Origin: Phage NC-B
Sequence record: MK310183
Reading direction: 5' to 3' (one strand)
DNA length: 64,000 nt
Part shown: positions 1 through 64,000 of the stretch, one piece after another
How positions within the stretch are numbered: the stretch's first letter is position 1
Layout of the letters: each line of letters starts with the position of its first letter
Program-made: the position numbers and the translations under genes
Notes under the pieces: generated by a model
Seen by the model: the letters and a program-made list of their open reading frames with translations, nothing else
The model's database searches: none
What the model was told of the DNA's origin: nothing

Positions 1-1
1 T

Positions 2-283
2 ATTTATAAGGTTTCTGGTGTCTTAGGTTTTAACTCTGACCCTTCTTGGGGAGGGACTTCTGGTGGATTCTCAGTTCCTTACAACTCTAACGGATTGGCT
101 CTGCTCTGGGTCGACTATGAGATTGAAGAAACTGGTGATATTATCCTGAAAACCTACCATCGTGTCCATGCTGATGCTCCTGTTTTTGCTAGAAATGAAA
201 TAGATGGATTAGCGGATGGGGATCCTGTAGATATTCCAGAAGGTCGGTGGATTGATCTTCGTGTCGAAATGCCATCCAAGTAA
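2..283 (+). CDS. 3' end of a gene starting upstream of the window (virion structural protein, possibly major capsid)
   Basis: Frame open from position 2 to stop at 281-283; followed immediately by a strong hairpin terminator. Confidence 0.5.
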   Translation: MYKVSGVLGFNSDPSWGGTSGGFSVPYNSNGLALLWVDYEIEETGDIILKTYHRVHADAPVFARNEIDGLADGDPVDIPEGRWIDLRVEMPSK

Positions 284-293
284 ATTTAAGAAT

Positions 294-314
294 GCCCTCT
301 TCGGAGGGCTTTAT
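294..314 (+). terminator. Rho-independent terminator
   Basis: GCCCTC-TTCG-GAGGGC hairpin followed by TTTAT. Confidence 0.6.
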
Positions 315-326
315 GGAGGATTATAA

Positions 327-2558
327 ATGTCTAGAGAGTTAATGCCCAAATCTGGGATAATGATGCCTCACGTGGTAGTTACTAGAGATGCCGCAGTAGT
401 GGGTGTATCTACTGTAGATGGGGCCGCTGGTGCTATCAACTTAACAGAAAAATACCTTCAGAAGTCTGACGCTGAAGCAACCTATCAAACGAAAGCAGAA
501 GGGGCTACTAAGCAATATGTAACCGACGCTATCAACCCCATTATGACAAATGCTCTTTTTAAAGATGACCCCTTTGTTAATAATGACACACCTATTCGCT
601 CTGGCGGTGGTAATGGTGTTGAATCGGTAGATATGATTAAAGTCACCCCTGAGAACACCATCAAACTAGGGAGCTATGCTTCTTCTGTTCAGGGGGTTGA
701 GATTCATTCTGCTGGTCGTCTTCAGGTTGTTGATCAGAACGATTCTGGAGTCGAAACTAAATATCCGGTATACTCCAAAAGATATCGCCCAGAAGTTGAG
801 GATTTACCTTTCGCTTCAATTGGCTCCTATGTTAAAGACTCCAAAGGACGCACTATTGGTGTAACTCGTACTGGTATCAACTCTGATATCAAACAGCTCA
901 CACAGAAAGTTACTTTCACTCAACCAGTAACTGTCCCTGATGCAGTTGGTGATTATGATGCGGTTACTTTGAGACAGCTTCGAAACAGTGGTGGCGGTTC
1001 TGGTGGTCCTACCATGAGCGGTATCTCTAACTTCGGAATTGGCGACTTTCATTTACGTGACAGCCGTGCTTTCATCCCAGCTTTTGAGGTAGTGTCTGAT
1101 GGGCAGCTTTTGAATCGTGCTGACTACCCAGATTTATGGGCTTATGCACAACTGCTATCTCCAATCGAAGACTCTCTTTGGTTGAGCGATTGGTCGCAGC
1201 GAGGTAGATATTCCAAAGGAGACGGAACAACAACTTTCCGTGTTCCCGATAGGAACGGGGTTCAGAGTGGTTCTATTAAGTCTTTATTTGCTAGAGGTGA
1301 CGGTGGCAACTCAGCTAACAACGGAGAGGTTAGACAATCTTCCATTCCTAATATTACTGGTAAGATTGGTTTTCATGGAAGTGGTGGTGATAACTCGGGT
1401 ACAGTTTTGGCGAATGGTAGCGGTGCTTTTTCAGTGTCTCAGACAATACCTAGATATTTAAGCGGTGCAACAATAGTAGCCGCTGGGGCTAGTTCATACG
1501 GAGAAGCTAACCTTAATGCGTCTACTGTTAACCCTGTTTATGGTAGGTATCCTGAACTGGCTGATGAAGTCTTACCTCGCAATTTTACAGGTGTCTGGAC
1601 TATTCGAGCACACGGTGGATTTACTGCTGCTAACACTTCTTGGTCTGTTATTAACAGTGATGCTACAGTGACACCTGACGTGTATGCGAAAGGTGGTTTA
1701 ATATCATCTGAATATAAAGTATCAGGGGTTGTTAGAGGGTCTGCTACTTTCCAATCGTCATACAGGTTAATGAATGATGGAAAGTCTGAAGCATTTGGTG
1801 ATATCGATGTTAAGACTTCCGAAGGTGGTCTTGGTCATTACTCTTTTAATGAAAAAGGAAGGCTACAGATAACTAACAGTGGTCCTGATGCTGCTGGTAC
1901 TTCAGTTTCACTGAAGGGGGTTAATCGAGGCTGGAATGACATACAATTAGACCCCGGATACTCAAGAGAGACCACAGGAGGTGGGATTAACGTTATTAGT
2001 GATAATCAGGTTCGAGATAAAATCACAACTGGTATTAACATCTTCTCCTCAATAGACACCGGATATCCTACCAAGACTGGTTTTGGGGCATACTCTCCTG
2101 GTTCAGATGATTTCGCCAAAGGTTTAATTTATGTCAGTGGGGATGGTGGATTTTTCTCTCGTTACTTCTTCGACCACTTTGGACAGATTAATGGTACAAA
2201 TAGAGATGGTCAATTTAGTTATACGAAAAATGGACCATCAGACGAAAGAATAAAACGTGAGATTAGAGATATTTCCCCAGAGAAAGCCATTAGTGTTATT
2301 AAGGGTTTAAATTTCAAATCTTTTATATACACTAATGATGAACAAGAAAGAGTTCGCCGTGGGGTTATTGCCCAACAGGCAGAGAAAGTGGAACCTCTTT
2401 ATGTTAAAACTCGAAAATACCCAGGAATGAAGGAAGGTGATCCAGAGATCGAGCAGAAAGAGCTAGACACTACTCCAATGCTTTTAGATACCATGCAGGT
2501 TGTTCAAGATCTGCTGAAGCGTATTGAAGTTCTAGAAGCGAAGTTAGCAGAGAAGTGA
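327..2558 (+). CDS. Tail fiber/tailspike protein with C-terminal intramolecular chaperone (peptidase S74-like) domain
   Basis: ATG with GGAGG RBS; 743 aa, Gly/Ser-rich beta-type sequence; C-terminal GLNFKSFIYTNDEQERVRRGVIAQQAEKVEP plus coiled coil resembles endosialidase/T5 L-shaped-fiber chaperone domain. Confidence 0.6.
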   Translation: MSRELMPKSGIMMPHVVVTRDAAVVGVSTVDGAAGAINLTEKYLQKSDAEATYQTKAEGATKQYVTDAINPIMTNALFKDDPFVNNDTPIRSGGGNGVESVDMIKVTPENTIKLGSYASSVQGVEIHSAGRLQVVDQNDSGVETKYPVYSKRYRPEVEDLPFASIGSYVKDSKGRTIGVTRTGINSDIKQLTQKVTFTQPVTVPDAVGDYDAVTLRQLRNSGGGSGGPTMSGISNFGIGDFHLRDSRAFIPAFEVVSDGQLLNRADYPDLWAYAQLLSPIEDSLWLSDWSQRGRYSKGDGTTTFRVPDRNGVQSGSIKSLFARGDGGNSANNGEVRQSSIPNITGKIGFHGSGGDNSGTVLANGSGAFSVSQTIPRYLSGATIVAAGASSYGEANLNASTVNPVYGRYPELADEVLPRNFTGVWTIRAHGGFTAANTSWSVINSDATVTPDVYAKGGLISSEYKVSGVVRGSATFQSSYRLMNDGKSEAFGDIDVKTSEGGLGHYSFNEKGRLQITNSGPDAAGTSVSLKGVNRGWNDIQLDPGYSRETTGGGINVISDNQVRDKITTGINIFSSIDTGYPTKTGFGAYSPGSDDFAKGLIYVSGDGGFFSRYFFDHFGQINGTNRDGQFSYTKNGPSDERIKREIRDISPEKAISVIKGLNFKSFIYTNDEQERVRRGVIAQQAEKVEPLYVKTRKYPGMKEGDPEIEQKELDTTPMLLDTMQVVQDLLKRIEVLEAKLAEK

Positions 2559-2562
2559 GATA

Positions 2563-2583
2563 AGCCCCTTCGGGGGCTTTTAG
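2563..2583 (+). terminator. Rho-independent terminator
   Basis: AGCCCC-TTCG-GGGGCT hairpin followed by TTTTA. Confidence 0.6.
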
Positions 2584-2647
2584 GAGTGAAACTGGTGAAT
2601 AAGTAATGAAACTACTATATCCAAAAGGAAAATGAAAGGAGAAGAAA

Positions 2648-2866
2648 ATGAAAATGATGAAACAGGTAACTTATGGTCTAGCTTGCTTAGGGACAGGTTT
2701 TGTGATTTCCACAGCAGTACCTGTAAATGCAGTAGGCTCTCATTCTATTATAGAAGCTCCTGTAGAGAAGCTTAGTTCTCAATGTAAACAAAGGACCATT
2801 CAAAATAATTTGGTTGTTATTTGCCCAGACGCTCAATCTTCAGCTCTGAGAAAAATTCTTCCTTAA
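2648..2866 (+). CDS. Small membrane/secreted protein, possible lysis-associated (adjacent to lysozyme)
   Basis: AAAGGAG RBS; 72 aa with one N-terminal hydrophobic segment (YGLACLGTGFVISTAVPV). Confidence 0.35.
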   Translation: MKMMKQVTYGLACLGTGFVISTAVPVNAVGSHSIIEAPVEKLSSQCKQRTIQNNLVVICPDAQSSALRKILP

Positions 2867-2899
2867 TTGACCTAAAATAACAACAAAAGGAGGTCAAAG

Positions 2900-3391
2900 A
2901 TGGACGCTATCGCATTGCCGCCTGTACAGATGAGCCTAAGTCCGGCTGGTATGGAGTTTATCATGAAGCATGAAGGCATGAGAACTAAAGCCTATAAAGA
3001 CTCCGCTGGAATCTGGACTATATGTGTAGGGGCTACGCGCGATATGAATGGGTATCCAGTAAGACAAGGATTAACGTATTCTATAGAGGATTGTCTAGCT
3101 CTGCTAGATAGAGACACACAAGACTCTGTTCGTGCTACTCAGAAAAACATAAGAGTTCCTATGCTAGCTCATGAATTTGATGCTGTCACTTCTTTCAACT
3201 TTAATGTTGGTGGTGGTGCTTTGTCAACTTCAAAACTTAGGAAAGTGATCAACGGAGATGTGAAGGGTGATGTTTACTCAGAGTTCTTACGTTGGGATAA
3301 GATAACTGTTAAAGGTGTAAAACAGCAGAGTCCGGGGCTTCACAATCGTAGGGTTGCAGAAGCAGACCTATACACCACAGGAAAATATTAA
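2900..3391 (+). CDS. Lysozyme (glycoside hydrolase family 24, T4 e / lambda R-like muramidase)
   Basis: AAAGGAGG RBS; motif HEGMRTKAYKDSAGIWTICVGAT matches the EG...AY.D..G..TIG.G catalytic region of GH24 lysozymes. Confidence 0.7.
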   Translation: MDAIALPPVQMSLSPAGMEFIMKHEGMRTKAYKDSAGIWTICVGATRDMNGYPVRQGLTYSIEDCLALLDRDTQDSVRATQKNIRVPMLAHEFDAVTSFNFNVGGGALSTSKLRKVINGDVKGDVYSEFLRWDKITVKGVKQQSPGLHNRRVAEADLYTTGKY

Positions 3392-3403
3392 TGGAGGTGC
3401 CTT

Positions 3404-4207
3404 TTGGCTATCGAAACAACTGCGGTAGTAACTACCGACTTAAACCCTCTGTACCCACGGGACAGGGATTATCTTTATGAAGGGGCTGCCCAGATACGAC
3501 TGGTCAAACAAGTATTAATTAACACCTTTCCTAACATCACAGAGCCAGTTCAACTTGACTCAGATTCTTTCAACATTCTAGCAAACAAGGTCTCCTTTAC
3601 TGGAGATTCTATGGATGTTGGAGGTTTGATGATCAAAAACTTAACTCCGGGAACAGGAGACAAAGACGCTGTAACCAAAGGTCAGATGGAAGCTTTCATG
3701 TTGAATTGGATGCAGAATAAACTATACCGTATTGGTGCTTACTACATCACTGAAGAAGATATCAACCCCGGAGATTCTAGCTCTCTTGGTTTTGGTTCTT
3801 GGGCTAAAGTAACTGGTGTTATTATGGGTACTGGTGTTGTTAACCCTGATGGATCTGTTCCTAATGCTCAGCGTGTTGAATTCCAAGCAGGTGGCACAGG
3901 AGGTCGAGTATTCAACACAATCCGTGCTGACAATATGCCTCTTACTACAATCAATGGTTCCAGTTTTCAAGTTAGTTCTTATTCTCACTCACATAATATC
4001 ACGATGGGTCGTGGAGATGCTAGCGGTCACAACAGCAGTCCTAATTGGTATAGTCCGGGTGGTGGTTATACTCAGGTAACTGATACTAACACTCACTCTC
4101 ACTCGATTACAGGTTCTGTTAGTTTTGGACGTGATGATGTATCGAGACAACCTATCAACACTTTGCCGCCTTTCAGAGCAGCGCATATCTGGAGACGTAT
4201 TAGCTAA
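3404..4207 (+). CDS. Putative tail fiber / receptor-binding protein with HxH motifs
   Basis: TTG start 6 nt after GGAGG RBS; Gly/Ser/Thr-rich; repeated HxH motifs (SHSHNITMG, THSHSITG) as in metal-binding fibre tips. Confidence 0.4.
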   Translation: MAIETTAVVTTDLNPLYPRDRDYLYEGAAQIRLVKQVLINTFPNITEPVQLDSDSFNILANKVSFTGDSMDVGGLMIKNLTPGTGDKDAVTKGQMEAFMLNWMQNKLYRIGAYYITEEDINPGDSSSLGFGSWAKVTGVIMGTGVVNPDGSVPNAQRVEFQAGGTGGRVFNTIRADNMPLTTINGSSFQVSSYSHSHNITMGRGDASGHNSSPNWYSPGGGYTQVTDTNTHSHSITGSVSFGRDDVSRQPINTLPPFRAAHIWRRIS

Positions 4208-4216
4208 GGAGGAACT

Positions 4217-7200
4217 ATGGCGCTTTATCCAATAAAATCTTTAGGGGCTGTAGGGGTTATTGCTGACCAAGCTCCGACTGATTTAGCACCTAATGCTTTC
4301 ACTAATGCTATCAATGCCCGCTTTGTAGAGCAAAGAGTTTTTAAGACGGGGGGCAATGCCCCTCTTTCTTATGTAGAAGAAGATAAAGAGATTACACCAC
4401 TTTCTTTTATATCAATGCCTTTTGACTACTATAGTGCAGGTAATAGCTTTCTGATTGTTGGTACAGACAAAAAGCTATACAAGCTAACAGATGAAAGTTT
4501 GACAGATATTAGCCGAAAGGTTGCTACTGTCACAAAAAGAGCTTCCGCTTCTATTAAGATATATCCGGTTGTTTCTCAGATTGTTCCTAAAGAAACTTCT
4601 ATTTCAATGAATTTCAATCAAACTAAAGCCTTGGAAGTTTCTATTCTTCCTGAAGATGCTAATAACACAGCTTTAGTTTGGGAGGTTAGTAATTCTTCTT
4701 ATGGTAAAGTAGAAGCTGACACCGAGAACCCTAAAACTGCAACTTTGACGTCTTATGAAAAAGAAGGGAATTTAGTAGTTACTGTATCAACAGCTGATAA
4801 ATCTATTAGTGCTCAGATTGCAGTAAACATCATAGATGGTGATTCTGGTATCTTCTTAAGTCAGGATACAATAACTGTCCGCAAAGGTGGTAACACAACG
4901 CTAACTGCTGTTACTGGAAAAACTCCTGTAACTTGGGTCTCTAGTAATGCTTCTGTTGTGTCTGTAACACCTAATGCTAATACACTGACAGCTACTTTGT
5001 CTGCTAATGGTGAGGGTACTGTAACAATAACTGCTGATAACGGAACTAAGAGTGCTTCTTGTCAAGTTACTGTTATACCTCAGATAGACAGTATCACTCT
5101 GAGTCAGACAAGCGTTCAAATGAGCAGGGGTACTCAGTATGTTTTAACTGCTACGGTTAATCCTTCAGATGCTCCCAATAAAAGCATAACTTGGACTTCC
5201 TCTAATCCTACCATTGCCACAGTTTCTGGAAATAGTACAGAAGCGGTAATAACAGGGTTACTAGCTGGGTTTACTGAAATCACAGCTGTTACTCAAGAGG
5301 GTGATAGATCAGCAACCTGTACAGTGAGAGTTGATTTAGCTGGGAGAATGATGCGAACTTCTGCAATGGCTTTATCAGAACCTGTTGTAGATTCTATACA
5401 AGAAGAAGAAACCAATAATACTCCTATCGAATCAGAAGAGGTTTTATATTTTGTTAATGAGCCATCTGGAGTTGATACCTCAGGAATGTATGAAGGTAAC
5501 AACTTCTATGATTACTCAAACGTCAACGATATGGAAGGTTTTGCACGAGCTGCACTCATGTCCAGCGATACTCCGTTGCAATCTTTATCACTAGATATCA
5601 TCGATGCCTCTCTTGATGTTGGGGAAGATATTGTAATTACAGCCAATGCTTTGCCTGAGGGAGAGTATTTCTATCAGTGGACAGTGGACAAAGCAGGATA
5701 TGTTTCAACCACATCTACTACCGGGAAATCTCTAAAACTGACAGCTATTCGTAAAGGTGAGATCAAAGTTACTTGTACTGCTAGTCAAATGACTCAGAAA
5801 GATTATGATGCTTTTGACGACTATCCTTGGTATCACACCATAATCTCTAACTGTGCAGTGGCTACCACTCACTATGAAACACCACAGGTCAAAGAGTTTG
5901 AATCTGAGTATTTCGTAGATCTTCCGGGATGGGGTGAGCAAACAGTCGTTGATAATGATGGCAACCCTTCTGTTAAGAAATTTAACTGGAAGTGTGAGCG
6001 TATTCGTGCATTCAACAACAGACTTTTTGCTCTGAATATGAGGGAATCTAATGCATCTGGTGTAACTACTCACTACCCTCTAAGACTTCGGTGGTCGAAT
6101 TTCGCTAACGAAAACAAAGCTCCATCTCTTTGGGATGATTATGCTTATGATCGTTTAACAACTTCAGACCTATCAGCAAACATCGTTGGTCAAACTGAGG
6201 CTTTGGAAAATGGGTACGCTGGGTATATAGATTTAGCAGATTCTAACGGAAGCTTGATTGATGTACTTCCTCTGAAAGATTACCTTTTTGTTTACACGGA
6301 GTTCGAAACCTACATTGGCTCTCCAACCAATAACACATATCAGCCCCTTATGTTTAAGAAGCTGTTTAATGACTCTGGCATACTTGCTCCTGAGTGTGCA
6401 GTTGAAGTCGAAGGTGGACACTTCGTAGTAACTCAAAATGATGTGATCTTACATAATGGTGCATCTAAAAAATCTATAGCATCTAACCGAGTCAAGAATC
6501 TTCTCATTAATGAGATCTGTCTAGTAAACCCTCTAGCTACTAGAGTTCACCTACACCAAGACAAGAAAGAGGTTTGGGTTTTATATGTAGGTCCGGGAGA
6601 GCCTAAAGAGAGTTTTGCTTGTAATAAAGCCGCTGTTTGGAATTATGAGTTTGACACTTGGTCTTTCCGTACAATACCATATGCTCAGTGTATTGGGTTA
6701 GTCGATCCACCAGTTCTTGAGAGAGGTCCAATCTGGGCAGATTTTCAAGAGATCACTTGGGATGATCCCTCTATTAACCAATTAGTCTGGAGAAAGGATG
6801 CTAATAACTTCCGTCAAAGGATTACAATAGTTGGCTCTTTCCTGAAGGGATTCTATCAAGTGGATGTTGGTGCTCTGGACTACATCTATGATAGAACCAA
6901 TGATAGGATTATAGAAAAACCTTTAGAAATGAGGCTAGAAAGAACTGGTATTGATTTTGATAATGTCACTAATGAGTGGAATCAAAAACATATTAATAGA
7001 TTTAGACCTCAAGTTACTGGTACAGGTACTTATACTTTTGAAGTCGGTGGAAGTCAATTCTCAAACGAGTATGGACACAATCACTCAACTAAAGAGTTTA
7101 GGGTAGGCTCAGATCGTCATGTATCCGTGAGACTGAACCATCCATACCTATTCTATAATGTTATAGATAATGATGTTAACAGTAATGCTTCTATGAATGG

Positions 7201-7237
7201 TTTAACCATAGAGTTTAGTGTTGGCGGTCGAAGATAA
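4217..7237 (+). CDS. Large virion structural protein with three Big_2 (bacterial Ig-like) domains
   Basis: AAGGAGG RBS; 1006 aa; three consecutive ~90-aa Ig-like repeats in residues ~100-380. Confidence 0.5.
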   Translation: MALYPIKSLGAVGVIADQAPTDLAPNAFTNAINARFVEQRVFKTGGNAPLSYVEEDKEITPLSFISMPFDYYSAGNSFLIVGTDKKLYKLTDESLTDISRKVATVTKRASASIKIYPVVSQIVPKETSISMNFNQTKALEVSILPEDANNTALVWEVSNSSYGKVEADTENPKTATLTSYEKEGNLVVTVSTADKSISAQIAVNIIDGDSGIFLSQDTITVRKGGNTTLTAVTGKTPVTWVSSNASVVSVTPNANTLTATLSANGEGTVTITADNGTKSASCQVTVIPQIDSITLSQTSVQMSRGTQYVLTATVNPSDAPNKSITWTSSNPTIATVSGNSTEAVITGLLAGFTEITAVTQEGDRSATCTVRVDLAGRMMRTSAMALSEPVVDSIQEEETNNTPIESEEVLYFVNEPSGVDTSGMYEGNNFYDYSNVNDMEGFARAALMSSDTPLQSLSLDIIDASLDVGEDIVITANALPEGEYFYQWTVDKAGYVSTTSTTGKSLKLTAIRKGEIKVTCTASQMTQKDYDAFDDYPWYHTIISNCAVATTHYETPQVKEFESEYFVDLPGWGEQTVVDNDGNPSVKKFNWKCERIRAFNNRLFALNMRESNASGVTTHYPLRLRWSNFANENKAPSLWDDYAYDRLTTSDLSANIVGQTEALENGYAGYIDLADSNGSLIDVLPLKDYLFVYTEFETYIGSPTNNTYQPLMFKKLFNDSGILAPECAVEVEGGHFVVTQNDVILHNGASKKSIASNRVKNLLINEICLVNPLATRVHLHQDKKEVWVLYVGPGEPKESFACNKAAVWNYEFDTWSFRTIPYAQCIGLVDPPVLERGPIWADFQEITWDDPSINQLVWRKDANNFRQRITIVGSFLKGFYQVDVGALDYIYDRTNDRIIEKPLEMRLERTGIDFDNVTNEWNQKHINRFRPQVTGTGTYTFEVGGSQFSNEYGHNHSTKEFRVGSDRHVSVRLNHPYLFYNVIDNDVNSNASMNGLTIEFSVGGRR

Positions 7238-7243
7238 CAAATA

Positions 7244-7268
7244 GGGGCTTCGGCCCCTTTTATTGTTT
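7244..7268 (+). terminator. Rho-independent terminator
   Basis: GGGGC-TTCG-GCCCC hairpin followed by TTTTTATTGTTTTT. Confidence 0.6.
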
Positions 7269-7284
7269 TTAATTGGAGGTACTT

Positions 7285-8253
7285 ATGGGTGCTGGAGGTT
7301 TTCGAAAGAATACTGGTAGAAACAACACCACACTTCCGTACAATGTTGGTTTTCTAAACAATGTGCAGGATACAGAAACTTACAACGTTGCCGTCTATGA
7401 TGAACTACAAAAAGTTAGTACAGCAACTAATCAGATGTTTCAAGCTATTGATGAAATACATGAAGAAATTGATGTTAGGATTAAAGCTCTTAATGCAATG
7501 AATCTTCAATTTGATGAACTTGAAAACAGAATTACTACAGAGATCGAAACAGCTATTGCTGATATTCAAACACAGATGGGCAATCTGTCCACTGAAGATA
7601 TTTGGGATAATTCAGTACAACCGCCAGTTAAGCTAGAAAGTTCTATGGCAGGGTTTAAAACTTCTATAGAAGGTAATGAGGTTAAGATACAGTCTGTTGA
7701 GGGAATCGTAAACCAGCAGGGAGAGGAAATTGGCTTAGTTCAAACAGAGATCTCCAACATTAACAGCAGTCTATCTTCTTATATGAAGCTATCTGACTAC
7801 GAAGCTACGTGGGGAATTAACTCAAACGTCAACGGCAGGTATGCTGGTGTCAAACTAACTAACAACGGCACGAATAGTCAGTTCCAAGTTACAGCTGATA
7901 AGTTTGTTGTAGGTGATGGTAACTCAGGTAATACACCTTTTGTGTTTGAAGGAGGTCGAGCTAAGATAGAGTTTGCTGATATTAAGAATGTCAATATCAC
8001 AACTGCTCAGATTGCTAATGCTCGTATCCAGTTTGCTCAGATAGATAACGTGTGGATTACTGATGGTCAGATTGCCAATCTTACAGCTAACAAGATCACT
8101 GCTGGCTCTATGAGTGGTTCAAACTGGAGACTTACTGTTGGCGGGGATTTTGTGATGGGTGGTACAGGTGGAGCACAGCTCTGGATGAATGGGAATAGAA
8201 TCGATTTCTATGACGGGAGTGGTGCACTGAGAATCAGGATAGGGAGTTGGTAA
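7285..8253 (+). CDS. Virion structural protein (coiled-coil N-terminus, beta-rich C-terminus; tail fiber-associated?)
   Basis: ATG at 7285 with GGAGGT RBS (ORF track starts at upstream TTG 7273). Confidence 0.45.
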   Translation: MGAGGFRKNTGRNNTTLPYNVGFLNNVQDTETYNVAVYDELQKVSTATNQMFQAIDEIHEEIDVRIKALNAMNLQFDELENRITTEIETAIADIQTQMGNLSTEDIWDNSVQPPVKLESSMAGFKTSIEGNEVKIQSVEGIVNQQGEEIGLVQTEISNINSSLSSYMKLSDYEATWGINSNVNGRYAGVKLTNNGTNSQFQVTADKFVVGDGNSGNTPFVFEGGRAKIEFADIKNVNITTAQIANARIQFAQIDNVWITDGQIANLTANKITAGSMSGSNWRLTVGGDFVMGGTGGAQLWMNGNRIDFYDGSGALRIRIGSW

Positions 8254-8254
8254 T

Positions 8255-9286
8255 ATGGCTTATGGAATATGGTGTCAACCTGTAGGACCGGGACCAGCTT
8301 CCCCGGCTCCTCTCTTTATTGATAGCGGAAGTACTTTTCCTCAAATAAAAAATTCAATAAGTGGGAGTTTTAACTTTAATGGGGCTGGAAGGTCTTTTCC
8401 TATTAGCGGGTGGGATGGGAGTGGTCAGATAGTGATTGTACCAACAGGCTCTCTTTGTTGGCAATGGGAGGTTCCTCCTAACTTAATTCCTGATGTATAT
8501 TGTGTCAACAATATTTATGTAGAGAATAACACATCGTTCAGGGTTACATTAAATCAAAATCCGGGAAGCAACCCTTTGTTTGACTGTGGTTTCAATGTAT
8601 ATCAAATCTACCCAAGAGCTGATAGGAACTATGGAATAACCTTCTCTAATACAGCTGATTATTTCTCTATCTCAGATGCTGGGATTGTGGGTCAATGCAT
8701 CTGGGCTTGGCAAGGAACTATAAACAACGCTCTACAGATACCTGATATTGGTGGTTTCTATATGCCTAATGCTGTAGTTTTTGCTAACTGGTCTGATGGT
8801 GGTGTTGGTTTATCTTATACATCAGGAGATAGGGTGATTCGAGTTTATCAAAACAGGTCTTATAACAATGGCAACACTAATGAAGGTGGTTCTGTGTTTG
8901 CTAGGGTTGCTGTATTTTGTAATGGTGCTGGGGTTCCTGAACACAACGGCGGTTTAAATATATATTCTCCCGGAACTACTCAGTGCGTATTCTCTACTTA
9001 TAGGTCTCCTTTTACAGTAGACACTTTCGTAGGCTCAGCAGGTGGAAATACTGGCTTAGCTTATCCTATGATTCCTCTGTCTTCTGGAGTTGGAGCTATC
9101 AGAGGAAGTGGGAGTGGTTGGTATTATCAACAAATGCGTTCTCATACCATGTCAGGGTCTTCAATAGGAACTGGATATGGTAGATATATGTTCCAATGGT
9201 CTAACAGTTATGACTTAGGTTCTAATGCTGCTGTTAATATCTCCATCCCTGTAATCAACGCTGCTAAGATTTTTGCAGGTTTATGA
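8255..9286 (+). CDS. Virion structural protein (Gly/Asn-rich, probable tail component)
   Basis: AGGGAG RBS; 343 aa; 1-nt gap from upstream stop suggests translational coupling. Confidence 0.4.
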   Translation: MAYGIWCQPVGPGPASPAPLFIDSGSTFPQIKNSISGSFNFNGAGRSFPISGWDGSGQIVIVPTGSLCWQWEVPPNLIPDVYCVNNIYVENNTSFRVTLNQNPGSNPLFDCGFNVYQIYPRADRNYGITFSNTADYFSISDAGIVGQCIWAWQGTINNALQIPDIGGFYMPNAVVFANWSDGGVGLSYTSGDRVIRVYQNRSYNNGNTNEGGSVFARVAVFCNGAGVPEHNGGLNIYSPGTTQCVFSTYRSPFTVDTFVGSAGGNTGLAYPMIPLSSGVGAIRGSGSGWYYQQMRSHTMSGSSIGTGYGRYMFQWSNSYDLGSNAAVNISIPVINAAKIFAGL

Positions 9287-9298
9287 TAAGGAGTTTTT

Positions 9299-10096
9299 AT
9301 GACAAAAATAATGGGAGTGTCAGAGCTTGACCCTTTGGTCCAACAAGCTTCTAAGAAATATGGCATTCCTGCTGCTCTTATACATGCAGTGATTCAGAGA
9401 GAGTCTAATGGAAGACCTTCTGTTGAATCTGGTACAGGACCAGTAGGTTTAATGCAAATCAGTAAGGGGTTGGCTAAAGATTATGGATATAAACTTGAAG
9501 ATAGGTTAGACCCTGCAAAGAATATTGACATGGGTGCTAGATATTTAAGAGATAACCTGAAAGCTTTTGATGGTGATGTGAGGAAGGCTTTGGTGGGGTA
9601 TTCAGAAGGAACTGGTGGTGCTAAGCAAATGTTTGCTGGTAAGAGAGGGTTTACACCTCAAGCTTTAGATTCAATGAATAATAAGCTGTTCCTACCATTC
9701 TTTGATAAGAATACAGCAGCGGCACAAGTGGCTAATCCTGTAGGTGCTTTGAAAGCAGTTCAGCCTGTGGACCAGTTTGATTCTAATACACTGACTAGAG
9801 AAGGTGCTGCAAACGCTCCTACTCAAGCAGAGATAGCTGCAAGCAAGGCTGGAGCTTTAGGTGGTCGTCCTGTAGAGTTTTACTCTGATGAACAATCTAC
9901 TGGGGAAAATCAAAAACCTCAACAGAACTTTGGAAATGCTGTATTGGCAGCTGCTTCTATGCTTGCAGGAAAACAGCCTAACTCTCAAACCGTACAGAGA
10001 GCACATGCCCCTACTCAAGCAGGTTCTCGATACAGTCCACAAACACAAGCCGTGCTGAGACGTTTGTCTAGCATAGGTACTGATATTTACAGATAA
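9299..10096 (+). CDS. Lytic transglycosylase (SLT domain), probable virion-associated peptidoglycan hydrolase
   Basis: AAGGAG RBS; motif IQRESNGRPSVESGTGPVGLMQIS matches SLT catalytic ES...G..GLMQ signature. Confidence 0.65.
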   Translation: MTKIMGVSELDPLVQQASKKYGIPAALIHAVIQRESNGRPSVESGTGPVGLMQISKGLAKDYGYKLEDRLDPAKNIDMGARYLRDNLKAFDGDVRKALVGYSEGTGGAKQMFAGKRGFTPQALDSMNNKLFLPFFDKNTAAAQVANPVGALKAVQPVDQFDSNTLTREGAANAPTQAEIAASKAGALGGRPVEFYSDEQSTGENQKPQQNFGNAVLAAASMLAGKQPNSQTVQRAHAPTQAGSRYSPQTQAVLRRLSSIGTDIYR

Positions 10097-10105
10097 GGAG
10101 GACGT

Positions 10106-11158
10106 ATGTCTCTTTTCGGTTCTGCTCCTAAATCTAAGACTACGGTAGCTCCGTCTTCTCAGGTTGATGCTCTTCTGAAACAGATTGTAGCAAATGCTCA
10201 GGCTATGAATCAAAACGATCAAGGTTTTATTGGTCGTAACGTAGCGGGTTTTAATGAAAACCAAACAGCAGCTCTTTCTAATTTAGCAAATTCTAACACA
10301 CTCAACCAACTCAGTCAGATGTACACCCCTAGAACTCAACAAGGGTTGGACCAGATGAATGAGTTGGCTCAGAAATATCAAAACCTAGTTAATAAAGGTG
10401 GTATCACTGCTCAGGATGTTAATAATTTTAGCTCTGGATTGAATAGCTCTGCTTTAGCTAAGTCTACAGGTAAAGCTGCTGCTAATGTATCTCTTGGTAA
10501 TGGTTCTGATTCAGGTTCTCTTAGACGTGCTGCTGCTCAAGGTGCTGCTCTCTCTTCAGCGAATACAAACCTTTCTCGTTCTATTCAAGGTAAAAACATG
10601 GGTGTTAGCAATCTTATGAATAACAACTCCTATCAGCAAGGTTTGCTCAATGCTCAATCGGGTCTAGCAAATCAGAATCTGAATCTAGGAGCTGCTGGGG
10701 TACAAGCTGGTCAACAGGCAATACAGAATCAGCTCACTGCTGGGAATCTTCAACAACAGCAAGATCAACTCCAAGCTAACAACAATTGGGAGAATGCTAT
10801 TGGCAATCAGCAGTATGGTTGGAATCGGCTTAACAACCAGCTTAATGTATTAAACTCAGTAAGCCCAATGGCTGGGTACACCATTACTAACAAAGGTGCT
10901 GCCCCTAATGTTTCACAACAAATCCTTGGTGCTGGGGTTACTGGTCTTGGTATTGCTGGACGTCTAGGTGCTTTTACCCCTAATCAGCAAACTACTAATG
11001 CTTGGAACTCATACAATGCTTCTGGAGGTCAAGCTGGGATGGCTGGTCCTATGATTGGTGGCTCAAACCTGTCTCAACAGAATGGTCAGAGCAACTGGTT
11101 ATCTACCGCAGGAAGTAATATCTTAGGTGGTGTTCTAGGAGCCTTTGGAGCAAATTAA
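10106..11158 (+). CDS. Q/N/G-rich internal virion protein (paralog 1)
   Basis: AAGGAGG RBS; N-terminus MSLFGS..SKTT parallels the next gene. Confidence 0.45.
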   Translation: MSLFGSAPKSKTTVAPSSQVDALLKQIVANAQAMNQNDQGFIGRNVAGFNENQTAALSNLANSNTLNQLSQMYTPRTQQGLDQMNELAQKYQNLVNKGGITAQDVNNFSSGLNSSALAKSTGKAAANVSLGNGSDSGSLRRAAAQGAALSSANTNLSRSIQGKNMGVSNLMNNNSYQQGLLNAQSGLANQNLNLGAAGVQAGQQAIQNQLTAGNLQQQQDQLQANNNWENAIGNQQYGWNRLNNQLNVLNSVSPMAGYTITNKGAAPNVSQQILGAGVTGLGIAGRLGAFTPNQQTTNAWNSYNASGGQAGMAGPMIGGSNLSQQNGQSNWLSTAGSNILGGVLGAFGAN

Positions 11159-11167
11159 GGAGGAGCT

Positions 11168-12136
11168 ATGGCTTTATTTGGTGGTGGGAGTAGCAAGACT
11201 ACTTCTAAAATGACAAGACCTGACTACATTCAATCCTATATTGACCAGTTGGTCAATCAGGTTAATAACACTAGTTCAGGTGATTATGTGTATCGAGAAA
11301 ATGTTGGACTTAATCAAAACCAACAAGAAGCTCTGAACAATCTATCACAATCTGGTGCATTAGGTGCACTTTCTTCTCAATACATGGATGCTGCTCAATC
11401 TGGCTTAGGTTATCTAGATAACGCATACTCTGGATATAACAACCTATCTAACTCTGGTCAAATCACTGGGGAACAGATTGGTGCTCTTGCAGGCCAGCTC
11501 TATGACGATGAGGCTGTGCAAGCAGCTATTGCAGCGAATAATGAACAAACCCAACAGAGTTTGGCTAGGAATGCACTTCCTCAAATCTCTCAGCAGTTTG
11601 CTGGTCAGCAAGGTTCTGGTGCACGTATGGCTAAATCTTTTGCTCAAGGTGATGCTCTGAACCAGATGCAGAACACAGCAACCAATATTACTAATAGTGC
11701 TTATGACTCCGCTCTAACTCAAGCACAGAACATTCTTTCTGGTAATAGACAAACACAAGCATCTGCTTTGGGTGGTTTATCTAACATTGGCTCCAATCTT
11801 GCTAATCTAGGAAACCAAGCTGGTCAGTTATCACAACAGCAAATGATGAATCAGTGGAATGCAGGACTGCAACAGCAGCAACAACAGCAGTCTGATTTGA
11901 ACAATGCTTATGAGAATGCTCAGAATGCCGCTAATTGGGGTTGGCAGGATATTAACAATCAACTAGGTGCTGCCGGGGTTCTTAATGGAGCTTTAGGGAC
12001 AACCACAACTACTAAAACATCTGGTGGTAGTGGAGGCTTCCTAGGTGGTGCTGCTAGCGGTGCTGCTGCTGGCTCAGCTTTTGGCCCTTGGGGTGCTTTA
12101 GCTGGCGGTGTTATCGGTGGCTTAGCTAGCTCTTAA
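11168..12136 (+). CDS. Q/N/G-rich internal virion protein (paralog 2)
   Basis: AGGAG RBS; N-terminus MALFGGGSSKTT and Q/N-rich body paralogous to 10106-11158. Confidence 0.45.
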   Translation: MALFGGGSSKTTSKMTRPDYIQSYIDQLVNQVNNTSSGDYVYRENVGLNQNQQEALNNLSQSGALGALSSQYMDAAQSGLGYLDNAYSGYNNLSNSGQITGEQIGALAGQLYDDEAVQAAIAANNEQTQQSLARNALPQISQQFAGQQGSGARMAKSFAQGDALNQMQNTATNITNSAYDSALTQAQNILSGNRQTQASALGGLSNIGSNLANLGNQAGQLSQQQMMNQWNAGLQQQQQQQSDLNNAYENAQNAANWGWQDINNQLGAAGVLNGALGTTTTTKTSGGSGGFLGGAASGAAAGSAFGPWGALAGGVIGGLASS

Positions 12137-12150
12137 TTAGGAGAATAATT

Positions 12151-13818
12151 ATGCAACAAACTTCTTATGCGTATCTTCGCAGTCAAGACCCAAGAAATCA
12201 GATTTATGGTGTTAAACAAGGGGCCGCTTCGGCCTCTCCATACATGGCAAGACCTGCTTACCCAGCTGCTGATGTTTCAATGTATAGTCAGAGACCTCCT
12301 GCCTCTCCTGTAGGTTTATCCTCTCTTGTTGCTACTGCTCAAGAAGACCAAGAAGCTATGTTAAATCCGGGATTTAGGCAGCGCCTTATGGAAGCAGAGA
12401 ATCAAGGGACTCCTACAAGCCTTCAGGGTATTGATATTGGCGAACCAGCTCCTGCTATGAATAACCCAGATCTATCCTCTGATGAGGGTCTACAAGCTGC
12501 TGGGTTGATGCCTAGTGACCCACTTCCTGTTACTCCTCCTCGTAAACCTCTGGAAGAAACAGATAAAGAGTTCTCTCCAGTTCAGGTGGAACAGGCTCAG
12601 AATGTTATTAACACTTTAGCTAATAGTAATCCAGCTCCTGAAGGTATGGCTGGTGCAACTCGTGCTAAAGACCAAGAACGTATTAATAATGATATTATGG
12701 AAGTAGCTAAAGCTAAAGATCCAGCGCAAGCTTGGAATGAGCTTCAGAAGCAACCGTTCTACCAGAAGTCTAGTTTCTATACTGGCTTAATGGGTGTTGG
12801 TCTTTCTATCATGTCAGGTAAATCTCCTATTGAAGCTTTCCAGATTGGTTCTGGCTTAGCTGCTCAGGATGAAACTAAACAACAACTAGAAGCCAATCGC
12901 GATGCTCTGTTAGAACAAGGCTACTCTCAAGATTCAGTTGCTGCTGCAATTGCTTCGGGAGATCCTTCTCTTCTCAAGATGCGTCAGATGAGTCCTCAGG
13001 AGAAAATGGCTCTTGCTGCTCAGGATGAAGAACGTGCTAATCGTGAGTGGGATAGACGTCAACAGATTCAGGATCAATCAGTTCGTGAACGTGCTGCTGA
13101 GACTCGTCGTGCTGCTGAAGAACGTGCTGATGCACAATTTGCTAAACAGAAAGAGCTTATTGAATATCGTGATAAGGTTAAAGCAGACCGCGCTGAACAA
13201 GCTGCTCAGAGCTTCAACTTCAGTACGAAAGAGCTTCGTAACGTTCAGAATACTGCTGAAGGTTCTGTTGCTAAGCAGTGGGCAGAAAAAGCTGCTCTGT
13301 TTAAACAGTCTCATAAGGACTTGGATTTGGCAGATCAGGCTATTAAAGATAAAGACTACCAATCCGCTCGTACCGCTTACATGCAGGCTATTATGAACTC
13401 CGCAAGGGCAGAAATTGGTGCTAACCGTTCTCTCCAAGCTGATGACTTGGCCCACTTTGCAGAAGACCCATCAATCTTTGTTAAGGTTGGTAACACTTGG
13501 TCCCTTAAAGCAGGCTATCGTCCTTCTGATGCTGCTCTGTCATACGCTCGTAAGCAGGCAACTGTTGGTGCTTCTTCGGCTGACAAAGGTGTTCTGGAGT
13601 CTAAGAAATCAACTATTGATGCTTATGTGGGTTCTGGCATGAATAAGAAACGTGCAACAGCTTTGGTTAACCGTGGTATACCTTCTGGCGGTTTCTATGA
13701 CCCATACAAGACTTTTGATGCAGAAGCTGAAGAATCTGTTGGTGGAGATGCAACCAATCCTCGCTTAACAGGTGCTCTTTCTTCTTCAGCGGCAGATACG
13801 AGTTGGATGTTCCAGTAA
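12151..13818 (+). CDS. Internal virion protein (Pro/Ala-rich N-terminus, charged coiled-coil centre)
   Basis: AGGAGA RBS; 555 aa. Confidence 0.4.
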   Translation: MQQTSYAYLRSQDPRNQIYGVKQGAASASPYMARPAYPAADVSMYSQRPPASPVGLSSLVATAQEDQEAMLNPGFRQRLMEAENQGTPTSLQGIDIGEPAPAMNNPDLSSDEGLQAAGLMPSDPLPVTPPRKPLEETDKEFSPVQVEQAQNVINTLANSNPAPEGMAGATRAKDQERINNDIMEVAKAKDPAQAWNELQKQPFYQKSSFYTGLMGVGLSIMSGKSPIEAFQIGSGLAAQDETKQQLEANRDALLEQGYSQDSVAAAIASGDPSLLKMRQMSPQEKMALAAQDEERANREWDRRQQIQDQSVRERAAETRRAAEERADAQFAKQKELIEYRDKVKADRAEQAAQSFNFSTKELRNVQNTAEGSVAKQWAEKAALFKQSHKDLDLADQAIKDKDYQSARTAYMQAIMNSARAEIGANRSLQADDLAHFAEDPSIFVKVGNTWSLKAGYRPSDAALSYARKQATVGASSADKGVLESKKSTIDAYVGSGMNKKRATALVNRGIPSGGFYDPYKTFDAEAEESVGGDATNPRLTGALSSSAADTSWMFQ

Positions 13819-13843
13819 TCTAAGACCTAAGTCCTATCTCTTA

Positions 13844-13852
13844 TAATGTATA
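13844..13852 (+). promoter_or_regulatory. Candidate phage-sigma promoter element TAATGTATA
   Basis: Motif 36 nt upstream of ATG 13889; same motif recurs upstream of several minus-strand genes. Confidence 0.4.
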
Positions 13853-13888
13853 TAGGAGGTAGGACATTTTTATTTATAAGGAGACGTT

Positions 13889-16800
13889 ATGGCTAATTTA
13901 AAATCGTGGGAAGAAGCTTCCAAAGCTCCTGCGTATCTGAACGCCTCTCCAGAGCAACAGGCTCAAATGAGAGAACAATACAAGGCAGCAGGGGGCACTA
14001 TTCCTGAGACTCAACCACAAGAGCAACCACAACAAGAAGAACGAGGTGCTATTGGGGAGTTTGCTCAAGGTGTGTCTAACGCTCTTCAATCAGGTGGTGC
14101 TAACATTGCAGCTAGTGCTGCTAAAGGTTTAGGTGGGCTGGTAGAGATTGGTGAAAACTTAACTGGTTCAGAAACAAGCTATGGTAAGCGCATTCAAGAG
14201 AACTCTAAGCAATTGCTGGAAGAACGCTTATCCAAGATAGAAGACGGTTTTGGTAAAACAGCTGGTCAGTATGCTGGTGTTGCTGCTGATATTGGTTTGA
14301 CAGTTGCAAACCCTGCTGTTGCTGCTGCTGTTATCGCAGCTCGTGAAACAGGTCGTGCTTATGCTGATCAAACTCCTAAAGAAGATGAAGATAAGTCAGT
14401 CTTAGATGCTGCTCTTGTTGGTGGTGCTAACTACGCTGCTCAGAAGATACTTCCGGGCATGACTGGTACAGCTTCTACTACTCTTGGTCGTGTAGGACAA
14501 AGCGTAGCCTCTAACGCAGTTGCTGGTGCTAAGGGTGGTGCTATTGTTGGTGCTGCTGAAGCTCAGAACAAATATGGGGATGACACTACTCTAGCTAACG
14601 TATTAGAAGGGGCTATTGAAGAGGGTGCACTCGGTGCTGCTTATGGTGGGGCGATTGGTGGGGTTCATGGGTTAATAAGCCGTCCTAGCCCTCAAGTGTT
14701 TGATCGTACTCCTGAGCATGTTAAGACTGACATTGCTGCTGAAGATGAGGCTATTCGTAAAGCTGCTAACGCTGATGAACTTCGTGAAGCCTATGCTAAA
14801 GCTGAGAACGCTAATGCTGCCTCTGCTTTAAACCTTCTGGATGAAAATGGTTTCCGAATCACAGATGCAGTTGCTATGGACTCTCCTGCTGTTCAGCGTA
14901 TTTTAAATACAGACCAAAGCCGCGCTGAGAAGGCTGCTACGGTTCAGAAAGATAGCTCTAATGTTCCCGGTCTTAATCCTCTCGCTTCTCCTAAGAAGAC
15001 TCAAGGTAAAGCTTTTGCTGACAATGAGTACAACCAGAAACAAGCTGTGGCAATGAAAGATGCAATGGCTGACTACACTAAAGATAACACCAAAGCCCTT
15101 ACTGATGTTCTAGACAATCTAGACCGAGAGTTAGTAGCTCTGAGAGCAAGTGGTGATTTTACTGGTAGTACTATTGACATTAAAAACCGTACTCAAGCTG
15201 ATCGTGATTTTATTGATGCTTATAAAACTTTCTACAGCGAAGCTAATCGTTTCAAAGCTCGTGATGGTGAAGATCTAAACAACTTCATTGATAAAGCTAC
15301 TCAGTTGCAGAAGCTATCTGAGAATGTTTCTCCAGAGATGAAGAAGGCCATTGGTGGATTAAAGAAACTGAAAGGTATGCCTGAAGGTTTTAACCCTATT
15401 CAAGATGCTTTCACTCTGAATAATACAGCTAAGTTCATGAGTAACCAAGACCGTGGTTGGACCTCTCTGACTGATGATGGTTTTCGTGAAGCTCCGGCTC
15501 CTGTGCTAGTTAAGAACCCTCTCGGTGCAGCCAAGTATGTGCTTAATCGCTTTACTTCTGACCGTGCTCGTGCTCAACGTGAGAAGCAACAGTCAGCTAA
15601 TAGTGAAGCTATCCGCTCTTTGGCTAGGGCTGATTTAGAAGTACAACGAGCTAGGACTCAGGCTGAAGAAGCAAGAGCAAAAATGGAAGAAGAACCAACC
15701 ACAGAAGACATCAAATTCCGTACTCAAAATGATGCACCTTCCGAACCGGTTCGTGAGGAGCCTTCTGCTACTACTGTGACGGAAGAAATTCCTTCCTCTC
15801 CAGCTCCAACTGAAACACCTCTTACTGCGAGGGATTTAGTTGCTCAAAGACGTGCTATCCAACAAGCAGAGCTTAGACGTCAAGAAGCTGAAGCTGCTCA
15901 GGCTCAAGAAAGTGCTACACCAGAACCTGAACCACAGCAAGAAGCTCTTACAGCTAGAGAATTAGTAGCTCAGCGTAGGGCTGTAGCAGAGGCTAAGAAA
16001 CGTCAAGAGGCAGAGGAAGCAGAACGTGCTAAAGAAGCTCCTGAGGAAGCCGTAGAAGAGCCTAAAGAGAAACCTGAGCCATTACCTGCTCGTGCTCCTA
16101 AAGCTCCTGAGAAGGCTCCTGAGCCTGTTAAACCGTCCCTTGGTGTAGAACGTCTAGCTTCTATGTCAACTGCTGCTCGTCAAGCAACAAAAGACCGTGC
16201 TGATCGATTTGCTCGTTCTTTGTATTCGGCTGCTGCTAAAGCTAAAGCCACTGCGGAAAACTTCCTTTCTTACAAGGGAGATCCTAAAGAGCTTATGCGT
16301 CGTATCCGTCAGGAAGACCAAGCAAACAACACACAGCGTCATGAAGAGATGGCTAGAAACCAACTAGCTTCCCAGCAAGGCATTGCTTCTGCTAAATCTC
16401 AACATGTTCGTGCTTCTTTTGCTGATTGGGTGAAAGAACGTGGGTTGCCTTCTGATATTGCTACTAAGGCTTTACGGGCTGAAGAGAAAGGTTTAGGTGG
16501 GAACGTCACAAGTCTAGATTCACTGAAGCGAAGAGCTGAGCGTTTATATCAGAAACAAAGAGATGATGAGTTTGACCGTCTCTATCGAGAGGCTCTGGAA
16601 GAGAATAAAGCTTTTGATAAGAGAGATGCTCCTAAACTGGTAGACCAGAAGAAAGAGCTTCAGGATGAAATTGGTGCGTTGCTTGATGCTGAACCGTTAC
16701 GTCCTGCTCAGAAAGATGCTATGCGTAGGATTATGGAAGACTTCGTGGAGAGTAAGTTTAAATCTTCAGAGAAAGCTGGAAGGGTTGAGGCTTTGGAAGT

Positions 16801-18334
16801 TGGTCAGATGAAGGATGTGTGGGATGGGTTTATTAATACCTATAACCGAGAAGTTAACATGTTCAACAAGGCTAACAAGAATTCTCAATACGAAGCAGCA
16901 GCTAAACACTTGCAAGCACGTCAAGAACGTCTTGAGACGCTCCGTAACAGAGCTAAGGCTCGCAGTGATGCTAAGGCAGCCATGGAGGCTGAGAAGCAGT
17001 CCTTGGAGGCTATAGCGGCTCAGAAATCAGAGATAGAGAAGATGTTCAAAGAATTGCCTGAAAGTGTCAGAGAGGCTCAGGAAGGGCGTACTTTGAAACA
17101 GCTTGCTGCTCACCATGATAAGAACTCTCCAGTACCACCAGAGCGTTTCCGTAGTATCATTGAACGTATTCACAACGCTGAGAGTGATTACCTCGATCGA
17201 AAACGCCGTTTGACCGAAGCAGAGGAAGATGCTCGTGAAGCTAAGTGGAATAGGATGTATGAACAGGCTGAGGAAATGAACCGTAAGTTTGATATCGATG
17301 CTAGAGTGAAGAGAGATAAAGCTCTAAAGGAAGCTCAAGAACGAGAGAATGACTTAATGGCAGTTCAACGTCAGCGTGATGACATTCATAAGCGTTTAGT
17401 CAATACTCTGGAAGAGAAGGGAGTTTCTAGGGAAGATGCTGAAGCGTATGCTGGGTCTTACATGGATAATCGGTATGCTTTGTTAGAGAAACCAATGACT
17501 CCAGTGGAACATCAGAATGCTCGTGCTCGTATCGAATCTGACGTAGAGAAGTTTGTTAAGAAATACGAAACAGCTACTCCAATCGAAAGAGAGATTGCTA
17601 AGGCAACTGGTGATGCAGATGGGAAGGCTTCTGATCTGGATGCAGAAACAGCAAAAGCTATTGAAGATGCTCGTAAAGTGGATTCTGACTTTAAGAAACT
17701 TTTAGATGAAGAGAAGGAAATGGAGAAGATTCGTTCGGCTCTACCTGAAGATGAAAGATCTCAGGCGAACTCTGATATTCTGGAAAGTATCAAGAAACAG
17801 GAAGATGATTTTGCTAGCAAAGCAGAGAAAGCTTTTATTGAAGGGAAGGACTTGCAGGAGTTAGCGAGTGTTGCAGAAGTTCTAGATAGGGTTCATGGTG
17901 CAGACAAGGCTGGTAACAACCGTCGATTTGTACGTGCTCTACAGACTGCTGCCGAGAACAAGAAACGTTATGGGGATAATCCAGTGGCTTGGTTTAGTGC
18001 TGATGATTATTCTGCTATTGCGAAACTTGGTGCTGCTTCGGCAGGTGGTAACAAATCTCGAGCACTTGAGAAGATCTTTGGTTCTACAGCAGAACAAGCT
18101 AAAGGGAAACTTTTAGGGCGGGATGATGTAGCTAAGATTAGGCGTGTGATTGAAGCGAATCCTAATGTTAAGATTCCTTCTTACAAGACAACTACTAGAC
18201 AAGAGTACATGCAGTTCTTGGAGAAGTATAATGACGAGGGAGAGTTGAAAGTCAAACGTGGTTCTCTGTCTGACAAGTTGGAGAGAGGTAAGCGTCAAGC
18301 CAAACTCCGTGTTAGAGTTCGAGCTAAGGAGTAA
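13889..18334 (+). CDS. Large Ala/Glu/Lys-rich virion protein (internal core/ejection or tape-measure-like)
   Basis: AAGGAG RBS; 1481 aa, helical/charged with internal tandem repeat; last gene of the + strand block. Confidence 0.45.
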   Translation: MANLKSWEEASKAPAYLNASPEQQAQMREQYKAAGGTIPETQPQEQPQQEERGAIGEFAQGVSNALQSGGANIAASAAKGLGGLVEIGENLTGSETSYGKRIQENSKQLLEERLSKIEDGFGKTAGQYAGVAADIGLTVANPAVAAAVIAARETGRAYADQTPKEDEDKSVLDAALVGGANYAAQKILPGMTGTASTTLGRVGQSVASNAVAGAKGGAIVGAAEAQNKYGDDTTLANVLEGAIEEGALGAAYGGAIGGVHGLISRPSPQVFDRTPEHVKTDIAAEDEAIRKAANADELREAYAKAENANAASALNLLDENGFRITDAVAMDSPAVQRILNTDQSRAEKAATVQKDSSNVPGLNPLASPKKTQGKAFADNEYNQKQAVAMKDAMADYTKDNTKALTDVLDNLDRELVALRASGDFTGSTIDIKNRTQADRDFIDAYKTFYSEANRFKARDGEDLNNFIDKATQLQKLSENVSPEMKKAIGGLKKLKGMPEGFNPIQDAFTLNNTAKFMSNQDRGWTSLTDDGFREAPAPVLVKNPLGAAKYVLNRFTSDRARAQREKQQSANSEAIRSLARADLEVQRARTQAEEARAKMEEEPTTEDIKFRTQNDAPSEPVREEPSATTVTEEIPSSPAPTETPLTARDLVAQRRAIQQAELRRQEAEAAQAQESATPEPEPQQEALTARELVAQRRAVAEAKKRQEAEEAERAKEAPEEAVEEPKEKPEPLPARAPKAPEKAPEPVKPSLGVERLASMSTAARQATKDRADRFARSLYSAAAKAKATAENFLSYKGDPKELMRRIRQEDQANNTQRHEEMARNQLASQQGIASAKSQHVRASFADWVKERGLPSDIATKALRAEEKGLGGNVTSLDSLKRRAERLYQKQRDDEFDRLYREALEENKAFDKRDAPKLVDQKKELQDEIGALLDAEPLRPAQKDAMRRIMEDFVESKFKSSEKAGRVEALEVGQMKDVWDGFINTYNREVNMFNKANKNSQYEAAAKHLQARQERLETLRNRAKARSDAKAAMEAEKQSLEAIAAQKSEIEKMFKELPESVREAQEGRTLKQLAAHHDKNSPVPPERFRSIIERIHNAESDYLDRKRRLTEAEEDAREAKWNRMYEQAEEMNRKFDIDARVKRDKALKEAQERENDLMAVQRQRDDIHKRLVNTLEEKGVSREDAEAYAGSYMDNRYALLEKPMTPVEHQNARARIESDVEKFVKKYETATPIEREIAKATGDADGKASDLDAETAKAIEDARKVDSDFKKLLDEEKEMEKIRSALPEDERSQANSDILESIKKQEDDFASKAEKAFIEGKDLQELASVAEVLDRVHGADKAGNNRRFVRALQTAAENKKRYGDNPVAWFSADDYSAIAKLGAASAGGNKSRALEKIFGSTAEQAKGKLLGRDDVAKIRRVIEANPNVKIPSYKTTTRQEYMQFLEKYNDEGELKVKRGSLSDKLERGKRQAKLRVRVRAKE

Positions 18335-18341
18335 ACAAGAA

Positions 18342-18380
18342 AAGCCCCCAACCTGTAAAAAGGAAGGGGGCTTCTTTATT
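18342..18380. terminator. Hairpin terminator between convergent transcription units
   Basis: AAGCCCCC...GGGGGCTT 8-bp stem followed by CTTTATTT; lies between + gene ending 18334 and - gene ending 18440. Confidence 0.5.
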
Positions 18381-18439
18381 TCTAGATGTTAGAATCCATC
18401 AAATTCATCATACATCCCAATTTTCTTCTTCAAAGTCAA

Positions 18440-18706
18440 TCATAAAACCTCCCAATCATCTGCAAATAGATCACCTTGAGATGGAACCCATCCGGGCTGT
18501 ACAATACCTTGAGCATTCTTTAAAACCAGATGAGGGGCAATATAGAACTGACCTACAATATCAGCTTTTTCGTAAAGAGAACCCGGTAGAGCTTCTTCTA
18601 CTTCATAACCACCTGCTTTAAAGACAAACTGGTTTGCACCATTCCAACCAGAGCGAGTGACCTTTTTCCCTTCTTTTACTTTAATAAGCGCTGAACTAAA
18701 ATCCAT
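18440..18706 (-). CDS. DUF2829-family protein (Tad2-like candidate anti-Thoeris sponge)
   Basis: AGGAGA RBS; 88 aa; pattern F..AL...KEGKKV.R.GWNG ... GW.PSQ.DL.A.DWE.L matches DUF2829 as recalled. Confidence 0.5.
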   Translation of the reverse strand: MDFSSALIKVKEGKKVTRSGWNGANQFVFKAGGYEVEEALPGSLYEKADIVGQFYIAPHLVLKNAQGIVQPGWVPSQGDLFADDWEVL

Positions 18707-18714
18707 TTGTTCTC

Positions 18715-19014
18715 CTAGATTAAATCATAATACTTAATAATATCGGAGAGCTTAAACTCTCGAATGTCATTCTTGTCGTTGTCCCAAGCGGTCATTATCC
18801 AACAAGGTTTGCCCCCATTATGATAACGGGAAGAAGCAACTGAGGTTCGTAAAGGAATAACGGAGCGGTCTGCAATTTCACCTCTCCAATTACGATAGCT
18901 AAAACGAAGAGTTTGTGTCGTAGATACTTGATCATTTGTGCTTTCCTTGTTCATGGATTCAAAGACTTCCTTTTCTTCAGGAGTCTCTAGATTTTTTAAA
19001 TTCACGTCTTGCAT
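18715..19014 (-). CDS. Hypothetical protein
   Basis: ATG with AAAGAGGA RBS; 99 aa. Confidence 0.45.
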   Translation of the reverse strand: MQDVNLKNLETPEEKEVFESMNKESTNDQVSTTQTLRFSYRNWRGEIADRSVIPLRTSVASSRYHNGGKPCWIMTAWDNDKNDIREFKLSDIIKYYDLI

Positions 19015-19381
19015 CGTTTTCCTCTTTAGTTTTTATCTTATGGCAAGGCTCTTTGCATAAGACTTGAAAACCATCTTTCTCAACTAAAGCCCTCTCGATG
19101 ATTTCATCCCAAGTAGCTTCATGGTCCACTGGAACAATAGGCTTTATATGGTCTACTGCTACGTCTTTAAGAGGAGAATCATTACCACACATGGCGCACT
19201 TGTAATGCATTGCCAGTTTGCCAGTTTTAGGGTTGATTTTACGTTCTGTCTGAGCCTCTTTGAGAGAATCAAACATAGGTTTCCATTTCCTAGTCAGAGA
19301 ACGAATCCCTGACTTAATGAAGGAGTTATAACGTGCTTCAGTCCACTGACCAGAGCATCTTGTCTTCTCAGCTTTCGCCAT
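18977..19381 (-). CDS. HNH endonuclease
   Basis: Cys pairs flanking VDHIKP...H...H motif typical of HNH nucleases; 134 aa. Confidence 0.5.
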   Translation of the reverse strand: MAKAEKTRCSGQWTEARYNSFIKSGIRSLTRKWKPMFDSLKEAQTERKINPKTGKLAMHYKCAMCGNDSPLKDVAVDHIKPIVPVDHEATWDEIIERALVEKDGFQVLCKEPCHKIKTKEENDARREFKKSRDS

Positions 19382-19559
19382 AACCTACATCCATATCAGC
19401 ATCTTCCCAAATGCGTTTATTGACTCGGTGTGATTCTTTATCAGCACGAGGGATACGACCTGTGCGACGATCAAATGCTTGGTGCTTAATCTTTTGATCT
19501 TTACGAGATTCACGAGTAGAGAAGTTTTCATCATACGAACGATAGTCAAATTTACCCAT
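19368..19559 (-). CDS. Hypothetical small basic protein
   Basis: ATG start; 63 aa, Arg/Lys-rich. Confidence 0.35.
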   Translation of the reverse strand: MGKFDYRSYDENFSTRESRKDQKIKHQAFDRRTGRIPRADKESHRVNKRIWEDADMDVGYGES

Positions 19560-19569
19560 TATAATATCC

Positions 19570-20391
19570 TTATTCCCAAGTTTTATCTAACCATGACCAA
19601 TCAAAGAGGTCACCTTCAGCTTGTCCAACGAAGAGCAATCGAGCGTTTTCTAACATCTTATCTTCTGCTTCTTCCTCGAACCTCTTATAGTATTCCATTC
19701 GTATAATATGATAAAGAGTCCACTTATCGAATACCTTCTCAATAAGTTTGATTGCAGCCTTGCTACCAATGCCTTTACGACGCATTACTAGATTGCCACC
19801 CCATATCATTTCAACCTTCTCACCACATCCGGGAATGTTATCTGTGCTATCCCCGATCAGCATCTGGTAGAAGAAGTTCTGCCATGCTACTTCCTCTGGT
19901 ACATAGTGAGGAGGTACTTCTTTCTGTCTCTCCCCGCAAGCCCAACGGTAATGCCATCCGGGGGTGATTAACAAATCTTTATCACGGGTGCAAATGATAG
20001 TGTTCTTATCACGTCTCTGTCTTTCAGCTAAGGCATCATCTGCCTCTCTCCCAAAAACTTCAACGAATTCATAATTCTCTTTAATGTAATCGCTGACATT
20101 TTGCCAGTGGTGAGGTCTTTCTCCCGGTGGTCGATTAGCTTTATAACCTTGCTGCTTAGCAATATCAAACCGAAAATTACCACCTTCGCTGAAGTAAAAG
20201 ATTGTTTTCTCGCAACCAGACCTTGCAATGATTACATCTATTTTATGTTGAAGTCGTTCAATCAAGAATCCATAATCAACTGGAACACGACCTGTGTCTA
20301 GAAAAGGATGCTCTTGTGTAAGAGCACCGACTTCATATCGCAGAACATCTGCATCTACAATTGCTACTTCCGGATAGATTACATCAGACAT
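19570..20391 (-). CDS. 5'-3' exonuclease / flap endonuclease (FEN, T7 gp6 / T5 D15-like)
   Basis: ATG at 20391 with GGAGAGG RBS and ATGTCTGA overlap with upstream stop; motifs GYKANR, DDALA, IPGCGEK. Confidence 0.6.
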   Translation of the reverse strand: MSDVIYPEVAIVDADVLRYEVGALTQEHPFLDTGRVPVDYGFLIERLQHKIDVIIARSGCEKTIFYFSEGGNFRFDIAKQQGYKANRPPGERPHHWQNVSDYIKENYEFVEVFGREADDALAERQRRDKNTIICTRDKDLLITPGWHYRWACGERQKEVPPHYVPEEVAWQNFFYQMLIGDSTDNIPGCGEKVEMIWGGNLVMRRKGIGSKAAIKLIEKVFDKWTLYHIIRMEYYKRFEEEAEDKMLENARLLFVGQAEGDLFDWSWLDKTWE

Positions 20392-20980
20392 AGAGACCTC
20401 TCCGTGTCCCTTCAATAATCCACTCCAAATCCTCCACTGCCTCTTCTACAGAACGGTCGTTAAAGAGGAGATAGGTTGGTAGATTTGTTCCTTCAATATA
20501 AGAACGAGAGTCCCCTTCAAAGGAGCAGCCATCTCGGAGAATCTGAACTACTCGAACATGGAAGTGTTTCTCTAGTTCTTCAACTTCTGCTTTAAATCCA
20601 CCATCAGAGAAGACGATAACATCATTCTGTGATGGGATACGTTGTTGAATATTGCTAACAGCAAGTTTACCCATGCAGGTCTCACCAAACATGGGCTTCA
20701 GATAGTTCTCACTAGTTGCAATCATCAAGTCTCGAACTGACTTACCGTCCCATTCAGGACGGCTATGTTCTTTCCACTCACGATCGTTGTACAGCTCCAT
20801 GAACTCATAAAGAGGTAGACCTAATGCAGCAGCAGCCACTCGATACATAGGCTCCTTAAAAGCCTTTACATGCGGCCTAAACTCGGTGTTACCAAGTGTT
20901 TTCTCTAACCAAGAATTAGCGATTGTGTCTTTACCACAACCCGGTGGTCCATTCAGAATTACTACTAATGGTTTACTCAT
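20384..20980 (-). CDS. P-loop nucleotide kinase (dNMP kinase-like)
   Basis: Walker A GPPGCGKDT near N-terminus; 198 aa; TAATG coupling with upstream gene. Confidence 0.5.
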   Translation of the reverse strand: MSKPLVVILNGPPGCGKDTIANSWLEKTLGNTEFRPHVKAFKEPMYRVAAAALGLPLYEFMELYNDREWKEHSRPEWDGKSVRDLMIATSENYLKPMFGETCMGKLAVSNIQQRIPSQNDVIVFSDGGFKAEVEELEKHFHVRVVQILRDGCSFEGDSRSYIEGTNLPTYLLFNDRSVEEAVEDLEWIIEGTRRGLYV

Positions 20981-21630
20981 TATTGAATCATCCCTTGAAG
21001 ATCTTCTTTATCAAAGTGCTTCTCTACTACCGCTTCATACAGATCACGATTCTCTGAATAACGACGATAGAAGGTTCCGTGTGAAATTCCCAACTCTTGC
21101 TGGATGTGATCATGTGGGATGCCGAGAAAGAGCATTGAGAACATGCTTGCCATCTTACGGTTTTCCATAATGTCACTCAGGTCTTGGAAGAAGAAAAAGA
21201 TTCTAGATTCCAAGAACGGATCTCCAGTAGAATCATGCTTATCCATCGCAATCTCTAAAGGACTTTCCCATGAATTCATCTCAGGAGGTCTAAACATATC
21301 AGCCTCTGGAATAGAGTAGATACGTCGGTCTCCAACTGTCTGACGATTAGAACGAATCGACCAGATGATATTCTTGACACGATAAGTCATGTGCTCAATA
21401 TCTTTTTCATCAGTGAGCAGAAGTTCTTCTTGCTTTGCAAACACAAAACGCCAAGCGTTCAGTAATACTTCCTGAGCAACATCCTCTGCCTCGTGATAGT
21501 CTTTAATGTCATACATAAAATACTTATGCACAACTTTCCAGTTCTCTCGATAAAATTCATCGAAGGTTGGATAATATTTAATAGGTATGCCATGAATACG
21601 ATAGCGTGTGGGTGTTGTCTTTTTCTTCAT
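20980..21630 (-). CDS. Sigma-70 family (ECF-like) RNA polymerase sigma factor
   Basis: AAGGA RBS; region-2-like [12 protein letters not shown] and region-4-like [20 protein letters not shown]. Confidence 0.5.
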
Positions 21631-21654
21631 AAGTCGTCCTTAACTTACTTTACA

Positions 21655-21879
21655 TTAAACTACACAGAATAAATACATTGCTGTATCAGGACAAGGGATG
21701 GCTGTCTGAATGCCACTTACTTTAATCCACATATCCTCTTCAGAGTCATAATAAGCCCAATAGGACTGATCTCCATCTACAAAGAATTTAAAGGTTCGTC
21801 CCCAAACCTGATTATTGTATTCCCATACTGCATGAAGCTGAGTAACACCTTCTGGTATTGTAAGTTCCGCTCTGATCAT
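21655..21879 (-). CDS. Hypothetical protein
   Basis: ATGA overlap with upstream stop; 74 aa. Confidence 0.4.
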   Translation of the reverse strand: MIRAELTIPEGVTQLHAVWEYNNQVWGRTFKFFVDGDQSYWAYYDSEEDMWIKVSGIQTAIPCPDTAMYLFCVV

Positions 21880-22136
21880 TGTATTCCTCTCTCCTTGAGA
21901 GCTTTAAGCAAACCGTTGTGGTTAGCGGCACAGGTTGTATAATTGTCCTGATACCACTCGAGTGTTGTTGCAAGTGCTACTCCCTGTCCACTCTGAAGTA
22001 AAGGGAGGTCTACATCACATTCAGCTTTTAGGTTTGTTGGTAAGGGCATTAGCTGCCTGCTGTTGTCGCTCGTTGAACAAGCTGACATACTCATCACTAG
22101 CACACACATTGTAAAAAACTGGCTTAGTCTTTTCAT
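21876..22136 (-). CDS. Outer-membrane spanin (Rz1-like lipoprotein)
   Basis: Signal peptide with MSAC lipobox, Pro-rich mature region; 5' end overlaps the i-spanin gene in another frame. Confidence 0.5.
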   Translation of the reverse strand: MKRLSQFFTMCVLVMSMSACSTSDNSRQLMPLPTNLKAECDVDLPLLQSGQGVALATTLEWYQDNYTTCAANHNGLLKALKERGIQ

Positions 22137-22368
22137 AATGCATCTCTTTGTAAATAGTTTCCGTGTTCTTCTTCCAGTTTGATAAACCAGTCAGAACTTT
22201 CTGAGCCACTTCATCAGCAGCCTTAGCTCTCTCAATCTCAATCTCTTGCTGTTTCTTCTCTTGGTCAAGAGCATTGCTGTCATTTCGATATTGCTCAAAC
22301 TTGACACCACCAAAGAAAATCAGAGCTGTGAAGATTAAAAAACCTATATTGTTTTGAAGCTTTTCCAT
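22021..22368 (-). CDS. Inner-membrane spanin (Rz-like)
   Basis: ATG at 22368 with GGAG RBS (track start is GTG inside the terminator); N-terminal TM helix then charged coiled coil. Confidence 0.5.
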   Translation of the reverse strand: MEKLQNNIGFLIFTALIFFGGVKFEQYRNDSNALDQEKKQQEIEIERAKAADEVAQKVLTGLSNWKKNTETIYKEMHYEKTKPVFYNVCASDEYVSLFNERQQQAANALTNKPKS

Positions 22369-22384
22369 TTTAACTCCAACGAAA

Positions 22385-22408
22385 AAAGCCACCCGAAGGT
22401 GGCTAAGC
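22385..22408 (-). terminator. Rho-independent terminator
   Basis: Minus-strand AGCCACC-TTCG-GGTGGCT hairpin followed by TTTTTT. Confidence 0.6.
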
Positions 22409-22426
22409 TATTACAAGGAGAGATTC

Positions 22427-23167
22427 TTAGAATGGAGAGTCATCCTCTTCAAAGGTTGATTGCGGCTCTTCATTAATGGTAGGGATGCTTGGAGTAGCAT
22501 CTTTCTGTTCAGTGTCAGAAGCTTTAGTAACTTCACGACCAGCCAGAGGGATATTCTTAGCATCGTTAGCTTGAGTCAAGAGGTTACGTTGGAATGGGAA
22601 GATTGCTTGATAAGCAGCTAAGTTAGCGTCAGTCTCAGCATACGGTTCGAAGAAGATCAACTCACTACGAGGAGCACCTACCGCGTCACGATATTTAGTC
22701 GGGATTGGAGTGATGCTTTTAATGGAGTTTTTCTTCTCACCAGCTTTGTTTACATAGGAATTAACCAGAATGTTAACAGGCTGACCTAACAGCATATCTT
22801 TAAACCAACCCAAATCACCTTTCAGTGCTTGAACACTTGGGTCGATCATTTTAATCAGATTTAGAATACCAGAGTTCTTAGCTCGTGGATTTACATCGAA
22901 AGATTTAAACTGGCAAGCAGGACGAGGGTCCAGAGGTTTGCCTTCATTATCAGTCCCTGTTGCATCTACGCCAATCAGCTCAAAAGCTAAGTCCATACGG
23001 AAAGCTGGATTCTTAGGAGTAACTGCTTTGGTTTTAGGGTCAATCCAAGGGTCACGATTGTGAACACCCAAACCTACAACACGAACAATACGTGCTTCGT
23101 ACTCACCATCAGGGATTACATTGTAGTTGGATTTACGGGATACAGACAGTTCAGGGATCATAGACAT
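22427..23167 (-). CDS. ssDNA-binding protein (T7 gp2.5-like)
   Basis: 246 aa; acidic C-terminal tail ending EEDDSPF as in SSB C-termini. Confidence 0.45.
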   Translation of the reverse strand: MSMIPELSVSRKSNYNVIPDGEYEARIVRVVGLGVHNRDPWIDPKTKAVTPKNPAFRMDLAFELIGVDATGTDNEGKPLDPRPACQFKSFDVNPRAKNSGILNLIKMIDPSVQALKGDLGWFKDMLLGQPVNILVNSYVNKAGEKKNSIKSITPIPTKYRDAVGAPRSELIFFEPYAETDANLAAYQAIFPFQRNLLTQANDAKNIPLAGREVTKASDTEQKDATPSIPTINEEPQSTFEEDDSPF

Positions 23168-23226
23168 ATTAATATTTCCTTATATAGATTTAAGATTGTT
23201 GCTCTCTTTGAGCGGTTTGTATACTA

Positions 23227-23235
23227 TATACATTA
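23227..23235 (-). promoter_or_regulatory. Candidate phage-sigma promoter element TAATGTATA
   Basis: Minus-strand motif ~60 nt upstream of SSB start. Confidence 0.35.
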
Positions 23236-23297
23236 CACTTATACAGATAAGGTTCTATTATACTATAACCTTTTTGGTAGTAGATAATGACAAGTAG

Positions 23298-23306
23298 TAA
23301 TGTATA
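23298..23306 (+). promoter_or_regulatory. TAATGTATA motif on + strand with no + strand gene downstream
   Basis: Exact motif, divergent from the minus copy 70 bp away. Confidence 0.25.
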
Positions 23307-23500
23307 TATGGTATAGCTAGTAAAGCTATTGCAGGCTTGTATATTGGGCAATCATTGTAACCCTTGCAAGTACCGAAGGGCAGGAGACACCTGCGAGATA
23401 AAAATAGAGAATTAAGGAAATCCTTGATTTAGGTTGAGGACTCCTAGGACTTTGATTCTCTATTAAAATCAAAAGAAAACTTAACTTAAAACAATAACTT

Positions 23501-24121
23501 CTACCATTCTAAAAGACCTTTAAAACTAGTTTGTTCTACTGTTCTCTGATAAGGTAAGTTAGATTCTGCTTGTTTGCTTAACATCTCTTGTACTTTATCA
23601 GTAATTGGATAATCTTTTTGTAATAAAGAAGCTATCCACTCTTTCCTACTTTCCAGTTCTTTTCTAATCTCTTGCAGAGACACAGCTTTGTAATCAATTT
23701 GTTCCATAGAGGTACAAAAATATCTCCAATCTTTGATAGTAGAGTTATGAGTATGAGCATAGATATTATACTTTCCTCTCATTTCATCAGAGTGAATAGG
23801 AATATGAGTTACCCAAAATTCTTTGTATTTATAATCACCACTGATGTGTCTAAAGACTTTCATCATATCAGGGAGAAGTTCTAATCTGTCATGATTTCCT
23901 AAGACAAGATGTTTCTCTCCCTTTACTTCAGCGATAATATCAAGTGCATATTTCTCAAACACCCAATCACCTGTAAAGAAAGTTTTATCACGTTTAGTAA
24001 CATGGTCGAACGCTGCTAAGATAGCTTTGTCATGTTCTTCAATACTACTAAACTTCTTTCTAAAATTACAGATGTTACGATGGCCTAGGTGACCATCACC
24101 TGCAAAATAAACTTCAGCCAT
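23501..24121 (-). CDS. Metallophosphoesterase (calcineurin-like phosphatase)
   Basis: ATG at 24121 coupled by ATGGCTGA overlap; motifs GDGHLGH, GDWVF, GNHD. Confidence 0.55.
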   Translation of the reverse strand: MAEVYFAGDGHLGHRNICNFRKKFSSIEEHDKAILAAFDHVTKRDKTFFTGDWVFEKYALDIIAEVKGEKHLVLGNHDRLELLPDMMKVFRHISGDYKYKEFWVTHIPIHSDEMRGKYNIYAHTHNSTIKDWRYFCTSMEQIDYKAVSLQEIRKELESRKEWIASLLQKDYPITDKVQEMLSKQAESNLPYQRTVEQTSFKGLLEW

Positions 24122-24281
24122 TCTCGTATGTGTCCTCATAATATGAGTAGTTGAAGGATTCAGCTTTCGTTTCAGCCTCCTCCATATCGTCTGTTTCCAG
24201 AATCACTTTCCAGCCAGAACCTTCAGGATACTCAGCCCCTTCGTCTAGCCAGACTTTATACCGTTTAGATAGTGCAACCAT
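24114..24281 (-). CDS. Hypothetical small acidic protein (paralog of 24849-25028)
   Basis: Shares motif K.Y.VW..E......GW.VIL.TD..EEAE with 24849-25028. Confidence 0.35.
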   Translation of the reverse strand: MVALSKRYKVWLDEGAEYPEGSGWKVILETDDMEEAETKAESFNYSYYEDTYENG

Positions 24282-24468
24282 CGCAGATATAATCTCCACT
24301 CAAGGATTCTTGTAAGAGACGAGATTGCTCATCGGCATACAAAGCATCAATTTCTTCCTTGAGCTTTGCAAGCTCTACAAAGTTGATAAGTTGCCCATAA
24401 TCTGTCGCATCTGTGATAAATTGAAACAAACCTGTCGCATCATTTTTAATAATATATTCATTAGACAT
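24265..24468 (-). CDS. Hypothetical protein
   Basis: ATG start; 67 aa. Confidence 0.35.
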   Translation of the reverse strand: MSNEYIIKNDATGLFQFITDATDYGQLINFVELAKLKEEIDALYADEQSRLLQESLSGDYICDGCTI

Positions 24469-24692
24469 TATAGCAACTCCCTTTGTTTACTGTTGATAAC
24501 AGTCATCGCTGTTACTGGGTTGTTTGTTCCAAGATATTCTAGAACAGAGACACCCTTAGTCGGTTTATCAGCCTCTATGTAATTCTTAACCTTGCCACCA
24601 AGAACCGCTAGAGAAGCCTGAGCTTCTGCTTCATCAGTATGAACTCGGTCAACTGTTTTCTTTCCAATCGTGTAAGTGTGAACGTAAATCAT
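24468..24692 (-). CDS. Hypothetical protein
   Basis: ATG start; TAATG coupling; 74 aa. Confidence 0.4.
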   Translation of the reverse strand: MIYVHTYTIGKKTVDRVHTDEAEAQASLAVLGGKVKNYIEADKPTKGVSVLEYLGTNNPVTAMTVINSKQRELL

Positions 24693-24874
24693 TTAACTTC
24701 CTCAATATCGACTAATTCAAAACTTCCTATTTCTTCAAGTTTGATAATCTCTTTAACCTTCTCAACAGCTTTAATAGGGTTTTCTTCTTCTACAACTTTA
24801 CACCCTGACACTTCAAGACTTCCTGTTCCACGAAGGTATAAATTTAACTTATAAACTACTTTGTAGTATTTCAT
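24689..24874 (-). CDS. Hypothetical protein
   Basis: ATG at 24874 with GGGAG RBS (track start 24895 lacks RBS). Confidence 0.35.
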   Translation of the reverse strand: MKYYKVVYKLNLYLRGTGSLEVSGCKVVEEENPIKAVEKVKEIIKLEEIGSFELVDIEEVK

Positions 24875-25028
24875 CGTGCTCCCAATTTCTTTCATAATAT
24901 CCAGAGTTGTAGTTTAGGGCGCATTTCTCGGCCTCTTCTATGTTGTCTGTGTTTAGGATATTAACCCAACCACCAACTTCATCAAAACCCTCTTCTTCTT
25001 CATTAAACCATACGCTGTATTTCTTCAT
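24849..25028 (-). CDS. Hypothetical small acidic protein (paralog of 24114-24281)
   Basis: ATG at 25028; track start is TTG at 25049. Confidence 0.35.
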   Translation of the reverse strand: MKKYSVWFNEEEEGFDEVGGWVNILNTDNIEEAEKCALNYNSGYYERNWEHDEILQSSL

Positions 25029-25200
25029 CTTGATAAGACTCTCCCCCAATCCTTGATGTAACAGCGACCGTCAACCCACTTGGTCTCTGATTTAAACTCT
25101 TTTGAGATTCGAGTCTCGCAATCTTCTTTACTGTAATCTCCAAGAGCATCCATCGCCCAAAGAAACAGAGCAATTACAATAGACCAGATTAGAAACTTCT

Positions 25201-25593
25201 TCATCGTATCACCAGAGGCTCTTCAGAGTATACAGGAGAGGCTATTTCTACCGGAGGTGCTGCTCTAAGGTCATTAAGCCTTACGCCCTTCAGCATACCA
25301 TCTAGGTGGTCCATTTTAGGGATACCTACAGGGAAGTCATCAATCCAAACATCCACAAAGAAACCCAAGCTCTGGGTGACGGAATCCTTCTGAACACCGT
25401 TGCAAAAGATAACAGGAATATCTAGACTTGCTGCATCTGCTAGAAGCTCCTCATTTGAATACCCATTGGGTTGAGCAAAACGATAGGTGACAATACGTAC
25501 ATCATGTCCACGAGATTTCATAAGACCTACAATGTGGGTCCACATCTCTTTGTCCACTGTAAAAGTATCATCATAATCTAAACCAATATTCAT
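25201..25593 (-). CDS. HAD-superfamily phosphatase/nucleotidase-like protein
   Basis: AAGAGG RBS; N-terminal GLDYDDT (DxDxT-like) and later VWIDDF motifs. Confidence 0.4.
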   Translation of the reverse strand: MNIGLDYDDTFTVDKEMWTHIVGLMKSRGHDVRIVTYRFAQPNGYSNEELLADAASLDIPVIFCNGVQKDSVTQSLGFFVDVWIDDFPVGIPKMDHLDGMLKGVRLNDLRAAPPVEIASPVYSEEPLVIR

Positions 25594-25609
25594 ATTAGCC
25601 TCTTAGACA

Positions 25610-25632
25610 AGAAAAGCCACCCGAAGGTAGCT
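25610..25632 (-). terminator. Rho-independent terminator/attenuator
   Basis: Minus-strand AAGCTACC-TTCG-GGTGGCTT hairpin followed by T-rich tract. Confidence 0.5.
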
Positions 25633-25877
25633 TATTTATTCTGTGTTTCCAGTTCGCTGATACGAACTTTCAAACCGTTAATCTCAGCCTGAGCAGCTTC
25701 TAGTTTAATTAGAGCTTCTTCAGCGTCAGCTTCTGTTTGAAGAACCGCAGTGGTTAGTTCGTATAAAGCTTGGCGGAGAGAGTCTTTGCCCATAGCATGA
25801 ATCTGTGCAACAAAGAATTGCTTACCTTCCGTGGTTTCCAAAGTCTCTTTTAATTCTTTAGATGTTAAAGTCATCAT
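25632..25877 (-). CDS. Hypothetical coiled-coil protein
   Basis: AAAGGGAG RBS; 81 aa, helical heptad-like sequence. Confidence 0.45.
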   Translation of the reverse strand: MMTLTSKELKETLETTEGKQFFVAQIHAMGKDSLRQALYELTTAVLQTEADAEEALIKLEAAQAEINGLKVRISELETQNK

Positions 25878-26044
25878 TACTCCCTTTCATAAATTTTAAG
25901 AACTGTACCGCCATCTGCTTCAATCTGAGCAACTACTTCATCGCGCTCTTCATCAGAATAAACCAGTTGGTTGTGAAATTTGCCTGTACTATCTTGGAAA
26001 TATACATTCCATTTTGGAGCAGGTTTACGAATCAAATCCATCAT
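25877..26044 (-). CDS. Small ORF (55 aa) absent from the ORF track
   Basis: GAGGAG RBS; stop overlaps downstream start (TAATG). Confidence 0.3.
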   Translation of the reverse strand: MMDLIRKPAPKWNVYFQDSTGKFHNQLVYSDEERDEVVAQIEADGGTVLKIYERE

Positions 26045-26232
26045 TGATCTTTCTCCTCTCGTTCAACCCATGTACGGAAAAGCTCCCCATACACTTTGGC
26101 ATCATCAAAACGTCCTTCTTCCTGTGCGAGTTTTTGTTGCTTCAAGCACCATTCAGAACTTTTTACTTCTTCCACTTCCTTGTCTCCTTAAAAAGAACTA
26201 ATCAATAAGACTAGTTCATTTCGTAATACGAT

Positions 26233-26424
26233 TCAGCTCTTCCACGGGAGGTTGATGGTTAAATTCTTAATGGAGAAATCTTTATCAGGAAACTCTTCCA
26301 TTAACTCAGCCGCTTCTTGAATAGCTTTTCTTTCTGTGTTATAGATGCAGAAATGTCCATTACAGCAAACAATTGCATCTTTTGCTCCCGTAATGGCCCA
26401 TGTTTCATGTACATGTCTAGTCAC
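26233..26424 (-). CDS. Hypothetical Cys-containing small protein
   Basis: GTG start 4 nt after GGAGGA RBS; 63 aa. Confidence 0.35.
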   Translation of the reverse strand: MTRHVHETWAITGAKDAIVCCNGHFCIYNTERKAIQEAAELMEEFPDKDFSIKNLTINLPWKS

Positions 26425-26441
26425 TATTCCTCCACTACAAA

Positions 26442-28286
26442 TTAGTGAGTGTGATTCCAGTTTAACCCAATCTTACAGTCAGATGCCAGAGGGCATTCCA
26501 TTTTGAGATACTCACCTGCTTTACGAACACACTCTTCAGTGAGGGTACGAAGTTTGTTAACATCGTCACGATGTACAGTGAACTGGCCTTCATCATGCAT
26601 GTCAATAACCTTCGCACAACGAACACCATCACGCTCAATCCATTTATTAAGGAATAGCATTGCATACTTCATAACAATCGCCCCAGCGCTCTGTAAGAGA
26701 GTATTTAAGGCTTTATGAACCATAACCTTTCCAGTTGCATCTCTTCTCATTGTAATACGACGTCCATCCACACCGTAGATGTATCCACTTTGTGCTTTCT
26801 CTGTCATACGTTCAATAAGAATTGCAATACAAGGATTCTCTGCTAAGAATCTTGCCCTCATGACAGCTCCTTCATCAGAGCCACCGCCTACGATGCTTCC
26901 TAACTTAGCGTCACCAGCTCCGTAGTTGAATGCGTAGATAAATGTTTTAGCATTATCACGAGTAGGAAGGCCAGCAAGTTTTTGGTTATGTGAGTGAATA
27001 TCTCCTTCTAAAAGAATATCTCTGTACATAACAGCAGAAGCTAGACCGCGTTCAGCTTCTCGTTTCTTAGCCGGGTTGTTTTCTCGCTCTGCTTCAGCGA
27101 GCATCTCACGACATTCTTTAATAAGGTAGTGAGCTAGCATCCTCAGCTCAAGACCAGAGCCATCGTAACCTAAGAAGATTTCACGACCAGCAGGAACATA
27201 GAACTTATAGGCACCTACAGGTTTGTCTTTCTTGCCCGGTTTTCCCACTTCGTAGATAATGTTAGTACCCTTTCGTACGTAACACCCATCAGGGATATGG
27301 TTGGTAATGATGAAAGGATGGTTATGACTATCGTCTGAGGAATAGTCAGATTGAAAAAGACTGCGGCACTCGTGACCAAACAAACCGCGAGAAGGAATAT
27401 TAACAACAATGCGATGTTTAAAACGAAATGTCGGAGTAGCGCAGCTATTAGCTTCGGCGGACAACTTACCATCTTTACGTTCCTTGTCGATAAGCCCGCT
27501 AATCAAACCTAGCCTGTGAGCCGCTACAACGCGTCTCTTAAGCAAACTTCCTACACCCCCTAGCTCACCCCCAAGCCCTTCTTCAAGAGTCTCCTCAAGG
27601 TTTGTAGGGGCTGTAGGCCACTTGTTTGATGTAGCCAAAGCTTTTTTGATTTCATCAAAGGTTACAGGCTTCTTCCTATTAGGGTTAAGACCTAAACCGC
27701 TGACATAAGCTTTCATATAATTGACAGTGTGATAACGGAAGTGCTTATCCAAAAACCTTCGGATATCAGCATCTATCATCTCTGCTGTCTGTTTCTCTTT
27801 AGCGTTACCTCGAATCCAAGCAGAATACCATGCAGAGTATGTACCATACTTCTTCATAGCTTTACGAATTTCAAAAGTATTCCAAGGTTTCTTAGAATAA
27901 TTCCACTCTGGAGGTATAAAACCTTCATCCATCAAGGCTTCTTTAATACGTGCATCTTTTGATGGGTCAAAATCTACATACTCAACGCAAGTAAACGCCC
28001 CACCGATATCTTCTCTTTTAAGACCAACCCTATCGCAATAGAGCTGAGGCCACTTCTGTAAAGCACCTGACTTCTTAAAAGGCTTAGCATAAGTTGAACC
28101 ATCCACCCGCATTTTAGGGAGGAGAGGAATCAGTTCTTTATCAATATTGACAATAATCTCTTTGAGAAGGTGAACAAACCACCGAGCGTTTCTTCTGTTG
28201 AAGTTGACTCCATGCTTCGCTTGTTTTGAGATTATATCAGCGACTGTCATCTCCGTTATGAAAGGTAACTTATCAGGGTTATCCAT
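26442..28286 (-). CDS. DNA polymerase, family A (T7 gp5-like polymerase domain, no exonuclease domain)
   Basis: ATG at 28286 with AAGGAG RBS; motif A GYDGSGLELRMLAHY, motif B PTRDNAKTFIYAFNYGAG, motif C VIDMHDE. Confidence 0.8.
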   Translation of the reverse strand: MDNPDKLPFITEMTVADIISKQAKHGVNFNRRNARWFVHLLKEIIVNIDKELIPLLPKMRVDGSTYAKPFKKSGALQKWPQLYCDRVGLKREDIGGAFTCVEYVDFDPSKDARIKEALMDEGFIPPEWNYSKKPWNTFEIRKAMKKYGTYSAWYSAWIRGNAKEKQTAEMIDADIRRFLDKHFRYHTVNYMKAYVSGLGLNPNRKKPVTFDEIKKALATSNKWPTAPTNLEETLEEGLGGELGGVGSLLKRRVVAAHRLGLISGLIDKERKDGKLSAEANSCATPTFRFKHRIVVNIPSRGLFGHECRSLFQSDYSSDDSHNHPFIITNHIPDGCYVRKGTNIIYEVGKPGKKDKPVGAYKFYVPAGREIFLGYDGSGLELRMLAHYLIKECREMLAEAERENNPAKKREAERGLASAVMYRDILLEGDIHSHNQKLAGLPTRDNAKTFIYAFNYGAGDAKLGSIVGGGSDEGAVMRARFLAENPCIAILIERMTEKAQSGYIYGVDGRRITMRRDATGKVMVHKALNTLLQSAGAIVMKYAMLFLNKWIERDGVRCAKVIDMHDEGQFTVHRDDVNKLRTLTEECVRKAGEYLKMECPLASDCKIGLNWNHTH

Positions 28287-28302
28287 CACCCACTCCTTAT
28301 AG

Positions 28303-28656
28303 TTATTGGTATATTAAATCTGTGAATGCTTGGTTGTCTTCAACAATATCTAAAGCTTCATATGAATCAGCCAATTCATCCACATAAAAGACTGCTGGAA
28401 TATCTTCTGCTCGTTGTCTACGAGCTTCTCTCTGTTCGTTGCTGTTTCTCTGAACCTGTGCAAGTTTCATACCCCACACCTGCTCATATAACTCTGGATA
28501 CTTGTCACTAACCACTACATAGTTTCGAGCTGATTGGTTTCTATTAATCTTCGCTGTCAACTCAATAAACTGGCGAAACTCTTGAATAGAGAGGTTGTCA
28601 TGAATATTATCCCACTTGAGAACGCAGTGACGTTCTAGGCGTTGAGGTACTGGCAT
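28303..28656 (-). CDS. Hypothetical protein
   Basis: GGAG RBS, ATG; 117 aa. Confidence 0.45.
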   Translation of the reverse strand: MPVPQRLERHCVLKWDNIHDNLSIQEFRQFIELTAKINRNQSARNYVVVSDKYPELYEQVWGMKLAQVQRNSNEQREARRQRAEDIPAVFYVDELADSYEALDIVEDNQAFTDLIYQ

Positions 28657-28659
28657 AAC

Positions 28660-28917
28660 TTACTCCACTGTAGGGAATGGTTTTAGGTTGTTCATGGCTG
28701 TACGAACATCAGCACAGATTTCAGGGTCACGATAAGAGAGGAATTTACCATCCTTACCACGAATCATTACATTAGTCCGTGCTGTTTTATTAGGCAATAA
28801 AGAAATCCCTTCAATAAGATGGTTGGTAGGGTGTTGTCCTTGATTAACCTTGTAGTCATGAGTCTGAGCGTCACCATTAAAGAGATGATCACGAATTTGG
28901 ATTAAGCTAATCTTCAT
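28660..28917 (-). CDS. Hypothetical protein (tandem paralog)
   Basis: ATG at 28917 coupled (TAATATG); shares KTARTNV.IRG.DGKF.S.RD....LKPFP with the next gene. Confidence 0.4.
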   Translation of the reverse strand: MKISLIQIRDHLFNGDAQTHDYKVNQGQHPTNHLIEGISLLPNKTARTNVMIRGKDGKFLSYRDPEICADVRTAMNNLKPFPTVE

Positions 28918-28918
28918 A

Positions 28919-29170
28919 TTATGCACCAAAGTTAGGGAAAGGTTTCAGATTTTCAATAGACTTAGCAATACGCTTAGGAACATCCTTATCACGGAAGGAG
29001 ATGAACTTTCCATCAGGACCACGAAGGGCTACATTAGTACGAGCTGTTGTTTTGTTAAACTGAATCATCTCAACAGAGCTTGTAACATTTTCTACAGGAA
29101 AAGTATAGCTCTCAGTTGTGTTCAGAGAAGGGAGGAAATCAGTTACAGTGATGTAAGTTACTTTAGACAT
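28919..29170 (-). CDS. Hypothetical protein (tandem paralog)
   Basis: ATG at 29170 with AAGGT RBS (track GTG start lies in the terminator hairpin). Confidence 0.4.
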   Translation of the reverse strand: MSKVTYITVTDFLPSLNTTESYTFPVENVTSSVEMIQFNKTTARTNVALRGPDGKFISFRDKDVPKRIAKSIENLKPFPNFGA

Positions 29171-29196
29171 ATTTATTACCTTAGGTTCTATAAAAG

Positions 29197-29222
29197 AAAA
29201 GGCCACCCGAAATGGGTAGCCT
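29197..29222 (-). terminator. Rho-independent terminator
   Basis: Minus-strand GGCTACCC-ATTTC-GGGTGGCC hairpin followed by TTTTCTTTT. Confidence 0.5.
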
Positions 29223-29226
29223 TATA

Positions 29227-29541
29227 TCAACTTGAGCTTAAAGCTCCTTTGCGACCGCCTGCTGATTTTCCAGCACGATCTCCACTTTTGCCGCCGTTCG
29301 AGCGATTTCGAGAGACTGATTCAACACGTAAGTTACTTGACGCATTAGAACCTCCCGACTTGATTGATCGTTTGTGTCCAACATCTTTACCTCGGACAGC
29401 AGCTTTTCCATCGCGCTTTTCAACGATGCGACGTGCACGGTGGCGCTGAGCATCTCCGCTCTTGCTACCAACGCCGGTCTCACCCCTTGCGATTGCAGTT
29501 CTTCGTTCTTGTGCATAATCACGTTTCGCCTTATCGGTCAT
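29227..29541 (-). CDS. Highly basic Gly/Ser/Arg/Lys-rich protein (possible nucleic-acid binding)
   Basis: AAGGAG RBS before ATGATG; 104-105 aa; an alternative overlapping frame 29238-29522 also exists. Confidence 0.4.
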   Translation of the reverse strand: MTDKAKRDYAQERRTAIARGETGVGSKSGDAQRHRARRIVEKRDGKAAVRGKDVGHKRSIKSGGSNASSNLRVESVSRNRSNGGKSGDRAGKSAGGRKGALSSS

Positions 29542-29576
29542 CATAACTCCTTAATATATCAGTGTACACTAAGGAG

Positions 29577-29585
29577 TATACATTA
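29577..29585 (-). promoter_or_regulatory. Candidate phage-sigma promoter element TAATGTATA
   Basis: Minus-strand motif ~33 nt upstream of start at 29541-29544. Confidence 0.35.
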
Positions 29586-29588
29586 TGT

Positions 29589-30326
29589 TTATGATTTTTC
29601 AGATTCCATTGCTTTAACAATAGCTTTACAGAAACCTGAACGAACAATATCATCCGATTCGCCATCTACTAGAGCGGCAAATTCAAATAACTGGTGACGG
29701 TAGATGAAATCAGTAGCCCAATCAAGACCGCTCTCACCACGCATGTCGTGCTGGTTAGTGTCCCCCATACAGAACATCTGAGAGGTTTCACCAAGACGTG
29801 TCATGATTGAATATGCTTCATCAGGAGTAGTGTTCTGGAACTCATCAACAATCACGATAGCATCGTTGAACGAGCGACCACGTAGATATTCCAGAGGTAC
29901 GAACTCAATATTACCATTACCTACTTGACATTCGTAGAAACCTTTACCGTAGCGCTGAGTAATAACATCAACGATTGGCATTAGGTATGGTTCAAACTTC
30001 TCACGAAGCCCACCGGGAAGTAATCCAAGACTATTACCCATACCAACAGCAGGTCGGCTTAGGATAATCTTCTCAATCTTCCCACTCTTCAGAGCATCAA
30101 TCACTGTAGAAGTGATTACGAAGGTCTTACCACAACCAGCAGGAGCATCTGTGAATACAACCTGTTTGGTTTTAATTGCATCAAGCAGCTCACTCTGGAA
30201 TTGGTTCTGAGGTACTACCGGCTTAGCAAGAACTACTTCTTCAAATTCCCGCTTTCCTTTCTTGGTGACGAGAGCTTCACGACGTAATTCTCTCCGTGAT
30301 GCTTTCCGAGATTCTCTACGACTCAT
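29589..30326 (-). CDS. phoH: PhoH-like ATPase
   Basis: GGAGGT RBS; Walker A DAPAGCGKT, Walker B IVIVDEFQN, CMGDTNQ motif. Confidence 0.7.
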   Translation of the reverse strand: MSRRESRKASRRELRREALVTKKGKREFEEVVLAKPVVPQNQFQSELLDAIKTKQVVFTDAPAGCGKTFVITSTVIDALKSGKIEKIILSRPAVGMGNSLGLLPGGLREKFEPYLMPIVDVITQRYGKGFYECQVGNGNIEFVPLEYLRGRSFNDAIVIVDEFQNTTPDEAYSIMTRLGETSQMFCMGDTNQHDMRGESGLDWATDFIYRHQLFEFAALVDGESDDIVRSGFCKAIVKAMESEKS

Positions 30327-30504
30327 TTCCTACCTCCGTGTTCTTCATATAAGAAGCTACAGGATTTACACTCTGAGCAATGGATACCTATAACCTTAAT
30401 TTCGACAAACTTCTTATTCTTCCCTTTAGTCGGGGAGCCTTTGGCAAGCTCCCGTATTACTTTCGAGTCCAAATGGAGAAGAGTTGATTCACATTTAAAA
30501 CATT

Positions 30505-30825
30505 TCAGATTGATTTGTCCTTATGTAAACGGTATACTTCAGTAGCCATACAAGCTATACGCTCGTCATGAGGAAGATGCATACCAGTGGAGCCATTCCA
30601 TCCATTGAACTCTGAATCAAAGAATCCGATAGGCTCAGGATACATCTCTTGCAAAGTGGTTAAGTCATCGGCCACTTGTTGCCATTTGTCATCAGACCAG
30701 ATTGGGTCATCCAACCAATAATACAAATAGGAGTGGATAAGCATCTGTGTTCTGTATCGTTTAATCACTTCAGCAGGACTAATCTCGTTTCCGTTACCAG
30801 TCCTAAATGTATTATCGTTGATCAT
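30505..30825 (-). CDS. Small protein resembling NAD-dependent DNA ligase adenylation subdomain Ia
   Basis: HSYLYYWLDDPIWSDDKWQQVADDLTTLQEMYPE parallels LigA N-terminal H.YLY...D.P...D..YD.L...L..LE...PE. Confidence 0.35.
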   Translation of the reverse strand: MINDNTFRTGNGNEISPAEVIKRYRTQMLIHSYLYYWLDDPIWSDDKWQQVADDLTTLQEMYPEPIGFFDSEFNGWNGSTGMHLPHDERIACMATEVYRLHKDKSI

Positions 30826-31020
30826 TTAGATAACCTTGTGCTCGTAGATGCTGGGGTTGAAATAATGCAACCAGTTTATATATTGTTTCTGTTCAAGGTA
30901 GTGTCTGCAATCATGACAAAAAGCATGACCCAAACCTGTTTCCTCGTTCAGCTTGAAGTTGATAAGAAGCTTCTGCTTTTGACAGAAGCTACATGCTTTA
31001 GTGGGCTTCACGTAGTGCAT
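30826..31020 (-). CDS. Putative zinc-ribbon protein
   Basis: Two CxxC pairs (CSFC, CHDC); start ambiguous, track ORF extends to 31134 overlapping thyX. Confidence 0.25.
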   Translation of the reverse strand: MHYVKPTKACSFCQKQKLLINFKLNEETGLGHAFCHDCRHYLEQKQYINWLHYFNPSIYEHKVI

Positions 31021-31648
31021 CCCATGAGATTGGGAAAAGTTTACGAAGCTCTTCATCAACAGTTGATGCGAACACTCGTACTTCATACTGAGCATGGTCT
31101 GACAGCCGCTGACGACATAACTCTGACCAACCATACAAAGAGCCTGTCCACACCCATTCAGTGATCATGCCCTGAGGCAATACAAATCGAGCTTGCTCTG
31201 GAGCAATAAACTTAATTAATTCATCATACGACTCAAGAGCTGTTTCATATGCCCGATTAATCAGAACTAGTGCAGAGTTTTGTGCTCCTGTGGTGAGGAG
31301 ATTCCCCGCACCTGCATGGAGGTCCGAAGGTCTTTCAAAAATCTCTTTAGGGATGAAGAGTTCAACTGCTCCATCTTTATACCGCCGGGACATTTCGTTC
31401 CACGAGAATCCAACTTGATGCTTGCCCAGCTGTCTCGCAATTGCGATTGGCGCTTTGCATCGGAAGCTAATTGTCGGATGACGGAATGGTGTGACATGCT
31501 TTTCTCTGGCAAGGAACTTGATAAGGCGTTCATCTCGTTCATTTAACTCTCCTTCACGAGTAACCCCAAAAGAAACTCGAGCTGCATTAACAACAGATTT
31601 ATCAGAACCCATTGCTTCGATTAGTGTTGCTTGTAATTGTTCATTCAT
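30998..31648 (-). CDS. thyX: Flavin-dependent thymidylate synthase (ThyX-like)
   Basis: AAGGAAGAG RBS; ThyX-type motif RQLGKHQVGFSWNEMSRRY. Confidence 0.6.
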   Translation of the reverse strand: MNEQLQATLIEAMGSDKSVVNAARVSFGVTREGELNERDERLIKFLAREKHVTPFRHPTISFRCKAPIAIARQLGKHQVGFSWNEMSRRYKDGAVELFIPKEIFERPSDLHAGAGNLLTTGAQNSALVLINRAYETALESYDELIKFIAPEQARFVLPQGMITEWVWTGSLYGWSELCRQRLSDHAQYEVRVFASTVDEELRKLFPISWDALREAH

Positions 31649-31662
31649 CCTTGAACTCTTCC

Positions 31663-31878
31663 TTAATAATGAATCTTTTTATAAACCATATTGCTTCCGC
31701 CTTCTGTTTCAATCCCTTTCTGAATTGTAATCTTAGAAGCGCCAGTGTTAGCAATTTTCAAAGCTCGCTTAAATCTGCGAGCCTCTTTCCGTGTGGAGTA
31801 TGTTGAGAAGCTAGGGATTGTACTATCAAAATTAAACCACTTAACTACCCAAAAAGTAATCCAAGGTTTCTTTGCCAT
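31663..31878 (-). CDS. Hypothetical small basic protein (paralog family with 33745-33957 and 33957-34157)
   Basis: 71 aa; shares TRKEARRFK...G and C-terminal ..HY with the two paralogs. Confidence 0.4.
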   Translation of the reverse strand: MAKKPWITFWVVKWFNFDSTIPSFSTYSTRKEARRFKRALKIANTGASKITIQKGIETEGGSNMVYKKIHY

Positions 31879-31879
31879 A

Positions 31880-32155
31880 TTACTTACCTTTCAGAGCCGT
31901 GTCTAAAAATGCACGGAGATTAGATTCAGTTTGCATACCTGACAAGCTGTAGTGAGCACCACTATTCTTATCAGGGACTACAAAGGCTGGGATACTGCGA
32001 ACACCGTATTCAATAGCTCGCTCTCGACCATCACCTTCAGAGATGTTTACCTCTTCAACTTCAACGTTGTAATCAGCCACAACCTTCTTAAACACAGGAG
32101 CCATAGCTGCACACGGAGCACATGAATTACTATAAAACTTAATTACTTTACTCAT
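31880..32155 (-). CDS. Thioredoxin-fold redoxin
   Basis: ATG at 32155 with AAGGA RBS; CAPC active-site motif in FYSNSCAPCAAMAP; 91 aa. Confidence 0.55.
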   Translation of the reverse strand: MSKVIKFYSNSCAPCAAMAPVFKKVVADYNVEVEEVNISEGDGRERAIEYGVRSIPAFVVPDKNSGAHYSLSGMQTESNLRAFLDTALKGK

Positions 32156-32345
32156 TCTATTCCTTGTTAATAAACAGGTTGATATGACGCTGGGTAGCAG
32201 GAACAACAATAAAAGATTTATACTGACCTTTTGCTAAGTCATGAGCAATCTTCTTTGTCTGACCAAGACCCATCACACAGCCACTAACGATAATGGCATG
32301 TGCTTGTAATTCTTCAGGTAGGTTTAGTTTCACTCTTTGGATTCC

Positions 32346-32531
32346 TTATAGCATACAAAGAATAATAACAAGAGGTAGTGTTATAGCAAAATGTACCAGA
32401 ACAACACTACCTAGCTTGATAGCTTTAACATCCTCTTCTGCTGGGTTTTCTTTAATTGCTAAATTTCGAGCTTTATATATAACAGTACCAACTATTAACG
32501 ACCACACGGCCCACACAATCAGTGAAATCAT
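32346..32531 (-). CDS. Small two-TM membrane protein (tandem paralog)
   Basis: 61 aa, two hydrophobic helices; paralogous to 32541-32762. Confidence 0.4.
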   Translation of the reverse strand: MISLIVWAVWSLIVGTVIYKARNLAIKENPAEEDVKAIKLGSVVLVHFAITLPLVIILCML

Positions 32532-32540
32532 GTCAAACCC

Positions 32541-32762
32541 TTATGCAGTCAACAGGTGGAGAAGGAAAGGAATGACAACAGAGAAAACTACCAGAGCAAT
32601 GCTACCATGTTTAATAGGTTTGGCATCATTTGGATTTTCTTTAAGCATCTGTTTCTGAGCCAGATAAACGATACCACCAACAAGAATTGCCCATACAGAC
32701 CACACGATTGCTGAAAACATATTCATATCCTTATAAAGAAGTTCGCCCCACCTCTTAAACAA
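32541..32762 (-). CDS. Small two-TM membrane protein (tandem paralog)
   Basis: 73 aa; shares IVW.VW.L.VG..IY.A......KENP......IK.GS..LV with 32346-32531. Confidence 0.4.
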   Translation of the reverse strand: MFKRWGELLYKDMNMFSAIVWSVWAILVGGIVYLAQKQMLKENPNDAKPIKHGSIALVVFSVVIPFLLHLLTA

Positions 32763-32783
32763 AGAGACAGGGCGGAGGTTTGA

Positions 32784-33359
32784 TTAGTAAGACACGTCAC
32801 CACTGGAGTGGGACATGTTGCTCTTGACGAAGTAACAGAACTTGCCAAGACCTTCATTAATTTCTTGAAGCATACTCTGATCAACTGGATAGGTGCACAA
32901 GTCTGAATCAAACTCGTCCATCTTCTCAATGATACACATAAGAGTCATGCACATGTCGGAAAGCATACCGTCCATGTCGAGATCAGCGTTACCTTCTCGG
33001 AACCAAGCATGACCTAAATAGTTACTAGCAGTAGCATCCACTTTAACACAGTGAAAGCGCATACGCTCTGCTATTCGGTCGCCTGCCTCACGAGCATAAT
33101 CTTCTAGTTCATCGAACATACCATGAACACCTTGGAAACCAGCTCCAGAGACGTTCCAGTGGTAGTTCTTTGCTTTGATGTGTAGAAGTTCAAGGTTAGC
33201 TTGCACACCACACAAGATGTGTTCTAAGCTGTTACCACTAATCAGTTTATTCATTCCCTCAAGACGAGAAATAGAAGAGTCAGTAGTAGAGAATGGGTTG
33301 CTAGGACCCACTCTTGTTAGCTCTGGTAAATCGAAGACATTATTATGCATTAGGTGCAT
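32784..33359 (-). CDS. dps: Dps/ferritin-like protein
   Basis: Motif KNYHWNVSGAGFQGVHGMFDELEDYAREAGDRIAERM matches Dps ferroxidase-site region; start may be ATG at 33350. Confidence 0.5.
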   Translation of the reverse strand: MHLMHNNVFDLPELTRVGPSNPFSTTDSSISRLEGMNKLISGNSLEHILCGVQANLELLHIKAKNYHWNVSGAGFQGVHGMFDELEDYAREAGDRIAERMRFHCVKVDATASNYLGHAWFREGNADLDMDGMLSDMCMTLMCIIEKMDEFDSDLCTYPVDQSMLQEINEGLGKFCYFVKSNMSHSSGDVSY

Positions 33360-33672
33360 CCCCTTCTAAGTTAGTTGAATTAGCTACATTACGAGCAATG
33401 TTATCCATGACCTGCTGTGTGATAACAATGCAATTCTGAGGGTCTACTGATTTAGAACGCCCCATTTCAGGGTCATAGACTTTGACTCGCTTGGCTGTTG
33501 AGCCAGTAACTTGCAACACTTTGAGAAGATAACCTTGATTTCCAATAGACCATGCAACAACATCACGATTCTTGATATAACGACCAAGCATATCCCGATG
33601 ATAGAACTGCTGCATAACTTTAGCTTTGCTAATCTCTTCAGATGGCGGAGCCACTTTACTCAAATCTAACAT
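33343..33672 (-). CDS. Hypothetical protein
   Basis: AGGAGAG RBS; 109 aa. Confidence 0.45.
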   Translation of the reverse strand: MLDLSKVAPPSEEISKAKVMQQFYHRDMLGRYIKNRDVVAWSIGNQGYLLKVLQVTGSTAKRVKVYDPEMGRSKSVDPQNCIVITQQVMDNIARNVANSTNLEGDAPNA

Positions 33673-33711
33673 TTCACTCTCTCCTGTTTAACACAATATT
33701 CTTATACTGTA

Positions 33712-33720
33712 TATACATTT
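33712..33720 (-). promoter_or_regulatory. Candidate promoter element (variant AAATGTATA)
   Basis: Minus-strand motif ~40 nt upstream of start 33672. Confidence 0.3.
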
Positions 33721-33744
33721 GAGAGTGATCATATCTACTACCAA

Positions 33745-33957
33745 TCAGTAGTAAACATATCCAGAGATATATGAGCCTTTATCCCCACTAAACTCAAACC
33801 ATCGATGCATGTCAGCACGTTTAACCGTACCGACTAGAGCTTTCATATTCTTCTTAGCAATACGAGCCTCTTTACGAGTGTTAAACAGTTTGATACTATC
33901 TTTACCTAGATGGACACCATCTTCCCAAACAACACGAACAGCCCACATCTTTTTCAT
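33745..33957 (-). CDS. Hypothetical small basic protein (paralog family)
   Basis: 70 aa; MKKMWAVRVVW...RKEARIAKK...GYVYY. Confidence 0.4.
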   Translation of the reverse strand: MKKMWAVRVVWEDGVHLGKDSIKLFNTRKEARIAKKNMKALVGTVKRADMHRWFEFSGDKGSYISGYVYY

Positions 33958-34157
33958 TAGTAATGTACCTTTCCGCTGATATAAATACGGCCTGAGGTAT
34001 ACTCATAGCCCTTGAGAATCTTAACAGAGATAAGATATCCAGTGTGTAATTCACTGAATGATTTCTTAAGCCTACGTGCATCTTCTCGTGTTTTCTGGTA
34101 GGTCATGGTCACACCCCCACTTGTCCACTCTGTCTTAACTAACCAAATTCTTTTCAT
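33957..34157 (-). CDS. Hypothetical small basic protein (paralog family)
   Basis: ATG at 34157 chosen by alignment with paralogs; track start 34172. Confidence 0.4.
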   Translation of the reverse strand: MKRIWLVKTEWTSGGVTMTYQKTREDARRLKKSFSELHTGYLISVKILKGYEYTSGRIYISGKVHY

Positions 34158-34172
34158 AAGACCTGCTCTCAT

Positions 34173-34706
34173 TTAGACACCCTTAGAAGCAACTACACCT
34201 TCGCTACCATTATAGCGACCCTTAACTGCATAGGAATGTTCACCAGCATGTGAATGCTCAAACATCACCATCTGACCAACACGCATACCAGCACGAACTC
34301 GTAAGCTGTGGTGCTTGGTTACGTTATGAAATTCGAATGTCAGCTTGCTGTTGTTAAACCCAGCGTCTGCCCAACCAGCATGTAAATGGTTCAGGCCACA
34401 ACGAGCCATCGAAGATCGCAAAACAAACAAACTGGAGATGTTATCTGGAAGGTTGAACTCTTCCATTGAGTGAGCCAAGAAGAATTGTCCCGGAGTGATG
34501 ATAATACCATCTTCAGGGATTTTTACTTCTTTCCACTTGAGGTTTTCTTTAGCATCAATGTCAACAATACCATCAGCCTGTTCTTCAACAAGGATAGTAT
34601 CACCAATGCGGATATCCACGCTAGCAGCGTTAACATATTTATGCTCCGCATCTAAAAAGCCATTATCAATAACGCTGTGTAATTCTTGAGAACCTAAAAG
34701 ACTCAT
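34173..34706 (-). CDS. dcd: dCTP deaminase / dUTPase-family enzyme
   Basis: Motifs ASVDIRIGD and GWADAGF consistent with dCTP deaminase family; ATGA overlap with upstream gene. Confidence 0.55.
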   Translation of the reverse strand: MSLLGSQELHSVIDNGFLDAEHKYVNAASVDIRIGDTILVEEQADGIVDIDAKENLKWKEVKIPEDGIIITPGQFFLAHSMEEFNLPDNISSLFVLRSSMARCGLNHLHAGWADAGFNNSKLTFEFHNVTKHHSLRVRAGMRVGQMVMFEHSHAGEHSYAVKGRYNGSEGVVASKGV

Positions 34707-36148
34707 GAGTTTCTGTTTCCTTGTACGGATGATGCCAAATTATTAATCATGTTGCGAGCTGTTTCACGAGATAGTGTAACACCTGCTAAGTTGTTACGAA
34801 GCTCACCAGATAGTTCACGAGCAGTAGCTCGAAGTTCTGCACCAAGTGCAGTGTCAGAGTGAGCCAGACCGTTACGACGACCAACAGGTCGAGGAGCTTC
34901 GTTAGCGTCATTAGCTAATGATGCAAAACCAATATGAGCAGCTTCACGAGCCGCTATAGCTGATACTCGATCTTCTGTAGGGGTTGGTAAATCACCAACG
35001 TCTACACGTTCGATATCACTAGCACGAATTCCACCAACAACAGATCTTACTGTTTCCCATGAACGACGAGAACGCTGCAAATCATCCATTGATGGAGAAG
35101 AAACAGGACGAGCAGTTCCCCCTGAGACATGCCATGTATGGTTGTGGGTGTCCGTCCCGGAAGAGCGTGAACTAACACGTAAGTCACCGGTAAAAGTTTC
35201 ACGAGGTGCCACTGTAGAAGGAGCTGCGAATCTTGCCTGTTGCCAAGAATCACGTCTGTTGGTTCCCGGAGTCCAAGGCTGCGTGATTGCTTCAGCACCT
35301 ATAGTGGTTAATCCGCTAGACCATTCTGTCTGTAGATTAACTTCCTCGTCCAGATAACTACGACCCCTTTCCTGAGGAATGTTTAATATAGTTTCCATCA
35401 TCTTCAGGGTATAATGACGACGCTGATTCTGATATAAATTTACACCAGCCATAGGTCCAACTAAATCACTAATCAGGTGAACTTCTGGCTCACCGAAAGC
35501 TCCCATTGCAAGGTGCATATATTCAGTAGAACTGCTATAAACTGCAACAGTTGCTTCAGGCCACTTCTTGTGAACATACTTCATTTCACGACTAGATACC
35601 ACAGGAATGTCACGAGTGTATGACATTGCAAACAAACCTTCGTTTGACACATACAGATTACCAAGAGTCATAAACCCTTGACAGATCATAGGGAAGCGAC
35701 GGCTTAAAGTGTCCATATCCAAAGGTAGATTAATCATCATCTGGATTTTAACTTGATCAATCTCAATTTCCAGAATCTCTTGGAAAGTGAAAAGCGCTTC
35801 AGCATAAGTTGTCCCGTTAACAGGTTGAACTAGTCGAGATGTTACTTGAAGTCCCTTACTCTCTGTCCAAGACAAGAAGTTGTCGAGGAACAGTGCAGCA
35901 TTGCCTACGTTAGCAGGGCTATTTTCCTGACGAGTGTTCCAACGAAGACCGCCTTGAACTAGGAAGATATCAACATCATTCGGAGTTCTATTTTGGAAGA
36001 ACGTATCACGGATAGCACCACCTGCAATAACAGGATAGATGCCATCAGGGACTACGTTATCTCTGATCAAATTACGAATCAGGTCAAGCCCTACACTGAG
36101 GGCTTCTCCTTCTTGAAGGTTCAATTCAGACAATGGAATCTTAATCAT
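34703..36148 (-). CDS. Pol-beta-superfamily nucleotidyltransferase (CCA-adding enzyme/poly(A) polymerase-like head) with Arg/Ser-rich low-complexity C-terminal half
   Basis: N-terminal VIAGGAIRD...PNDVDIF matches GG.VRD...D.DI head motif of class II tRNA nucleotidyltransferases; 481 aa. Confidence 0.45.
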   Translation of the reverse strand: MIKIPLSELNLQEGEALSVGLDLIRNLIRDNVVPDGIYPVIAGGAIRDTFFQNRTPNDVDIFLVQGGLRWNTRQENSPANVGNAALFLDNFLSWTESKGLQVTSRLVQPVNGTTYAEALFTFQEILEIEIDQVKIQMMINLPLDMDTLSRRFPMICQGFMTLGNLYVSNEGLFAMSYTRDIPVVSSREMKYVHKKWPEATVAVYSSSTEYMHLAMGAFGEPEVHLISDLVGPMAGVNLYQNQRRHYTLKMMETILNIPQERGRSYLDEEVNLQTEWSSGLTTIGAEAITQPWTPGTNRRDSWQQARFAAPSTVAPRETFTGDLRVSSRSSGTDTHNHTWHVSGGTARPVSSPSMDDLQRSRRSWETVRSVVGGIRASDIERVDVGDLPTPTEDRVSAIAAREAAHIGFASLANDANEAPRPVGRRNGLAHSDTALGAELRATARELSGELRNNLAGVTLSRETARNMINNLASSVQGNRNS

Positions 36149-36150
36149 TT

Positions 36151-36699
36151 CTACATTTTCCAGTTGAGAGATGGGGGATTTCTATAATCAAATCCTGCCA
36201 TTTGGCAAAGACACATGTAAACCTTAACTGTTAAGTTAACGTCTTGCTCACAATACGTGAACATGTCTTCAGTGAAAGCATCCCATGCTTCTTCCTGTTC
36301 ACCATAGTCACCCTTCAGCTCTCCCAGAAATTCGCCCCATTGCTTGAGGCCATGACCGCGAGGGCCATGTCTAGGGTCGCCTTTGGGGTATTCTGGACTG
36401 TCACCAATACGGTCAGGCTTGAGGTATCGACTCAGGCACAGGGTATCAAAGACATTAAAACGAAAAGGTATCACATGAGAGTAGAATTTAAAGAGAGCAC
36501 ATAAATCATAATCAATGATGTTATGTCCAATCACAACATCAGCCTCTTTGAGTTTATAAAGAGCATCCTCAATCTCATGTGGTCTAAACCCCCAACGCTC
36601 TCCTGAGAGAACATCAAAAATCCAAACACACCAGATATCAGAGACTTCTTCATACAACCCGTTGGCTTCTATGTCAAAAGCGTAAAGTTTCTTATCCAT
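36151..36699 (-). CDS. 3'-5' proofreading exonuclease, T7 DNA polymerase N-terminal domain-like, as a separate gene
   Basis: ATG at 36699 coupled (ATGGATAA) to EndoVII stop; Exo motifs [32 protein letters not shown] parallel T7 gp5 residues 1-190. Confidence 0.7.
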
Positions 36700-37135
36700 A
36701 AGATTTTTCCAGATACCGCAAGGCGGAGCGTATAATCTCAAGGTCATCTTTTAAATAACCTATCCCTGAATTGCACGATCTGCATAGGATTCCTCTAACA
36801 ACACCTGTTTCGTGACAATGGTCCACACAAGCAATTTTACTTATGTTTTTCATTTCATCCGAGATGCTTAACTCTTTGCCGCAAATAGCACAAGAGTTAT
36901 CCTGAGAACCCAATAGAGCTTTGACGTCATCAAGACTTAAACCATATTGCTTCAGTGAGTTTTTCCTAGAAGCTTTTCGGTGAATCTCTTTAACACCCTC
37001 TATATTGTGATATCTGAACATAGTCCTGTCATTCATGCAGACTTTACAAGAAGACCTATACCTGCCAGACTCAGACCTCTTATAGAAAGCGTCTAGGGGT
37101 TTTTCAACCCCACACTTACTACAGGTTTTTACCAA
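36692..37135 (-). CDS. Endonuclease VII-type (His-Me finger) junction-resolving nuclease
   Basis: CSKCG...C..C...CAICG...[17 protein letters not shown] motif pattern as in T4 gp49. Confidence 0.6.
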
Positions 37136-38919
37136 GGCCGTGCCTCCCCATCTTGTGTTAGAAGGGAAGCTGCATCTTCTCCGTTGGTGACTGTAAACGG
37201 ATTATCTTCATCAACTTCATGATCTTCTCGTTCCACAAGACGACCTGTTTCGTTGATGTATTTGGTATAGCAAACCCCTGTCTGTCCATAGTTACGCTCT
37301 TTGAGCAGACGTATGATTGACAAGTTTTTACCTAACCCATCCGCTTGCTTATTACGTTCGAAACCGATAATACATTGACACCAGCGCATTAATGAACGTG
37401 AGCCAGTAAACTGTACTTCTTTAACCTGACCACCTTCTTCGTGAGGGGCACCGCCCGCCGGAGCATTCAAGTGAGATAACACAAAAGCAGTGAAGTCTAA
37501 TTCCTTACACATACCAGCAAGCTCTGAAGCAATCTTACTGATTTCTGTATTCACTTCGGATGGAGTTAAGTGAGATACCAATGCAGTGATGTTATCAAGG
37601 ATGATAAACTTACACTGATTCTCAACTACCCAAAAGCGAATACACTGCTTAATGTCTTCCCACTCATTCTGTCCAAAGTTGTCGTATAAGAAAAACTTAT
37701 CAGCGTATCGAAGTGCTTCATCTCGTAGCTGACTTTCTTCATACTCAACATCTGGTCGGTGAAATGGAACAGATGCAGACTTACCAGCAATGTTCTTAAC
37801 AGACATGCCTACCTTCTCTTCCAAGAAGAAGCCACCACCATTAAAACCATGCTCAAGGCAAAGCCATGCTACCAGTTCGTGTGCGATTAAGGTTTTACCT
37901 GAACCAACACCACCTCCGATTGCAACCATCTCTCCCCAACGAATACCAAAGGTCATGTCATTGAGAGTTTTCCACGGATAAGGGATACCCCATTCCGCTT
38001 TCTTCAGAGCGTCTTCAAGGCAGTCAAAAACTGTAACAGCTCCAGCAGGAGATTCCCGCTTAGCTGAATACTTCAGATTATTGAAAAGCTCTTGACCTCT
38101 CCCTGCCAGTAACATGTCGTTTGCATCTTTGATTTCCTTTTCCTGTCCGTTGTAAGTAAACGTACCTTTTGGAATTCTTGCAAACTTGACATGTGGGTAC
38201 AGAGAACGACCTTTAGTCAATGCAATCTCACCTGCATCATCATTGTCCATGCAGAGTACAATCTCCTCGAAACCGTTAATAAAATCACGATTTCTTGATA
38301 ACACAGAAGAGATTGAACCTGCACCGAACGGAAGAGAGACACAAGCAGGTTTGATATTAGTTGCGTTTGTGAACGCAGTAAGTACGTGGAATCCAGACAT
38401 ACAAGAGAGTGGGTCTTCAAAGATGAAGAGCTTCTTATTGTAAACATCGCCACGTTGTGCTTGAGCCATACCAAATAAGTCGGCTTCTTTCACATTACCT
38501 ACATAATAGAACTTCTTGCTGTCTAGAAGTTTTACTTCATATCCAACAATATTCCCATCACGTTCACGAGGGAAGAAGTAGCTGTCAGGAGTTTGACCGT
38601 CTGTTTGACTTAAACCAATACGGCATCCATAACGTTCAGATACAGCTTTAGGAATTAAGCGACGAGTCAATTCTCCCTGAGGAAGCTCTAAGCAATCGTC
38701 TAAGACTTCTCGGAGTTCTTCAGGGGACAGCTCTTTCTTTTCATTAGGAGTGGGCGTCGTTCCTTTCTCGAAGATTTCATACGCACCACATCTGTTACAT
38801 GAACCCCACTCCTCACCGGACTCTTCATTTCGGAAGAGAATCATGTGATTGCGGGTCTTATCACGACCATGAGAGATACACTCTTTACAGCCCGTGTCTC
38901 CCAAAATGATCTTTGACAT
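37129..38919 (-). CDS. Primase-helicase (T7 gp4-like: zinc finger, TOPRIM primase, DnaB-family helicase)
   Basis: AAGGAGG RBS; N-terminal Cys4 zinc motif, Walker A GGGVGSGKT, 596 aa. Confidence 0.8.
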   Translation of the reverse strand: MSKIILGDTGCKECISHGRDKTRNHMILFRNEESGEEWGSCNRCGAYEIFEKGTTPTPNEKKELSPEELREVLDDCLELPQGELTRRLIPKAVSERYGCRIGLSQTDGQTPDSYFFPRERDGNIVGYEVKLLDSKKFYYVGNVKEADLFGMAQAQRGDVYNKKLFIFEDPLSCMSGFHVLTAFTNATNIKPACVSLPFGAGSISSVLSRNRDFINGFEEIVLCMDNDDAGEIALTKGRSLYPHVKFARIPKGTFTYNGQEKEIKDANDMLLAGRGQELFNNLKYSAKRESPAGAVTVFDCLEDALKKAEWGIPYPWKTLNDMTFGIRWGEMVAIGGGVGSGKTLIAHELVAWLCLEHGFNGGGFFLEEKVGMSVKNIAGKSASVPFHRPDVEYEESQLRDEALRYADKFFLYDNFGQNEWEDIKQCIRFWVVENQCKFIILDNITALVSHLTPSEVNTEISKIASELAGMCKELDFTAFVLSHLNAPAGGAPHEEGGQVKEVQFTGSRSLMRWCQCIIGFERNKQADGLGKNLSIIRLLKERNYGQTGVCYTKYINETGRLVEREDHEVDEDNPFTVTNGEDAASLLTQDGEARPW

Positions 38920-38954
38920 GCTCTATCCTCCTTGGAATTCCTTGAGCAATCTTC

Positions 38955-39161
38955 TTAGTAAAACGATCGTATTTCTTCCCACACATCATCTTGCAAGTTT
39001 CTAAAACCCTGCAAGGTTTGCTTTGTTCTGTGAATAAATTCTTCAGAGTGCTTATCAGGTGTGAGCATACTGACAAACTTTTCATAGCGATTAATCTTCC
39101 ACCGCATCTTCAAGTAGTCAGATTCCAGCTTTCTTAACTTCTGCCTGTCAGTTACTGTCAT
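38955..39161 (-). CDS. Hypothetical basic protein
   Basis: Internal ATG at 39161 chosen to limit overlap with upstream gene; start uncertain (track 39257). Confidence 0.3.
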   Translation of the reverse strand: MTVTDRQKLRKLESDYLKMRWKINRYEKFVSMLTPDKHSEEFIHRTKQTLQGFRNLQDDVWEEIRSFY

Positions 39162-39579
39162 CCTTCTCACCTGCCAGATATGCTGTCCAGTCACCAGATT
39201 CAACCAGAACATCTTGTTCTTCGTCGATGTGATAAATCCACGCTTCCACAGTTTCACCGCTGTCCAATAATACTGGAATCAGCGTACGCTTGTAAAAGGT
39301 GTATGGGTTATCATTACCACGATGACCTTCCAGACCGTCATACGGACCTTCCAGACCAGCTTGGGTTGTTTCAAAGACCTCTACACGAACAGGCTTACCG
39401 TTGCTGTCATGCTCCAGAGATACACTTGGGAAGTATGCTGTGCAATACTGATACAGGTTACAGTTGTTTACTGTCCACCCTTCACCAATAGACACACCAC
39501 CTGCGCGAGCATTGATAGCGTGGTTGTGTTGACCTTTACGAAGAGAACCATACGTTGCAACTAATACTTTATCAGACAT
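39148..39579 (-). CDS. Gamma-glutamyl cyclotransferase-like (AIG2/GGCT family) protein
   Basis: AAAGGT RBS; N-terminal VATYGSLRKG (YGSL motif); 143 aa. Confidence 0.55.
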   Translation of the reverse strand: MSDKVLVATYGSLRKGQHNHAINARAGGVSIGEGWTVNNCNLYQYCTAYFPSVSLEHDSNGKPVRVEVFETTQAGLEGPYDGLEGHRGNDNPYTFYKRTLIPVLLDSGETVEAWIYHIDEEQDVLVESGDWTAYLAGEKDDSN

Positions 39580-39583
39580 TACA

Positions 39584-39781
39584 TTACCTTTTGTTTAAAA
39601 TTTCTTTTGTACAAGAAGTCCCGTTACACACGAGAACTGTTTGAGTTATAGAATCGACAACTGTTACATGGCTGCCGCATTGAGTTATGATTTGACCTCT
39701 CCCTGAATCTTTAGAGATGCATTCATCAGCGGCGATTGCTGACACACTGAATAAGGAGAGGAAAAATAGAATCTTTTTCAT
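39584..39781 (-). CDS. Small secreted Cys-rich protein
   Basis: Signal peptide MKKILFFLSLFSVSAIA then 6 Cys in 45 residues. Confidence 0.4.
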   Translation of the reverse strand: MKKILFFLSLFSVSAIAADECISKDSGRGQIITQCGSHVTVVDSITQTVLVCNGTSCTKEILNKR

Positions 39782-39787
39782 TGCTGC

Positions 39788-40204
39788 TTACCAATCATGT
39801 TGGAAACCAGAATATCCAGAGAAGATGATTGATCGGATTGGCTTTTCAGGGAATTCTTCAAAACATCCCTTAATGGCTTTCTTGGTTTCATCAGACATTG
39901 ACTCTTTTTCGCCAAACCAGTATTCTTCAAAAATATCAGAGAAGATATAAGTTCGGTATCTTTCCAAGTCATAAAAACCTTCCACTGCACCTGTAACAGC
40001 TCGACTGATCGTACTAGAAGCTACAGGAAATAAATCACTGTGCTCCATAAATAAACACCAACGATCAAAGAGTGGAATCTCTTCATCTTTCAGAAGACTC
40101 TCTAATTCTTCCTTTGCCTCTTTCTTATTCTTCTCAAAGAGGTTTTTGGAATATTCTACATCTAAGATACGACTCTTAAACATATCCAGTTTATTGTCAA
40201 CCAT
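39788..40204 (-). CDS. Hypothetical protein
   Basis: GGAGG RBS, ATG; 138 aa. Confidence 0.5.
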   Translation of the reverse strand: MVDNKLDMFKSRILDVEYSKNLFEKNKKEAKEELESLLKDEEIPLFDRWCLFMEHSDLFPVASSTISRAVTGAVEGFYDLERYRTYIFSDIFEEYWFGEKESMSDETKKAIKGCFEEFPEKPIRSIIFSGYSGFQHDW

Positions 40205-40260
40205 TTACAACCTCCAGTTAAATTCGAACTAGCCTCCTCTTTCGAAGAGGCTAAAGCAAA

Positions 40261-40446
40261 TTATTCTACTTCGAAGTGTTTGATCACACCAGTTAGTACA
40301 TCAGATTGGAATGTACCCACTAGCTCTGCGCCTCGGAAGAAATTGACATTTGTTCCTAGTGTTTCAAAGCGCTCTGCTTGAATGTCCAGAGATTGAATAT
40401 TCCCTTCTGATGTTACTGTACGAAACATGATTGTATATTTATTCAT
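40261..40446 (-). CDS. Hypothetical protein
   Basis: ATGA overlap with upstream stop; 61 aa. Confidence 0.35.
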   Translation of the reverse strand: MNKYTIMFRTVTSEGNIQSLDIQAERFETLGTNVNFFRGAELVGTFQSDVLTGVIKHFEVE

Positions 40447-40685
40447 AGACTTGTTACTCCCTTATCTGCTTGTGCAATAGCAAAAATTCGCTCTACACAT
40501 TCCATTGAGTCTTTATCACCACGCTTTAAGAAGGTGACGATAGCAGAGAATTGATTACCAATCATTCTCTTATTGGTGATACCAAACTCTTCACAGAGTT
40601 GGTTAATCATTTTACGAGAGCCTACAATCAGAGGCTCTTTTTCTTCAGTCATTCCACGGCTGATCAAATCTTCGATAGACAACAT
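40443..40685 (-). CDS. Hypothetical protein
   Basis: AAGGA RBS, ATG; 80 aa. Confidence 0.4.
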   Translation of the reverse strand: MLSIEDLISRGMTEEKEPLIVGSRKMINQLCEEFGITNKRMIGNQFSAIVTFLKRGDKDSMECVERIFAIAQADKGVTSL

Positions 40686-40711
40686 TACAAATTCCTTTTT
40701 GTTTAATTTAA

Positions 40712-41947
40712 TTATAGAGTTACTGCTACTTCGCTACCTTCAACATTGACAGACTCTAACTTGCGAGGGTTATGAATCTGGACTGGATTGACCGGAACGT
40801 TCCAACCACTGCGGTAGAAGTTACGACCATCACAGAACAGGATGACATTGGCAGACATTGCATTCGGTTGCAGGTTGTTGTGGACATGACGGATATTTGC
40901 AATCCAGTAGCCACGAGACAAAGTGTAGCCAGTAGGTGCATTACGAATAGTTTGAGTATTCATCTGACCTTCCAGTTGCATTTCTTCAGGAACCATATCA
41001 ACTGAATCAATCGGCTGTGCTACTTGTCCTTCCAGTGCAAAGTTTTCATCATCAGCACTTTCACTGTCATCAACCAACTCACCATCTCCGTCTTCAATCG
41101 GAGTCTGGTAAACCACTTTATACTGAGGAGTATAGAGAGGGTTCTGAGCTTTAACAAACTCAAGAATGTTATGACGGTAGGTATCCAGAGTTGTACCAGT
41201 CAGGCCCGGTGCTGTATTAACTTCCAGTACCCACGCTTCTTGACCTTTGGTGATAATATCAACTGCACCGAAATCCAGACCCATTGATTCAACAGCTTTC
41301 ACTGCATTGATCAGAGAGGCGTCATTCGGAGCATCTGTGAAGGAGCTTGAGTAAACCCAGCCAGTGTGGTGATTACGAATATCTTCACGATAGTTAGGGT
41401 CTTCGCGATAACCATTGCGACGAATCTTCTTCTGAACATAGGTGATTACACCTTTGAACACATGGACACGCCACTCACGACGTGGGCCTTGAATGCCTTT
41501 AGTGTACAGTTCAGCTCGACCAAGACCATCACCCGGTTCTACAACAACAATGCCCGAACCAGAGTGACCAGTCAGCTCATGGCGCTCATACACAATATTA
41601 CCAGTGTTTGACCACTCTTGAGCAGTCTCTTGAGCATCTGTGTATTCCACAGTTTTAACACCTGCTTGGTCCATCACGCTGAAAGCACGACGTTTGTTCG
41701 CTGCCATATGTAAGGCTGCGGTACGGTTAAGGACGGTTGAAGAACCAAAGAATGATTCAGGATAGCGACGGTTCCCGTAGTTAACAACCACATCACCTTC
41801 ACGAGAACGCCAGCGGCTATTCTCTGAAAGAAGACCCATCACGTTAGCATTGATGCGTTCATCACGGATAGTATCACTGATAGCAGATACTAGAGCGTTA
41901 ACAGAATCAGACGGGCCATACGGAAGAACACGGATACGAGTAGTCAT
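40712..41947 (-). CDS. ATP-grasp fold ligase
   Basis: Motifs EWRVHVFKGVITYV and AWVLEVNTAPGL match ATP-grasp (RimK/glutathione-synthetase-like) signatures; 411 aa. Confidence 0.5.
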   Translation of the reverse strand: MTTRIRVLPYGPSDSVNALVSAISDTIRDERINANVMGLLSENSRWRSREGDVVVNYGNRRYPESFFGSSTVLNRTAALHMAANKRRAFSVMDQAGVKTVEYTDAQETAQEWSNTGNIVYERHELTGHSGSGIVVVEPGDGLGRAELYTKGIQGPRREWRVHVFKGVITYVQKKIRRNGYREDPNYREDIRNHHTGWVYSSSFTDAPNDASLINAVKAVESMGLDFGAVDIITKGQEAWVLEVNTAPGLTGTTLDTYRHNILEFVKAQNPLYTPQYKVVYQTPIEDGDGELVDDSESADDENFALEGQVAQPIDSVDMVPEEMQLEGQMNTQTIRNAPTGYTLSRGYWIANIRHVHNNLQPNAMSANVILFCDGRNFYRSGWNVPVNPVQIHNPRKLESVNVEGSEVAVTL

Positions 41948-41950
41948 TTT

Positions 41951-42172
41951 TTAGATACCTTTTAGTTTAAGAATTTCGTTACGACAGGATTGAATTTTAG
42001 CTTCGATTGCCCAATACTCAGCGAACATTTCGTCTTCTTGGGCATCGCTTGGAGAGTCGATTAAGTTAAAAGCAAACGGATACAGCTTTCGCTGCTCCGT
42101 TACCAGTTGTTGAAGTCGGAGTTGTTGATACTCCAGCATTGTCAGGTGAGGCTTAGCTCCCCTGTTTGACAT
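41951..42172 (-). CDS. Hypothetical protein
   Basis: ATG at 42172 (track start is TTG at 42181); 73 aa. Confidence 0.35.
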   Translation of the reverse strand: MSNRGAKPHLTMLEYQQLRLQQLVTEQRKLYPFAFNLIDSPSDAQEDEMFAEYWAIEAKIQSCRNEILKLKGI

Positions 42173-42386
42173 GAGGCTCAACTTTAATCCCCTTCATTTT
42201 AACATAGTCAGCCAACACGTTATTAATAACGGTTGGAAAAGGGATTTCTACTGGAGAGTCAACCAGCTTCCCAATACCTTCTTGCATCCACTTCTGGATT
42301 GCTCGGAGGTTATCACATCCTGTGCTTGTCATCGGAATACGGCGGGTAGTTACCACGTTATCCAACATCAGTTTACGAACTTCCAT
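42153..42386 (-). CDS. Hypothetical protein
   Basis: AAGAGG RBS, ATG; 77 aa. Confidence 0.4.
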   Translation of the reverse strand: MEVRKLMLDNVVTTRRIPMTSTGCDNLRAIQKWMQEGIGKLVDSPVEIPFPTVINNVLADYVKMKGIKVEPHVKQGS

Positions 42387-42397
42387 AACTATACCTC

Positions 42398-44401
42398 TTA
42401 GTGTTTACCTTTACAGTAATCTGAATTACAGATCACCCTGTTTTCTTTGTTCAGTGAGCAAGTTTCTGCATCACGCCACGGAATTTGTTTATAACAGACT
42501 GCACAAAACCCAATTGAAGTCCAGAGGGCTTTTGTAAACTCAGCTGTTCGTTGTCCATCGTAACTGACAACTGTTTTTCGGAGAGAGGTTGACTTTTCTG
42601 GAAATGTCTCCGCTTTCTCAGCGGGTACCTCCTTTGGGGCATTCTTTGGACCATAAACAGAGATGGCATAGGTATCACCACCACGTTTTTCCAAATACGA
42701 ATTAGGAACATCTGCAAGTGTGATATCCCCTGAACGTTTTGCTGAGCTAACCATTACAATCATACGGCTAAGCATACGTTCATCAACACGAACAGCTACT
42801 TCAGGACGACGTGGGTTGGTTGTGTCCACTGCTTTAGTCCAAATATAACCCTCAGACAGCGTAACATTCTTTACTTTGTCTTTGATTTCTTTGGAGCAGA
42901 TATAACAAACGTCTTCACCACGAAGTTTACTCATTTCGTTGTCAAACTCGAAATCAGTCTTGACTTCACCACAGATAGCACATACACCCAAAGGCACATC
43001 TTCTTCCTCTTCAGAGGTTTTAGATAACGCTTCGAAGCATTCTGGATGCCAGTATGCCTGATAAGCAAACACAGCCTTACGAGCATCTTTCCAGTCAATG
43101 TGCTTATCACAACCACCACAGTCACCATGAGAGTGAGACTCCCAGAACTTACGAGTGACTTCTACACCATTCTTAGTGATGAAGGAGTCCTCTGCATCAA
43201 AAGGGATATCATCATCAAAATCAGCAGTAGTGCTTTGAGGCTCCTTATCTGTAGCATCAACAAACAGCCCTGAAGTTAGTACGAGGCGAATCATACTGTC
43301 CACTTCGGAGATACAAGCAATCGTCCCGCGATATACTACCTTTGGGTTTTCAAGAGCCTTAAGATATTCATCTTTGGCTACGTTGTGAACATCCCCTTCG
43401 ACATACTCTTGGGCTTTATCATCGTAGATGTAACCAACCATCTTACCACGATCTGTGTTGTTATAAGCATGGAACTCGTGAGGAATAATATCCACACGAC
43501 CATCACGACGATAAGGAAGACCACGATCGGCAGCCAGTTTGTTCTGGTCTTCAATCGCTTTACGACGACGAATGTCTCCGCTTGTCACGCCGGGCTTGTC
43601 GTCTTTGTTTCCGTAAATGTCGCTTGTGCTGCTGCTTGATTTGTTTGTCTGTTGGTTCTGATATAGAGAGGAGTTCGAGTAATAGCCGCCCCAGCGACTC
43701 GTTATCGTAAAAACCGGAAGCTTGTGCTCCACCTCTTGAACCAGAGTCATACGACTGTTAGACACATCAAAGATATACTCAGTTCCCACTTTACACTCGA
43801 AGTGGTCATTGATACGGTTCTTATGGGACTTAGAACGCTCTAAAATCCACATAAGCATAGCTTCTTCAGAAGCCCCAAACCAATCTAAACCACAACGGGC
43901 TAGGTGGAAAGGACGCTCATCATTACGGATAATGTGAAGCGTGTTGTCTTTAGCATCATGCCAAATCAAAGTGAATGCACCATCCAGTTTTTGGATAGTC
44001 TCTGCTGCTCCAATGGTGTTAATTGAGTGGCAGATGTTTTCACTATCAACTTCGAAACGTTTACTGTCAGGAAGGAGATCTTGATCTAACAGGGTTCCAT
44101 TATGAACCAGAGTGATATCACCGTGAGTAAATGGGTGAGCGTTTCGAGCATTGACAGCCCCACGAGTGGCATGTCGGCTATGACCAACAATCCACGAAGG
44201 AGGAACTACGTAGTTCGTAAGTCCTTTGGTAATATTCTTATATTCTGTCTGGAGCATAAAAGCGTAAGAAGGAAGAGCTTCTTTGTAAGAGAAGACTTGC
44301 TTTTCACCTTTACGCTGACCAAACACACCAGTTGAGTGCTGTCCACGGAAAACACCAGCATACAGAAGTTGGTTGAAAATATCCAAATCTGTTGAGGTCA
44401 T
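42398..44401 (-). CDS. Ntn-hydrolase / class-II glutamine amidotransferase-like protein with C-terminal Cys-rich zinc-ribbon region
   Basis: N-terminal region has GAT-II-like HSRHATRG...NAHPF...LVHNGTL but begins MTST (no Cys2); C-terminal half has several CxxC pairs; 667 aa. Confidence 0.45.
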   Translation of the reverse strand: MTSTDLDIFNQLLYAGVFRGQHSTGVFGQRKGEKQVFSYKEALPSYAFMLQTEYKNITKGLTNYVVPPSWIVGHSRHATRGAVNARNAHPFTHGDITLVHNGTLLDQDLLPDSKRFEVDSENICHSINTIGAAETIQKLDGAFTLIWHDAKDNTLHIIRNDERPFHLARCGLDWFGASEEAMLMWILERSKSHKNRINDHFECKVGTEYIFDVSNSRMTLVQEVEHKLPVFTITSRWGGYYSNSSLYQNQQTNKSSSSTSDIYGNKDDKPGVTSGDIRRRKAIEDQNKLAADRGLPYRRDGRVDIIPHEFHAYNNTDRGKMVGYIYDDKAQEYVEGDVHNVAKDEYLKALENPKVVYRGTIACISEVDSMIRLVLTSGLFVDATDKEPQSTTADFDDDIPFDAEDSFITKNGVEVTRKFWESHSHGDCGGCDKHIDWKDARKAVFAYQAYWHPECFEALSKTSEEEEDVPLGVCAICGEVKTDFEFDNEMSKLRGEDVCYICSKEIKDKVKNVTLSEGYIWTKAVDTTNPRRPEVAVRVDERMLSRMIVMVSSAKRSGDITLADVPNSYLEKRGGDTYAISVYGPKNAPKEVPAEKAETFPEKSTSLRKTVVSYDGQRTAEFTKALWTSIGFCAVCYKQIPWRDAETCSLNKENRVICNSDYCKGKH

Positions 44402-44508
44402 GTTGCCGCCAGCTAATACGATACCACAAATTTTCTAATCCACCTGAAGGGTAAACCCTTTCATCTAATTAACCTTTAAATGCGCCCTTTATCAGAGCGC
44501 CCATTGTG

Positions 44509-45609
44509 TTACAGCAGTCGTTCTAACTGCATTTCCAGATGATCTGGAATATAACCAGTGACATTATCATCACTACTGCCTGATTCACGCATCAATGCAA
44601 ACATGTGACGAATCTCACCAACCGTTGCGGTTCGTGTATTCTCAATCTGGTTAGAGTAATGAGATAAGATTTCTTCATAGACACGGTTAGCATTACCACG
44701 AACATATCCCAAGAAACCATAGAAGTCATTCATGTCACGAAGATTAATCAAGATTTCTCCATCAGAACCTGTCTGATGTACACGAACTCGACCGACCAAA
44801 GTTACAGATCGCTCACGACAGAACAGAATATCTCGAGCAAGACGATACCCTTCAGTGAGATCACTATCTCTTGGGGTGTAGTCTAGAGGTAGATGTTGAA
44901 TCATAGGAGCGAAGCGCAGCTCATTCAACTTCTCAACATAAGCTTCATTGTCTAAATCTGCATATTCAACAGCCAGTTTCTTGAGAACCAAGAAACGATT
45001 GACCAGATTTAGCAGCTGACTCTTTTTCCACTTCGGCTCTGAGATACGGAACTCAACAGAACCAAACTGAGAGAGAGGTAACAGATTAAGGGAGGTGTAC
45101 TTGTCCCAGCTATTAACAAGAGTACGGAAGAAATCTTCCCCATCTCGGTTGAACGCTGATGAAGCATTCATAACTTGAGCTTGAACAACAGCAAAAGCTG
45201 GGCAGAAGTTACTACGGTAACGATGATATCCAGAACATTTGAACATCATCTTTTCATAGAACGTCCACCCAAGAATAACTTTCTTAAGGATATTACTATC
45301 AGCGTCCCGCATATCCATATGAACGTGAGTGGAGCAGCGCCAAGTTCCCTCGGCTCCAGAATCCTGTACCGCTTCACTCAGATTGTTAATAGCACGAAGT
45401 AATTCTTCACCGTTGTAAGGTCGTGAACAAACTAACTCACAACCATCACGAAGAGAGCCGTCTTCAGTACAAACCCACATATCGACGTCAATGTCAGTCG
45501 TACCTTCAACCTCTAACTCAATACCAACACCACACTGAAAGGCAATACTTGGATGCGGTTCAGATAAGCGAGGGTTACGGTATCCAAAAACTTGTGCTAC
45601 GGTTGTCAT
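44509..45609 (-). CDS. Amidoligase-family (glutamine synthetase-like carboxylate-amine ligase) protein
   Basis: GGTGGA RBS; motifs GIELEVEG and RCSTHVHMD fit the amidoligase pattern; 366 aa. Confidence 0.45.
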   Translation of the reverse strand: MTTVAQVFGYRNPRLSEPHPSIAFQCGVGIELEVEGTTDIDVDMWVCTEDGSLRDGCELVCSRPYNGEELLRAINNLSEAVQDSGAEGTWRCSTHVHMDMRDADSNILKKVILGWTFYEKMMFKCSGYHRYRSNFCPAFAVVQAQVMNASSAFNRDGEDFFRTLVNSWDKYTSLNLLPLSQFGSVEFRISEPKWKKSQLLNLVNRFLVLKKLAVEYADLDNEAYVEKLNELRFAPMIQHLPLDYTPRDSDLTEGYRLARDILFCRERSVTLVGRVRVHQTGSDGEILINLRDMNDFYGFLGYVRGNANRVYEEILSHYSNQIENTRTATVGEIRHMFALMRESGSSDDNVTGYIPDHLEMQLERLL

Positions 45610-46232
45610 AATGATTCCACCAACTCTACATTATATGATGACAGGTCTGAAGAAATATGCTTGAACTTCTCCAGAAGGTTTAAAGATTGACGACCATTGT
45701 CGCCATAACCAGCTTCAAGAAGCACGTTTCCAACGTAAGCCCCTTTGTAATAAACTTTTCCATCGACAGGATTGATATAGATGAAACGAGTAACCAACCC
45801 TTCAAACTCTGGATTAAACAGGTTGTACACCAAATCACCCGGAATCGAACGTCCGAGAGAAGGTGGAGCACCACGAAGTTTATTCCCCATCAAGCCTTTA
45901 GCTCGCTGACGAACAGGGTTAATATGGGTCCAGCTCACCATGTTATTACCATGCTGAAGGTATCCTACATCTGGAGACTCCAGAATGAGGTTGTGATCAA
46001 ACACTGGGATATTACTAACAATCTGACGTTCAAACTGACCTTCAGAGTTTTTAGTCCAGCGTTCCGCCTCAAACACTAAAGACATTTCAGCGTCGTGTGA
46101 GTAGTCGTCGATATCAAAGTTACCTTGCTGACGAACATCAAGCACATATAGAGGGAGGTTTTTACCATCAGGTGATCGCTGAGCAATCCATGTTCCACAA
46201 TAATAGTGTTGAAAATCTCTTAACAGGCTCAC
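45606..46232 (-). CDS. Hypothetical protein in amidoligase cluster
   Basis: GTG start 5 nt after AAGGTGA RBS; ATGA coupling to downstream gene; 208 aa. Confidence 0.45.
   Translation of the reverse strand: MSLLRDFQHYYCGTWIAQRSPDGKNLPLYVLDVRQQGNFDIDDYSHDAEMSLVFEAERWTKNSEGQFERQIVSNIPVFDHNLILESPDVGYLQHGNNMVSWTHINPVRQRAKGLMGNKLRGAPPSLGRSIPGDLVYNLFNPEFEGLVTRFIYINPVDGKVYYKGAYVGNVLLEAGYGDNGRQSLNLLEKFKHISSDLSSYNVELVESL
45625..45633 (-). promoter_or_regulatory. Candidate promoter element (variant TAATGTAGA)
   Basis: Minus-strand TATAATGTAGA ~20 nt upstream of amidoligase ATG. Confidence 0.25.
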
Positions 46233-46241
46233 AATATCACC

Positions 46242-47048
46242 TTATACAATCTGGAGTTTAGAGGAGAATTTATCCGCTTCTTTAACATCGTTACTGTTGA
46301 TGATGTTGTGAAGCTTTTCAATTGGAAGGCGAGAGTGAAGTGACATCAATACTTCTATATCACAACCCTGAACAACCTTATCCACTTGCTCATAAACAAA
46401 CTTGCGAGTGGACTTATCACCAATCCAGAAGTTAGAAAGAGAACGATATTCAATACCGTAATCTTTGTAGCGAATGGCAGAAGCCTTTCCGTACAACTCT
46501 TTACGACGAGTGTCTTTATCCATGATCACAGCTGGCAAGGACAGGAAGTAATCACACAACACACCCAACATCATTTGAGTTTGTCGAGTAATCTCTAAAG
46601 TCCCGGAGACACCAAGGTGCACATGACCCCCAGCAGTACGCAAACCTTTATCAGTTGCGACCGGTGAAGGGTTCTTTTGTCCAGTGAAGGCATTGAAATC
46701 AGGAGTACAACCAAATACAAAGGCTGACGGATGGAAAGATTCAAGCTCTTCTGAAGTGAACACATGAGAGCTAATCCCAAGTGCTGCCTCCATGCCACGT
46801 TCATTGAGAACTTTGTTAGTCAGATCAATACCGCGCTGAATGTTATCATCAAACGCTTCAAACCCTTTCTGTGGGTTAATATCAAACTCGGCCAGAACGT
46901 TGTCTTCTTGAAGACGAACATCAGGAGCCAGATCAATTTTATTATCTTTAGAACAGCCCAGCTTACCAGCCACAGAGGTGATAATACCGGAAGCAGTACG
47001 AACAAACATTTCAGGGTCAGAGCCAATAAGGAAAGCGCGCTTAGTCAT
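46242..47048 (-). CDS. Second amidoligase-like protein
   Basis: ATG at 47048 coupled (ATGACTAA); motifs GSDPEMFV and GGHVHLGV; 268 aa. Confidence 0.4.
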   Translation of the reverse strand: MTKRAFLIGSDPEMFVRTASGIITSVAGKLGCSKDNKIDLAPDVRLQEDNVLAEFDINPQKGFEAFDDNIQRGIDLTNKVLNERGMEAALGISSHVFTSEELESFHPSAFVFGCTPDFNAFTGQKNPSPVATDKGLRTAGGHVHLGVSGTLEITRQTQMMLGVLCDYFLSLPAVIMDKDTRRKELYGKASAIRYKDYGIEYRSLSNFWIGDKSTRKFVYEQVDKVVQGCDIEVLMSLHSRLPIEKLHNIINSNDVKEADKFSSKLQIV

Positions 47049-47991
47049 TGTAATACTCCACGAGTTCATCAAAAAGGGAAACAACACGAGCACCAGCTTC
47101 TTCTGGTGTCATTGAGGAAGGTACTGCTTGCATCAGACGTTCGATAAAACTTCGAACAGTAATTCTGTCCATACGCTGATCTAATACTTCTCGCTTGTGA
47201 CCTGCACAAGTTGACCAGAGACGTAACCACTCACTCATACTCTCATAATGGTCAGGGTCTTGGTCACGACGACGTGCCATACGACGGAGAACTCCATCAT
47301 TATGGTTTCGTACATAACCATCTCGGTTGTCATCAACACCGAATACATTCTGAACCCATACGTTTTCAGAAAATTCATCAGTGGTGCAAATTAATGGCAG
47401 AAATGCAATTGCACTCATGTCGCCATCAAAATAAGTCGCTGCTGACTCATCGGTTGAGTCTACGTCATTACTATAACACCAGCGACCAAAGAAGTTACGA
47501 CTTAAACCAGCTAAGCGTAGAGCTAAACCGATTCGTTGTCGCTTAAGCAACTCTTCCTTGTCTTGTACGCCTTCCTGAAGGAACTCCATTCCATTAAAAT
47601 CACCATCCAAATAGCTACGGATGGTCATTAGTCCAGTAAACACCTTGTCTGCTGGATGGTTTCGAAGGTTCACGGCAATGGAGTTCACCGAAGTGACAGA
47701 GAACATATCTTTATAGCAAGACATTGAGTTAAAAATATCTGTTGCTTCAACTAAAGCTCTTTCGATATCTTTAGCTGGCACGCCATAAAAATTGTGAGGC
47801 CAGAAGTTAATAACTTCAATTTCTGAAGTTCTATCACGAAGGCTTGTTCGGTTACGACTTTCACCGTTAATGTCTGTAACAGAATACATGTGCATGCAGT
47901 TAAAAGTACCAAAGCAAGCTCTTCCTTTGAACACTGACTCACCGAAATCCTCTGCCGGTGTTACCGGAGCAATCGATGCGGAGATTGACAT
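47041..47991 (-). CDS. Hypothetical protein in amidoligase cluster
   Basis: AGAGG RBS, ATG; 316 aa. Confidence 0.5.
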   Translation of the reverse strand: MSISASIAPVTPAEDFGESVFKGRACFGTFNCMHMYSVTDINGESRNRTSLRDRTSEIEVINFWPHNFYGVPAKDIERALVEATDIFNSMSCYKDMFSVTSVNSIAVNLRNHPADKVFTGLMTIRSYLDGDFNGMEFLQEGVQDKEELLKRQRIGLALRLAGLSRNFFGRWCYSNDVDSTDESAATYFDGDMSAIAFLPLICTTDEFSENVWVQNVFGVDDNRDGYVRNHNDGVLRRMARRRDQDPDHYESMSEWLRLWSTCAGHKREVLDQRMDRITVRSFIERLMQAVPSSMTPEEAGARVVSLFDELVEYYND

Positions 47992-47999
47992 ATTCGCCT

Positions 48000-49217
48000 C
48001 TATTTATTAAAGAATAGTTTTTCCATAATGGTTTCCCACTCTTCTGAGGGGAGGGTTGAGAACCCGTTTCCGTGAAGCCTGTTTGTCATGCAACTAATAA
48101 TATTGTACATGTTGTAGCTTCGGGTGGATTCTGTTCCATTGTTCCAGTTATAACCGAAAACAATTTTATCGAAGGAGGTTTTATCCGTAGTTACTTCTCG
48201 GATAAACTCAACCAAGAGCGATTTCTCTGTGATGACCGCACGTTCACCATCTGGCAGATTGCAATACTGAGGAAGAAGGATTGGTAAGAACATCGAATTG
48301 TTCACTCGACAATCACGAACACCTTCACTGCGATAGATTAGGCTTGAGAAGTCTTCATCACGCAGGTGTCCTTCACCTTCAGTGTATTCACACTGTCGCC
48401 ACTTGGTCTGGCGAGGCTCAATCATTGTACTACCAACGCCTACTGTATACAGAGACGCTTGGAAAATACATGAATCGTAATCATTCCCCGTTAAAGCAAC
48501 TTGCTCGTTGCCGAACACATCCACTGAAGAGTTAATCAGTCGGCTGAATGCAAGAGAGGCTAAAGGGGACCAGCCTTTCTTATACATCTTGTTCAGCATT
48601 TCATACACAGCAGATTTTTCATCATCTGTATAGAATGTACGATTCAGCATCAGATAGAACAGAGCGCGATCAGCAGGACAACCATCAGTACAAACACCCA
48701 TGAATCCTACTTCATGCCATACCAGACATGAGTCAGAATCTTTATCCATGAATGCTTCAAAGGCTTCCATTACAGCCCTGTCAGTAACATCAGGACGGTT
48801 GTTTTCTTCTGCCCATGTTTCTACATGAGAAGGAGGACGAGGGTCTCCATTCTCCACCCCTTCGCGGAAATATTGAGTGGTAATAGGCTTTTTATCACCA
48901 TAACGTTTTACACCATAAGCGGGAAGGTGTGTACCAGAGTTCCAGATGTACTTAATTTCGGACATAGGCATCATGTTTTCGAGAACGTTCTCTTCAGCAG
49001 TGCCTTGACGAACCATCATATTTTCACTCCACACCTTAATGCGGATATTCCAGCCGTAGTTGCTGTCGTATGTGCAGTAGTAGTCAGGATCACCGTCTTC
49101 ATCTTCACCATAATCACCACCCTGATAGTAACCCGCTTTCAGGAAACCATAACAAGGAGGCCAAACAGTTACAACGTCTTCTGATTCTTTCCAGCTTTGA
49201 AGTGTTACAGGGAACAT
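48000..49217 (-). CDS. Hypothetical protein in amidoligase cluster
   Basis: ATG at 49217 with AAAGAGG RBS (track start 49316 overlaps upstream gene); 405 aa. Confidence 0.5.
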   Translation of the reverse strand: MFPVTLQSWKESEDVVTVWPPCYGFLKAGYYQGGDYGEDEDGDPDYYCTYDSNYGWNIRIKVWSENMMVRQGTAEENVLENMMPMSEIKYIWNSGTHLPAYGVKRYGDKKPITTQYFREGVENGDPRPPSHVETWAEENNRPDVTDRAVMEAFEAFMDKDSDSCLVWHEVGFMGVCTDGCPADRALFYLMLNRTFYTDDEKSAVYEMLNKMYKKGWSPLASLAFSRLINSSVDVFGNEQVALTGNDYDSCIFQASLYTVGVGSTMIEPRQTKWRQCEYTEGEGHLRDEDFSSLIYRSEGVRDCRVNNSMFLPILLPQYCNLPDGERAVITEKSLLVEFIREVTTDKTSFDKIVFGYNWNNGTESTRSYNMYNIISCMTNRLHGNGFSTLPSEEWETIMEKLFFNK

Positions 49218-49227
49218 TTTTACCTCT

Positions 49228-49590
49228 TTACTCTGATACCAGAAGGCCCAGAGATTTGCGAATGTAGTCAATACTACGGAAGTTTCGATAGTTCTCTTGG
49301 AAGCGCATCTTTTCAAACTCTGCTTCCTGAAGCTCTACCTCTGCTGCTTTATATCCCGATAAAGCTAAACTCACCACATCCTGAGGCAAGACATTACGAC
49401 GACGAATAAGATATTTATTCGCTTTTAATTTACCTTGTGCACGAGCCATTTTGGCCTTTGCCGCCTTGATTCCATGAGAAATCCAAAGCAGTTGCTGCTT
49501 CAGGTCTTCCTCGTCCATACCACCTAAATCGTTTGCTACTTTATGCAGCGTAGACAGGTTTACATGGCCTTTAATGGGGCGTAGGTTCAT
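49228..49590 (-). CDS. Hypothetical protein
   Basis: ATG start; 120 aa basic helical protein. Confidence 0.45.
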   Translation of the reverse strand: MNLRPIKGHVNLSTLHKVANDLGGMDEEDLKQQLLWISHGIKAAKAKMARAQGKLKANKYLIRRRNVLPQDVVSLALSGYKAAEVELQEAEFEKMRFQENYRNFRSIDYIRKSLGLLVSE

Positions 49591-49754
49591 AACTTCTCCT
49601 GTTTGTCACATTGATTGGTTAGCCAGTTGTAAGACCCTCTGTTATTCTTGCTTAACTCACAAGATACAAAGGAAGTCACACGGGCAAACCCCACAGTGGC
49701 TAAGCAAATAAAGATTGCTGCCAATAAGAATTTAGCTTTCAACTTATTATCCAT
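49587..49754 (-). CDS. Small secreted/membrane protein (55 aa) absent from the ORF track
   Basis: AGAAGAGG RBS; signal-like KFLLAAIFICLATVGFA; stop overlaps next start (ATGA). Confidence 0.35.
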   Translation of the reverse strand: MDNKLKAKFLLAAIFICLATVGFARVTSFVSCELSKNNRGSYNWLTNQCDKQEKL

Positions 49755-49867
49755 ACAACCTCTTCTTTGAACTTAAAAAAGGACTCTCCTAAGAGAGCCA
49801 AGCTTTAAGGCCAATTAAATAGATATCACCCAATATCTGTGGATAACCTGCTCTTAAAATATTCTAT

Positions 49868-49999
49868 CCGACGGATGTTCGAGGATTACTCCTCTCCCTA
49901 GCATCGGCCCCATACGGGTAAGATTAAATTAAGTTTAGGTTAGTTGAGCCAGAATAGCTCACATAGCCCTCTGATACTCACAAGGGCTATAGATGTTAC
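49868..49999. repeat. ~130-bp intergenic repeat element, copy A, with 8-bp-stem hairpin
   Basis: Near-identical to 55319-55439; hairpin ATAGCCCT(12 nt)AGGGCTAT at 49963-49990. Confidence 0.6.
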
Positions 50000-50247
50000 T
50001 CTGTGGCTCCGTCGAATCGGAGGATTGCTGTTGGAACAGGAATCACCACCATGTCAATCTCTAAACGGAAGAGATGACCTGTACTTAGCTGAACTGCTGT
50101 TACAGGTTTAGCGATACCCCCAACAGAAGCTGAGGGGATTCGAATAAAGAACTCCCCCGGATATTCAGTTGCACGGAATACATCTCCCGGTGTCATGTCC
50201 TTTACTTGGACAACCAATTCAGGAGGTTGTTTATTAGCAATTTGCAT
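49996..50247 (-). CDS. Hypothetical small protein, PGDVF paralog family
   Basis: 83 aa; motif VKDMTPGDVFRATEYPGEFFIR and C-terminal VIPVP. Confidence 0.45.
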   Translation of the reverse strand: MQIANKQPPELVVQVKDMTPGDVFRATEYPGEFFIRIPSASVGGIAKPVTAVQLSTGHLFRLEIDMVVIPVPTAILRFDGATE

Positions 50248-50480
50248 TACAGACCTTTCTTAGCACGATCTTTGGCAGTTTTGCCGGTGCGAATACGGTG
50301 GGAAACATTAACCAATTCGCCGCCTTCGACGATGGTTACGCTTTTGTTTTTCGCAATATCGAATACAGTCTTCTCTGTACCGCCCAGACGAATCTGTTTA
50401 GGTTCGCTGTGGGTCTGAGTTGATTTAGACCGGAACTGGAACGGCTGACGGATGGCATCAATTGCGCTAACTTTAGACAT
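50247..50480 (-). CDS. Hypothetical basic protein
   Basis: AAGGT RBS, ATG; 77 aa. Confidence 0.4.
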   Translation of the reverse strand: MSKVSAIDAIRQPFQFRSKSTQTHSEPKQIRLGGTEKTVFDIAKNKSVTIVEGGELVNVSHRIRTGKTAKDRAKKGL

Positions 50481-50507
50481 GTTTTATTACCTTACATTAA
50501 AGAGAGA

Positions 50508-50921
50508 TTAAACAACAAATTGGAACGCTTTGTATCCAAACTTGTAAGAGAAGTCGTGCTTGAATTTCACTACACGACCACGATCACGGAAAGATTTCAG
50601 ACGGCTAATAAAGCCAGCCATCGGCTCAGGGTCAATAGGGCTACGAATCTTCATAGCTACAGAGTGCAGCTTGAAGCGTTTACCAGTGCTACAGGCCATC
50701 ATCACATACTCCATACGAGTAGTCCAGATGTTGAGCACCATGCTTGTTTTCTCCGCTGACCAACCAGTCTTGCGGGCGATTTCCTTGTGGACATTAAGCT
50801 CCAAAGGAAGAGGGAATTGCTTGTTGAATGAAGCCGGATATAGCTTGACCAGAAGGTCAATGTTTTCTTTATACGTTAAATAAGCCAATTTCTTGCTTAC
50901 GTTGGGGAATTTCCCAGCCAT
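50508..50921 (-). CDS. Possible ProQ/FinO-domain RNA-binding protein
   Basis: ATG at 50921 (track start is TTG at 50936); weak resemblance to ProQ N-terminal domain. Confidence 0.3.
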   Translation of the reverse strand: MAGKFPNVSKKLAYLTYKENIDLLVKLYPASFNKQFPLPLELNVHKEIARKTGWSAEKTSMVLNIWTTRMEYVMMACSTGKRFKLHSVAMKIRSPIDPEPMAGFISRLKSFRDRGRVVKFKHDFSYKFGYKAFQFVV

Positions 50922-51120
50922 TTTTTGAAGCTCCAAAACAGCGCCGAAAAGAGAGGCGTCATAGTAGCTAAAGGGAGGAGAGAAGAGGGCTTATTTACTT
51001 GCCTTTTTCTGTCCGTTAATGTACCAGATAACTGAGCCATCAGGCTGTCGCTGACCAAAGCCTTTCAGGTTAACCATTTCTTCTTCAGAGTAGGCACGTT
51101 TTCTCACTGAGTTTCTCCTG

Positions 51121-51378
51121 TCAATAGAAGGTGTGTGTAGAGTCATCGTTCATACATAACCAAACGAAGAAGACAATCACACAGAAAGCAATAACACCGA
51201 GAATTGCAAGGATTATAGTGTTAGCTAATGTGATATCTAACACGCTTTGCAGATACATAAAGAACTGTACGACACCACATATCATTAGCACGACACCAAC
51301 AACAATGAGGAGCCAATATGTGCAGAGAAGGGCTGCATCCAATAGTGACACATATTTTGGATGATCTTTACGTTTCAT
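51121..51378 (-). CDS. Small membrane protein (2-3 TM; holin-like candidate)
   Basis: 85 aa, highly hydrophobic with charged N-terminus. Confidence 0.4.
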   Translation of the reverse strand: MKRKDHPKYVSLLDAALLCTYWLLIVVGVVLMICGVVQFFMYLQSVLDITLANTIILAILGVIAFCVIVFFVWLCMNDDSTHTFY

Positions 51379-51634
51379 TAACCTTCTCCACTAAATCCAG
51401 AGTTGCTGATTCAAATACAACACCAACTGGCATATTAGGTGCCATATTACGAACGTACCCACTTTGCATAGACACGGCTCGAGAGTATTCAGAACCGTTA
51501 GAGCTTTTGTTTACCTTCATGTAAAGGGTTTGTTCTTTATCTTCTTTAAGGGTAAAGAAAGAGCCGGGAAGAATCCCCTGAACAGTCAGAGGGATATCTG
51601 CAACATGAGTCTTATTGATAGTAAGAACTGTCAT
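51368..51634 (-). CDS. Hypothetical small protein, PGDVF-family-like
   Basis: AAGGA RBS; motif GILPGSFFTLKEDKEQTLYMKV. Confidence 0.4.
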   Translation of the reverse strand: MTVLTINKTHVADIPLTVQGILPGSFFTLKEDKEQTLYMKVNKSSNGSEYSRAVSMQSGYVRNMAPNMPVGVVFESATLDLVEKVNET

Positions 51635-51637
51635 TGC

Positions 51638-51892
51638 TTATTCCTTAATAATTGCTTCAGCTTTAATAGGAATAACAGCAACATCTTTACGAGGCGCTGT
51701 CGCTCGACCTGTGTTAAGACAGGCTACAAGTCTATGCTCGTCCGCACCCTTAATGCACAAGCGAGTTGAGAACTCGGTAGACAGTAAGATGTACAAATCA
51801 TCATCTTCACTGTTAGAGTACATGAAGCAATCCCCAAGACGCAGAGCGCTGAGTGGTATTGCGTTCTTACTGGCTGGTTTGTTAACTTTCAT
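51638..51892 (-). CDS. Hypothetical small protein, PGDVF paralog family
   Basis: ATG at 51892 with AGGTGG RBS; motif LSALRLGDCFMYSNSEDDDLYIL, C-terminal AVIPIK. Confidence 0.4.
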   Translation of the reverse strand: MKVNKPASKNAIPLSALRLGDCFMYSNSEDDDLYILLSTEFSTRLCIKGADEHRLVACLNTGRATAPRKDVAVIPIKAEAIIKE

Positions 51893-52233
51893 TTTACCAC
51901 CTTTAATTATAGACCAAATAAAAACTATCGGGGAGTGCACTAGCTCTGGGCCACGTTGTGAACATCGGCCTACCTTTCACAACTAATTAGCTAATACACT
52001 CTCCGATAGTTTATAAATAGGGGGGAGGGGACGAATCCTCCCATATCCTATTAATTAATATTGCATGTAAGACCTAACAATCCGATGCTGTAGTGGATAG
52101 CGTAAAACGCTTACCGGCATTAAACCCAGCCCATGAGGGGCTTATGTGAATAAAATGCTCAACATTGAGCGGTTAGTTGATAGGAGATCTGAAGTCCTAT
52201 CTCAAAGGACTCTCGTAAGAATCCTTCACGATA

Positions 52234-52488
52234 TTACTTAGTAATAAAGACTGTCATCTTGTCCAACACCCACCCTAACAGGAGCATGAAAGGGATGAGT
52301 AAGAGGAATAATAACAAAATAGGCCAGAAGAATATTGCTATCCAGATAGAACATTCATCAGGCTTACCACTCCACGGGTTGTGGAAGAAGTTATAGAACG
52401 TATTGGTTTTGAAGCACCACTTAACTACGATGGCTGCTAACCACCAACCAATAACATAAATCAGGAAGACATACGATGCTGTAACCAT
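52234..52488 (-). CDS. Small membrane protein (2-3 TM)
   Basis: ATG at 52488 (track start is GTG at 52500); hydrophobic. Confidence 0.4.
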   Translation of the reverse strand: MVTASYVFLIYVIGWWLAAIVVKWCFKTNTFYNFFHNPWSGKPDECSIWIAIFFWPILLLFLLLIPFMLLLGWVLDKMTVFITK

Positions 52489-52715
52489 TGACCATTCCAC
52501 TGATAGTTGCGAGTGACCACGTTTCCGTGGATAAGGAAGTGCTGTCGGCGAAGTATATCTTTAACGTTGTAATAAGCAGCGTTTCCAAGATGATCTTCTT
52601 TTACAAGCCAACGCAGGTTTTGAATATCAACCAACAACATTTTTACTTGCTGTTGGCATGAAGTCTTAGCCGCTGTTTCAAGTAAAGCTTTTGTATCAGA
52701 ATAATGACCAGACAT
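52461..52715 (-). CDS. Hypothetical protein
   Basis: AAGGAG RBS, ATG; 84 aa. Confidence 0.4.
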   Translation of the reverse strand: MSGHYSDTKALLETAAKTSCQQQVKMLLVDIQNLRWLVKEDHLGNAAYYNVKDILRRQHFLIHGNVVTRNYQWNGQWLQHRMSS

Positions 52716-52716
52716 A

Positions 52717-53043
52717 TCACCACTCCTTACCCTTTGTTGTCACAGAGCCACTACACTGTACACCACGGGAGATAAAGTCATAGCGTGACCAATCACCTTG
52801 TGTTTCCATGTCGCGTTTTGCATAAGCTTTCTCGTCAACAGCACCGCCATTAGAACAAGAAGCGCCAGCATAACGCATATCAATTTCACCGCTAGGAACC
52901 TTCTCCCCGCTATGCCAACGGGAAACACAGACACCTTCTACAGATAATGCACACCACCCATCAGGACGATGCTGTACACAGCCTGTAAGAGCTACACAGG
53001 CGATAAAGATACAGGTTAAGGTAATTACACCACCCCAGCTCAT
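52717..53043 (-). CDS. Predicted lipoprotein (possible superinfection exclusion or spanin-like)
   Basis: AGGAGG RBS; signal peptide with LTGC lipobox; Cys-rich mature region. Confidence 0.45.
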   Translation of the reverse strand: MSWGGVITLTCIFIACVALTGCVQHRPDGWCALSVEGVCVSRWHSGEKVPSGEIDMRYAGASCSNGGAVDEKAYAKRDMETQGDWSRYDFISRGVQCSGSVTTKGKEW

Positions 53044-53061
53044 GATCCCTCCTACGTTGAT

Positions 53062-53137
53062 TGGTGCACCCTACAGGACTCGAACCTGTAACCAACGACT
53101 TAGAAGGTCGCTGCTCTGTCCATTGAGCTAAGGGTGC
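53062..53137 (-). tRNA. tRNA-Arg (anticodon UCU)
   Basis: 76-nt cloverleaf on minus strand: acceptor GCACCCT/AGGGTGC, D-stem GCTC/GAGC, anticodon loop CTTCTAA, T-arm ACAGG-TTCGAGT-CCTGT, 3' CCA encoded. Confidence 0.8.
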
Positions 53138-53146
53138 TAGATTTAT

Positions 53147-53356
53147 TTAACTAAAGATACGAATGGCTACATCGTGACCAATATGACCGGGAACTTTATG
53201 CTGCTCTATTTTCAGACAGCGCTTACAGATACGAGATACACGAGACTCTTTTCTCTCGACTGGAGTGTCTTTAGCGTGAGTGATTTGAAGGTTTTCAGTG
53301 ATCACCCACTCATGTTTACACTCAGAATCTTCGGGCTTTTTCTTACGAAAGAACAT
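53147..53356 (-). CDS. Hypothetical small Cys-containing protein
   Basis: ATG at 53356 with AAGAGG RBS (track start is GTG at 53398). Confidence 0.35.
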   Translation of the reverse strand: MFFRKKKPEDSECKHEWVITENLQITHAKDTPVERKESRVSRICKRCLKIEQHKVPGHIGHDVAIRIFS

Positions 53357-53364
53357 AACACCTC

Positions 53365-53529
53365 TTAGATCAGATCTGTTTTCTTGTGCAGACCACACAC
53401 TTTACAGCGAGAGTAGATACGCAACCCTTGTCGCTCTCTGTCAGTAAGTTTATTTGTGATCGTCAGTTCATAAGTAGAAAGATCTTCCCACTCATGGAAA
53501 TGAAATAGACGTTTGAACCATTTGATCAT
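53365..53529 (-). CDS. Small putative zinc-binding protein (54 aa; tandem paralog) absent from ORF track
   Basis: AAGGA RBS; MIKWFKRLFHFHEW...CKVCG parallels 53539-53685. Confidence 0.35.
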   Translation of the reverse strand: MIKWFKRLFHFHEWEDLSTYELTITNKLTDRERQGLRIYSRCKVCGLHKKTDLI

Positions 53530-53538
53530 AATGATTCC

Positions 53539-53685
53539 TTAGATTATGTCACGACGACTAACTTCACCACACACCTTACACTGGATAACGTAACGTACGC
53601 CCCTTGCATCTCCACAGATCAGCGGACGGGTGTCGATAATCTTCCAATCATGACAATGGAAGACACGCTTTAGCCACTTAATCAT
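53539..53685 (-). CDS. Small putative zinc-binding protein (48 aa; tandem paralog) absent from ORF track
   Basis: MIKWLKRVFHCHDW...CKVCG; TAATATG coupling to upstream gene. Confidence 0.35.
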   Translation of the reverse strand: MIKWLKRVFHCHDWKIIDTRPLICGDARGVRYVIQCKVCGEVSRRDII

Positions 53686-53686
53686 A

Positions 53687-53944
53687 TTAAGCACACGCCG
53701 GTAGTTCAATTAACTGAGGAGTACGACAAGGACCACCTTCATACACACCTACCAATGTTGGCATGTAAGGCCCAGCGCACTGGTATTCATCGAACAGTTC
53801 ATTGTAAGTAGGCTTCCACTTCCAAGCCCACACATAACCCATTCGATCAATGGCAATGTAACGAGTGTTCAGCGGAACCTGCATCATCACATCACCAACT
53901 GCTATTACTTTCGTAATAACTGCTGCTCGGAAGTTTGTCTTCAT
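53687..53944 (-). CDS. Hypothetical protein
   Basis: ATGA overlap; 85 aa. Confidence 0.4.
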   Translation of the reverse strand: MKTNFRAAVITKVIAVGDVMMQVPLNTRYIAIDRMGYVWAWKWKPTYNELFDEYQCAGPYMPTLVGVYEGGPCRTPQLIELPACA

Positions 53945-54249
53945 GACTTTGCAGCCTCCATCATTTTATTCATTTTAGCCACACCTTTACAGATAAGAGG
54001 CATGAATTCATCAGCCAGTTCAGTGGATAAAAGTTCAAGTCCACCTGACTTAATACCATTCACCGCATTCTCAACGTCATCCGACAACAACATCATTGTT
54101 AACCATGGGGATTTTATTCCCACAGTAAAGCCCGGTTCGTACCGTGAGTGACTATAGGTGAAATCTAAATGGGTCACACCGGGCATTTTAGACATTTGAG
54201 CACGGATGACTACCTTAGGATTGCAGCGAGTTGAAGATGAAATTGTCAT
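53941..54249 (-). CDS. Hypothetical protein
   Basis: ATGA overlap; 102 aa. Confidence 0.4.
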   Translation of the reverse strand: MTISSSTRCNPKVVIRAQMSKMPGVTHLDFTYSHSRYEPGFTVGIKSPWLTMMLLSDDVENAVNGIKSGGLELLSTELADEFMPLICKGVAKMNKMMEAAKS

Positions 54250-54497
54250 GGCTTTTTAATCTCAATCTGAACGTTGACGACGAATACAGTATGGTTTGCA
54301 CTGTAAACTGAAGTGCCTATGATTGGCTTATCATCACTGAGGATTTCAACAGCGTGCTCAAGGTTAATCTTCAGATGAAGACGCCCTGATTCCATGAAGA
54401 AATCACCAGCACGTATCTCACCGAACTTAGCTGGCACACCGATAGAGGGTATCAGTATGTCAGTGCGACCTTTACGGTCAAATAAACGATTGAACAT
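54246..54497 (-). CDS. Hypothetical small protein, PGDVF-family-like
   Basis: AGGGG RBS; motif GEIRAGDFFMESGRLHLKI. Confidence 0.4.
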   Translation of the reverse strand: MFNRLFDRKGRTDILIPSIGVPAKFGEIRAGDFFMESGRLHLKINLEHAVEILSDDKPIIGTSVYSANHTVFVVNVQIEIKKP

Positions 54498-54506
54498 ATC
54501 AACCCC

Positions 54507-54716
54507 TTATGTAATATCAACCTCAAACCAACAGGTAAGAGCTTTTTCATTGTTGCGTTTTGGCTCAAAGGATTTAACAACCGATAATACTCGGCGCTGT
54601 TCTCCATCAAACCAGATAGTTTCATCTTTTTCAGGGAGTAGGTTGTGTGCAGCACAAACGATTTCACCTAGCACAACCTGTCTGCCATCTTGCTTACGAA
54701 CTAAACGAATGTTCAT
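54507..54716 (-). CDS. Hypothetical protein
   Basis: AGAGAGG RBS, ATG; 69 aa. Confidence 0.4.
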   Translation of the reverse strand: MNIRLVRKQDGRQVVLGEIVCAAHNLLPEKDETIWFDGEQRRVLSVVKSFEPKRNNEKALTCWFEVDIT

Positions 54717-54765
54717 AACAACCTCTCTTGTTAGTTTAAGTAAGAGTTATCCCTTAATTAAAACA

Positions 54766-54790
54766 ACAAAGGCCACCCCTAAGGGCAGCC
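54766..54790 (-). terminator. Rho-independent terminator
   Basis: Minus-strand GGCTGCCC-TTAG-GGGTGGCC hairpin followed by TTTGTTGTTTT. Confidence 0.5.
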
Positions 54791-54796
54791 TCTTAT

Positions 54797-55000
54797 TTAA
54801 GCGCAAGCACTACGCAGTTTGTTATTCAAGAAGCGATCTTCTGCATTATACAGGAATGCATAGAACAACTCTTTAGCTACATCCCGATCGCAATTGAGAC
54901 ATTTAGAGATCTGTAACAACAAACCATCACGACTATTAGGATGGTCAATTATCGCAAGACGAATAATCTCACGAATACCAATGTCATGCTCAGCCGCCAT
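54797..55000 (-). CDS. Hypothetical protein
   Basis: ATG at 55000 (track start is GTG at 55012); 67 aa. Confidence 0.35.
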   Translation of the reverse strand: MAAEHDIGIREIIRLAIIDHPNSRDGLLLQISKCLNCDRDVAKELFYAFLYNAEDRFLNNKLRSACA

Positions 55001-55130
55001 AGAACCAATCACCCTGACGTTTACGAATGTTAGTTGTCAGACGAAGCATGGCAGACTCAATCTTCAGAGCACCATTTGCTACTGCATCCATACGTTCAGG
55101 ACGGTTCATACGTTTGGTTGTCTTTTTCAT
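54990..55130 (-). CDS. Small basic ORF (46 aa) absent from ORF track
   Basis: AGAGAGAG RBS; overlaps downstream start by 11 nt. Confidence 0.25.
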   Translation of the reverse strand: MKKTTKRMNRPERMDAVANGALKIESAMLRLTTNIRKRQGDWFYGG

Positions 55131-55318
55131 AACGTTCTCTCTCTTTATTGATGGAGGCAGGATTGCCAGTTAATATAAAGGGAAGCCCTACACGTTAAGG
55201 CTTCCGCTTGTACAAACTGTCGAGAACTCTCTACCCCTAGATTGTTCTCTATCCCAAACCGATACATACCCCTACATATCGGAATGCCATTCGAAAATTA
55301 ACAGGTTTTAGTCTATCA

Positions 55319-55439
55319 CCGGATGTTTGAGACAAGTCTCTCCCTAGCGGTGAGCCATATGGCGTTGAGATTATATTTAATTGAGGAACATCCTCACATA
55401 GCCCTCTGATAAACACAAGGGCTATAAGTCGATGTTACT
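55319..55439. repeat. ~130-bp intergenic repeat element, copy B, with hairpin
   Basis: Near-identical to 49868-49999 (shared GGATGTT.GAG, TCTCCCTAGC, CCATA.GG, CTCACATAGCCCTCTGATA..CACAAGGGCTATA, GATGTTACT). Confidence 0.6.
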
Positions 55440-55659
55440 TGTTGGTTAGTCGTGCGTTAGGTACAGGTCTGACTACAGTCGATTTACACTCAGAATCACG
55501 CTTACCTGTATAAAGGTTAACAAAATAACTTTTGTTTTCACCATAACACGCAGTACGCATGTAATATTGAGTTTCGTTATAGTTAAACTGGAAGACTTCA
55601 CCCGGATTTAGATCACCGAGAGTTACAACCTCTGGTGTATTATCAATATCAATTTTCAT
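55435..55659 (-). CDS. Hypothetical small protein, PGDVF paralog family
   Basis: GGTGG RBS; motif LGDLNPGEVFQFNYNETQYYMR, C-terminal VVRPVP. Confidence 0.45.
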   Translation of the reverse strand: MKIDIDNTPEVVTLGDLNPGEVFQFNYNETQYYMRTACYGENKSYFVNLYTGKRDSECKSTVVRPVPNARLTNK

Positions 55660-55890
55660 TTAACCACCAATATTAGTCACTTGAACATCAAATACAGGGA
55701 TAACTTCATGATGTTCCTGTAACTGGAATAGTGTTCCCTGACGAAGACCAACCACACGATGCATATCATTCAGGCAGGTGTCTGTCTTTAGATAGAGGTG
55801 TTCAGAGTTAGTTGGTAGACGGAATACATCACCCGGACGTAGATCGCTGAGTTTTTTAGTAACAACTAAAGATGGGAGATTAATTTTCAT
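55660..55890 (-). CDS. Hypothetical small protein, PGDVF paralog family
   Basis: Motif LSDLRPGDVFRLPTNSEHLYLK, C-terminal VIPVFDV; TAATG coupling. Confidence 0.45.
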   Translation of the reverse strand: MKINLPSLVVTKKLSDLRPGDVFRLPTNSEHLYLKTDTCLNDMHRVVGLRQGTLFQLQEHHEVIPVFDVQVTNIGG

Positions 55891-56078
55891 TTGATTAACA
55901 CCAAATCAGTACGACGTTCGAAGGAAGGGGAGGATTCACCATTCCACTGAACAAGATAACAGAGAACACCATCAATCGTTGTTCTCCGACGGATAACACC
56001 TGTAACAGTTCCACCAACAAGGCGAACGGTGTCGCCAACGGTAAATTTAACTTTTGAGCGCATCTCCTGTTTCCTCAT
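55887..56078 (-). CDS. Hypothetical small protein
   Basis: Internal ATG chosen; start uncertain (track 56216 overlaps upstream gene). Confidence 0.25.
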   Translation of the reverse strand: MRKQEMRSKVKFTVGDTVRLVGGTVTGVIRRRTTIDGVLCYLVQWNGESSPSFERRTDLVLIK

Positions 56079-56352
56079 TCTGGCGTTTAATTTCTTCAGT
56101 GAGTTGCTTATTAAGATCTTGAATACGCTTAATCTCCCAACCCAAAGAAGCCAAACGATCGTTACGTGCTTCGATTTGTTCCTGCATTTTAAGTAATTTG
56201 GAACGAACATCAGCATTAAAAACTTCTTCTTGCTTAAGAAGGAACTCGTAACGACGCTTCCAGCTTGCTGATTTATTTCTTAAAATAATAAATCCTAGAG
56301 TAGAAACAGTTACAGTGAGTACGAAAAGGAACTTATAAACCTCTAAAGACAT
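56047..56352 (-). CDS. Membrane-anchored coiled-coil protein
   Basis: AAGAGGA RBS; N-terminal TM helix then charged coiled coil; 101 aa. Confidence 0.45.
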   Translation of the reverse strand: MSLEVYKFLFVLTVTVSTLGFIILRNKSASWKRRYEFLLKQEEVFNADVRSKLLKMQEQIEARNDRLASLGWEIKRIQDLNKQLTEEIKRQNEETGDALKS

Positions 56353-56553
56353 ATCTTTATCCTCTTAAAGTAAGATATTATAAGAAATATTATTTAGAAT
56401 TTATTATTTCTAAACTTAATTCCTATCAATAATTTTCAGAGGTCTATATACAGTCATTACCTCTGGTCCCAAATCACTTCCACTTTTTACAGAGAAAATC
56501 ATAAGTGTGTGATTTATAAGGGAATTTAGTTTGTCAATCTTGGCACCTATGAA

Positions 56554-56940
56554 TCAGTCACGGGCACTATTATTGAACACTAAATCACCACAATACATTG
56601 GATTGGTATACCACTTTGGCACCCCTTCGCTCTTACTTTGAAAGTATGTACCACTGTACAAAGGCACATAATCTTTCTTCAGTGCACGTCTTGCAAGCCG
56701 CTCGCTCTCTCTGATTGACTTCTTCGTCAGAGGGTTATCATCACGAATTAGCTTTACATAACGCTTAAAAGGTTTCTCCTTCTTTAATAAGACGGGTATC
56801 CACTCGAACTGGTTTCGTTGTTTTATAACCTGCTCGGCAGTCAGTTTTCGTTGTGACATTCTGTTTATTACGGTATCCGCTACTAATGCTTTGCAAGCGG
56901 TTGGCTGATTCCCTGCCTCATAATAAATAGTCAATGTCAA
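56554..56940 (-). CDS. Cell-wall hydrolase, SleB/CwlJ (Hydrolase_2)-like
   Basis: Motif IYYEAGNQPTACKALVADTVINRMS...QFEW resembles Hydrolase_2 N-terminal signature; only TTG start available upstream of motif. Confidence 0.4.
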   Translation of the reverse strand: MTLTIYYEAGNQPTACKALVADTVINRMSQRKLTAEQVIKQRNQFEWIPVLLKKEKPFKRYVKLIRDDNPLTKKSIRESERLARRALKKDYVPLYSGTYFQSKSEGVPKWYTNPMYCGDLVFNNSARD

Positions 56941-56990
56941 AAGTAGCTGTGCTGTCGTTATCAGAACTTACTACCCCCTGTTTTACGGGC

Positions 56991-57018
56991 ATAAAAAAGC
57001 CCCATCCGAAGACGGGGC
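56991..57018 (-). terminator. Terminator-like hairpin 1 of 3
   Basis: Minus-strand GC-rich hairpin followed by TTTTTTAT. Confidence 0.4.
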
Positions 57019-57071
57019 GACCTGAAAGAGTGAACATGACCTCACTCATTTAAGAATCCTCGTAAAGACTC

Positions 57072-57098
57072 TTAAAAAAGAGGCCTCGTTAAAGGCCC
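57072..57098 (-). terminator. Terminator-like hairpin 2 of 3
   Basis: GGCCT...AGGCC hairpin followed on minus strand by TTTTTT. Confidence 0.35.
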
Positions 57099-57175
57099 GG
57101 TCAAATGACCATCCAATAGGGATTGAACCATGCCAATGATTCACAAAGGGAGTTCCCTTTAGGCATCACTAGCTA

Positions 57176-57200
57176 CGCAAAAAGCCGCACAAAGGCGGCA
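57176..57200 (-). terminator. Terminator-like hairpin 3 of 3
   Basis: GCCGC-ACAAAG-GCGGC hairpin followed on minus strand by TTTTTG. Confidence 0.4.
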
Positions 57201-57255
57201 GACAAAGACGCTCAAGAAGAGCGTCATAGTAGTTGACCACTGGTACAGAAGGGGC

Positions 57256-57699
57256 TTACTTAACTCTTGCTGTTTTGATTGGGTCAATATATTTTTCAAC
57301 TCCCCACTTGTGTTTGCTATCAGCGTAGAAAACATCAGGTGCACATTGGCTAGTAGTAGGGAATGCTTTCGGCGGCTTAGTGCTACCTTTATTCTTCTGC
57401 TTACCTTTAGTGCGACCGTTGCAGAAGATTTCTAAACGCTTTTCTTGTTCCGTTTTCGCCGCCCCGTTGGTTAACAGAGAACGCTTGTGATCAGCAAGAA
57501 GAAGCGCATCAGCACGATGAACACGACGACCTAACACCTTCGCTACGGTAGAAGGTTTATGTTCTTGAGCGGCTTGTTTGATAGCTCTTCGTTTAAGGCT
57601 ACGTTTGCTAATATGGTTAACAGCGGCTGGCTTTTCTTTTTCTAGCTCACTCATAGAGAACACTCGTCCACCTTTCATGCTGATTTTAGATTTAGCCAT
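57256..57699 (-). CDS. Hypothetical basic protein
   Basis: AAAGGA RBS, ATG; 147 aa, Lys/Arg-rich. Confidence 0.45.
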   Translation of the reverse strand: MAKSKISMKGGRVFSMSELEKEKPAAVNHISKRSLKRRAIKQAAQEHKPSTVAKVLGRRVHRADALLLADHKRSLLTNGAAKTEQEKRLEIFCNGRTKGKQKNKGSTKPPKAFPTTSQCAPDVFYADSKHKWGVEKYIDPIKTARVK

Positions 57700-57769
57700 T
57701 TCTTTATTCCTTTCGCTGATAAATTATATCGTGCAAGCCTTACCACACAGCAAGGCTTAACCAAATAAC

Positions 57770-57979
57770 TCAATCAATTAAACTAAATGACTTCCAACTA
57801 CGTGTAATTGCTACACGTTCGCCATCAAAGAGAACACTTACAGAGATCAGTTTACCGCGACAACTGGATACCGTGGTAATTCGTCCGGTTAATGCCTTAC
57901 CTTTATTCAGGTAGTGATAGCGGACACGACGTCCTAACAAACGAGTAGCTTTCTTCTCTAACGTGCTTAAGCTGGTCAT
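57770..57979 (-). CDS. Hypothetical protein
   Basis: ATG; TAATG coupling; 69 aa. Confidence 0.4.
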   Translation of the reverse strand: MTSLSTLEKKATRLLGRRVRYHYLNKGKALTGRITTVSSCRGKLISVSVLFDGERVAITRSWKSFSLID

Positions 57980-58200
57980 TAAATAGCCCCTTTATATTGG
58001 AGTGATCTTACACGACGATACATAACAGTTGATGCACTAATCGCCGCTTGTTTTCTTTCGTGCTCATGCTGATTCTTTTTAATCTTATCCATCTCGGCAT
58101 CATTACGACGACGCTGTAGTATTCTGCTACATTTGCGATGGTTGTTATTAGCACGTGCTTTCTTACAGATAGGGCACAAATGGGATTGAGTTAAGATCAT
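57979..58200 (-). CDS. Hypothetical basic protein with CxxC motif
   Basis: ATG; CPICKK motif; 73 aa. Confidence 0.4.
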   Translation of the reverse strand: MILTQSHLCPICKKARANNNHRKCSRILQRRRNDAEMDKIKKNQHEHERKQAAISASTVMYRRVRSLQYKGAI

Positions 58201-58421
58201 TTGCGTAACCCCAGCTTACGAAGGAATCGGCCTAGCTTAGTTTCCTGCGTGATAGTGTAAGTAACAGAGTTTTCAATCAATGCTTGTTCTTGAATCGGCG
58301 ACGGATACCACTCGCCAGTAAGAATGCATTTGCATTCGATTCCGTATTTATCGGTTTTACGATAGGTCATGTTGTTGAGAATGTTACGATACATCTTAAC
58401 TTCTGTTTTCAGTTTTGGCAT
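58197..58421 (-). CDS. Hypothetical protein
   Basis: ATG; 74 aa. Confidence 0.4.
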   Translation of the reverse strand: MPKLKTEVKMYRNILNNMTYRKTDKYGIECKCILTGEWYPSPIQEQALIENSVTYTITQETKLGRFLRKLGLRK

Positions 58422-58528
58422 GGTGTTTATCTCTTTTTAGTTTCTTTGATTAGCACACTGAATCAATGCACTAGTAAAAGAAAAAGGCGCTACCCTTTCG
58501 AATAGCGCCTCATGTGTTTTATTGTTGG

Positions 58529-59431
58529 TTATGCTGCCAGTTGACGCGCTGCCATAATCTCAGCGGCTTTGCGCAATATTTCTTCTTCTTCCTGCGCAGC
58601 TTTCTCATTAGCTTTGACAGTTGAAGCATTTGAGATACGACCGCGAAGGTTAGACAATTTTTCAGTCATTTCATTGATCGCCTTTTCCATTTCATCGGCG
58701 TATGAGTCCAGAGATTCAAGCTCTTTAGTCGAGGCATTAATCAGGTAGTCATCACTGATAGATACAGTTGATGCGGTCACTTTCTTAAGGAGTGAATCAA
58801 AAGTTTTCTTAACTTTGCCTACTTCTTCACTCAATGCGATAGTGTTATCAGAAGATGCGCCATTGCGTTCATCTGCTAGTAATGCCGCTTCAATACGGAT
58901 TGCAGCCAGACGGTCAACCAGTGCATAAATATCCTGATTAAAGTTTTCGTTAACCTTCTGGTTGATCTGGTTTGCTACCGGAACGTTGTCGTTGCAACCT
59001 TTGTAGAATGCTGGGTTATCAACCTGCACGTCTTCACCTTTCGCAAAGCGTTCGAAGGAGTTAGACCAGCGGGCGCGGTTTTGTTCCATTTTGGCCTTAA
59101 CTTGTTCCGGTTTAGCATCTTCTTTAGCTTTCGCTTCACCTTCCAGATTAATCCATTTCTTCTTACCGTTCGCCCCGTCGCTGTTGTACTTGATAGGAGT
59201 GAGGAAAGAGATTGCAACTGCAATCACATCTAAATCACGGTAACGCTCAGTTAACAAGAAATCAACCGCCGCCTGCAATACATCCAGTTTCTTACCGTTG
59301 GTGCGGAAGTGCTGCAAATGGCCTAACAGGAAGTTAGAAACATCTTGTTTGATTGCCGCGTTGTTGCTACGAATGTTGTTAGCCAGTGCATTAAAGCCGG
59401 ATTCGTTAACCAGATTAAAAACTTTAGCCAT
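58529..59431 (-). CDS. Hypothetical coiled-coil protein
   Basis: ATG at 59431 with AAGGTG RBS (track start is GTG at 59440); 300 aa. Confidence 0.5.
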   Translation of the reverse strand: MAKVFNLVNESGFNALANNIRSNNAAIKQDVSNFLLGHLQHFRTNGKKLDVLQAAVDFLLTERYRDLDVIAVAISFLTPIKYNSDGANGKKKWINLEGEAKAKEDAKPEQVKAKMEQNRARWSNSFERFAKGEDVQVDNPAFYKGCNDNVPVANQINQKVNENFNQDIYALVDRLAAIRIEAALLADERNGASSDNTIALSEEVGKVKKTFDSLLKKVTASTVSISDDYLINASTKELESLDSYADEMEKAINEMTEKLSNLRGRISNASTVKANEKAAQEEEEILRKAAEIMAARQLAA

Positions 59432-60344
59432 GATATTCACCTTTCAATTGTAAACGCACTATGCGCCGCTCTCTATGAGCTATTCAAGTCACAATGACTT
59501 AACACTAATCACTAACTGCTAGTAACCAGTGGTAAATCAGGCGGTCTTATCAGGAGTTAACCTTGCCGCCTAACTTGCCGTGATGTTTCATCTGGTGGAT
59601 TCAACTAATCGCTATAAACAAAGCCGATTTGCCAGCGATGATCAATCATCACAATAAGGCAAGCGCGTCCATCTCTAATTAGCTAAATTTCTAGCCGATG
59701 GCATTACTATTTACTTTGCTTTCGCTTCGTGATACCCTTTTATATCAACTCTCTAAACCTGCTTATCGCCTACTAAGGGAAAGCATATGGTAAAGAGTCA
59801 TTGACCGCCTAACACTTTGGCGTTTGATTATCTCTCTCACGATTTACTACACTACATGTTTATGTACTCACATCGCTATTGATGTGTATCAAAACACTCA
59901 CTTAGTAAATACTCACGCTTAAACCTTATTGTTAAATAGCAATTTGCTACTCTTTAACCCCCTCCCGCCGCTCGCTATTGAGCGTTAATTCGTCGGATTT
60001 GACTACCCCGATAAACGTCTATTATTGTAGCACTTTACTAGCACCGCCGCCGCTACCCTTTAACCGTAGGCGATTAGCTTAAGCCTTGCATGTACTCAAT
60101 AACTTCATTTATCAGTGGTGTCGTTTCCAGTAAGGGATTGTAAAGCGGTTTCCTCTGATACTCTAGAGCGCCTTACATCGTTTTATCTGGCATAGCTTGC
60201 AATGGTTATTATTGCTCACCATGTTCAACCGATATAGGAAGAAGTTTAAATTGTTAAAGAGCGGTAAATCTATCGAAGTGCTTTCTCACTTCCCGCCACC
60301 GTTCGCCGTGGTTTCACGTTTCACTAGTTGCCTAGTGAGTGCTC

Positions 60345-60373
60345 ATTATGAATCATCCTGTTTAGCGTGTCAA
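60345..60373 (-). promoter_or_regulatory. Sigma70-like promoter P-A (-35 TTGACA, 17-bp spacer, -10 CATAAT)
   Basis: Read on minus strand; A-tract upstream of -35. Confidence 0.5.
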
Positions 60374-60512
60374 CCACTTTTTAAATCTTTTTCTCGTCTA
60401 TTCTTTCGAATGACCAGTTAATCGCGTATTGGATTAACAAGATTGTAAGCGGTTGCGCTTAACTTTCTGATTCGTATTTTTAAAGAGCGGTGTTTCTTAC
60501 TGCTTAGTGAAC

Positions 60513-60540
60513 ATTCTATCAGAACGTTTCACCTTGTCAA
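60513..60540 (-). promoter_or_regulatory. Sigma70-like promoter P-B (-35 TTGACA, 16-bp spacer, -10 TAGAAT)
   Basis: Read on minus strand; A-tract upstream of -35. Confidence 0.5.
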
Positions 60541-60672
60541 CTCTTTTTATCGTCTTCTTTTTATTCTCTTCCCTTATCTCGCGTGAATCTTTGCGAAAGG
60601 GCTAGACGATAAATTGTTAAAGAGCGGGGCACTAAGTGCCGGATGTTTTAGGTCATCGCTGACCATGTGCAC

Positions 60673-60700
60673 ATCTTATCATAGTGATTCGACGTGTCAA
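60673..60700 (-). promoter_or_regulatory. Sigma70-like promoter P-C (-35 TTGACA, 16-bp spacer, -10 TAAGAT)
   Basis: Read on minus strand; A-tract upstream of -35. Confidence 0.45.
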
Positions 60701-60761
60701 CAACTATTTTTCGATTAATGCATCTTGATAAACTAGCGACCATTAAGGCCGCTAACATACC

Positions 60762-60962
60762 TTAGTTCATACGTTTAAAGGTTAAATCTTTATCCGTACT
60801 TACCAGCGATAACACTGCAATAGCTTTGCCTTTATCGGCATCGGCTACCATCTCTTTTGCCTGCTGTAATGTACTACCGACTATTCTCATAATCATGTTA
60901 GTAACGTTAATGCTAGTGCAAGTGATTTGCGTGTCTTTGCTTGAGAAGGTGTAAATATTCAT
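60762..60962 (-). CDS. Hypothetical protein
   Basis: ATG at 60962 with GAGGA RBS (track start is TTG at 61001); 66 aa. Confidence 0.4.
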   Translation of the reverse strand: MNIYTFSSKDTQITCTSINVTNMIMRIVGSTLQQAKEMVADADKGKAIAVLSLVSTDKDLTFKRMN

Positions 60963-61322
60963 TGATAAATCCTCATTATGGCATGGTTGGGAGTTTATCA
61001 AGATACACTAATCAGATTCTTAAAGAGCAAGGCTAAACATCTAGCCTATCAGGAGGTAATTTACTGCGTCACGTCCTGACAAGATTCAATATACACTATC
61101 CTAAAACCGTTGCAAGCCTTTTTCTAAAATAATTTCACTTTCTTTTGTGTACAGAGGAACGCGCACACGAATAACATCAGGGGAGGAAGAAAACAAGCCC
61201 TATAATCGAAATCTAGGCACGTAGGAAGCATCCTAGCGAGCTAAACAGGGGCAAGATGTGCAATCACCTTAGAAATGAAAAAAGCGCCTCAAAAGGGCGC
61301 TTAGGGAAGTTTTACGGATTGT

Positions 61323-61649
61323 TTACGGATTAGTGCATGTGCCGTTACCGGATGATATTTCGTTCATCGACTCATCGAACAACGTCATGCTAGACCGCAT
61401 CATGTGATCAATAGTAATTTGTTTGCCTGTAGTTTCGTTAACAAGCATCGCATACTTGCCATCAACGACCTTGTTGTCGTAATCATTCAGGTCAATCAAT
61501 ACTACCTTGCTGGACTTCTTGCCAGTGTCGTAATTTTCCATAAGATAGGTGCATTGTAGGCCATCGAGATTAGCCTCATTGAACACGGCAGCATGAGATA
61601 CGGAAGAAATAGCGAACAAGGCAGCACATACAGCTAACTTAATTTTCAT
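61323..61649 (-). CDS. Secreted protein (signal peptide)
   Basis: ATG at 61649; N-terminus MKIKLAVCAALFAISSVSHA; 108 aa. Confidence 0.45.
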   Translation of the reverse strand: MKIKLAVCAALFAISSVSHAAVFNEANLDGLQCTYLMENYDTGKKSSKVVLIDLNDYDNKVVDGKYAMLVNETTGKQITIDHMMRSSMTLFDESMNEISSGNGTCTNP

Positions 61650-61741
61650 AATCCAACCCTCATAAGGAACGTGCAACAAAGAAAAACATGTCATAGATAA
61701 ATAACATGATACAGAAAGCAATAAGGCAATGCAAAAAGTAT

Positions 61742-62014
61742 TTATGAATCACCACTTACAACCTTATCTAGATAGTCATCAAAGGTTTCACAAATGGCTT
61801 GCACCTCGTCAACGTCCAATAGTAGGCCATTACGGGCAAAGAATTTGGCTAGCTCAAGATAATCCGCACCAATAAGCATAATACCAGTGAAGGCAATAAT
61901 TTTCATATCGCTAGGGGTGATCAATAACAAATTACCAACGTCAGCCATAGCGTCATAATTCAGCGTAACGCCTACACCGTAATTGTGTGTTTCAATAATG
62001 GCAATAGTTTCCAT
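61742..62014 (-). CDS. Hypothetical protein
   Basis: ATG; 90 aa acidic. Confidence 0.45.
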   Translation of the reverse strand: METIAIIETHNYGVGVTLNYDAMADVGNLLLITPSDMKIIAFTGIMLIGADYLELAKFFARNGLLLDVDEVQAICETFDDYLDKVVSGDS

Positions 62015-62016
62015 CG

Positions 62017-62265
62017 TTAATTATCCTCGACGGTTAATAGTTCTTCTAGTGACAAACCGGATTTAACCAGCAAATCACGATATTCGTTAGCATCCATCGG
62101 ATCGAGGCCGGACAATTGAGCGATGGTCATGCGTGCACGTAATGAAGATAAGGAAGCTAAAGCACGGATAGGAATCAATACAAGGCCATATTTACCACTG
62201 ATAACTAAATCACCATGCTGAATGCACATATAGGAATTTACTACGGTTGCGAATGATTCATTCAT
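62017..62265 (-). CDS. Hypothetical protein
   Basis: ATG; ATGA coupling with upstream gene; 82 aa. Confidence 0.45.
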   Translation of the reverse strand: MNESFATVVNSYMCIQHGDLVISGKYGLVLIPIRALASLSSLRARMTIAQLSGLDPMDANEYRDLLVKSGLSLEELLTVEDN

Positions 62266-63122
62266 TGGATAGCCTCACAATTAGCAAAGTTAATAAAGGT
62301 TGTATAAACTGCTACACCGTCATTGTAGGCAGTGGTAGCGAGTACAGTTTCACTCACATCACCATAACTAACGAGATTAGTCACGAACTGTAATTTCTCT
62401 TTCTCAACCTTCTGATACAGAGAATAAGTAACCATGTCATGATCACTATCAGCACGCTTTAAATTAATAACCGACTGAATGCCTGATTTCTCACCTAACG
62501 GGGTAAGAGTGACACGCACATCTTTTACGGTTACAGAGTTAAAATGCACCTTCCAGAATGAATCATTACCATCACTGCCAACGTCACGGCAAGCCATATC
62601 AGGAGCATTCTTAAACGTGCTAACAAAGGATTGCAGACCTGTAGAAAGAGAGTCTTTTGCCTGCACATTGGTAGCGATAGCACTAACACCGATAGCTGCA
62701 ACCAGTGCATAACTTGCAAGGTTGACAGACTTCATAATCTTACTTGCAATAGAAGGCTTGCTATCTTTCTTCTTGTTCTGAATAGCTTCAACCATAGCAG
62801 ACAAGCGGGCTAATACTGCGTTAACATCGCGGCAAGATTCAGGCCAATCCTTTTGAGTCCAACTATCTAAATTAGCCTGAATGTAACAGTTGATAGCATC
62901 TTGCATATCGGTAAAACCATTCTCTTTCATCGACTCTTTATCTTCACACTGTAAGGCGTTCGCGGTGGAATCAATGATAAGGCAAGCCAGAATGACAGAG
63001 TTTTTGAAGCTGGTACGAGCTTGCTGATTATCCATCCATTGAGAAGGCACACCAACGGAAAGACCTAACGAAGAAAGTACATCATTTGCTTGATTCAAGT
63101 ATTTAATTGCTAACTTTGACAT
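62262..63122 (-). CDS. Hypothetical protein (first gene of minus-strand block)
   Basis: AAAGGA RBS, ATG; 286 aa with internal hydrophobic segment. Confidence 0.5.
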   Translation of the reverse strand: MSKLAIKYLNQANDVLSSLGLSVGVPSQWMDNQQARTSFKNSVILACLIIDSTANALQCEDKESMKENGFTDMQDAINCYIQANLDSWTQKDWPESCRDVNAVLARLSAMVEAIQNKKKDSKPSIASKIMKSVNLASYALVAAIGVSAIATNVQAKDSLSTGLQSFVSTFKNAPDMACRDVGSDGNDSFWKVHFNSVTVKDVRVTLTPLGEKSGIQSVINLKRADSDHDMVTYSLYQKVEKEKLQFVTNLVSYGDVSETVLATTAYNDGVAVYTTFINFANCEAIQ

Positions 63123-63309
63123 TTCATTAATCCTTTCGGTTGATGTGAACTACAAACTACGATTGCAACTATATATTAAAGGAAAAACCTGTCAACTACT
63201 TATTTTCAAACTATTTCATAACTCACTGAATATAAAAGGAATTTAATTTACTAAACTTACTTGTTCAGAGATACAGCTTACCAAATAGATGTTATTTTAT
63301 AACACTTAC

Positions 63310-63410
63310 AGAACGGGTAGCAGACCAACGGGATAGATAGATGGGTAAGACGTGCCGCATAGGTTAGCCAATGGGTAAGAAGCCTAACGGGGAACGGGAA
63401 ACGGGTAGGG
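63310..63410. repeat. Iteron-like direct repeats, cluster 1 (5 copies of (A/C)(C/T)GGGTA(G/A)G)
   Basis: ACGGGTAGC, ACGGGATAG, ATGGGTAAG, ATGGGTAAG, ACGGGTAGG within 100 bp. Confidence 0.5.
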
Positions 63411-63413
63411 TAT

Positions 63414-63422
63414 AATGTAAGT
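63414..63422 (+). promoter_or_regulatory. Candidate promoter element (variant TAATGTAAG) pointing rightward out of the window
   Basis: TATAATGTAAG next to iteron cluster; divergent from minus-strand early genes. Confidence 0.3.
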
Positions 63423-63779
63423 TAGTTACAGGTAACAGGTCAGACCATGCGGTAATAAATTACCAGTCAAATTCCTACTCATCAAAAGAAAAAAGAAACG
63501 CTGAAAAAGAAAAAGATTAAAAGAATAAACATAATCATTATTAAAATAATAACTTAAGTAAACTAAATCCAGTCTAATGATACATACATCAATAATCCAC
63601 TCATGAAACATTAACATAGGTTATCACTATTAAACTTGGGGTAGTGTGAGGATTGATATAATTGCATAGTGTTACCATATGGTGATCGTTAATTACGTTA
63701 GGTTATTGTTAGCTAGATCATAGTGCCTTAACTAGATTGTTATCAGTGCTAGCCTTTCATCCCTTCTCAACATGAGTAA

Positions 63780-63900
63780 GAGAAATACGGGTAGGAAATC
63801 ACTGGTTAGATATACATGGGTAGATAATCAATGTCTAATATTAATGGGTAGGGTATTTATGGGTAGGCGTACCACTGAACGCAGGTAGGGCAGGGCTTAG
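63780..63900. repeat. Iteron-like direct repeats, cluster 2
   Basis: ACGGGTAGG, ATGGGTAGA, ATGGGTAGGG, ATGGGTAGG, CAGGTAGGG; AT-rich tract 63480-63600 separates the two clusters. Confidence 0.5.
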
Positions 63901-64000
63901 GGCTTAAAGGCTGATTGATTTCCTAAAGGCAATTGCATTGGTAATAACCCTTTTTTAAATGAGGACTCCCCCCCTTTTAGGAAACGCGCTCGGAGAGGCT

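What the first reader, a model, noticed from the sequence alone, without database searches (positions are those of the whole stretch)
26442..36699. T7-like family A DNA polymerase encoded as two separate genes ~8 kb apart
The 3'-5' exonuclease domain (36151-36699) aligns closely to T7 gp5 residues 1-190 but terminates with a stop. The polymerase domain with motifs A, B and C is a separate gene at 26442-28286. Between them lie thyX, dcd, a thioredoxin-fold protein, Dps, PhoH and the nucleotidyltransferase. No intein or homing-endonuclease signature is seen at the break. The phage also encodes its own thioredoxin-fold protein, which may stand in for the host thioredoxin used by T7 polymerase.
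Basis: partly seen in the sequence, partly recalled or inferred. Interest (0 to 1): 0.5.

Follow-up and report, generated by a model that had tools for sequence, protein, structure and literature searches.

The report
Known two-gene phage DNA polymerase

Summary
The window comes from a phiEco32-like E. coli podophage (Gordonclarkvirinae, about 95% nucleotide identity to Suseptimavirus genomes).

- **Exonuclease gene:** ORF 36151-36699(-), 182 aa, matches T7 gp5 residues 5-178 (34% identity, E 7e-16). All Exo I, II and III catalytic residues are present.
- **Polymerase gene:** ORF 26442-28286(-), 614 aa, matches the rest of gp5 (E 1e-38). It has motifs A, B and C, its own AGGAG ribosome-binding site, and a confident AlphaFold model whose best PDB match is T7 gp5.
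- **Break point:** it lies in the interdomain linker, at T7 residues about 196-205. No sequence is lost, and there is no intron or intein.
- **Conservation:** Proteus Privateer-like and Pseudomonas LUZ24-like phages are cut at the same alignment column and share the primase/helicase-exo-[2.1 to 7.9 kb]-pol gene order. Every detected close homologue of either half is a stand-alone protein.

The split is therefore an ancient, conserved gene fission. It is already annotated ("DNA polymerase exonuclease subunit", "part I/part II") and discussed in print, as is the phage-thioredoxin idea. The likely mechanism, a non-covalent exo-pol heterodimer, is inferred and has not been tested.

Interest is low.

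The parts
36151..36699 (-). 3'-5' proofreading exonuclease subunit of the split family A DNA polymerase (182 aa). Catalytic residues are D9 and E11 (Exo I), D65 (Exo II), and Y149 and D153 (Exo III).
   Evidence: T7 gp5 residues 5-178, E 7e-16. Best PDB hit is T7 gp5. phrog_403 'DNA polymerase exonuclease subunit', E 1e-35. D9, E11, H59, N60, D65 and D153 are invariant in 42 stand-alone homologues.
26442..28286 (-). Polymerase subunit (614 aa) comprising thumb, palm and fingers. Motif A is around D375, motif B is R443/K447/Y451, and motif C is H564-D565-E566. It has its own Shine-Dalgarno sequence, AGGAG, at 28296-28300.
   Evidence: T7 gp5, E 1e-38. Pfam DNA_pol_A, E 3.7e-24. AF2 model pLDDT 93.2, best PDB fold match T7 gp5 at E 9.9e-27. 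Invariant residues. Ribosome-binding site read.
28287..36150 (-). The 7.9-kb block of about 25 same-strand genes that separates the two halves. It includes the nucleotidyltransferase, dcd, Dps-like protein, thioredoxin, thyX, a LigA-domain-Ia-like ORF, PhoH and many small ORFs.
   Evidence: ORF list, Pfam and PHROG assignments. The equivalent block is 2.1 kb in Pseudomonas phage UFV-P2 and 4.5 kb in Proteus phage P59.
37129..38919 (-). T7 gp4-like primase/helicase. It is the conserved upstream neighbour of the exonuclease gene, and in relatives its stop codon overlaps the exonuclease start codon.
   Evidence: Pfam DnaB_C and Toprim_2. Shared gene order in ECBP2, SU7, UKE3, UFV-P2 and P59.
36692..37135 (-). 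Free-standing endonuclease VII/HNH (homing-endonuclease-like) gene inserted after the third codon of the ancestral exonuclease ORF. It took over that ORF's TTG start codon and supplies a new ATG for the exonuclease gene.
   Evidence: Pfam Endonuclease_7, E 7e-21. Junction alignment. Absent from ECBP2, SU7 and UKE3. Found at the same site in YW01 (71% aa); phage 7-11 has a 41% aa relative next to its primase/helicase gene.
31880..32155 (-). Phage thioredoxin-fold protein (91 aa, CAPC active site). It is a candidate accessory factor, not a demonstrated one.
   Evidence: Pfam Thioredoxin, E 1.8e-12. 29% identity to E. coli TrxA. Distribution across phages.
26923..26924 (-). Empty (intron-less) site inside the motif B codons (FN^YGAG). 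A close relative carries a 304-nt group I intron at this position.
   Evidence: L006 alignment. Rfam RF00028, 102 bits, E 2.6e-27.
32744..32774 (-). Strong terminator-like hairpin (13 pairs) between the exonuclease and polymerase genes.
   Evidence: Pattern scan only.
29199..29223 (-). Strong terminator-like hairpin (10 pairs) between the exonuclease and polymerase genes. A terminator is annotated at about the equivalent position in phage SU7.

Best explanation
An ancestral T7 gp5-like gene was cut once, long ago, in the linker between its 3'-5' exonuclease and polymerase domains. Each half now has its own start codon, stop codon and ribosome-binding site. The space between them has since filled with nucleotide-metabolism and small accessory genes. 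During infection the two polypeptides are made separately. Most likely they re-associate non-covalently through the native exo-pol domain interface, giving a heterodimeric proofreading replicase that works with the adjacent gp4-like primase/helicase.

Shown here: homology of each half, intact catalytic residues, the position of the cut, its conservation across distant phage groups, and independent translation signals.

Inferred: physical association of the two subunits and proofreading in cis.
For: - Each half is most similar to the corresponding part of T7 gp5.
- The halves map to adjacent segments of one PHROG polymerase profile.
- The junction falls at the same alignment column (T7 residues about 196-205) in the window, Proteus phage P59 and Pseudomonas phage UFV-P2. 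No residues are missing and no docking domain has been added.
- The gene order GGCT - hypothetical - primase/helicase - exo - [variable block] - pol is shared by these groups.
- All 42 exonuclease homologues are stand-alone proteins of 105-286 aa, and none has a PF00476 domain.
- All polymerase homologues with at least 98% query coverage are 493-618 aa and carry PF00476 only.
- The four exonuclease carboxylates are invariant in 42 stand-alone proteins, so the exonuclease is under selection as an active enzyme.
- The two halves diverge in parallel across genomes. Exo/pol identities to the window are 71/83, 54/72, 51/48, 48/48, 45/47 and 41/41%. The first four pairs were matched by equal contig length; the last two are P59 and UFV-P2.
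- Precedent: the split PolB of phiKZ forms a stable 1:1 complex (PMC13648687).
- From established knowledge: the Klenow exonuclease and polymerase domains fold and act independently.
Against: - There is no direct evidence that the two proteins bind each other. I could not run a complex prediction.
- The exonuclease gene is translationally coupled to the primase/helicase gene in relatives, not to the polymerase gene.
- Two terminator-like hairpins lie between the exonuclease and polymerase genes, so the two subunits need not be made in equal amounts.
- The halves carry no added dimerisation element.
Confidence: 0.6

Rival explanations
1. The exonuclease is an independent enzyme that does not stably bind the polymerase subunit. 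It might proofread in trans, as a free DnaQ-like exonuclease would, or serve recombination, primer trimming or DNA-end processing, possibly docked on the primase/helicase. The polymerase subunit would then replicate without built-in editing.
For: - The exonuclease gene overlaps the stop codon of the primase/helicase gene in ECBP2, SU7, UKE3 and UFV-P2.
- It is separated from the polymerase gene by 2-8 kb and by terminator-like hairpins.
- It has no added docking element.
Against: - Its closest relatives outside the split clade are the N-terminal domains of fused T7-type polymerases, not free exonucleases.
- The exonuclease and polymerase are always found together and co-diverge.
- The cut falls exactly at the domain boundary, which leaves the native interface intact.
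Confidence: 0.3
2. The two halves are rejoined at the RNA or protein level, by cis- or trans-splicing ('two exons', as the UFV-P2 paper words it) or by a split intein, to give one gp5-like chain.
For: - The UFV-P2 paper calls the two ORFs 'exons'.
- Group I introns do occur in polymerase genes of this group.
Against: - No Rfam intron was found anywhere in the window at gathering threshold. The only hit is a tRNA.
- About 25 conserved protein-coding genes lie between the halves.
- The exonuclease ORF ends in a stop codon two bases before the next gene's ATG.
- The polymerase ORF has its own AGGAG ribosome-binding site and ATG.
- The termini align to the gp5 linker with no extra intein-like sequence.
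Confidence: 0.03
3. The split is an assembly or sequencing artefact, or a recent pseudogenisation of one fused gene.
For: None found.
Against: - The same arrangement occurs in the related complete phage genomes examined and in distant genera.
- Catalytic residues are invariant in both halves.
- The halves are 7.9 kb apart.
Confidence: 0.01
4. The phage thioredoxin (31880-32155) is a third subunit. It would bind the polymerase thumb as E. coli thioredoxin binds the T7 gp5 thioredoxin-binding loop, and confer processivity.
For: - Polymerase residues 54-135 show weak homology to gp5 283-362, which includes part of the thioredoxin-binding loop (E 6e-5).
- The thioredoxin gene is conserved in C3-morphotype phages, and the idea was proposed for Privateer.
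- The protein is a true thioredoxin-fold protein, 29% identical to TrxA.
Against: - In the AF2 model the thumb region (residues about 56-240) is a confidently folded alpha/beta-plus-helical subdomain (block pLDDT about 88-97, dipping to 69 at 231-240). It is not a floppy loop that would need a partner.
- LUZ24-like phages share the split polymerase, but Pseudomonas phages are not among the ten most frequent organism names in the hit list for this thioredoxin.
- Similar thioredoxins occur in T5-like phages. From established knowledge, T5 polymerase is processive on its own.
- The host already supplies TrxA.
- Thioredoxin could instead serve nucleotide metabolism (reduction of ribonucleotide reductase).
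Confidence: 0.12

Closest known systems
Split DNA polymerase of phiEco32-like / Kuravirus-like phages (Gordonclarkvirinae: Kuravirus, Suseptimavirus and others)
   Same: This is the same feature. The genes are orthologous (exonuclease 77-90% aa identity and polymerase 87-99.5% aa identity to relatives), the order is the same, and the cut is at the same place. RefSeq names it 'DNA polymerase exonuclease subunit'. [quoted passage not shown] PMC3517423 cites Savalia 2008 for phiEco32.
   Different: This genome carries an endonuclease VII/HNH gene at the 5' end of the exonuclease gene, which most relatives lack. Unlike ECBP2, SU7 and contig L006, it has an uninterrupted polymerase gene.
'DNA polymerase part I / part II' of LUZ24-like Pseudomonas phages (LUZ24, PaP3, tf, UFV-P2)
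   Same: The junction column is the same. The primase/helicase - exo - small genes - pol order is the same. The polymerase subunit is 41% identical over its full length.
   Different: The intervening block is only 2.1 kb and contains no nucleotide-metabolism genes. The thumb insertion is shorter. Pseudomonas phages are not among the main groups carrying a homologue of this thioredoxin.
T7 gene 5 DNA polymerase with E. coli thioredoxin
   Same: It is the best sequence and fold match for both halves. All exonuclease and polymerase catalytic motifs are shared, and both phages have a gp4-like primase/helicase partner.
   Different: T7 gp5 is one 704-aa chain. Its 76-aa thioredoxin-binding loop corresponds here to a larger folded thumb subdomain. 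The window's polymerase also has extra inserts before and after motif A.
E. coli Pol III core (alpha polymerase plus epsilon DnaQ proofreading subunit)
   Same: The polymerase and the 3'-5' proofreading exonuclease are separate polypeptides. This is an analogy in working principle (established knowledge).
   Different: The polymerase family is different (C, not A). The epsilon-alpha pairing is not derived from a fused Pol I-type enzyme. No test was made here.
Other naturally split phage polymerases: phiKZ PolB DNAP-N/DNAP-C and the T7-like cyanophage lineage with a split PolA
   Same: The phage replicase is encoded as two genes. For phiKZ a stable 1:1 complex was shown (PMC13648687). Split T7-like PolA was reported in uncultured cyanophages (bioRxiv 10.1101/325100).
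   Different: The phiKZ enzyme is family B. I did not compare the cut position or ancestry of the cyanophage split with this one.

Membership tests
Family A DNA polymerase, T7 gp5-like | 3'-5' exonuclease motifs Exo I (DxE), Exo II (NxxxD) and Exo III (YxxxD) with four catalytic carboxylates | tested here: met
   DIEAN, HNIIDYD and YCEQD align to gp5 D5/E7, D65 and D174. D9, E11, D65 and D153 are invariant in 42 homologues.
Family A DNA polymerase, T7 gp5-like | Polymerase motifs A (DxSxxE), B (RxxxKxxxYG) and C (HDE) | tested here: met
   GYDGSGLELR, RDNAKTFIYAFNYGAG and MHDEGQ are present. D375, E380, R443, K447, Y451, H564, D565 and E566 are invariant in 94 sequences.
Family A DNA polymerase, T7 gp5-like | Right-hand thumb/palm/fingers fold closest to gp5 | tested here: met
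   AF2 model pLDDT 93.2, pTM 0.82. The top 27 Foldseek PDB hits are T7 gp5 chains (E down to 9.9e-27, TMq up to 0.59), ahead of Bst and Taq Pol I.
Family A DNA polymerase, T7 gp5-like | Exonuclease and polymerase domains in one polypeptide | tested here: not met
   The two ORFs are 7,864 bases apart, each with its own start and stop codon.
Family A DNA polymerase, T7 gp5-like | 76-residue thioredoxin-binding loop in the thumb | tested here: inconclusive
   There is weak similarity to gp5 283-362 (E 6e-5). However, the region is predicted to be part of a folded subdomain of about 185 residues. Binding was not testable.
Split PolA of phiEco32-like / LUZ24-like podophages ('exonuclease subunit' plus 'DNA polymerase') | Stand-alone exonuclease of about 170-190 aa encoded just downstream of the primase/helicase gene | tested here: met
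   The 182-aa ORF follows the primase/helicase gene, with an HNH gene inserted between them in this genome. phrog_403 matches at E 1e-35.
Split PolA of phiEco32-like / LUZ24-like podophages ('exonuclease subunit' plus 'DNA polymerase') | Polymerase subunit that starts at the gp5 linker (about residue 205), at the same junction as in other members | tested here: met
   The junction falls in the same MAFFT column in the window, P59 and UFV-P2. There is full-length (98-99% coverage) homology to LUZ24-like polymerase subunits.
Split PolA of phiEco32-like / LUZ24-like podophages ('exonuclease subunit' plus 'DNA polymerase') | The two polypeptides assemble into one enzyme | not testable with these tools
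   No complex prediction or biochemistry was available, and I found no experimental report for any member in the papers searched.
Intron- or intein-interrupted polymerase gene | Group I/II intron RNA or intein (Hint) motifs at the break | tested here: not met
   The Rfam gathering-threshold scan of the whole window gave only a tRNA. Pfam shows no intein domain in either half. The termini align to the gp5 linker with no extra sequence.
Free-standing homing endonuclease (side feature, 36692-37135) | HNH/endonuclease VII nuclease domain, sporadic presence among close relatives, insertion next to a conserved coding target with a divergent flank | tested here: met
   Pfam Endonuclease_7, E 7e-21. 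Absent from ECBP2, SU7 and UKE3; a same-site relative exists in YW01, and 7-11 has a 41% aa relative next to its primase/helicase gene. The first 60 nt or so of the exonuclease gene, including the Exo I codons, do not align with UKE3, whereas the flanks are 88-92% identical. Cleavage activity was not testable.

The most novel reading that the evidence does not exclude
The separately encoded exonuclease may be more than a detached gp5 domain. It could act as an exchangeable replisome module, made in step with the primase/helicase (its start codon overlaps that gene's stop codon in relatives). It would dock on the polymerase thumb/palm together with the phage's own thioredoxin, giving a three-part, tunable-fidelity replicase. 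On this reading, the linker gap serves as a landing pad for nucleotide-metabolism genes.
Probability: 0.08. Interest if true: 0.45.

Novelty: already known. Interest (0 to 1): 0.13.

Why it matters
It matters little as a discovery, because the split is a documented hallmark of phiEco32-like, Privateer-like, 7-11-like and LUZ24-like phages. Public records already label both genes.

Some value remains as an untested biochemical question. Nobody appears to have shown whether a naturally split family A polymerase reassembles, how proofreading is coupled, or whether the enlarged thumb or the phage thioredoxin supplies processivity. Such an enzyme pair could interest polymerase engineers, since it offers separable proofreading.

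For annotation, the practical lesson is to label the 182-aa ORF as the polymerase's exonuclease subunit, and to record the adjacent homing endonuclease.

Tried and rejected
- **Concatenated alignment (A1):** I aligned an exo+pol concatenate with exo-only and pol-only homologues, to feed a structure prediction of the "re-fused" enzyme. MAFFT stretched the short exonuclease rows over the whole length, so A1 was discarded. The assembly hypothesis is therefore untested.
- **Internal duplication in the thumb:** two BLAST segments of the polymerase subunit overlapped on gp5 318-362, which suggested a repeat. Direct comparison gave no significant similarity (E 0.11), so I rejected the idea.
- **Intron search:** the Rfam gathering scan of the window, ECBP2 and SU7 found no intron. 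The HNH interruption of the ECBP2/SU7 polymerase gene therefore remains unclassified.
- **Family libraries:** NCBIfam has no model for the exonuclease, the HNH protein or the nucleotidyltransferase. Pfam gives only a sub-threshold hit for the exonuclease.
- **Primary literature:** the original phiEco32 paper (Savalia 2008, PMC2587145) is not held. Its content is cited second-hand through PMC3517423.
- **Promoters:** the sigma-70 promoter scan found no more sites than expected from shuffled sequence (21 against 26.6), so I make no promoter claims.

Full report
**Identity of the window.** Megablast of 26000-38000 against the phage collection gave 98 records, almost all Escherichia phages. The best are phage 4E8 (94.6% identity over 95% of the query), Bas87 and vB_EcoP-101114UKE3. 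These belong to Gordonclarkvirinae, genus Suseptimavirus: the phiEco32-like or "Kuravirus-like" C3-morphotype podophages. All genes between about 24 and 39 kb lie on the minus strand.

**Check of the observation.** The exonuclease ORF is 36151-36699(-), 182 aa. A longer ORF version starting at 36747 exists, but relatives use the short form. It aligns to T7 gp5 residues 5-178 with 34% identity, E 7e-16. Its best PDB sequence match is T7 gp5, E 2.3e-9. It hits phrog_403 "DNA polymerase exonuclease subunit" at E 1e-35. The Pfam match is only sub-threshold.

The polymerase ORF is 26442-28286(-), 614 aa. It aligns to gp5 283-704 at E 1e-38, has Pfam DNA_pol_A at E 3.7e-24, and has T7 gp5 as best PDB match at E 4e-33. 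It has its own AGGAG Shine-Dalgarno sequence 6 nt before the ATG. The exonuclease ORF ends in TAG two bases before the ATG of the next gene.

**Anatomy of the split.** I concatenated exo+pol from the window, from Proteus phage P59 and from Pseudomonas phage UFV-P2, and aligned them to T7 gp5. In all three split lineages the junction falls in the same column, opposite gp5 residues about 196-205, which is the linker between the two domains. Nothing is missing and nothing is added: there is no intein-like or docking sequence. Exo I (DIEAN), Exo II (HNIIDYD), Exo III (YCEQD), motif A (DGSGLELR), motif B (RDNAKTFIYAFNYGAG) and motif C (HDE) are intact.

The two halves also hit consecutive parts of one PHROG polymerase profile: positions 669-826 and 837-1233 of phrog_17.

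An AF2 model of the polymerase subunit (94-sequence alignment) is confident, with pLDDT 93.2 and pTM 0.82. Its 27 best PDB fold matches are all T7 gp5 chains, ahead of Bst and Taq Pol I. Compared with gp5, the subunit has an enlarged thumb. Residues about 56-240 are predicted as a folded alpha/beta-plus-helical subdomain. It also has inserts before and after motif A.

**Conservation of the split.**
- All 42 database homologues of the exonuclease (33-88% identity) are stand-alone proteins of 105-286 aa. None carries a polymerase domain.
- Every polymerase homologue covering at least 98% of the query (36-99% identity) is 493-618 aa with PF00476 only. The first listed protein that also has an exonuclease domain (P0158) covers only 66% of the query.
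- The gene order gamma-glutamyl cyclotransferase - small ORF - primase/helicase - exo - [variable block] - pol is shared with ECBP2, SU7, P59 and UFV-P2. The block measures 2.1 kb in UFV-P2, 4.5 kb in P59 and 7.9 kb here.
- The exonuclease carboxylates D9, E11, D65 and D153 are invariant across 42 stand-alone proteins, and the polymerase catalytic residues across 94. Both halves are therefore maintained as active enzymes.
- The simplest history is one ancient fission in the linker of a gp5-like gene, followed by accretion of genes in the gap.

**Mechanism.** Splicing or protein ligation is very unlikely. Rfam finds no intron in the window, the gap holds about 25 conserved coding genes, and each half has its own translation signals. 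The best explanation is a non-covalent heterodimer that rebuilds a gp5-like proofreading polymerase (confidence about 0.6). That association is inferred, not shown.

The main rival is an exonuclease acting independently or docked elsewhere (about 0.3). It draws on three points:
- the exonuclease start codon overlaps the primase/helicase stop codon in relatives;
- two strong terminator-like hairpins lie between the exonuclease and polymerase genes;
- there is no added dimerisation element.

A precedent for reassembly exists: the split PolB of phiKZ forms a 1:1 complex (PMC13648687).

**Thioredoxin idea.** The 91-aa phage protein is a true thioredoxin-fold protein (CAPC active site, 29% identity to E. 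coli TrxA). Polymerase residues 54-135 resemble gp5 283-362 weakly (E 6e-5).

Several points count against the idea:
- the corresponding thumb region is predicted to fold on its own;
- the LUZ24-like phages share the split polymerase, yet Pseudomonas phages are not among the main carriers of this thioredoxin's homologues;
- T5-like phages do carry such homologues;
- the host TrxA is available anyway.

I rate the idea at about 0.12. It was already proposed for phage Privateer (PMC7881722).

**Comparison with what is known.** The feature is already known.
- RefSeq annotates the ECBP2 orthologue as "DNA polymerase exonuclease subunit".
- LUZ24-type genomes use "DNA polymerase part I / part II".
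[quoted passage not shown] - I found no biochemical study of any of these enzymes in the papers searched.

An endonuclease VII/HNH gene (36692-37135; Pfam E 7e-21) is inserted after the third codon of the ancestral exonuclease ORF. In ECBP2, SU7 and UKE3 the exonuclease starts TTG/GTG-GTA-AAG, overlapping the primase/helicase stop codon. In the window that same TTG-GTA-AA opens the HNH ORF, and the exonuclease gets a new ATG that overlaps the HNH stop codon.

The first 60 nt or so of the exonuclease gene, including the Exo I codons, do not align with UKE3, whereas the flanks are 88-92% identical. The polymerase subunit is 99.5% identical to that of UKE3. This pattern fits a free-standing homing endonuclease with a co-converted or immunising flank. 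A same-site relative exists only in phage YW01 (71% aa), and phage 7-11 has a 41% aa relative next to its primase/helicase gene.

Mobile elements also hit the polymerase gene in relatives. A 304-nt ORF-less group I intron sits in the motif B codons of contig L006 (Rfam 102 bits). An HNH gene cuts the ECBP2/SU7 polymerase gene into 570 + 51 aa. The window has the uninterrupted allele.

**Verdict.** Interest is low (0.13). The only open point is biochemical: whether and how the two subunits, and possibly a thioredoxin, assemble.

Noticed in passing
window 36692-37135 (-), junctions at 37129-37135 and 36692-36699: An endonuclease VII/HNH homing-endonuclease-like gene is inserted after codon 3 of the ancestral exonuclease ORF. 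It reuses that ORF's TTG start codon and provides a new ATG for the exonuclease gene. The adjacent 60 nt or so of the exonuclease gene (Exo I codons) are recoded relative to the HNH-less relative UKE3. The insertion is rare among relatives: YW01 has it at the same site (71% aa), and 7-11 has a 41% aa relative next to its primase/helicase gene.
   Followed up: partly
L006:4354-4617 (+); equivalent empty site at window 26923/26924 (-): A close relative (ENA contig, 77 kb) carries a 304-nt ORF-less group I intron (Rfam RF00028, 102 bits, E 2.6e-27) inside the motif B codons (FN^YGAG) of the polymerase gene. The window has the intron-less allele.
   Followed up: partly
L001:2069-4520 and L002:2070-4521 (ECBP2, SU7): In these relatives an HNH endonuclease gene cuts the polymerase gene again near its 3' end (570 aa + HNH + 51 aa). 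No Rfam intron was detected at gathering threshold, so it is unclear whether this is an intron or a true second split.
   Followed up: no
window about 27567-28121 (-), polymerase residues about 56-240: The thumb of the polymerase subunit carries a confidently predicted alpha/beta-plus-helical subdomain of about 185 residues where T7 gp5 has its 76-residue thioredoxin-binding loop. It is shorter in LUZ24-like phages. Its function is unknown; it may be an intrinsic DNA-holding or processivity element.
   Followed up: partly
window 30505-30825 (-): A 106-aa ORF is annotated in relatives as 'NAD-dependent DNA ligase' (phrog_6466, E 2.9e-37). It is far too short for a ligase and looks like a stand-alone LigA N-terminal (domain Ia-like) fragment.
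   Followed up: no
window 28660-28929 and 28919-29206 (-): Two adjacent small ORFs (89 and 95 aa) belong to the same PHROG family of unknown function (phrog_6814). They form a tandem paralogue pair just upstream of the polymerase gene.
   Followed up: no
window 32744-32774 and 29199-29223 (-): Two strong terminator-like hairpins (13 and 10 pairs, each followed by a T-run) lie between the exonuclease and polymerase genes. They suggest that the two halves sit in different transcription units.
   Followed up: no
window 53065-53137 (-): A tRNA gene (Rfam RF00005, 71.9 bits) is the only Rfam hit in the whole window.
   Followed up: no
window 34703-36148 (-): The 481-aa 'nucleotidyltransferase' immediately downstream of the exonuclease gene has no Pfam or NCBIfam hit. 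It matches only phage-specific phrog_12715. It has a GGAIRD...DVD Pol-beta-type motif near its N-terminus and a long Ser/Arg/Gly-rich C-terminal half.
   Followed up: no
window about 16000-20000: Cumulative GC skew peaks here and the sign of the skew flips. This is consistent with a switch in gene orientation between the plus-strand and minus-strand modules.
   Followed up: no

Follow-up and report, generated by a model that had tools for sequence, protein, structure and literature searches.

What would a phage that encodes no DNA ligase do with the part of a ligase that recognizes NAD+? In bacterial LigA, NAD+ specificity is conferred by an alpha-helical N-terminal domain, Nlig-Ia (domain Ia). 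The window, that is the whole 64,000-nucleotide stretch of Phage NC-B analysed here (sequence record MK310183), contains a short ORF that a preliminary description, made from the letters alone, compared with this NMN-binding domain. The 106-aa ORF is indeed present at positions 30505..30825; its strand, which had not been given, is the minus strand. It is a complete, stand-alone Nlig-Ia gene in the ORF list, with its ATG at 30825-30823 and its stop codon at 30507-30505, and the motif on which the comparison was based, HSYLYYWLDDPIWSDDKWQQVADDLTTLQEMYPE, is an exact match to residues 31-64 of the 106-aa protein.

We looked at whether this ORF has the properties of a gene. Direct reading of the sequence revealed a Shine-Dalgarno-like AAGG on the minus strand (30834..30837), 8 nt upstream of the ATG, and the TAA stop of the small ORF located upstream (30826-30828) abuts the Nlig-Ia start codon. 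The gene is thus read as part of a single minus-strand operon. In the order of transcription, the array comprises thioredoxin, ThyX (30998-31648, minus strand), a small Cys-rich ORF, Nlig-Ia, a 49-aa ORF, PhoH (29589-30326, minus strand) and, further on, DNA polymerase A (26442-28289, minus strand); the segment from ThyX to PhoH is the one assigned to the operon. A consensus scan found no promoter-like or terminator-like site on the minus strand between ThyX and PhoH, and the sites of these kinds that it reported within 30500-30900 are all on the plus strand. At the codon level, the gene differs from its ECBP2 orthologue by 12 synonymous and 4 non-synonymous changes, and from its Bas87 orthologue by 10 synonymous and 2 non-synonymous changes; the gene is under purifying selection. 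Homologues form 92 clusters at 90% identity. Taken together, the ribosome-binding site, the abutting stop codon, the synonymous codon differences and the homologous clusters establish that 30505-30825 is a real gene and not a chance ORF.

The closest relatives of this region are found among the Gordonclarkvirinae, E. coli prolate podoviruses of about 76-77 kb that make up the phiEco32/ECBP2 group. A 2.8-kb segment of the window (29500-32300) is 92-97% identical to phages 4E8, vB_EcoP-101114UKE3, IME267 and ECBP2 and to the BASEL phages Bas87/Bas88. The orthologues of the protein are ECBP2_0056, Bas87_0052 and 4E8 g058c, the first of which is 96% identical (102/106), syntenic and in the same orientation. 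The PhoH...ThyX interval of ECBP2 holds one gene more than that of the window. ECBP2_0056 is also the exemplar chosen in the comparative-genomics survey of Iyer, Burroughs, Anantharaman & Aravind (Viruses 2022;14:1977; PMC9503650, section 3.5.1), in which solo Nlig-Ia proteins were described in 81 phages. The gene of the window belongs to the same family, occupies the same position between PhoH and ThyX and likewise sits in a phage devoid of ligase, and nothing essential distinguishes the two. The finding is therefore a re-discovery of a family that is already published and curated in Pfam, and the hypotheses of NAD or NMN binding and of host LigA modulation, both raised in the preliminary description, already stand in that survey (PMC9503650). 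What is new here concerns residues W48 and Q49, a C-terminal loop, the size of the family, its association with replication modules, and its fusions to a helicase, to tandem copies of itself and to a Zn-ribbon.

The proposed likeness to LigA domain Ia was borne out by every type of comparison that we made. The protein matches the Pfam family PF22745, entitled 'Nlig-Ia: DNA ligase-like, N-terminal NAD+-binding domain', with a score of 114.4 bits (gathering cut-off 27; E 3.9e-33), and the alignment pairs aa 16-103 with positions 1-91 of the 92 of the model. PF22745 is also pre-annotated on authentic LigA N-termini, meaning that the Pfam family covers both embedded and solo forms. The protein likewise matches PHROG 6466, labelled 'DNA ligase', at 2.9e-37, and the NCBIfam LigA equivalogs detect the extreme N-terminus only, with 15.7 bits for a cut-off of 444. 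We then turned an alignment of 41 homologues (A1) into a profile and compared it with the sequences of the PDB: 24 of the 30 matches listed at E≤1 were LigA chains, each aligned within approximately residues 3-68, which correspond to domain Ia, with a best E of 1.3e-3. In a profile-profile comparison, hhalign paired A1 with a LigA-Ia profile built from 101 LigA N-termini (Prob 97.9%, E 4e-13), so that residues 15-66 of the solo protein correspond to LigA residues 2-53. When the single sequence was used as the query against the PDB, a match to the CST subunit STN1 (E 0.018) was returned. We consider it to be a chance match, since it falls below the LigA matches when the family profile is used and is absent from the fold searches.

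Structure prediction led to the same assignment. The AlphaFold2 model computed with A1 was confident (pLDDT 92.3, pTM 0.84), and the top 26 PDB matches obtained with it in Foldseek were all NAD-dependent ligases (LigA). In full-protein numbering, the model shows long helices at residues 17-36 and 45-61; a short helix and an ordered loop come next, and the C-terminal helix spans 88-104. The first two form a core hairpin (aa 15-66; 30628..30783, minus strand) that is predicted to be superposable on LigA domain Ia and whose homology to LigA Ia residues 2-53 is documented by hhalign, by hmmsearch against the LigA chains of the PDB, by tblastn and by AlphaFold2. Pfam, the profile-PDB and profile-profile comparisons and the predicted fold all lead to one conclusion: the protein is homologous to LigA's NMN-binding domain Ia and stands alone.

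Comparison with the E. coli domain (residues 1-69; PDB 5tt5, 2owo, 1dgs and 1tae for LigA structures) shows which features are common to both and which are not. Beyond the homologous two-helix hairpin, the two share the signature H-x-Y-x-Y-Y...D-x-P...D-x-x-aromatic, which includes the equivalents of E. coli Y22, H23, D32 and Y35. The phage protein differs from LigA in that no nucleotidyltransferase, OB, Zn, HhH or BRCT module is attached to it, and in having Trp and Gln, respectively, in place of E. coli Y35 and D36. The roles of the five LigA residues that contact NMN were reportedly worked out by Sriskanda and Shuman in 2002. From the HMM alignments, their equivalents in the phage protein are Y35 (E. 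coli Y22), Y36 (H23), D45 (D32), W48 (Y35) and Q49 (D36). All 93 close homologues share H31, Y33, Y35, Y36, D45, W48, Q49, A52 and L55, and Y35, Y36, D45 and L55 are kept in 240-241 of 241 members of the wider family. Position 48 is always aromatic in these 241 proteins: 221 have W, 18 have F and 2 have Y. More variation is seen at position 49, where 184 members have Q, 31 have the LigA-like D, and the others have S, T, A or M.

In LigA, domain Ia orients NMN, and the nicotinamide is stacked between two tyrosines (reviewed in PMC7470946). Judging from the alignments, the phage protein retains equivalents of the two aromatic residues that sandwich the nicotinamide in LigA (Y35 and W48), the neighbouring Tyr (Y36) and the Asp that in LigA binds the ribose (D45), and does not retain the second Asp: the acidic equivalent of E. 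coli D36 is absent, its place being taken by Gln49. This is a real difference from LigA; it is not family-defining, since membership of the Pfam family holds. As the position is Gln or variable, the ligand or its mode of binding may differ from that of LigA. For the solo proteins as a group, Iyer et al. had found the key ligand-binding residues to be conserved (PMC9503650).

The second region that sets the protein apart lies downstream of the hairpin. The alignment with LigA ends at LigA residue 53, ahead of the DSPTQRVG linker, and the solo protein continues from there with a loop (F..W.G.TG.HLP) and an extra helix. The loop, F73-x-x-W76-x-G78-x-T80-G81-x-H83-L84-P85 (30571..30609, minus strand), stands out both by its conservation and in the AlphaFold2 model: it is invariant in 93/93 close homologues, nearly invariant in the 241 wider members, which makes it as conserved as the Ia core, and predicted to be ordered (pLDDT about 88-96). 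It is outside the LigA-aligned segment, and profile-profile comparison gave no pairing with LigA residues 54-72. The C-terminal helix (aa 88-104; 30514..30564, minus strand), taken from the AlphaFold2 secondary structure, where its numbers are one lower (87-103), is also outside the segment aligned to LigA Ia. The loop may complete the ligand pocket, perhaps around one or more phosphates, or form a surface for a partner.

These two features, the most invariant block of the protein (F73...H83-L84-P85) being aligned to nothing in LigA and the D36 equivalent not being conserved, are what could be expected if the Ia fold had been re-used as a protein-protein adaptor, or as a binder of some other small molecule, with the ligand-site residues kept for structural reasons. 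This explanation runs up against the residues that contact NMN at the surface (E. coli Y22, H23 or Tyr, D32 and the aromatic at 35), whose invariance across more than 240 divergent solo proteins is hardly explained by maintenance of the fold alone. We thus regard such a re-use as improbable.

We then considered whether the gene could be a ligase, or what is left of one. The preliminary description had stated that the protein lacks the adenylation, OB and BRCT domains and that the window has no full DNA ligase gene, and both statements held. Pfam found no adenylation (PF01653), OB, Zn finger, HhH or BRCT domain in the 106-aa protein. When full-length E. coli LigA (MG1655) was compared by tblastn with the window and with the whole Bas87 genome, only its residues 12-53 gave a match, which in the window falls on the Nlig-Ia ORF (30628-30753). 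No ligase domain of either cofactor type was detected by Pfam in the minus-strand ORFs of at least 150 aa (20 of the 22 covered). A scan of all 34 window ORFs of at least 150 aa for K-x-D-G gave only two incidental matches, one in a 743-aa plus-strand ORF (327-2558) and the other in a glutamine amidotransferase. Nor does the full annotation of Bas87, a close relative, list any other ligase gene. A split ligase, in which a catalytic partner deprived of domain Ia would be encoded elsewhere, was looked for in the window by Pfam, PHROGs (for the ORFs that Pfam left without annotation), the K-x-D-G scan and tblastn, and in Bas87 by tblastn and through its annotation, and no such gene was found. Moreover, none of the 12 other Nlig-Ia neighbourhoods that we inspected contains a DNA-ligase catalytic gene, the sole ligase-type gene among them encoding a T4-type RNA ligase, at a distance of about 2 kb on one contig (L007). 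This agrees with the survey of Iyer et al., in which 80 of the 81 phages with a solo Nlig-Ia had no ligase, with one exception (PMC9503650). A phage without a ligase of its own must rely on the NAD+-dependent LigA of its host.

Despite this, the name 'DNA ligase' or 'NAD-dependent DNA ligase' is given to the solo Ia protein of about 100 aa in many records of Escherichia, Arthrobacter, Clostridium, Erwinia, Enterococcus and Streptococcus phages as well as in PHROG 6466, and the YF01 genome paper lists the gene as a ligase (PMC9965538). These labels are the one argument for a functional DNA ligase or for the decaying remnant of a former phage LigA. A true ligase would require K-x-D-G, OB, HhH and BRCT elements that the protein does not possess, and 106 aa is far too small; a remnant is difficult to reconcile with purifying selection and with solo proteins of about 75-190 aa, carrying their own C-terminal motif, across more than 1,000 clusters. 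A pseudogene fragment or a true ligase is thus effectively excluded, and the labels are mis-annotations. By its sequence, the protein is a member of the Nlig-Ia family and not a DNA ligase.

The family turned out to be large. An HMM scan of 1.84 billion cluster representatives (50% identity) retrieved at least 1,071 at E≤1e-3, of which 593 at E≤1e-10, and the best 150 of the 1,071 representatives are nearly all 75-190 aa long. By tblastn, the domain was found in 224 of 50,697 phage records, including phages of Escherichia, Arthrobacter, Clostridium and Rhodococcus, Erwinia jumbo phages, Streptococcus phage Dp-1 and others.

We examined where the gene lies in these genomes. In the window, Nlig-Ia is co-oriented and tightly packed with the middle-region genes for ThyX, PhoH, DNA polymerase A and a primase-helicase. 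On a contig of a related podovirus, ThyX is followed by Nlig-Ia; on T4-like contigs, Nlig-Ia is near PhoH, gp59 and gp32; and on contig L007 it accompanies ThyX, RNR and dCMP deaminase. Among isolates, the order is RecA, Nlig-Ia, DnaX in Streptococcus phage Dp-1, PolI, an orf, Nlig-Ia in Arthrobacter TforTroy, and NrdD, Nlig-Ia, primase in Clostridium CS42. In Rhodococcus RGL3, PolI comes first, then Nlig-Ia and a deaminase, and in Erwinia Phobos the gene lies between those for thymidylate kinase and synthase. In every lineage inspected, Nlig-Ia is therefore found amid replication, nucleotide-metabolism or small early genes, a distribution that is only suggestive of a functional link. A conserved operon partner was sought in six metagenomic contexts and in six isolate phages, and no fixed neighbour emerged. 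Genes related to NAD salvage or to NADases were not seen nearby, either in the six Pfam-annotated metagenomic contexts or among the Pfam-scanned ORFs of the window.

Some members of the family are fused to other domains. In Rhodococcus phage ReqiPepy6, gp102 (3959-5587 of the analysed piece L016; 542 aa, annotated 'DNA ligase') combines an Nlig-Ia domain (PF22745, E 1.6e-32, aa 16-101) with an SF2 helicase recognizable by its GxGKT, DEQ and QGRIDR motifs and by weak DEAD, ResIII and Helicase_C matches; matches to at least 80% of the fusion exist in nine phage records. The orthologous helicases of four phages (Gordonia, Arthrobacter, Streptomyces and Lactococcus) have no Nlig-Ia domain and no solo copy within 3 kb, and the pattern sought as a sign of gene fission, a solo Nlig-Ia upstream of the orthologous helicase, was consequently not found within that distance in the four phages. 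In ten longer members of the family, Pfam reported no further domain beyond Nlig-Ia. Three other, rare architectures were observed among metagenomic members, none with an informative Pfam domain. One protein of 321 aa (P0180) contains Nlig-Ia repeated two or three times in tandem, with a LigA-like F-D at positions 48-49. Another of 167 aa (P0008), encoded beside ThyX on the related podovirus contig, ends in a CxxC...CxxC Zn-ribbon tail; we compared this tail with the small Cys-rich ORFs that flank the window gene, and the resemblance was unconvincing (E 8.5; E 0.01 over 14 residues). Finally, an uncharacterised stretch of some 190 aa at the C terminus is common to P0172 and P0190.

Could the protein serve replication rather than defence evasion, as an accessory factor acting on host LigA or on the phage replisome? 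An Ia domain supplied in trans might dock on the adenylation domain of LigA, hand over NAD+, or gate a helicase or the replisome according to NAD+ or NMN. The dependence of a ligase-less phage on the NAD+-dependent LigA of the host, a situation common to 80 of the 81 phages mentioned above, speaks for such a role, as do the location of the solo gene in the replication and nucleotide-metabolism modules of unrelated phages and the fusion to an SF2 DNA helicase in ReqiPepy6 gp102. Action in trans on host LigA could keep the sealing of Okazaki fragments going when NAD+ is scarce, an idea to which we give limited credence. On the other hand, modules of this kind hold most of the non-structural genes of phages, so that the association is weakly specific, there is neither a fixed neighbour nor, with the orthologous helicases, an Nlig-Ia domain or nearby solo copy, and host LigA already has its own domain Ia, so that the gain from a second one is not obvious. 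On balance, judged from sequence and gene order, we hold a replication-coupled role to be possible and rather unlikely.

The vicinity of the gene presents several other features, which we report as such. The slot between Nlig-Ia and ThyX (30826-31134, minus strand) is variable: phages 4E8, ECBP2 and Bas87 have there an extra 480-bp gene, similar to ECBP2_0057, which is absent in the window. The ORF annotated at 30826-31134 shares 137 nt with the 3' end of ThyX, and its match to PHROG 15951 is confined to the C-terminal 57 aa; the gene actually present in this interval therefore probably begins near 31020 and encodes a CxxC...CxxC protein about 64 aa long. Upstream of ThyX are genes for a ferritin/Dps-like protein (32784-33359, minus strand; partial match to PF00210) and for a thioredoxin-like protein (31880-32209, minus strand), and the order ferritin-like, thioredoxin, ThyX, Nlig-Ia recurs on a metagenomic contig (L008). 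On another contig, which encodes the solo Nlig-Ia P0036, a protein matching Pfam Tad3 (PF25185) is found about 5.5 kb downstream, as a single case.

Further away, the product of 34703-36148 (minus strand) is 481 aa in length; it contains a nucleotidyltransferase motif of the Pol-beta type (GGAIRD...DVD), and its long C-terminal half is of low complexity. The protein matches PHROG 12715 'nucleotidyltransferase' and no Pfam family or PDB sequence, and its gene is situated between those for dCTP deaminase and for the exonuclease subunit of DNA polymerase. It was considered as a candidate ligase partner and rejected, its G-G-x...D-x-D motif being of the Pol-beta type and not that of a ligase. According to the BASEL paper, the dCTP-deaminase/nucleotidyltransferase locus is conserved across the Gordonclarkvirinae; it may be a DNA-modification system. 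At 40712-49316 (minus strand) lies a phiEco32-type cluster with a RimK-like ATP-grasp protein ('S6 glutaminyl transferase'), a class-II glutamine amidotransferase, an amidoligase_2 and a COOH-NH2 ligase type 2, together with three proteins of 208, 316 and 438 aa that have no Pfam match.

We think it probable that the protein binds NAD+ or NMN, and favour for it a role as a sensor or buffer. Binding would be non-catalytic and directed at free NMN or at the NMN moiety of NAD+; the surface that LigA owes to its adenylation domain would here be provided by the conserved loop and the C-terminal helix. During infection, it could then behave as a small sensor or buffer of nicotinamide nucleotides, in line with the role put forward in 2022 by Iyer et al., namely an NAD+ sensor or shield when the NADase defences of the host fire (PMC9503650). 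We are considerably less confident about which of the downstream roles applies than about the binding of NAD+ or NMN. Several arguments weigh on this reading. In LigA, domain Ia contributes just one half of the pocket for NAD+, and a lone Ia domain might not bind tightly. By our own estimate, a 12-kDa protein cannot stoichiometrically shield a millimolar NAD+ pool. A solo domain devoid of an output module would need a partner to act as a sensor. The difference from LigA at Q49 also counts against the reading, as does the lack of NAD-salvage and NADase-related genes nearby in the contexts and window ORFs scanned with Pfam.

NAD+ is at the centre of the contest between phages and bacteria. Thoeris, DSR and SIR2 systems are among the NADase defences of bacterial hosts, to which phages answer with NAD+-reconstitution pathways. 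The phage proteins of this conflict include the Tad1 and Tad2 sponges and the NARP NAD+-reconstitution pathways. The Nlig-Ia protein, small and presumably made early or in the middle of infection, possibly operates in the same arena as these proteins and as the domains that bind or sense NAD+, SLOG for example, surveyed by Iyer et al. (PMC9503650). It differs from them in that no relationship of sequence or fold was detected (Pfam, PHROG and NCBIfam return ligase Ia only) and in having no enzymatic module. The BASEL paper describes the Gordonclarkvirinae as highly resistant to the defences tested, and the Nlig-Ia gene is unmentioned in it. Our search of the literature on the family turned up the 2022 comparative-genomics paper and genome notes in which the gene goes by the name of ligase, and no binding or genetic experiment on any member.

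The practical point that follows for the family is one of annotation hygiene, as the 'DNA ligase' labels wrongly imply that these phages have a ligase of their own. For the biology of the phages that carry it, a widespread module of about 100 aa derived from the determinant of NAD specificity is an attractive candidate for an NAD+/NMN sensor, a buffer or a factor directed at LigA.

Follow-up and report, generated by a model that had tools for sequence, protein, structure and literature searches.

The 64,000-nucleotide stretch of Phage NC-B DNA analysed here (sequence record MK310183; hereafter, the window) encodes a Dps-family mini-ferritin that belongs to a divergent subfamily, and its gene belongs to the core genes of the lineage of prolate (C3) podophages from which the DNA comes. 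This is an old, functional phage gene, and we put at roughly 60% the probability that its product acts as a functional mini-ferritin, a dodecamer that would detoxify iron and H2O2 and so protect chemically, without coating DNA, while the phage replicates. At the level of the original prediction, which had named a phage-encoded Dps or ferritin-like protein, the assignment of the gene is already known from databases and the literature, as gp67 of phage phiEco32 has been annotated as a 'DNA-binding protein; member of the Dps family' since 2008. Below we combine sequence, profile and predicted-structure comparisons of the protein with the genomic context of its gene, and weigh on this basis what such a protein may do in a virulent phage.

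The Dps gene and the family of its product

A single open reading frame (ORF) occupies positions 32784–33359 on the minus strand and corresponds to 191 amino acids. Its translation carries KNYHWNVSGAGFQGVHGMFDELEDYAREAGDRIAERM as residues 64–100, so that both the frame and the ferroxidase-like motif that had been read in it are real. Judged from conservation, the start of the gene is the second ATG, M4 at 33350, which gives a Dps-family coding sequence at 32784–33350 (minus strand) of 188 amino acids plus the stop codon, within the longest frame that reaches to 33359. We place the start there because M4 alone among the N-terminal columns is invariant in our alignment of 20 family members (alignment A1, whose members have 26–83% identity to the window protein), because phiEco32 lacks an ATG where the window has M1, and because database entries give the orthologues a length of 187–188 amino acids. 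A putative Shine–Dalgarno-like AAGGGG (33360–33365, minus strand) lies 9 nucleotides upstream of the M4 start codon, and phiEco32 has GGAG at the same spacing.

The ORF directly upstream (33343–33672) terminates in TAA at 33345–33343 and overlaps the Dps gene by 8 nucleotides when counted from M4 and by 17 when counted from M1. The two genes had been proposed to be coupled through an ATGA/TAA junction; overlapping and probably coupled genes are indeed what the sequence suggests, and translational coupling is plausible, but the ATGA form does not hold, as the junction reads ATGCATAA and the upstream stop is TAA. On the other side of the gene, 10 nucleotides past the Dps stop, a scan matched a terminator-like hairpin with a 13-pair stem (32744–32774, minus strand; RNA fold −18.8 kcal/mol, z −2.5), with a stem identical to that in phiEco32 and a different loop. 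Its T-tract is weak, and it could plausibly be a terminator or an RNA-stability element. A candidate phage-sigma promoter, TAATGTA, found 26 nucleotides upstream of M1, was dropped as a chance match; the phiEco32 copy reads TAACGTT, and the window has 19 copies of the motif where 10.4 would be expected.

The profile search that had been proposed as a check of the ferritin-like assignment places the protein in the family, with Pfam Ferritin (PF00210) scoring 32.9 bits (cut-off 24.5) in a single-sequence match limited to residues 59–102, and further profile and fold searches concur. PHROG 3636 matches residues 40–184 (E value of 1e-52), phmmer against the PDB finds around 55 distinct Dps sequences (best match M. 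smegmatis Dps2, E value of 1e-9) and the profile of the 20-member alignment matches Dps chains end to end with E values from 1e-27 to 1e-12, among them B. anthracis Dlp-2 (1jig; E value of 1e-27, residues 4–142 of 146). The score for the NCBIfam Dps equivalog NF006975 is 34.6 compared to a cut-off of 114; with equivalog scores this far under the cut-offs, the protein represents a divergent Dps subfamily. Searched against 1.84 billion cluster representatives, the same 20-member profile has 8,270 matches at an E value ≤ 1e-3 and just 11 at an E value ≤ 1e-30, which makes the phage clade a minor and divergent offshoot of a large Dps family.

The AlphaFold model of the protein (pLDDT 84.5) has the predicted layout of a Dps subunit, a four-helix bundle made of helices A (residues 45–69), B (75–102), C (129–150) and D (158–180), with a short BC helix (111–116) in the B–C loop and no E helix; residues 1–25 are disordered and a helix at residues 29–41 is modelled with low confidence. 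When the model was searched against the PDB with Foldseek, the top 50 matches were Dps proteins without exception (target-normalized TM-scores of 0.69–0.92), and the best of these superpose with an rmsd of 1.2–2.4 Å across 134–148 residues. Classical ferritins and bacterioferritins share the PF00210 four-helix-bundle superfamily with the window protein, but in them the di-iron site lies within a subunit, a fifth helix (E) is present and the shell is a 24-mer, whereas the ligands of the window protein follow the intersubunit pattern of Dps and its bundle includes the BC helix.

Ferroxidase site, pore and terminal extensions

The ferroxidase centre of Dps proteins combines a helix A His and a helix B His, Asp/Glu from one subunit with an Asp and a Glu from its two-fold partner. 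In E. coli Dps, H51, H63, D67, D78 and E82 are these intersubunit ligands and W52 is the adjacent Trp. The corresponding helix A–B segment of the window protein (residues 64–100; 33060–33170, minus strand) was assigned from the columns of the family alignment, from an alignment to E. coli Dps, whose reference sequence we checked to be identical to PDB 1f30, and from HMMER alignments to M. smegmatis Dps2. Its residues H67, W68, H79, D83, D94 and E98 align one-to-one with H51, W52, H63, D67, D78 and E82 of E. coli Dps, with identical spacing. All but D83 are invariant in the 20 family members, and D83 is kept in 19 of them. Conservation of the ferroxidase residues had been set in advance as the test on which the assignment would stand or fall, and the assignment survives it.

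Other parts of the putative shell are less typical. The Asp of the usual D-x-x-T-x-D / ADML pore segment aligns with Ser162 in the window protein and with Asn in its relatives, and D160 and an acidic C–D loop (E144, D147, E148, D150 and D152) are present. As the canonical three-fold pore Asp is replaced by Ser or Asn, iron may enter the shell differently than in typical Dps proteins. Residues at the helix A/B interface are strongly conserved across the family alignment, which is consistent with assembly. The protein has six cysteines, including those of a partly conserved DMCMTLxC motif.

The bundle is preceded by a non-basic N-terminal extension of about 45 amino acids, delimited from the family alignment (residues 4–48; 33216–33350, minus strand), which contains the motifs MHNNxFDLP and S-x-x-R-L/M-E/D-x-M. 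Together with a C-terminal tail that ends in Tyr, the extension is found in that alignment only in the kuravirus-like clade. Bacterial Dps proteins (1DPS/1F30, 2Z90 from M. smegmatis (Dps2), 1JIG and 2CHP from B. subtilis (MrgA)) thus share with the window protein the predicted fold, the BC helix, the ligands and the Trp, but they have only 17–26% identity to it, and the window protein differs from them in missing the NCBIfam equivalog cut-offs, in its extension, in the absence of a Lys-rich tail, in its six cysteines and in the Ser/Asn of the pore. They differ in setting too, as bacterial Dps proteins belong to an OxyR/sigma-S stress regulon whereas the window gene lies among the nucleotide-metabolism genes of a virulent phage.

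Distribution, origin and gene neighbourhood

The 7 kb around the gene have 90–94% DNA identity to Escherichia phages 4E8, vB_EcoP-101114UKE3, HC-25922, Bas87, IME267, ECBP2 and SU7, and 79% to phiEco32. The window comes from a virulent prolate (C3) podophage of the phiEco32/SU7-like type, in the Gordonclarkvirinae (Kuravirus, Suseptimavirus), and with about 93% DNA identity between the window and phages of this subfamily the phage had rightly been called lytic. Proteins 99–99.5% identical to the window protein occur in phages SU7, Bas87, HC-25922 and EK010. The orthologues in phiEco32 (gp67) and SU10 (CDS67) have 84% and 82% protein identity to it, respectively, and share with it the gp68 gene upstream, thioredoxin and ThyX genes downstream, the N-terminal extension and an identical C-terminal tail; the few substitutions fall mostly in the extension, and the window adds the in-frame ATG three codons upstream. 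In the SU10 study, CDS67 (with a DPS domain), thioredoxin and CDS68 were common to all five C3 phages then known, and mass spectrometry of the lysate detected both CDS67 (35.8% coverage, 6 peptides) and the gp68-like orthologue (PMC4281155). Others have therefore shown that the SU10 Dps orthologue is made as a protein during infection.

Of 50,697 phage records searched with tblastn, 133 contain this family of Dps proteins, a frequency that bears out the description of a phage Dps as uncommon. In 97 of these records, the protein is at least 80% identical to that of the window, and 98 records match the surrounding 7 kb; the gene is thus present in essentially every kuravirus-like genome. The remaining 36 records (30–43% identity) are Salmonella 7-11-like, Proteus Privateer-like, Cronobacter and Aeromonas prolate podophages and one Synechococcus myophage. 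Among these, the proteins of Grimontviridae and related C3 podophages (Privateer QIN94861, 7-11 gp073 and those of Cronobacter GAP52 and Aeromonas phages; 33–43% identity) conserve the ligands and share a module of thioredoxin, dCTP deaminase and a gp68-like ORF, but have neither the long extension nor the tail with which the window protein begins and ends. Separate Dps lineages are carried by some 95 phages of Streptomyces, by phages of Lactobacillus and Clostridium and by further phages, and BFVD holds Dps folds from Bacillus phage G, Lactobacillus LP65 and uncultured phages. Dps genes are therefore infrequent in phages, at well under 1% of records, but recurrent.

Compared to phiEco32, the dN/dS ratio is 0.076 overall, 0.04 for the core bundle and 0.19 for the N-terminal extension, with dS near saturation; as judged from these ratios, the gene is under strong purifying selection, and both the extension and the C-terminal tail are subject to purifying selection. 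A recent capture from the host is ruled out, given that a search of 5,426 complete E. coli genomes gave no DNA match to the gene and that the protein is 17% identical to E. coli Dps. In GC content, too, the gene (43.4%) matches the window (42.1%).

All genes from around position 30998 to 36148 lie on the minus strand. In the direction of that strand, they comprise a nucleotidyltransferase, a dCTP deaminase, two phrog_4939 paralogues, the gp68-like ORF and Dps, followed by two small phrog_9296 membrane-protein paralogues, a 58-amino-acid ORF, thioredoxin, a third phrog_4939 paralogue and ThyX. The Dps gene shares its strand with the nucleotide-metabolism and replication genes, including those for DNA polymerase subunits. 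Upstream, the dCTP deaminase (34173–34706, minus strand) is assigned by its annotated orthologues in phiEco32 and Bas87 and by tblastn matches across loci. Downstream, the thioredoxin (31880–32155, minus strand; Pfam Thioredoxin, E value of 2e-12) is also near Dps in phiEco32, 7-11 and Privateer, and indeed in every C3 lineage examined.

The flavin-dependent thymidylate synthase ThyX (30998–31648, minus strand; Pfam Thy1, E value of 1e-42) has a more uneven association with Dps. It lies within about 2 kb of the Dps gene in kuraviruses, in 7-11 (where the two are adjacent), in IMG/VR locus L017 and, independently, in Streptomyces phage Peebs, but is absent within 10 kb of it in Privateer-like phages, in the jumbo-phage loci L018–L020, in L021–L026 and in L027. 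A general linkage of Dps and ThyX is at most suggestive, with raw counts that include lineages of shared ancestry.

The gp68-like ORF (33343–33672, minus strand; 109 amino acids) is the orthologue of phiEco32 gp68 and belongs to phrog_10984 (E value of 1e-62). It has no Pfam match, its low-confidence AlphaFold model (pLDDT 70) is an SH3/KOW-like barrel, and a search of the PDB returned no significant fold match (best at an E value of 0.02 or worse). A homologue lies directly upstream of Dps in Privateer (38% identity, overlapping) and in L017, whereas in 7-11 the gp68-like gene is apart from Dps. The gp68-like protein is a possible partner of the Dps protein. Further afield, a bacterial relative (P0038) is encoded within an AhpC–AhpD–Dps peroxide-stress cluster beside a LysR-type regulator, and the long Dps-domain proteins (P0043, P0107 and others) have no second domain recognized in Pfam or PHROGs.

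Proposed function and competing explanations

In the reading that we favour, the subunits would assemble into a 12-subunit shell, as in bacterial Dps, and ferroxidase sites at its two-fold interfaces would oxidize Fe(II), with H2O2 as the preferred oxidant, and store the resulting Fe(III) within the shell. This would remove both reactants of the Fenton reaction while phage DNA is replicated and redox-active nucleotide enzymes are at work, and the replicating phage would benefit from lower Fenton damage. The protection of replicating DNA or the management of iron, as proposed in the original prediction, would both be plausible roles. Dps ferroxidase chemistry uses H2O2, which is also formed by flavin-dependent ThyX enzymes when they act, as a side activity, as NAD(P)H oxidases; on this known side activity and the partial gene linkage, we speculate that the Dps may deal with H2O2 from ThyX. 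Some observations sit less well with the detoxifying role, namely the altered pore position, the NCBIfam equivalog scores below their cut-offs and the missing ThyX linkage in several other Dps-bearing phage lineages. We found no functional, biochemical or genetic study of any phage Dps in the searchable literature.

Two of the alternatives come from existing annotations. Many GenBank and RefSeq records of close relatives name the product an integrase (for example, NC_070982.1 PQC43_gp069, IME267, MLP3 and KBNP1711), but the product name alone speaks for such a function. The gene mislabelled in this way is the one described here, its only Pfam domain is Ferritin, the predicted fold is the Dps four-helix bundle, and searches of Pfam, NCBIfam, PHROG and the PDB returned no recombinase family, so that we consider an integrase refuted and give it practically no chance. 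The 'DNA-binding protein' label of phiEco32, of many relatives and of PHROG 3636 implies instead a protein that binds and compacts DNA, coating that of the phage or the host as in the E. coli Dps co-crystals. DNA binding is established for some Dps proteins, whereas several Dps proteins without basic tails fail to bind DNA. The label was taken over from the name of the family and we hold it to be doubtful in this case, as the protein is acidic (pI of 4.86) and neither terminus of its sequence has the Lys/Arg-rich tail of the DNA-binding Dps subgroup: the first 52 residues (pI of 5.8) hold 1 Lys and 2 Arg, the C-terminal 13 residues hold 1 Lys, and the alignment shows no counterparts of K5, K8 and K10 of E. 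coli Dps. We therefore regard DNA coating as unlikely, although it is the least unlikely of the alternatives, and by the same acidic pI and missing tail any protection would probably be chemical.

The other two alternatives accept the mini-ferritin fold and place it in a different role. A virion-associated Dps, packaged in or bound to the prolate capsid through the N-terminal extension or a gp68-like partner, would protect the encapsidated genome, carry iron or be delivered to the next host. It would account for an observation that a purely intracellular role does not predict, as the Dps-family protein of Privateer was one of just ten proteins detected by mass spectrometry in particles purified by CsCl step and equilibrium gradients, with its function unverified there (PMC7881722). 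Conservation of the gene across the compared C3-morphotype phages (PMC4281155) fits as well, and BFVD has Dps folds inside proteins of uncultured phages named 'Prohead protease', which shows that a Dps domain can occur joined to a protein of capsid assembly. A single paper came up for the pairing of a prohead protease with Dps, and in it 'DPs' stands for decoration proteins. However, the gene sits in the replication and nucleotide-metabolism module, outside the structural one, a stable 250-kDa shell could merely co-purify with particles, and the Privateer protein lacks the kuravirus extension. The SU10 data do not help, as they come from a PEG precipitate in which DNA polymerase, thioredoxin, a sigma factor and many other non-structural proteins were present too; we rejected them as virion evidence and read them as showing expression only, and a cryo-EM and gel-band mass spectrometry study of the SU10 virion makes no mention of the Dps protein. 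We also looked for the N-terminal motif elsewhere as a candidate capsid-targeting peptide and rejected the idea, since it is found in no other window protein and no other ORF of at least 50 amino acids in the window has an FDLP motif near a terminus. Virion association thus seems quite improbable, somewhat more so than DNA coating, and a Dps that is a structural or packaged part of prolate C3 virions, inside or on the capsid and directed there by the extension or the gp68-like protein, would be a slightly longer shot still. About equally remote is a repurposed shell whose chief task would lie outside antioxidant protection, serving as an iron supply or buffer for iron enzymes of the phage or the host or in a redox-regulated role with the gp68-like protein and thioredoxin. 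The pairing of gp68 and Dps between lineages whose Dps proteins are 35–41% identical to that of the window, the nearby thioredoxin in all C3 lineages examined, the unusual six cysteines with their partly conserved motif and the changed pore position would all fit such a role. Yet the strictly conserved catalytic ligands argue for retained ancestral chemistry, gp68 has no recognizable redox or metal motif and a low-confidence model, and the cysteines have no link to function. Retained detoxifying chemistry remains our preferred reading.

These results bear on how such genomes are annotated and used. Several kuravirus-like phages are candidates for therapy, and because an integrase is often taken to indicate a temperate lifestyle, the wrong product name matters; the start codon can be corrected too, and nothing in the sequence supports the 'DNA-binding' label. 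With a strictly conserved and expressed core gene in a well-studied model lineage (phiEco32, SU10 and BASEL phages Bas86–91) and a tractable host, the system offers an entry point to why a virulent phage needs an iron and peroxide buffer of its own and to whether Dps reaches virions. If it does, a packaged mini-ferritin would be analogous to the ferritin-like cargo of encapsulins, and would guard the densely packed genome or enter the next host with the DNA. If the antioxidant role is true, a redox-protection element would join the nucleotide-metabolism toolkit of these phages, with Dps next to ThyX and thioredoxin.

Structure and paralogues around the Dps gene

Ten nucleotides past the stop codon of the Dps-family mini-ferritin gene lies a GC-rich hairpin with a 13-pair stem (window 32744-32774, minus strand), followed by only a weak T-tract. 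Whereas the stem is exactly the same in phiEco32, the loop differs, which is the pattern expected of a conserved RNA structure.

Immediately downstream of this hairpin, we found a tandem duplicate of phrog_9296 (window 32541-32762 and 32346-32531, both minus strand), whose copies encode small hydrophobic proteins of roughly 60 residues that are probably membrane-spanning; phiEco32, by comparison, has a single copy annotated in the corresponding interval. Three paralogues of another family, phrog_4939, are dispersed in the module and flank the pair formed by Dps and the upstream gp68-like ORF on both sides (window 33957-34172, 33745-33957 and 31663-31878, all minus strand), each encoding roughly 70 residues with a common 'TRKEAR' motif.

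In phage Bas87, the stretch between ThyX and thioredoxin (L002 5482-6400) holds an HNH endonuclease gene and an additional small ORF, both of which are missing from the same interval here (window 31648-31880), a difference typical of mobile-endonuclease presence or absence among close relatives. Elsewhere, the window encodes a single tRNA gene, tRNA-Arg with anticodon TCT (window 53062-53137, minus strand).

Dps in other phages

ThyX adjoins Dps or lies at most 2 kb away in the unrelated families Stanwilliamsviridae, Grimontviridae and Gordonclarkvirinae, as exemplified by Streptomyces phage Peebs (L007 4956-5357 and 7133-7834) and Salmonella phage 7-11 (L004 2779-3899), and does neither in several other Dps-bearing phage lineages. 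A functional link between the two is possible.

Three predicted viral structures in BFVD (A0A6J7XDU5, A0A6J7WPK9 and A0A6J7WIS1), named 'Prohead protease' and 333-763 residues long, contain a Dps-like four-helix bundle, and these models suggest that certain uncultured phages encode fusions of Dps domains with capsid-maturation proteins. P0043 (777 residues), from the Dps-family profile search, has two tandem Dps domains (roughly 44-181 and 200-346), and the roughly 430 residues after the second have no match in Pfam or PHROGs. On a 224-kb IMG/VR jumbo-phage contig, a 196-residue phage homologue of Dps (L018 9968-10558, plus strand) ends in about 35 residues that are nearly all Asp and Glu, the opposite of a DNA-binding tail.

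The 'integrase' label

The Dps gene (window 32784-33350, minus strand) bears the product name 'integrase' in the GenBank/RefSeq records of many close relatives, including 101114UKE3, IME267, MLP3, KBNP1711, ES17 and others, as does the counterpart PQC43_gp069 in NC_070982.1 (L028 610-1176). The sole domain it contains is Ferritin/Dps. This mislabel could make these virulent phages, which are candidates for therapy, pass, wrongly, as temperate.
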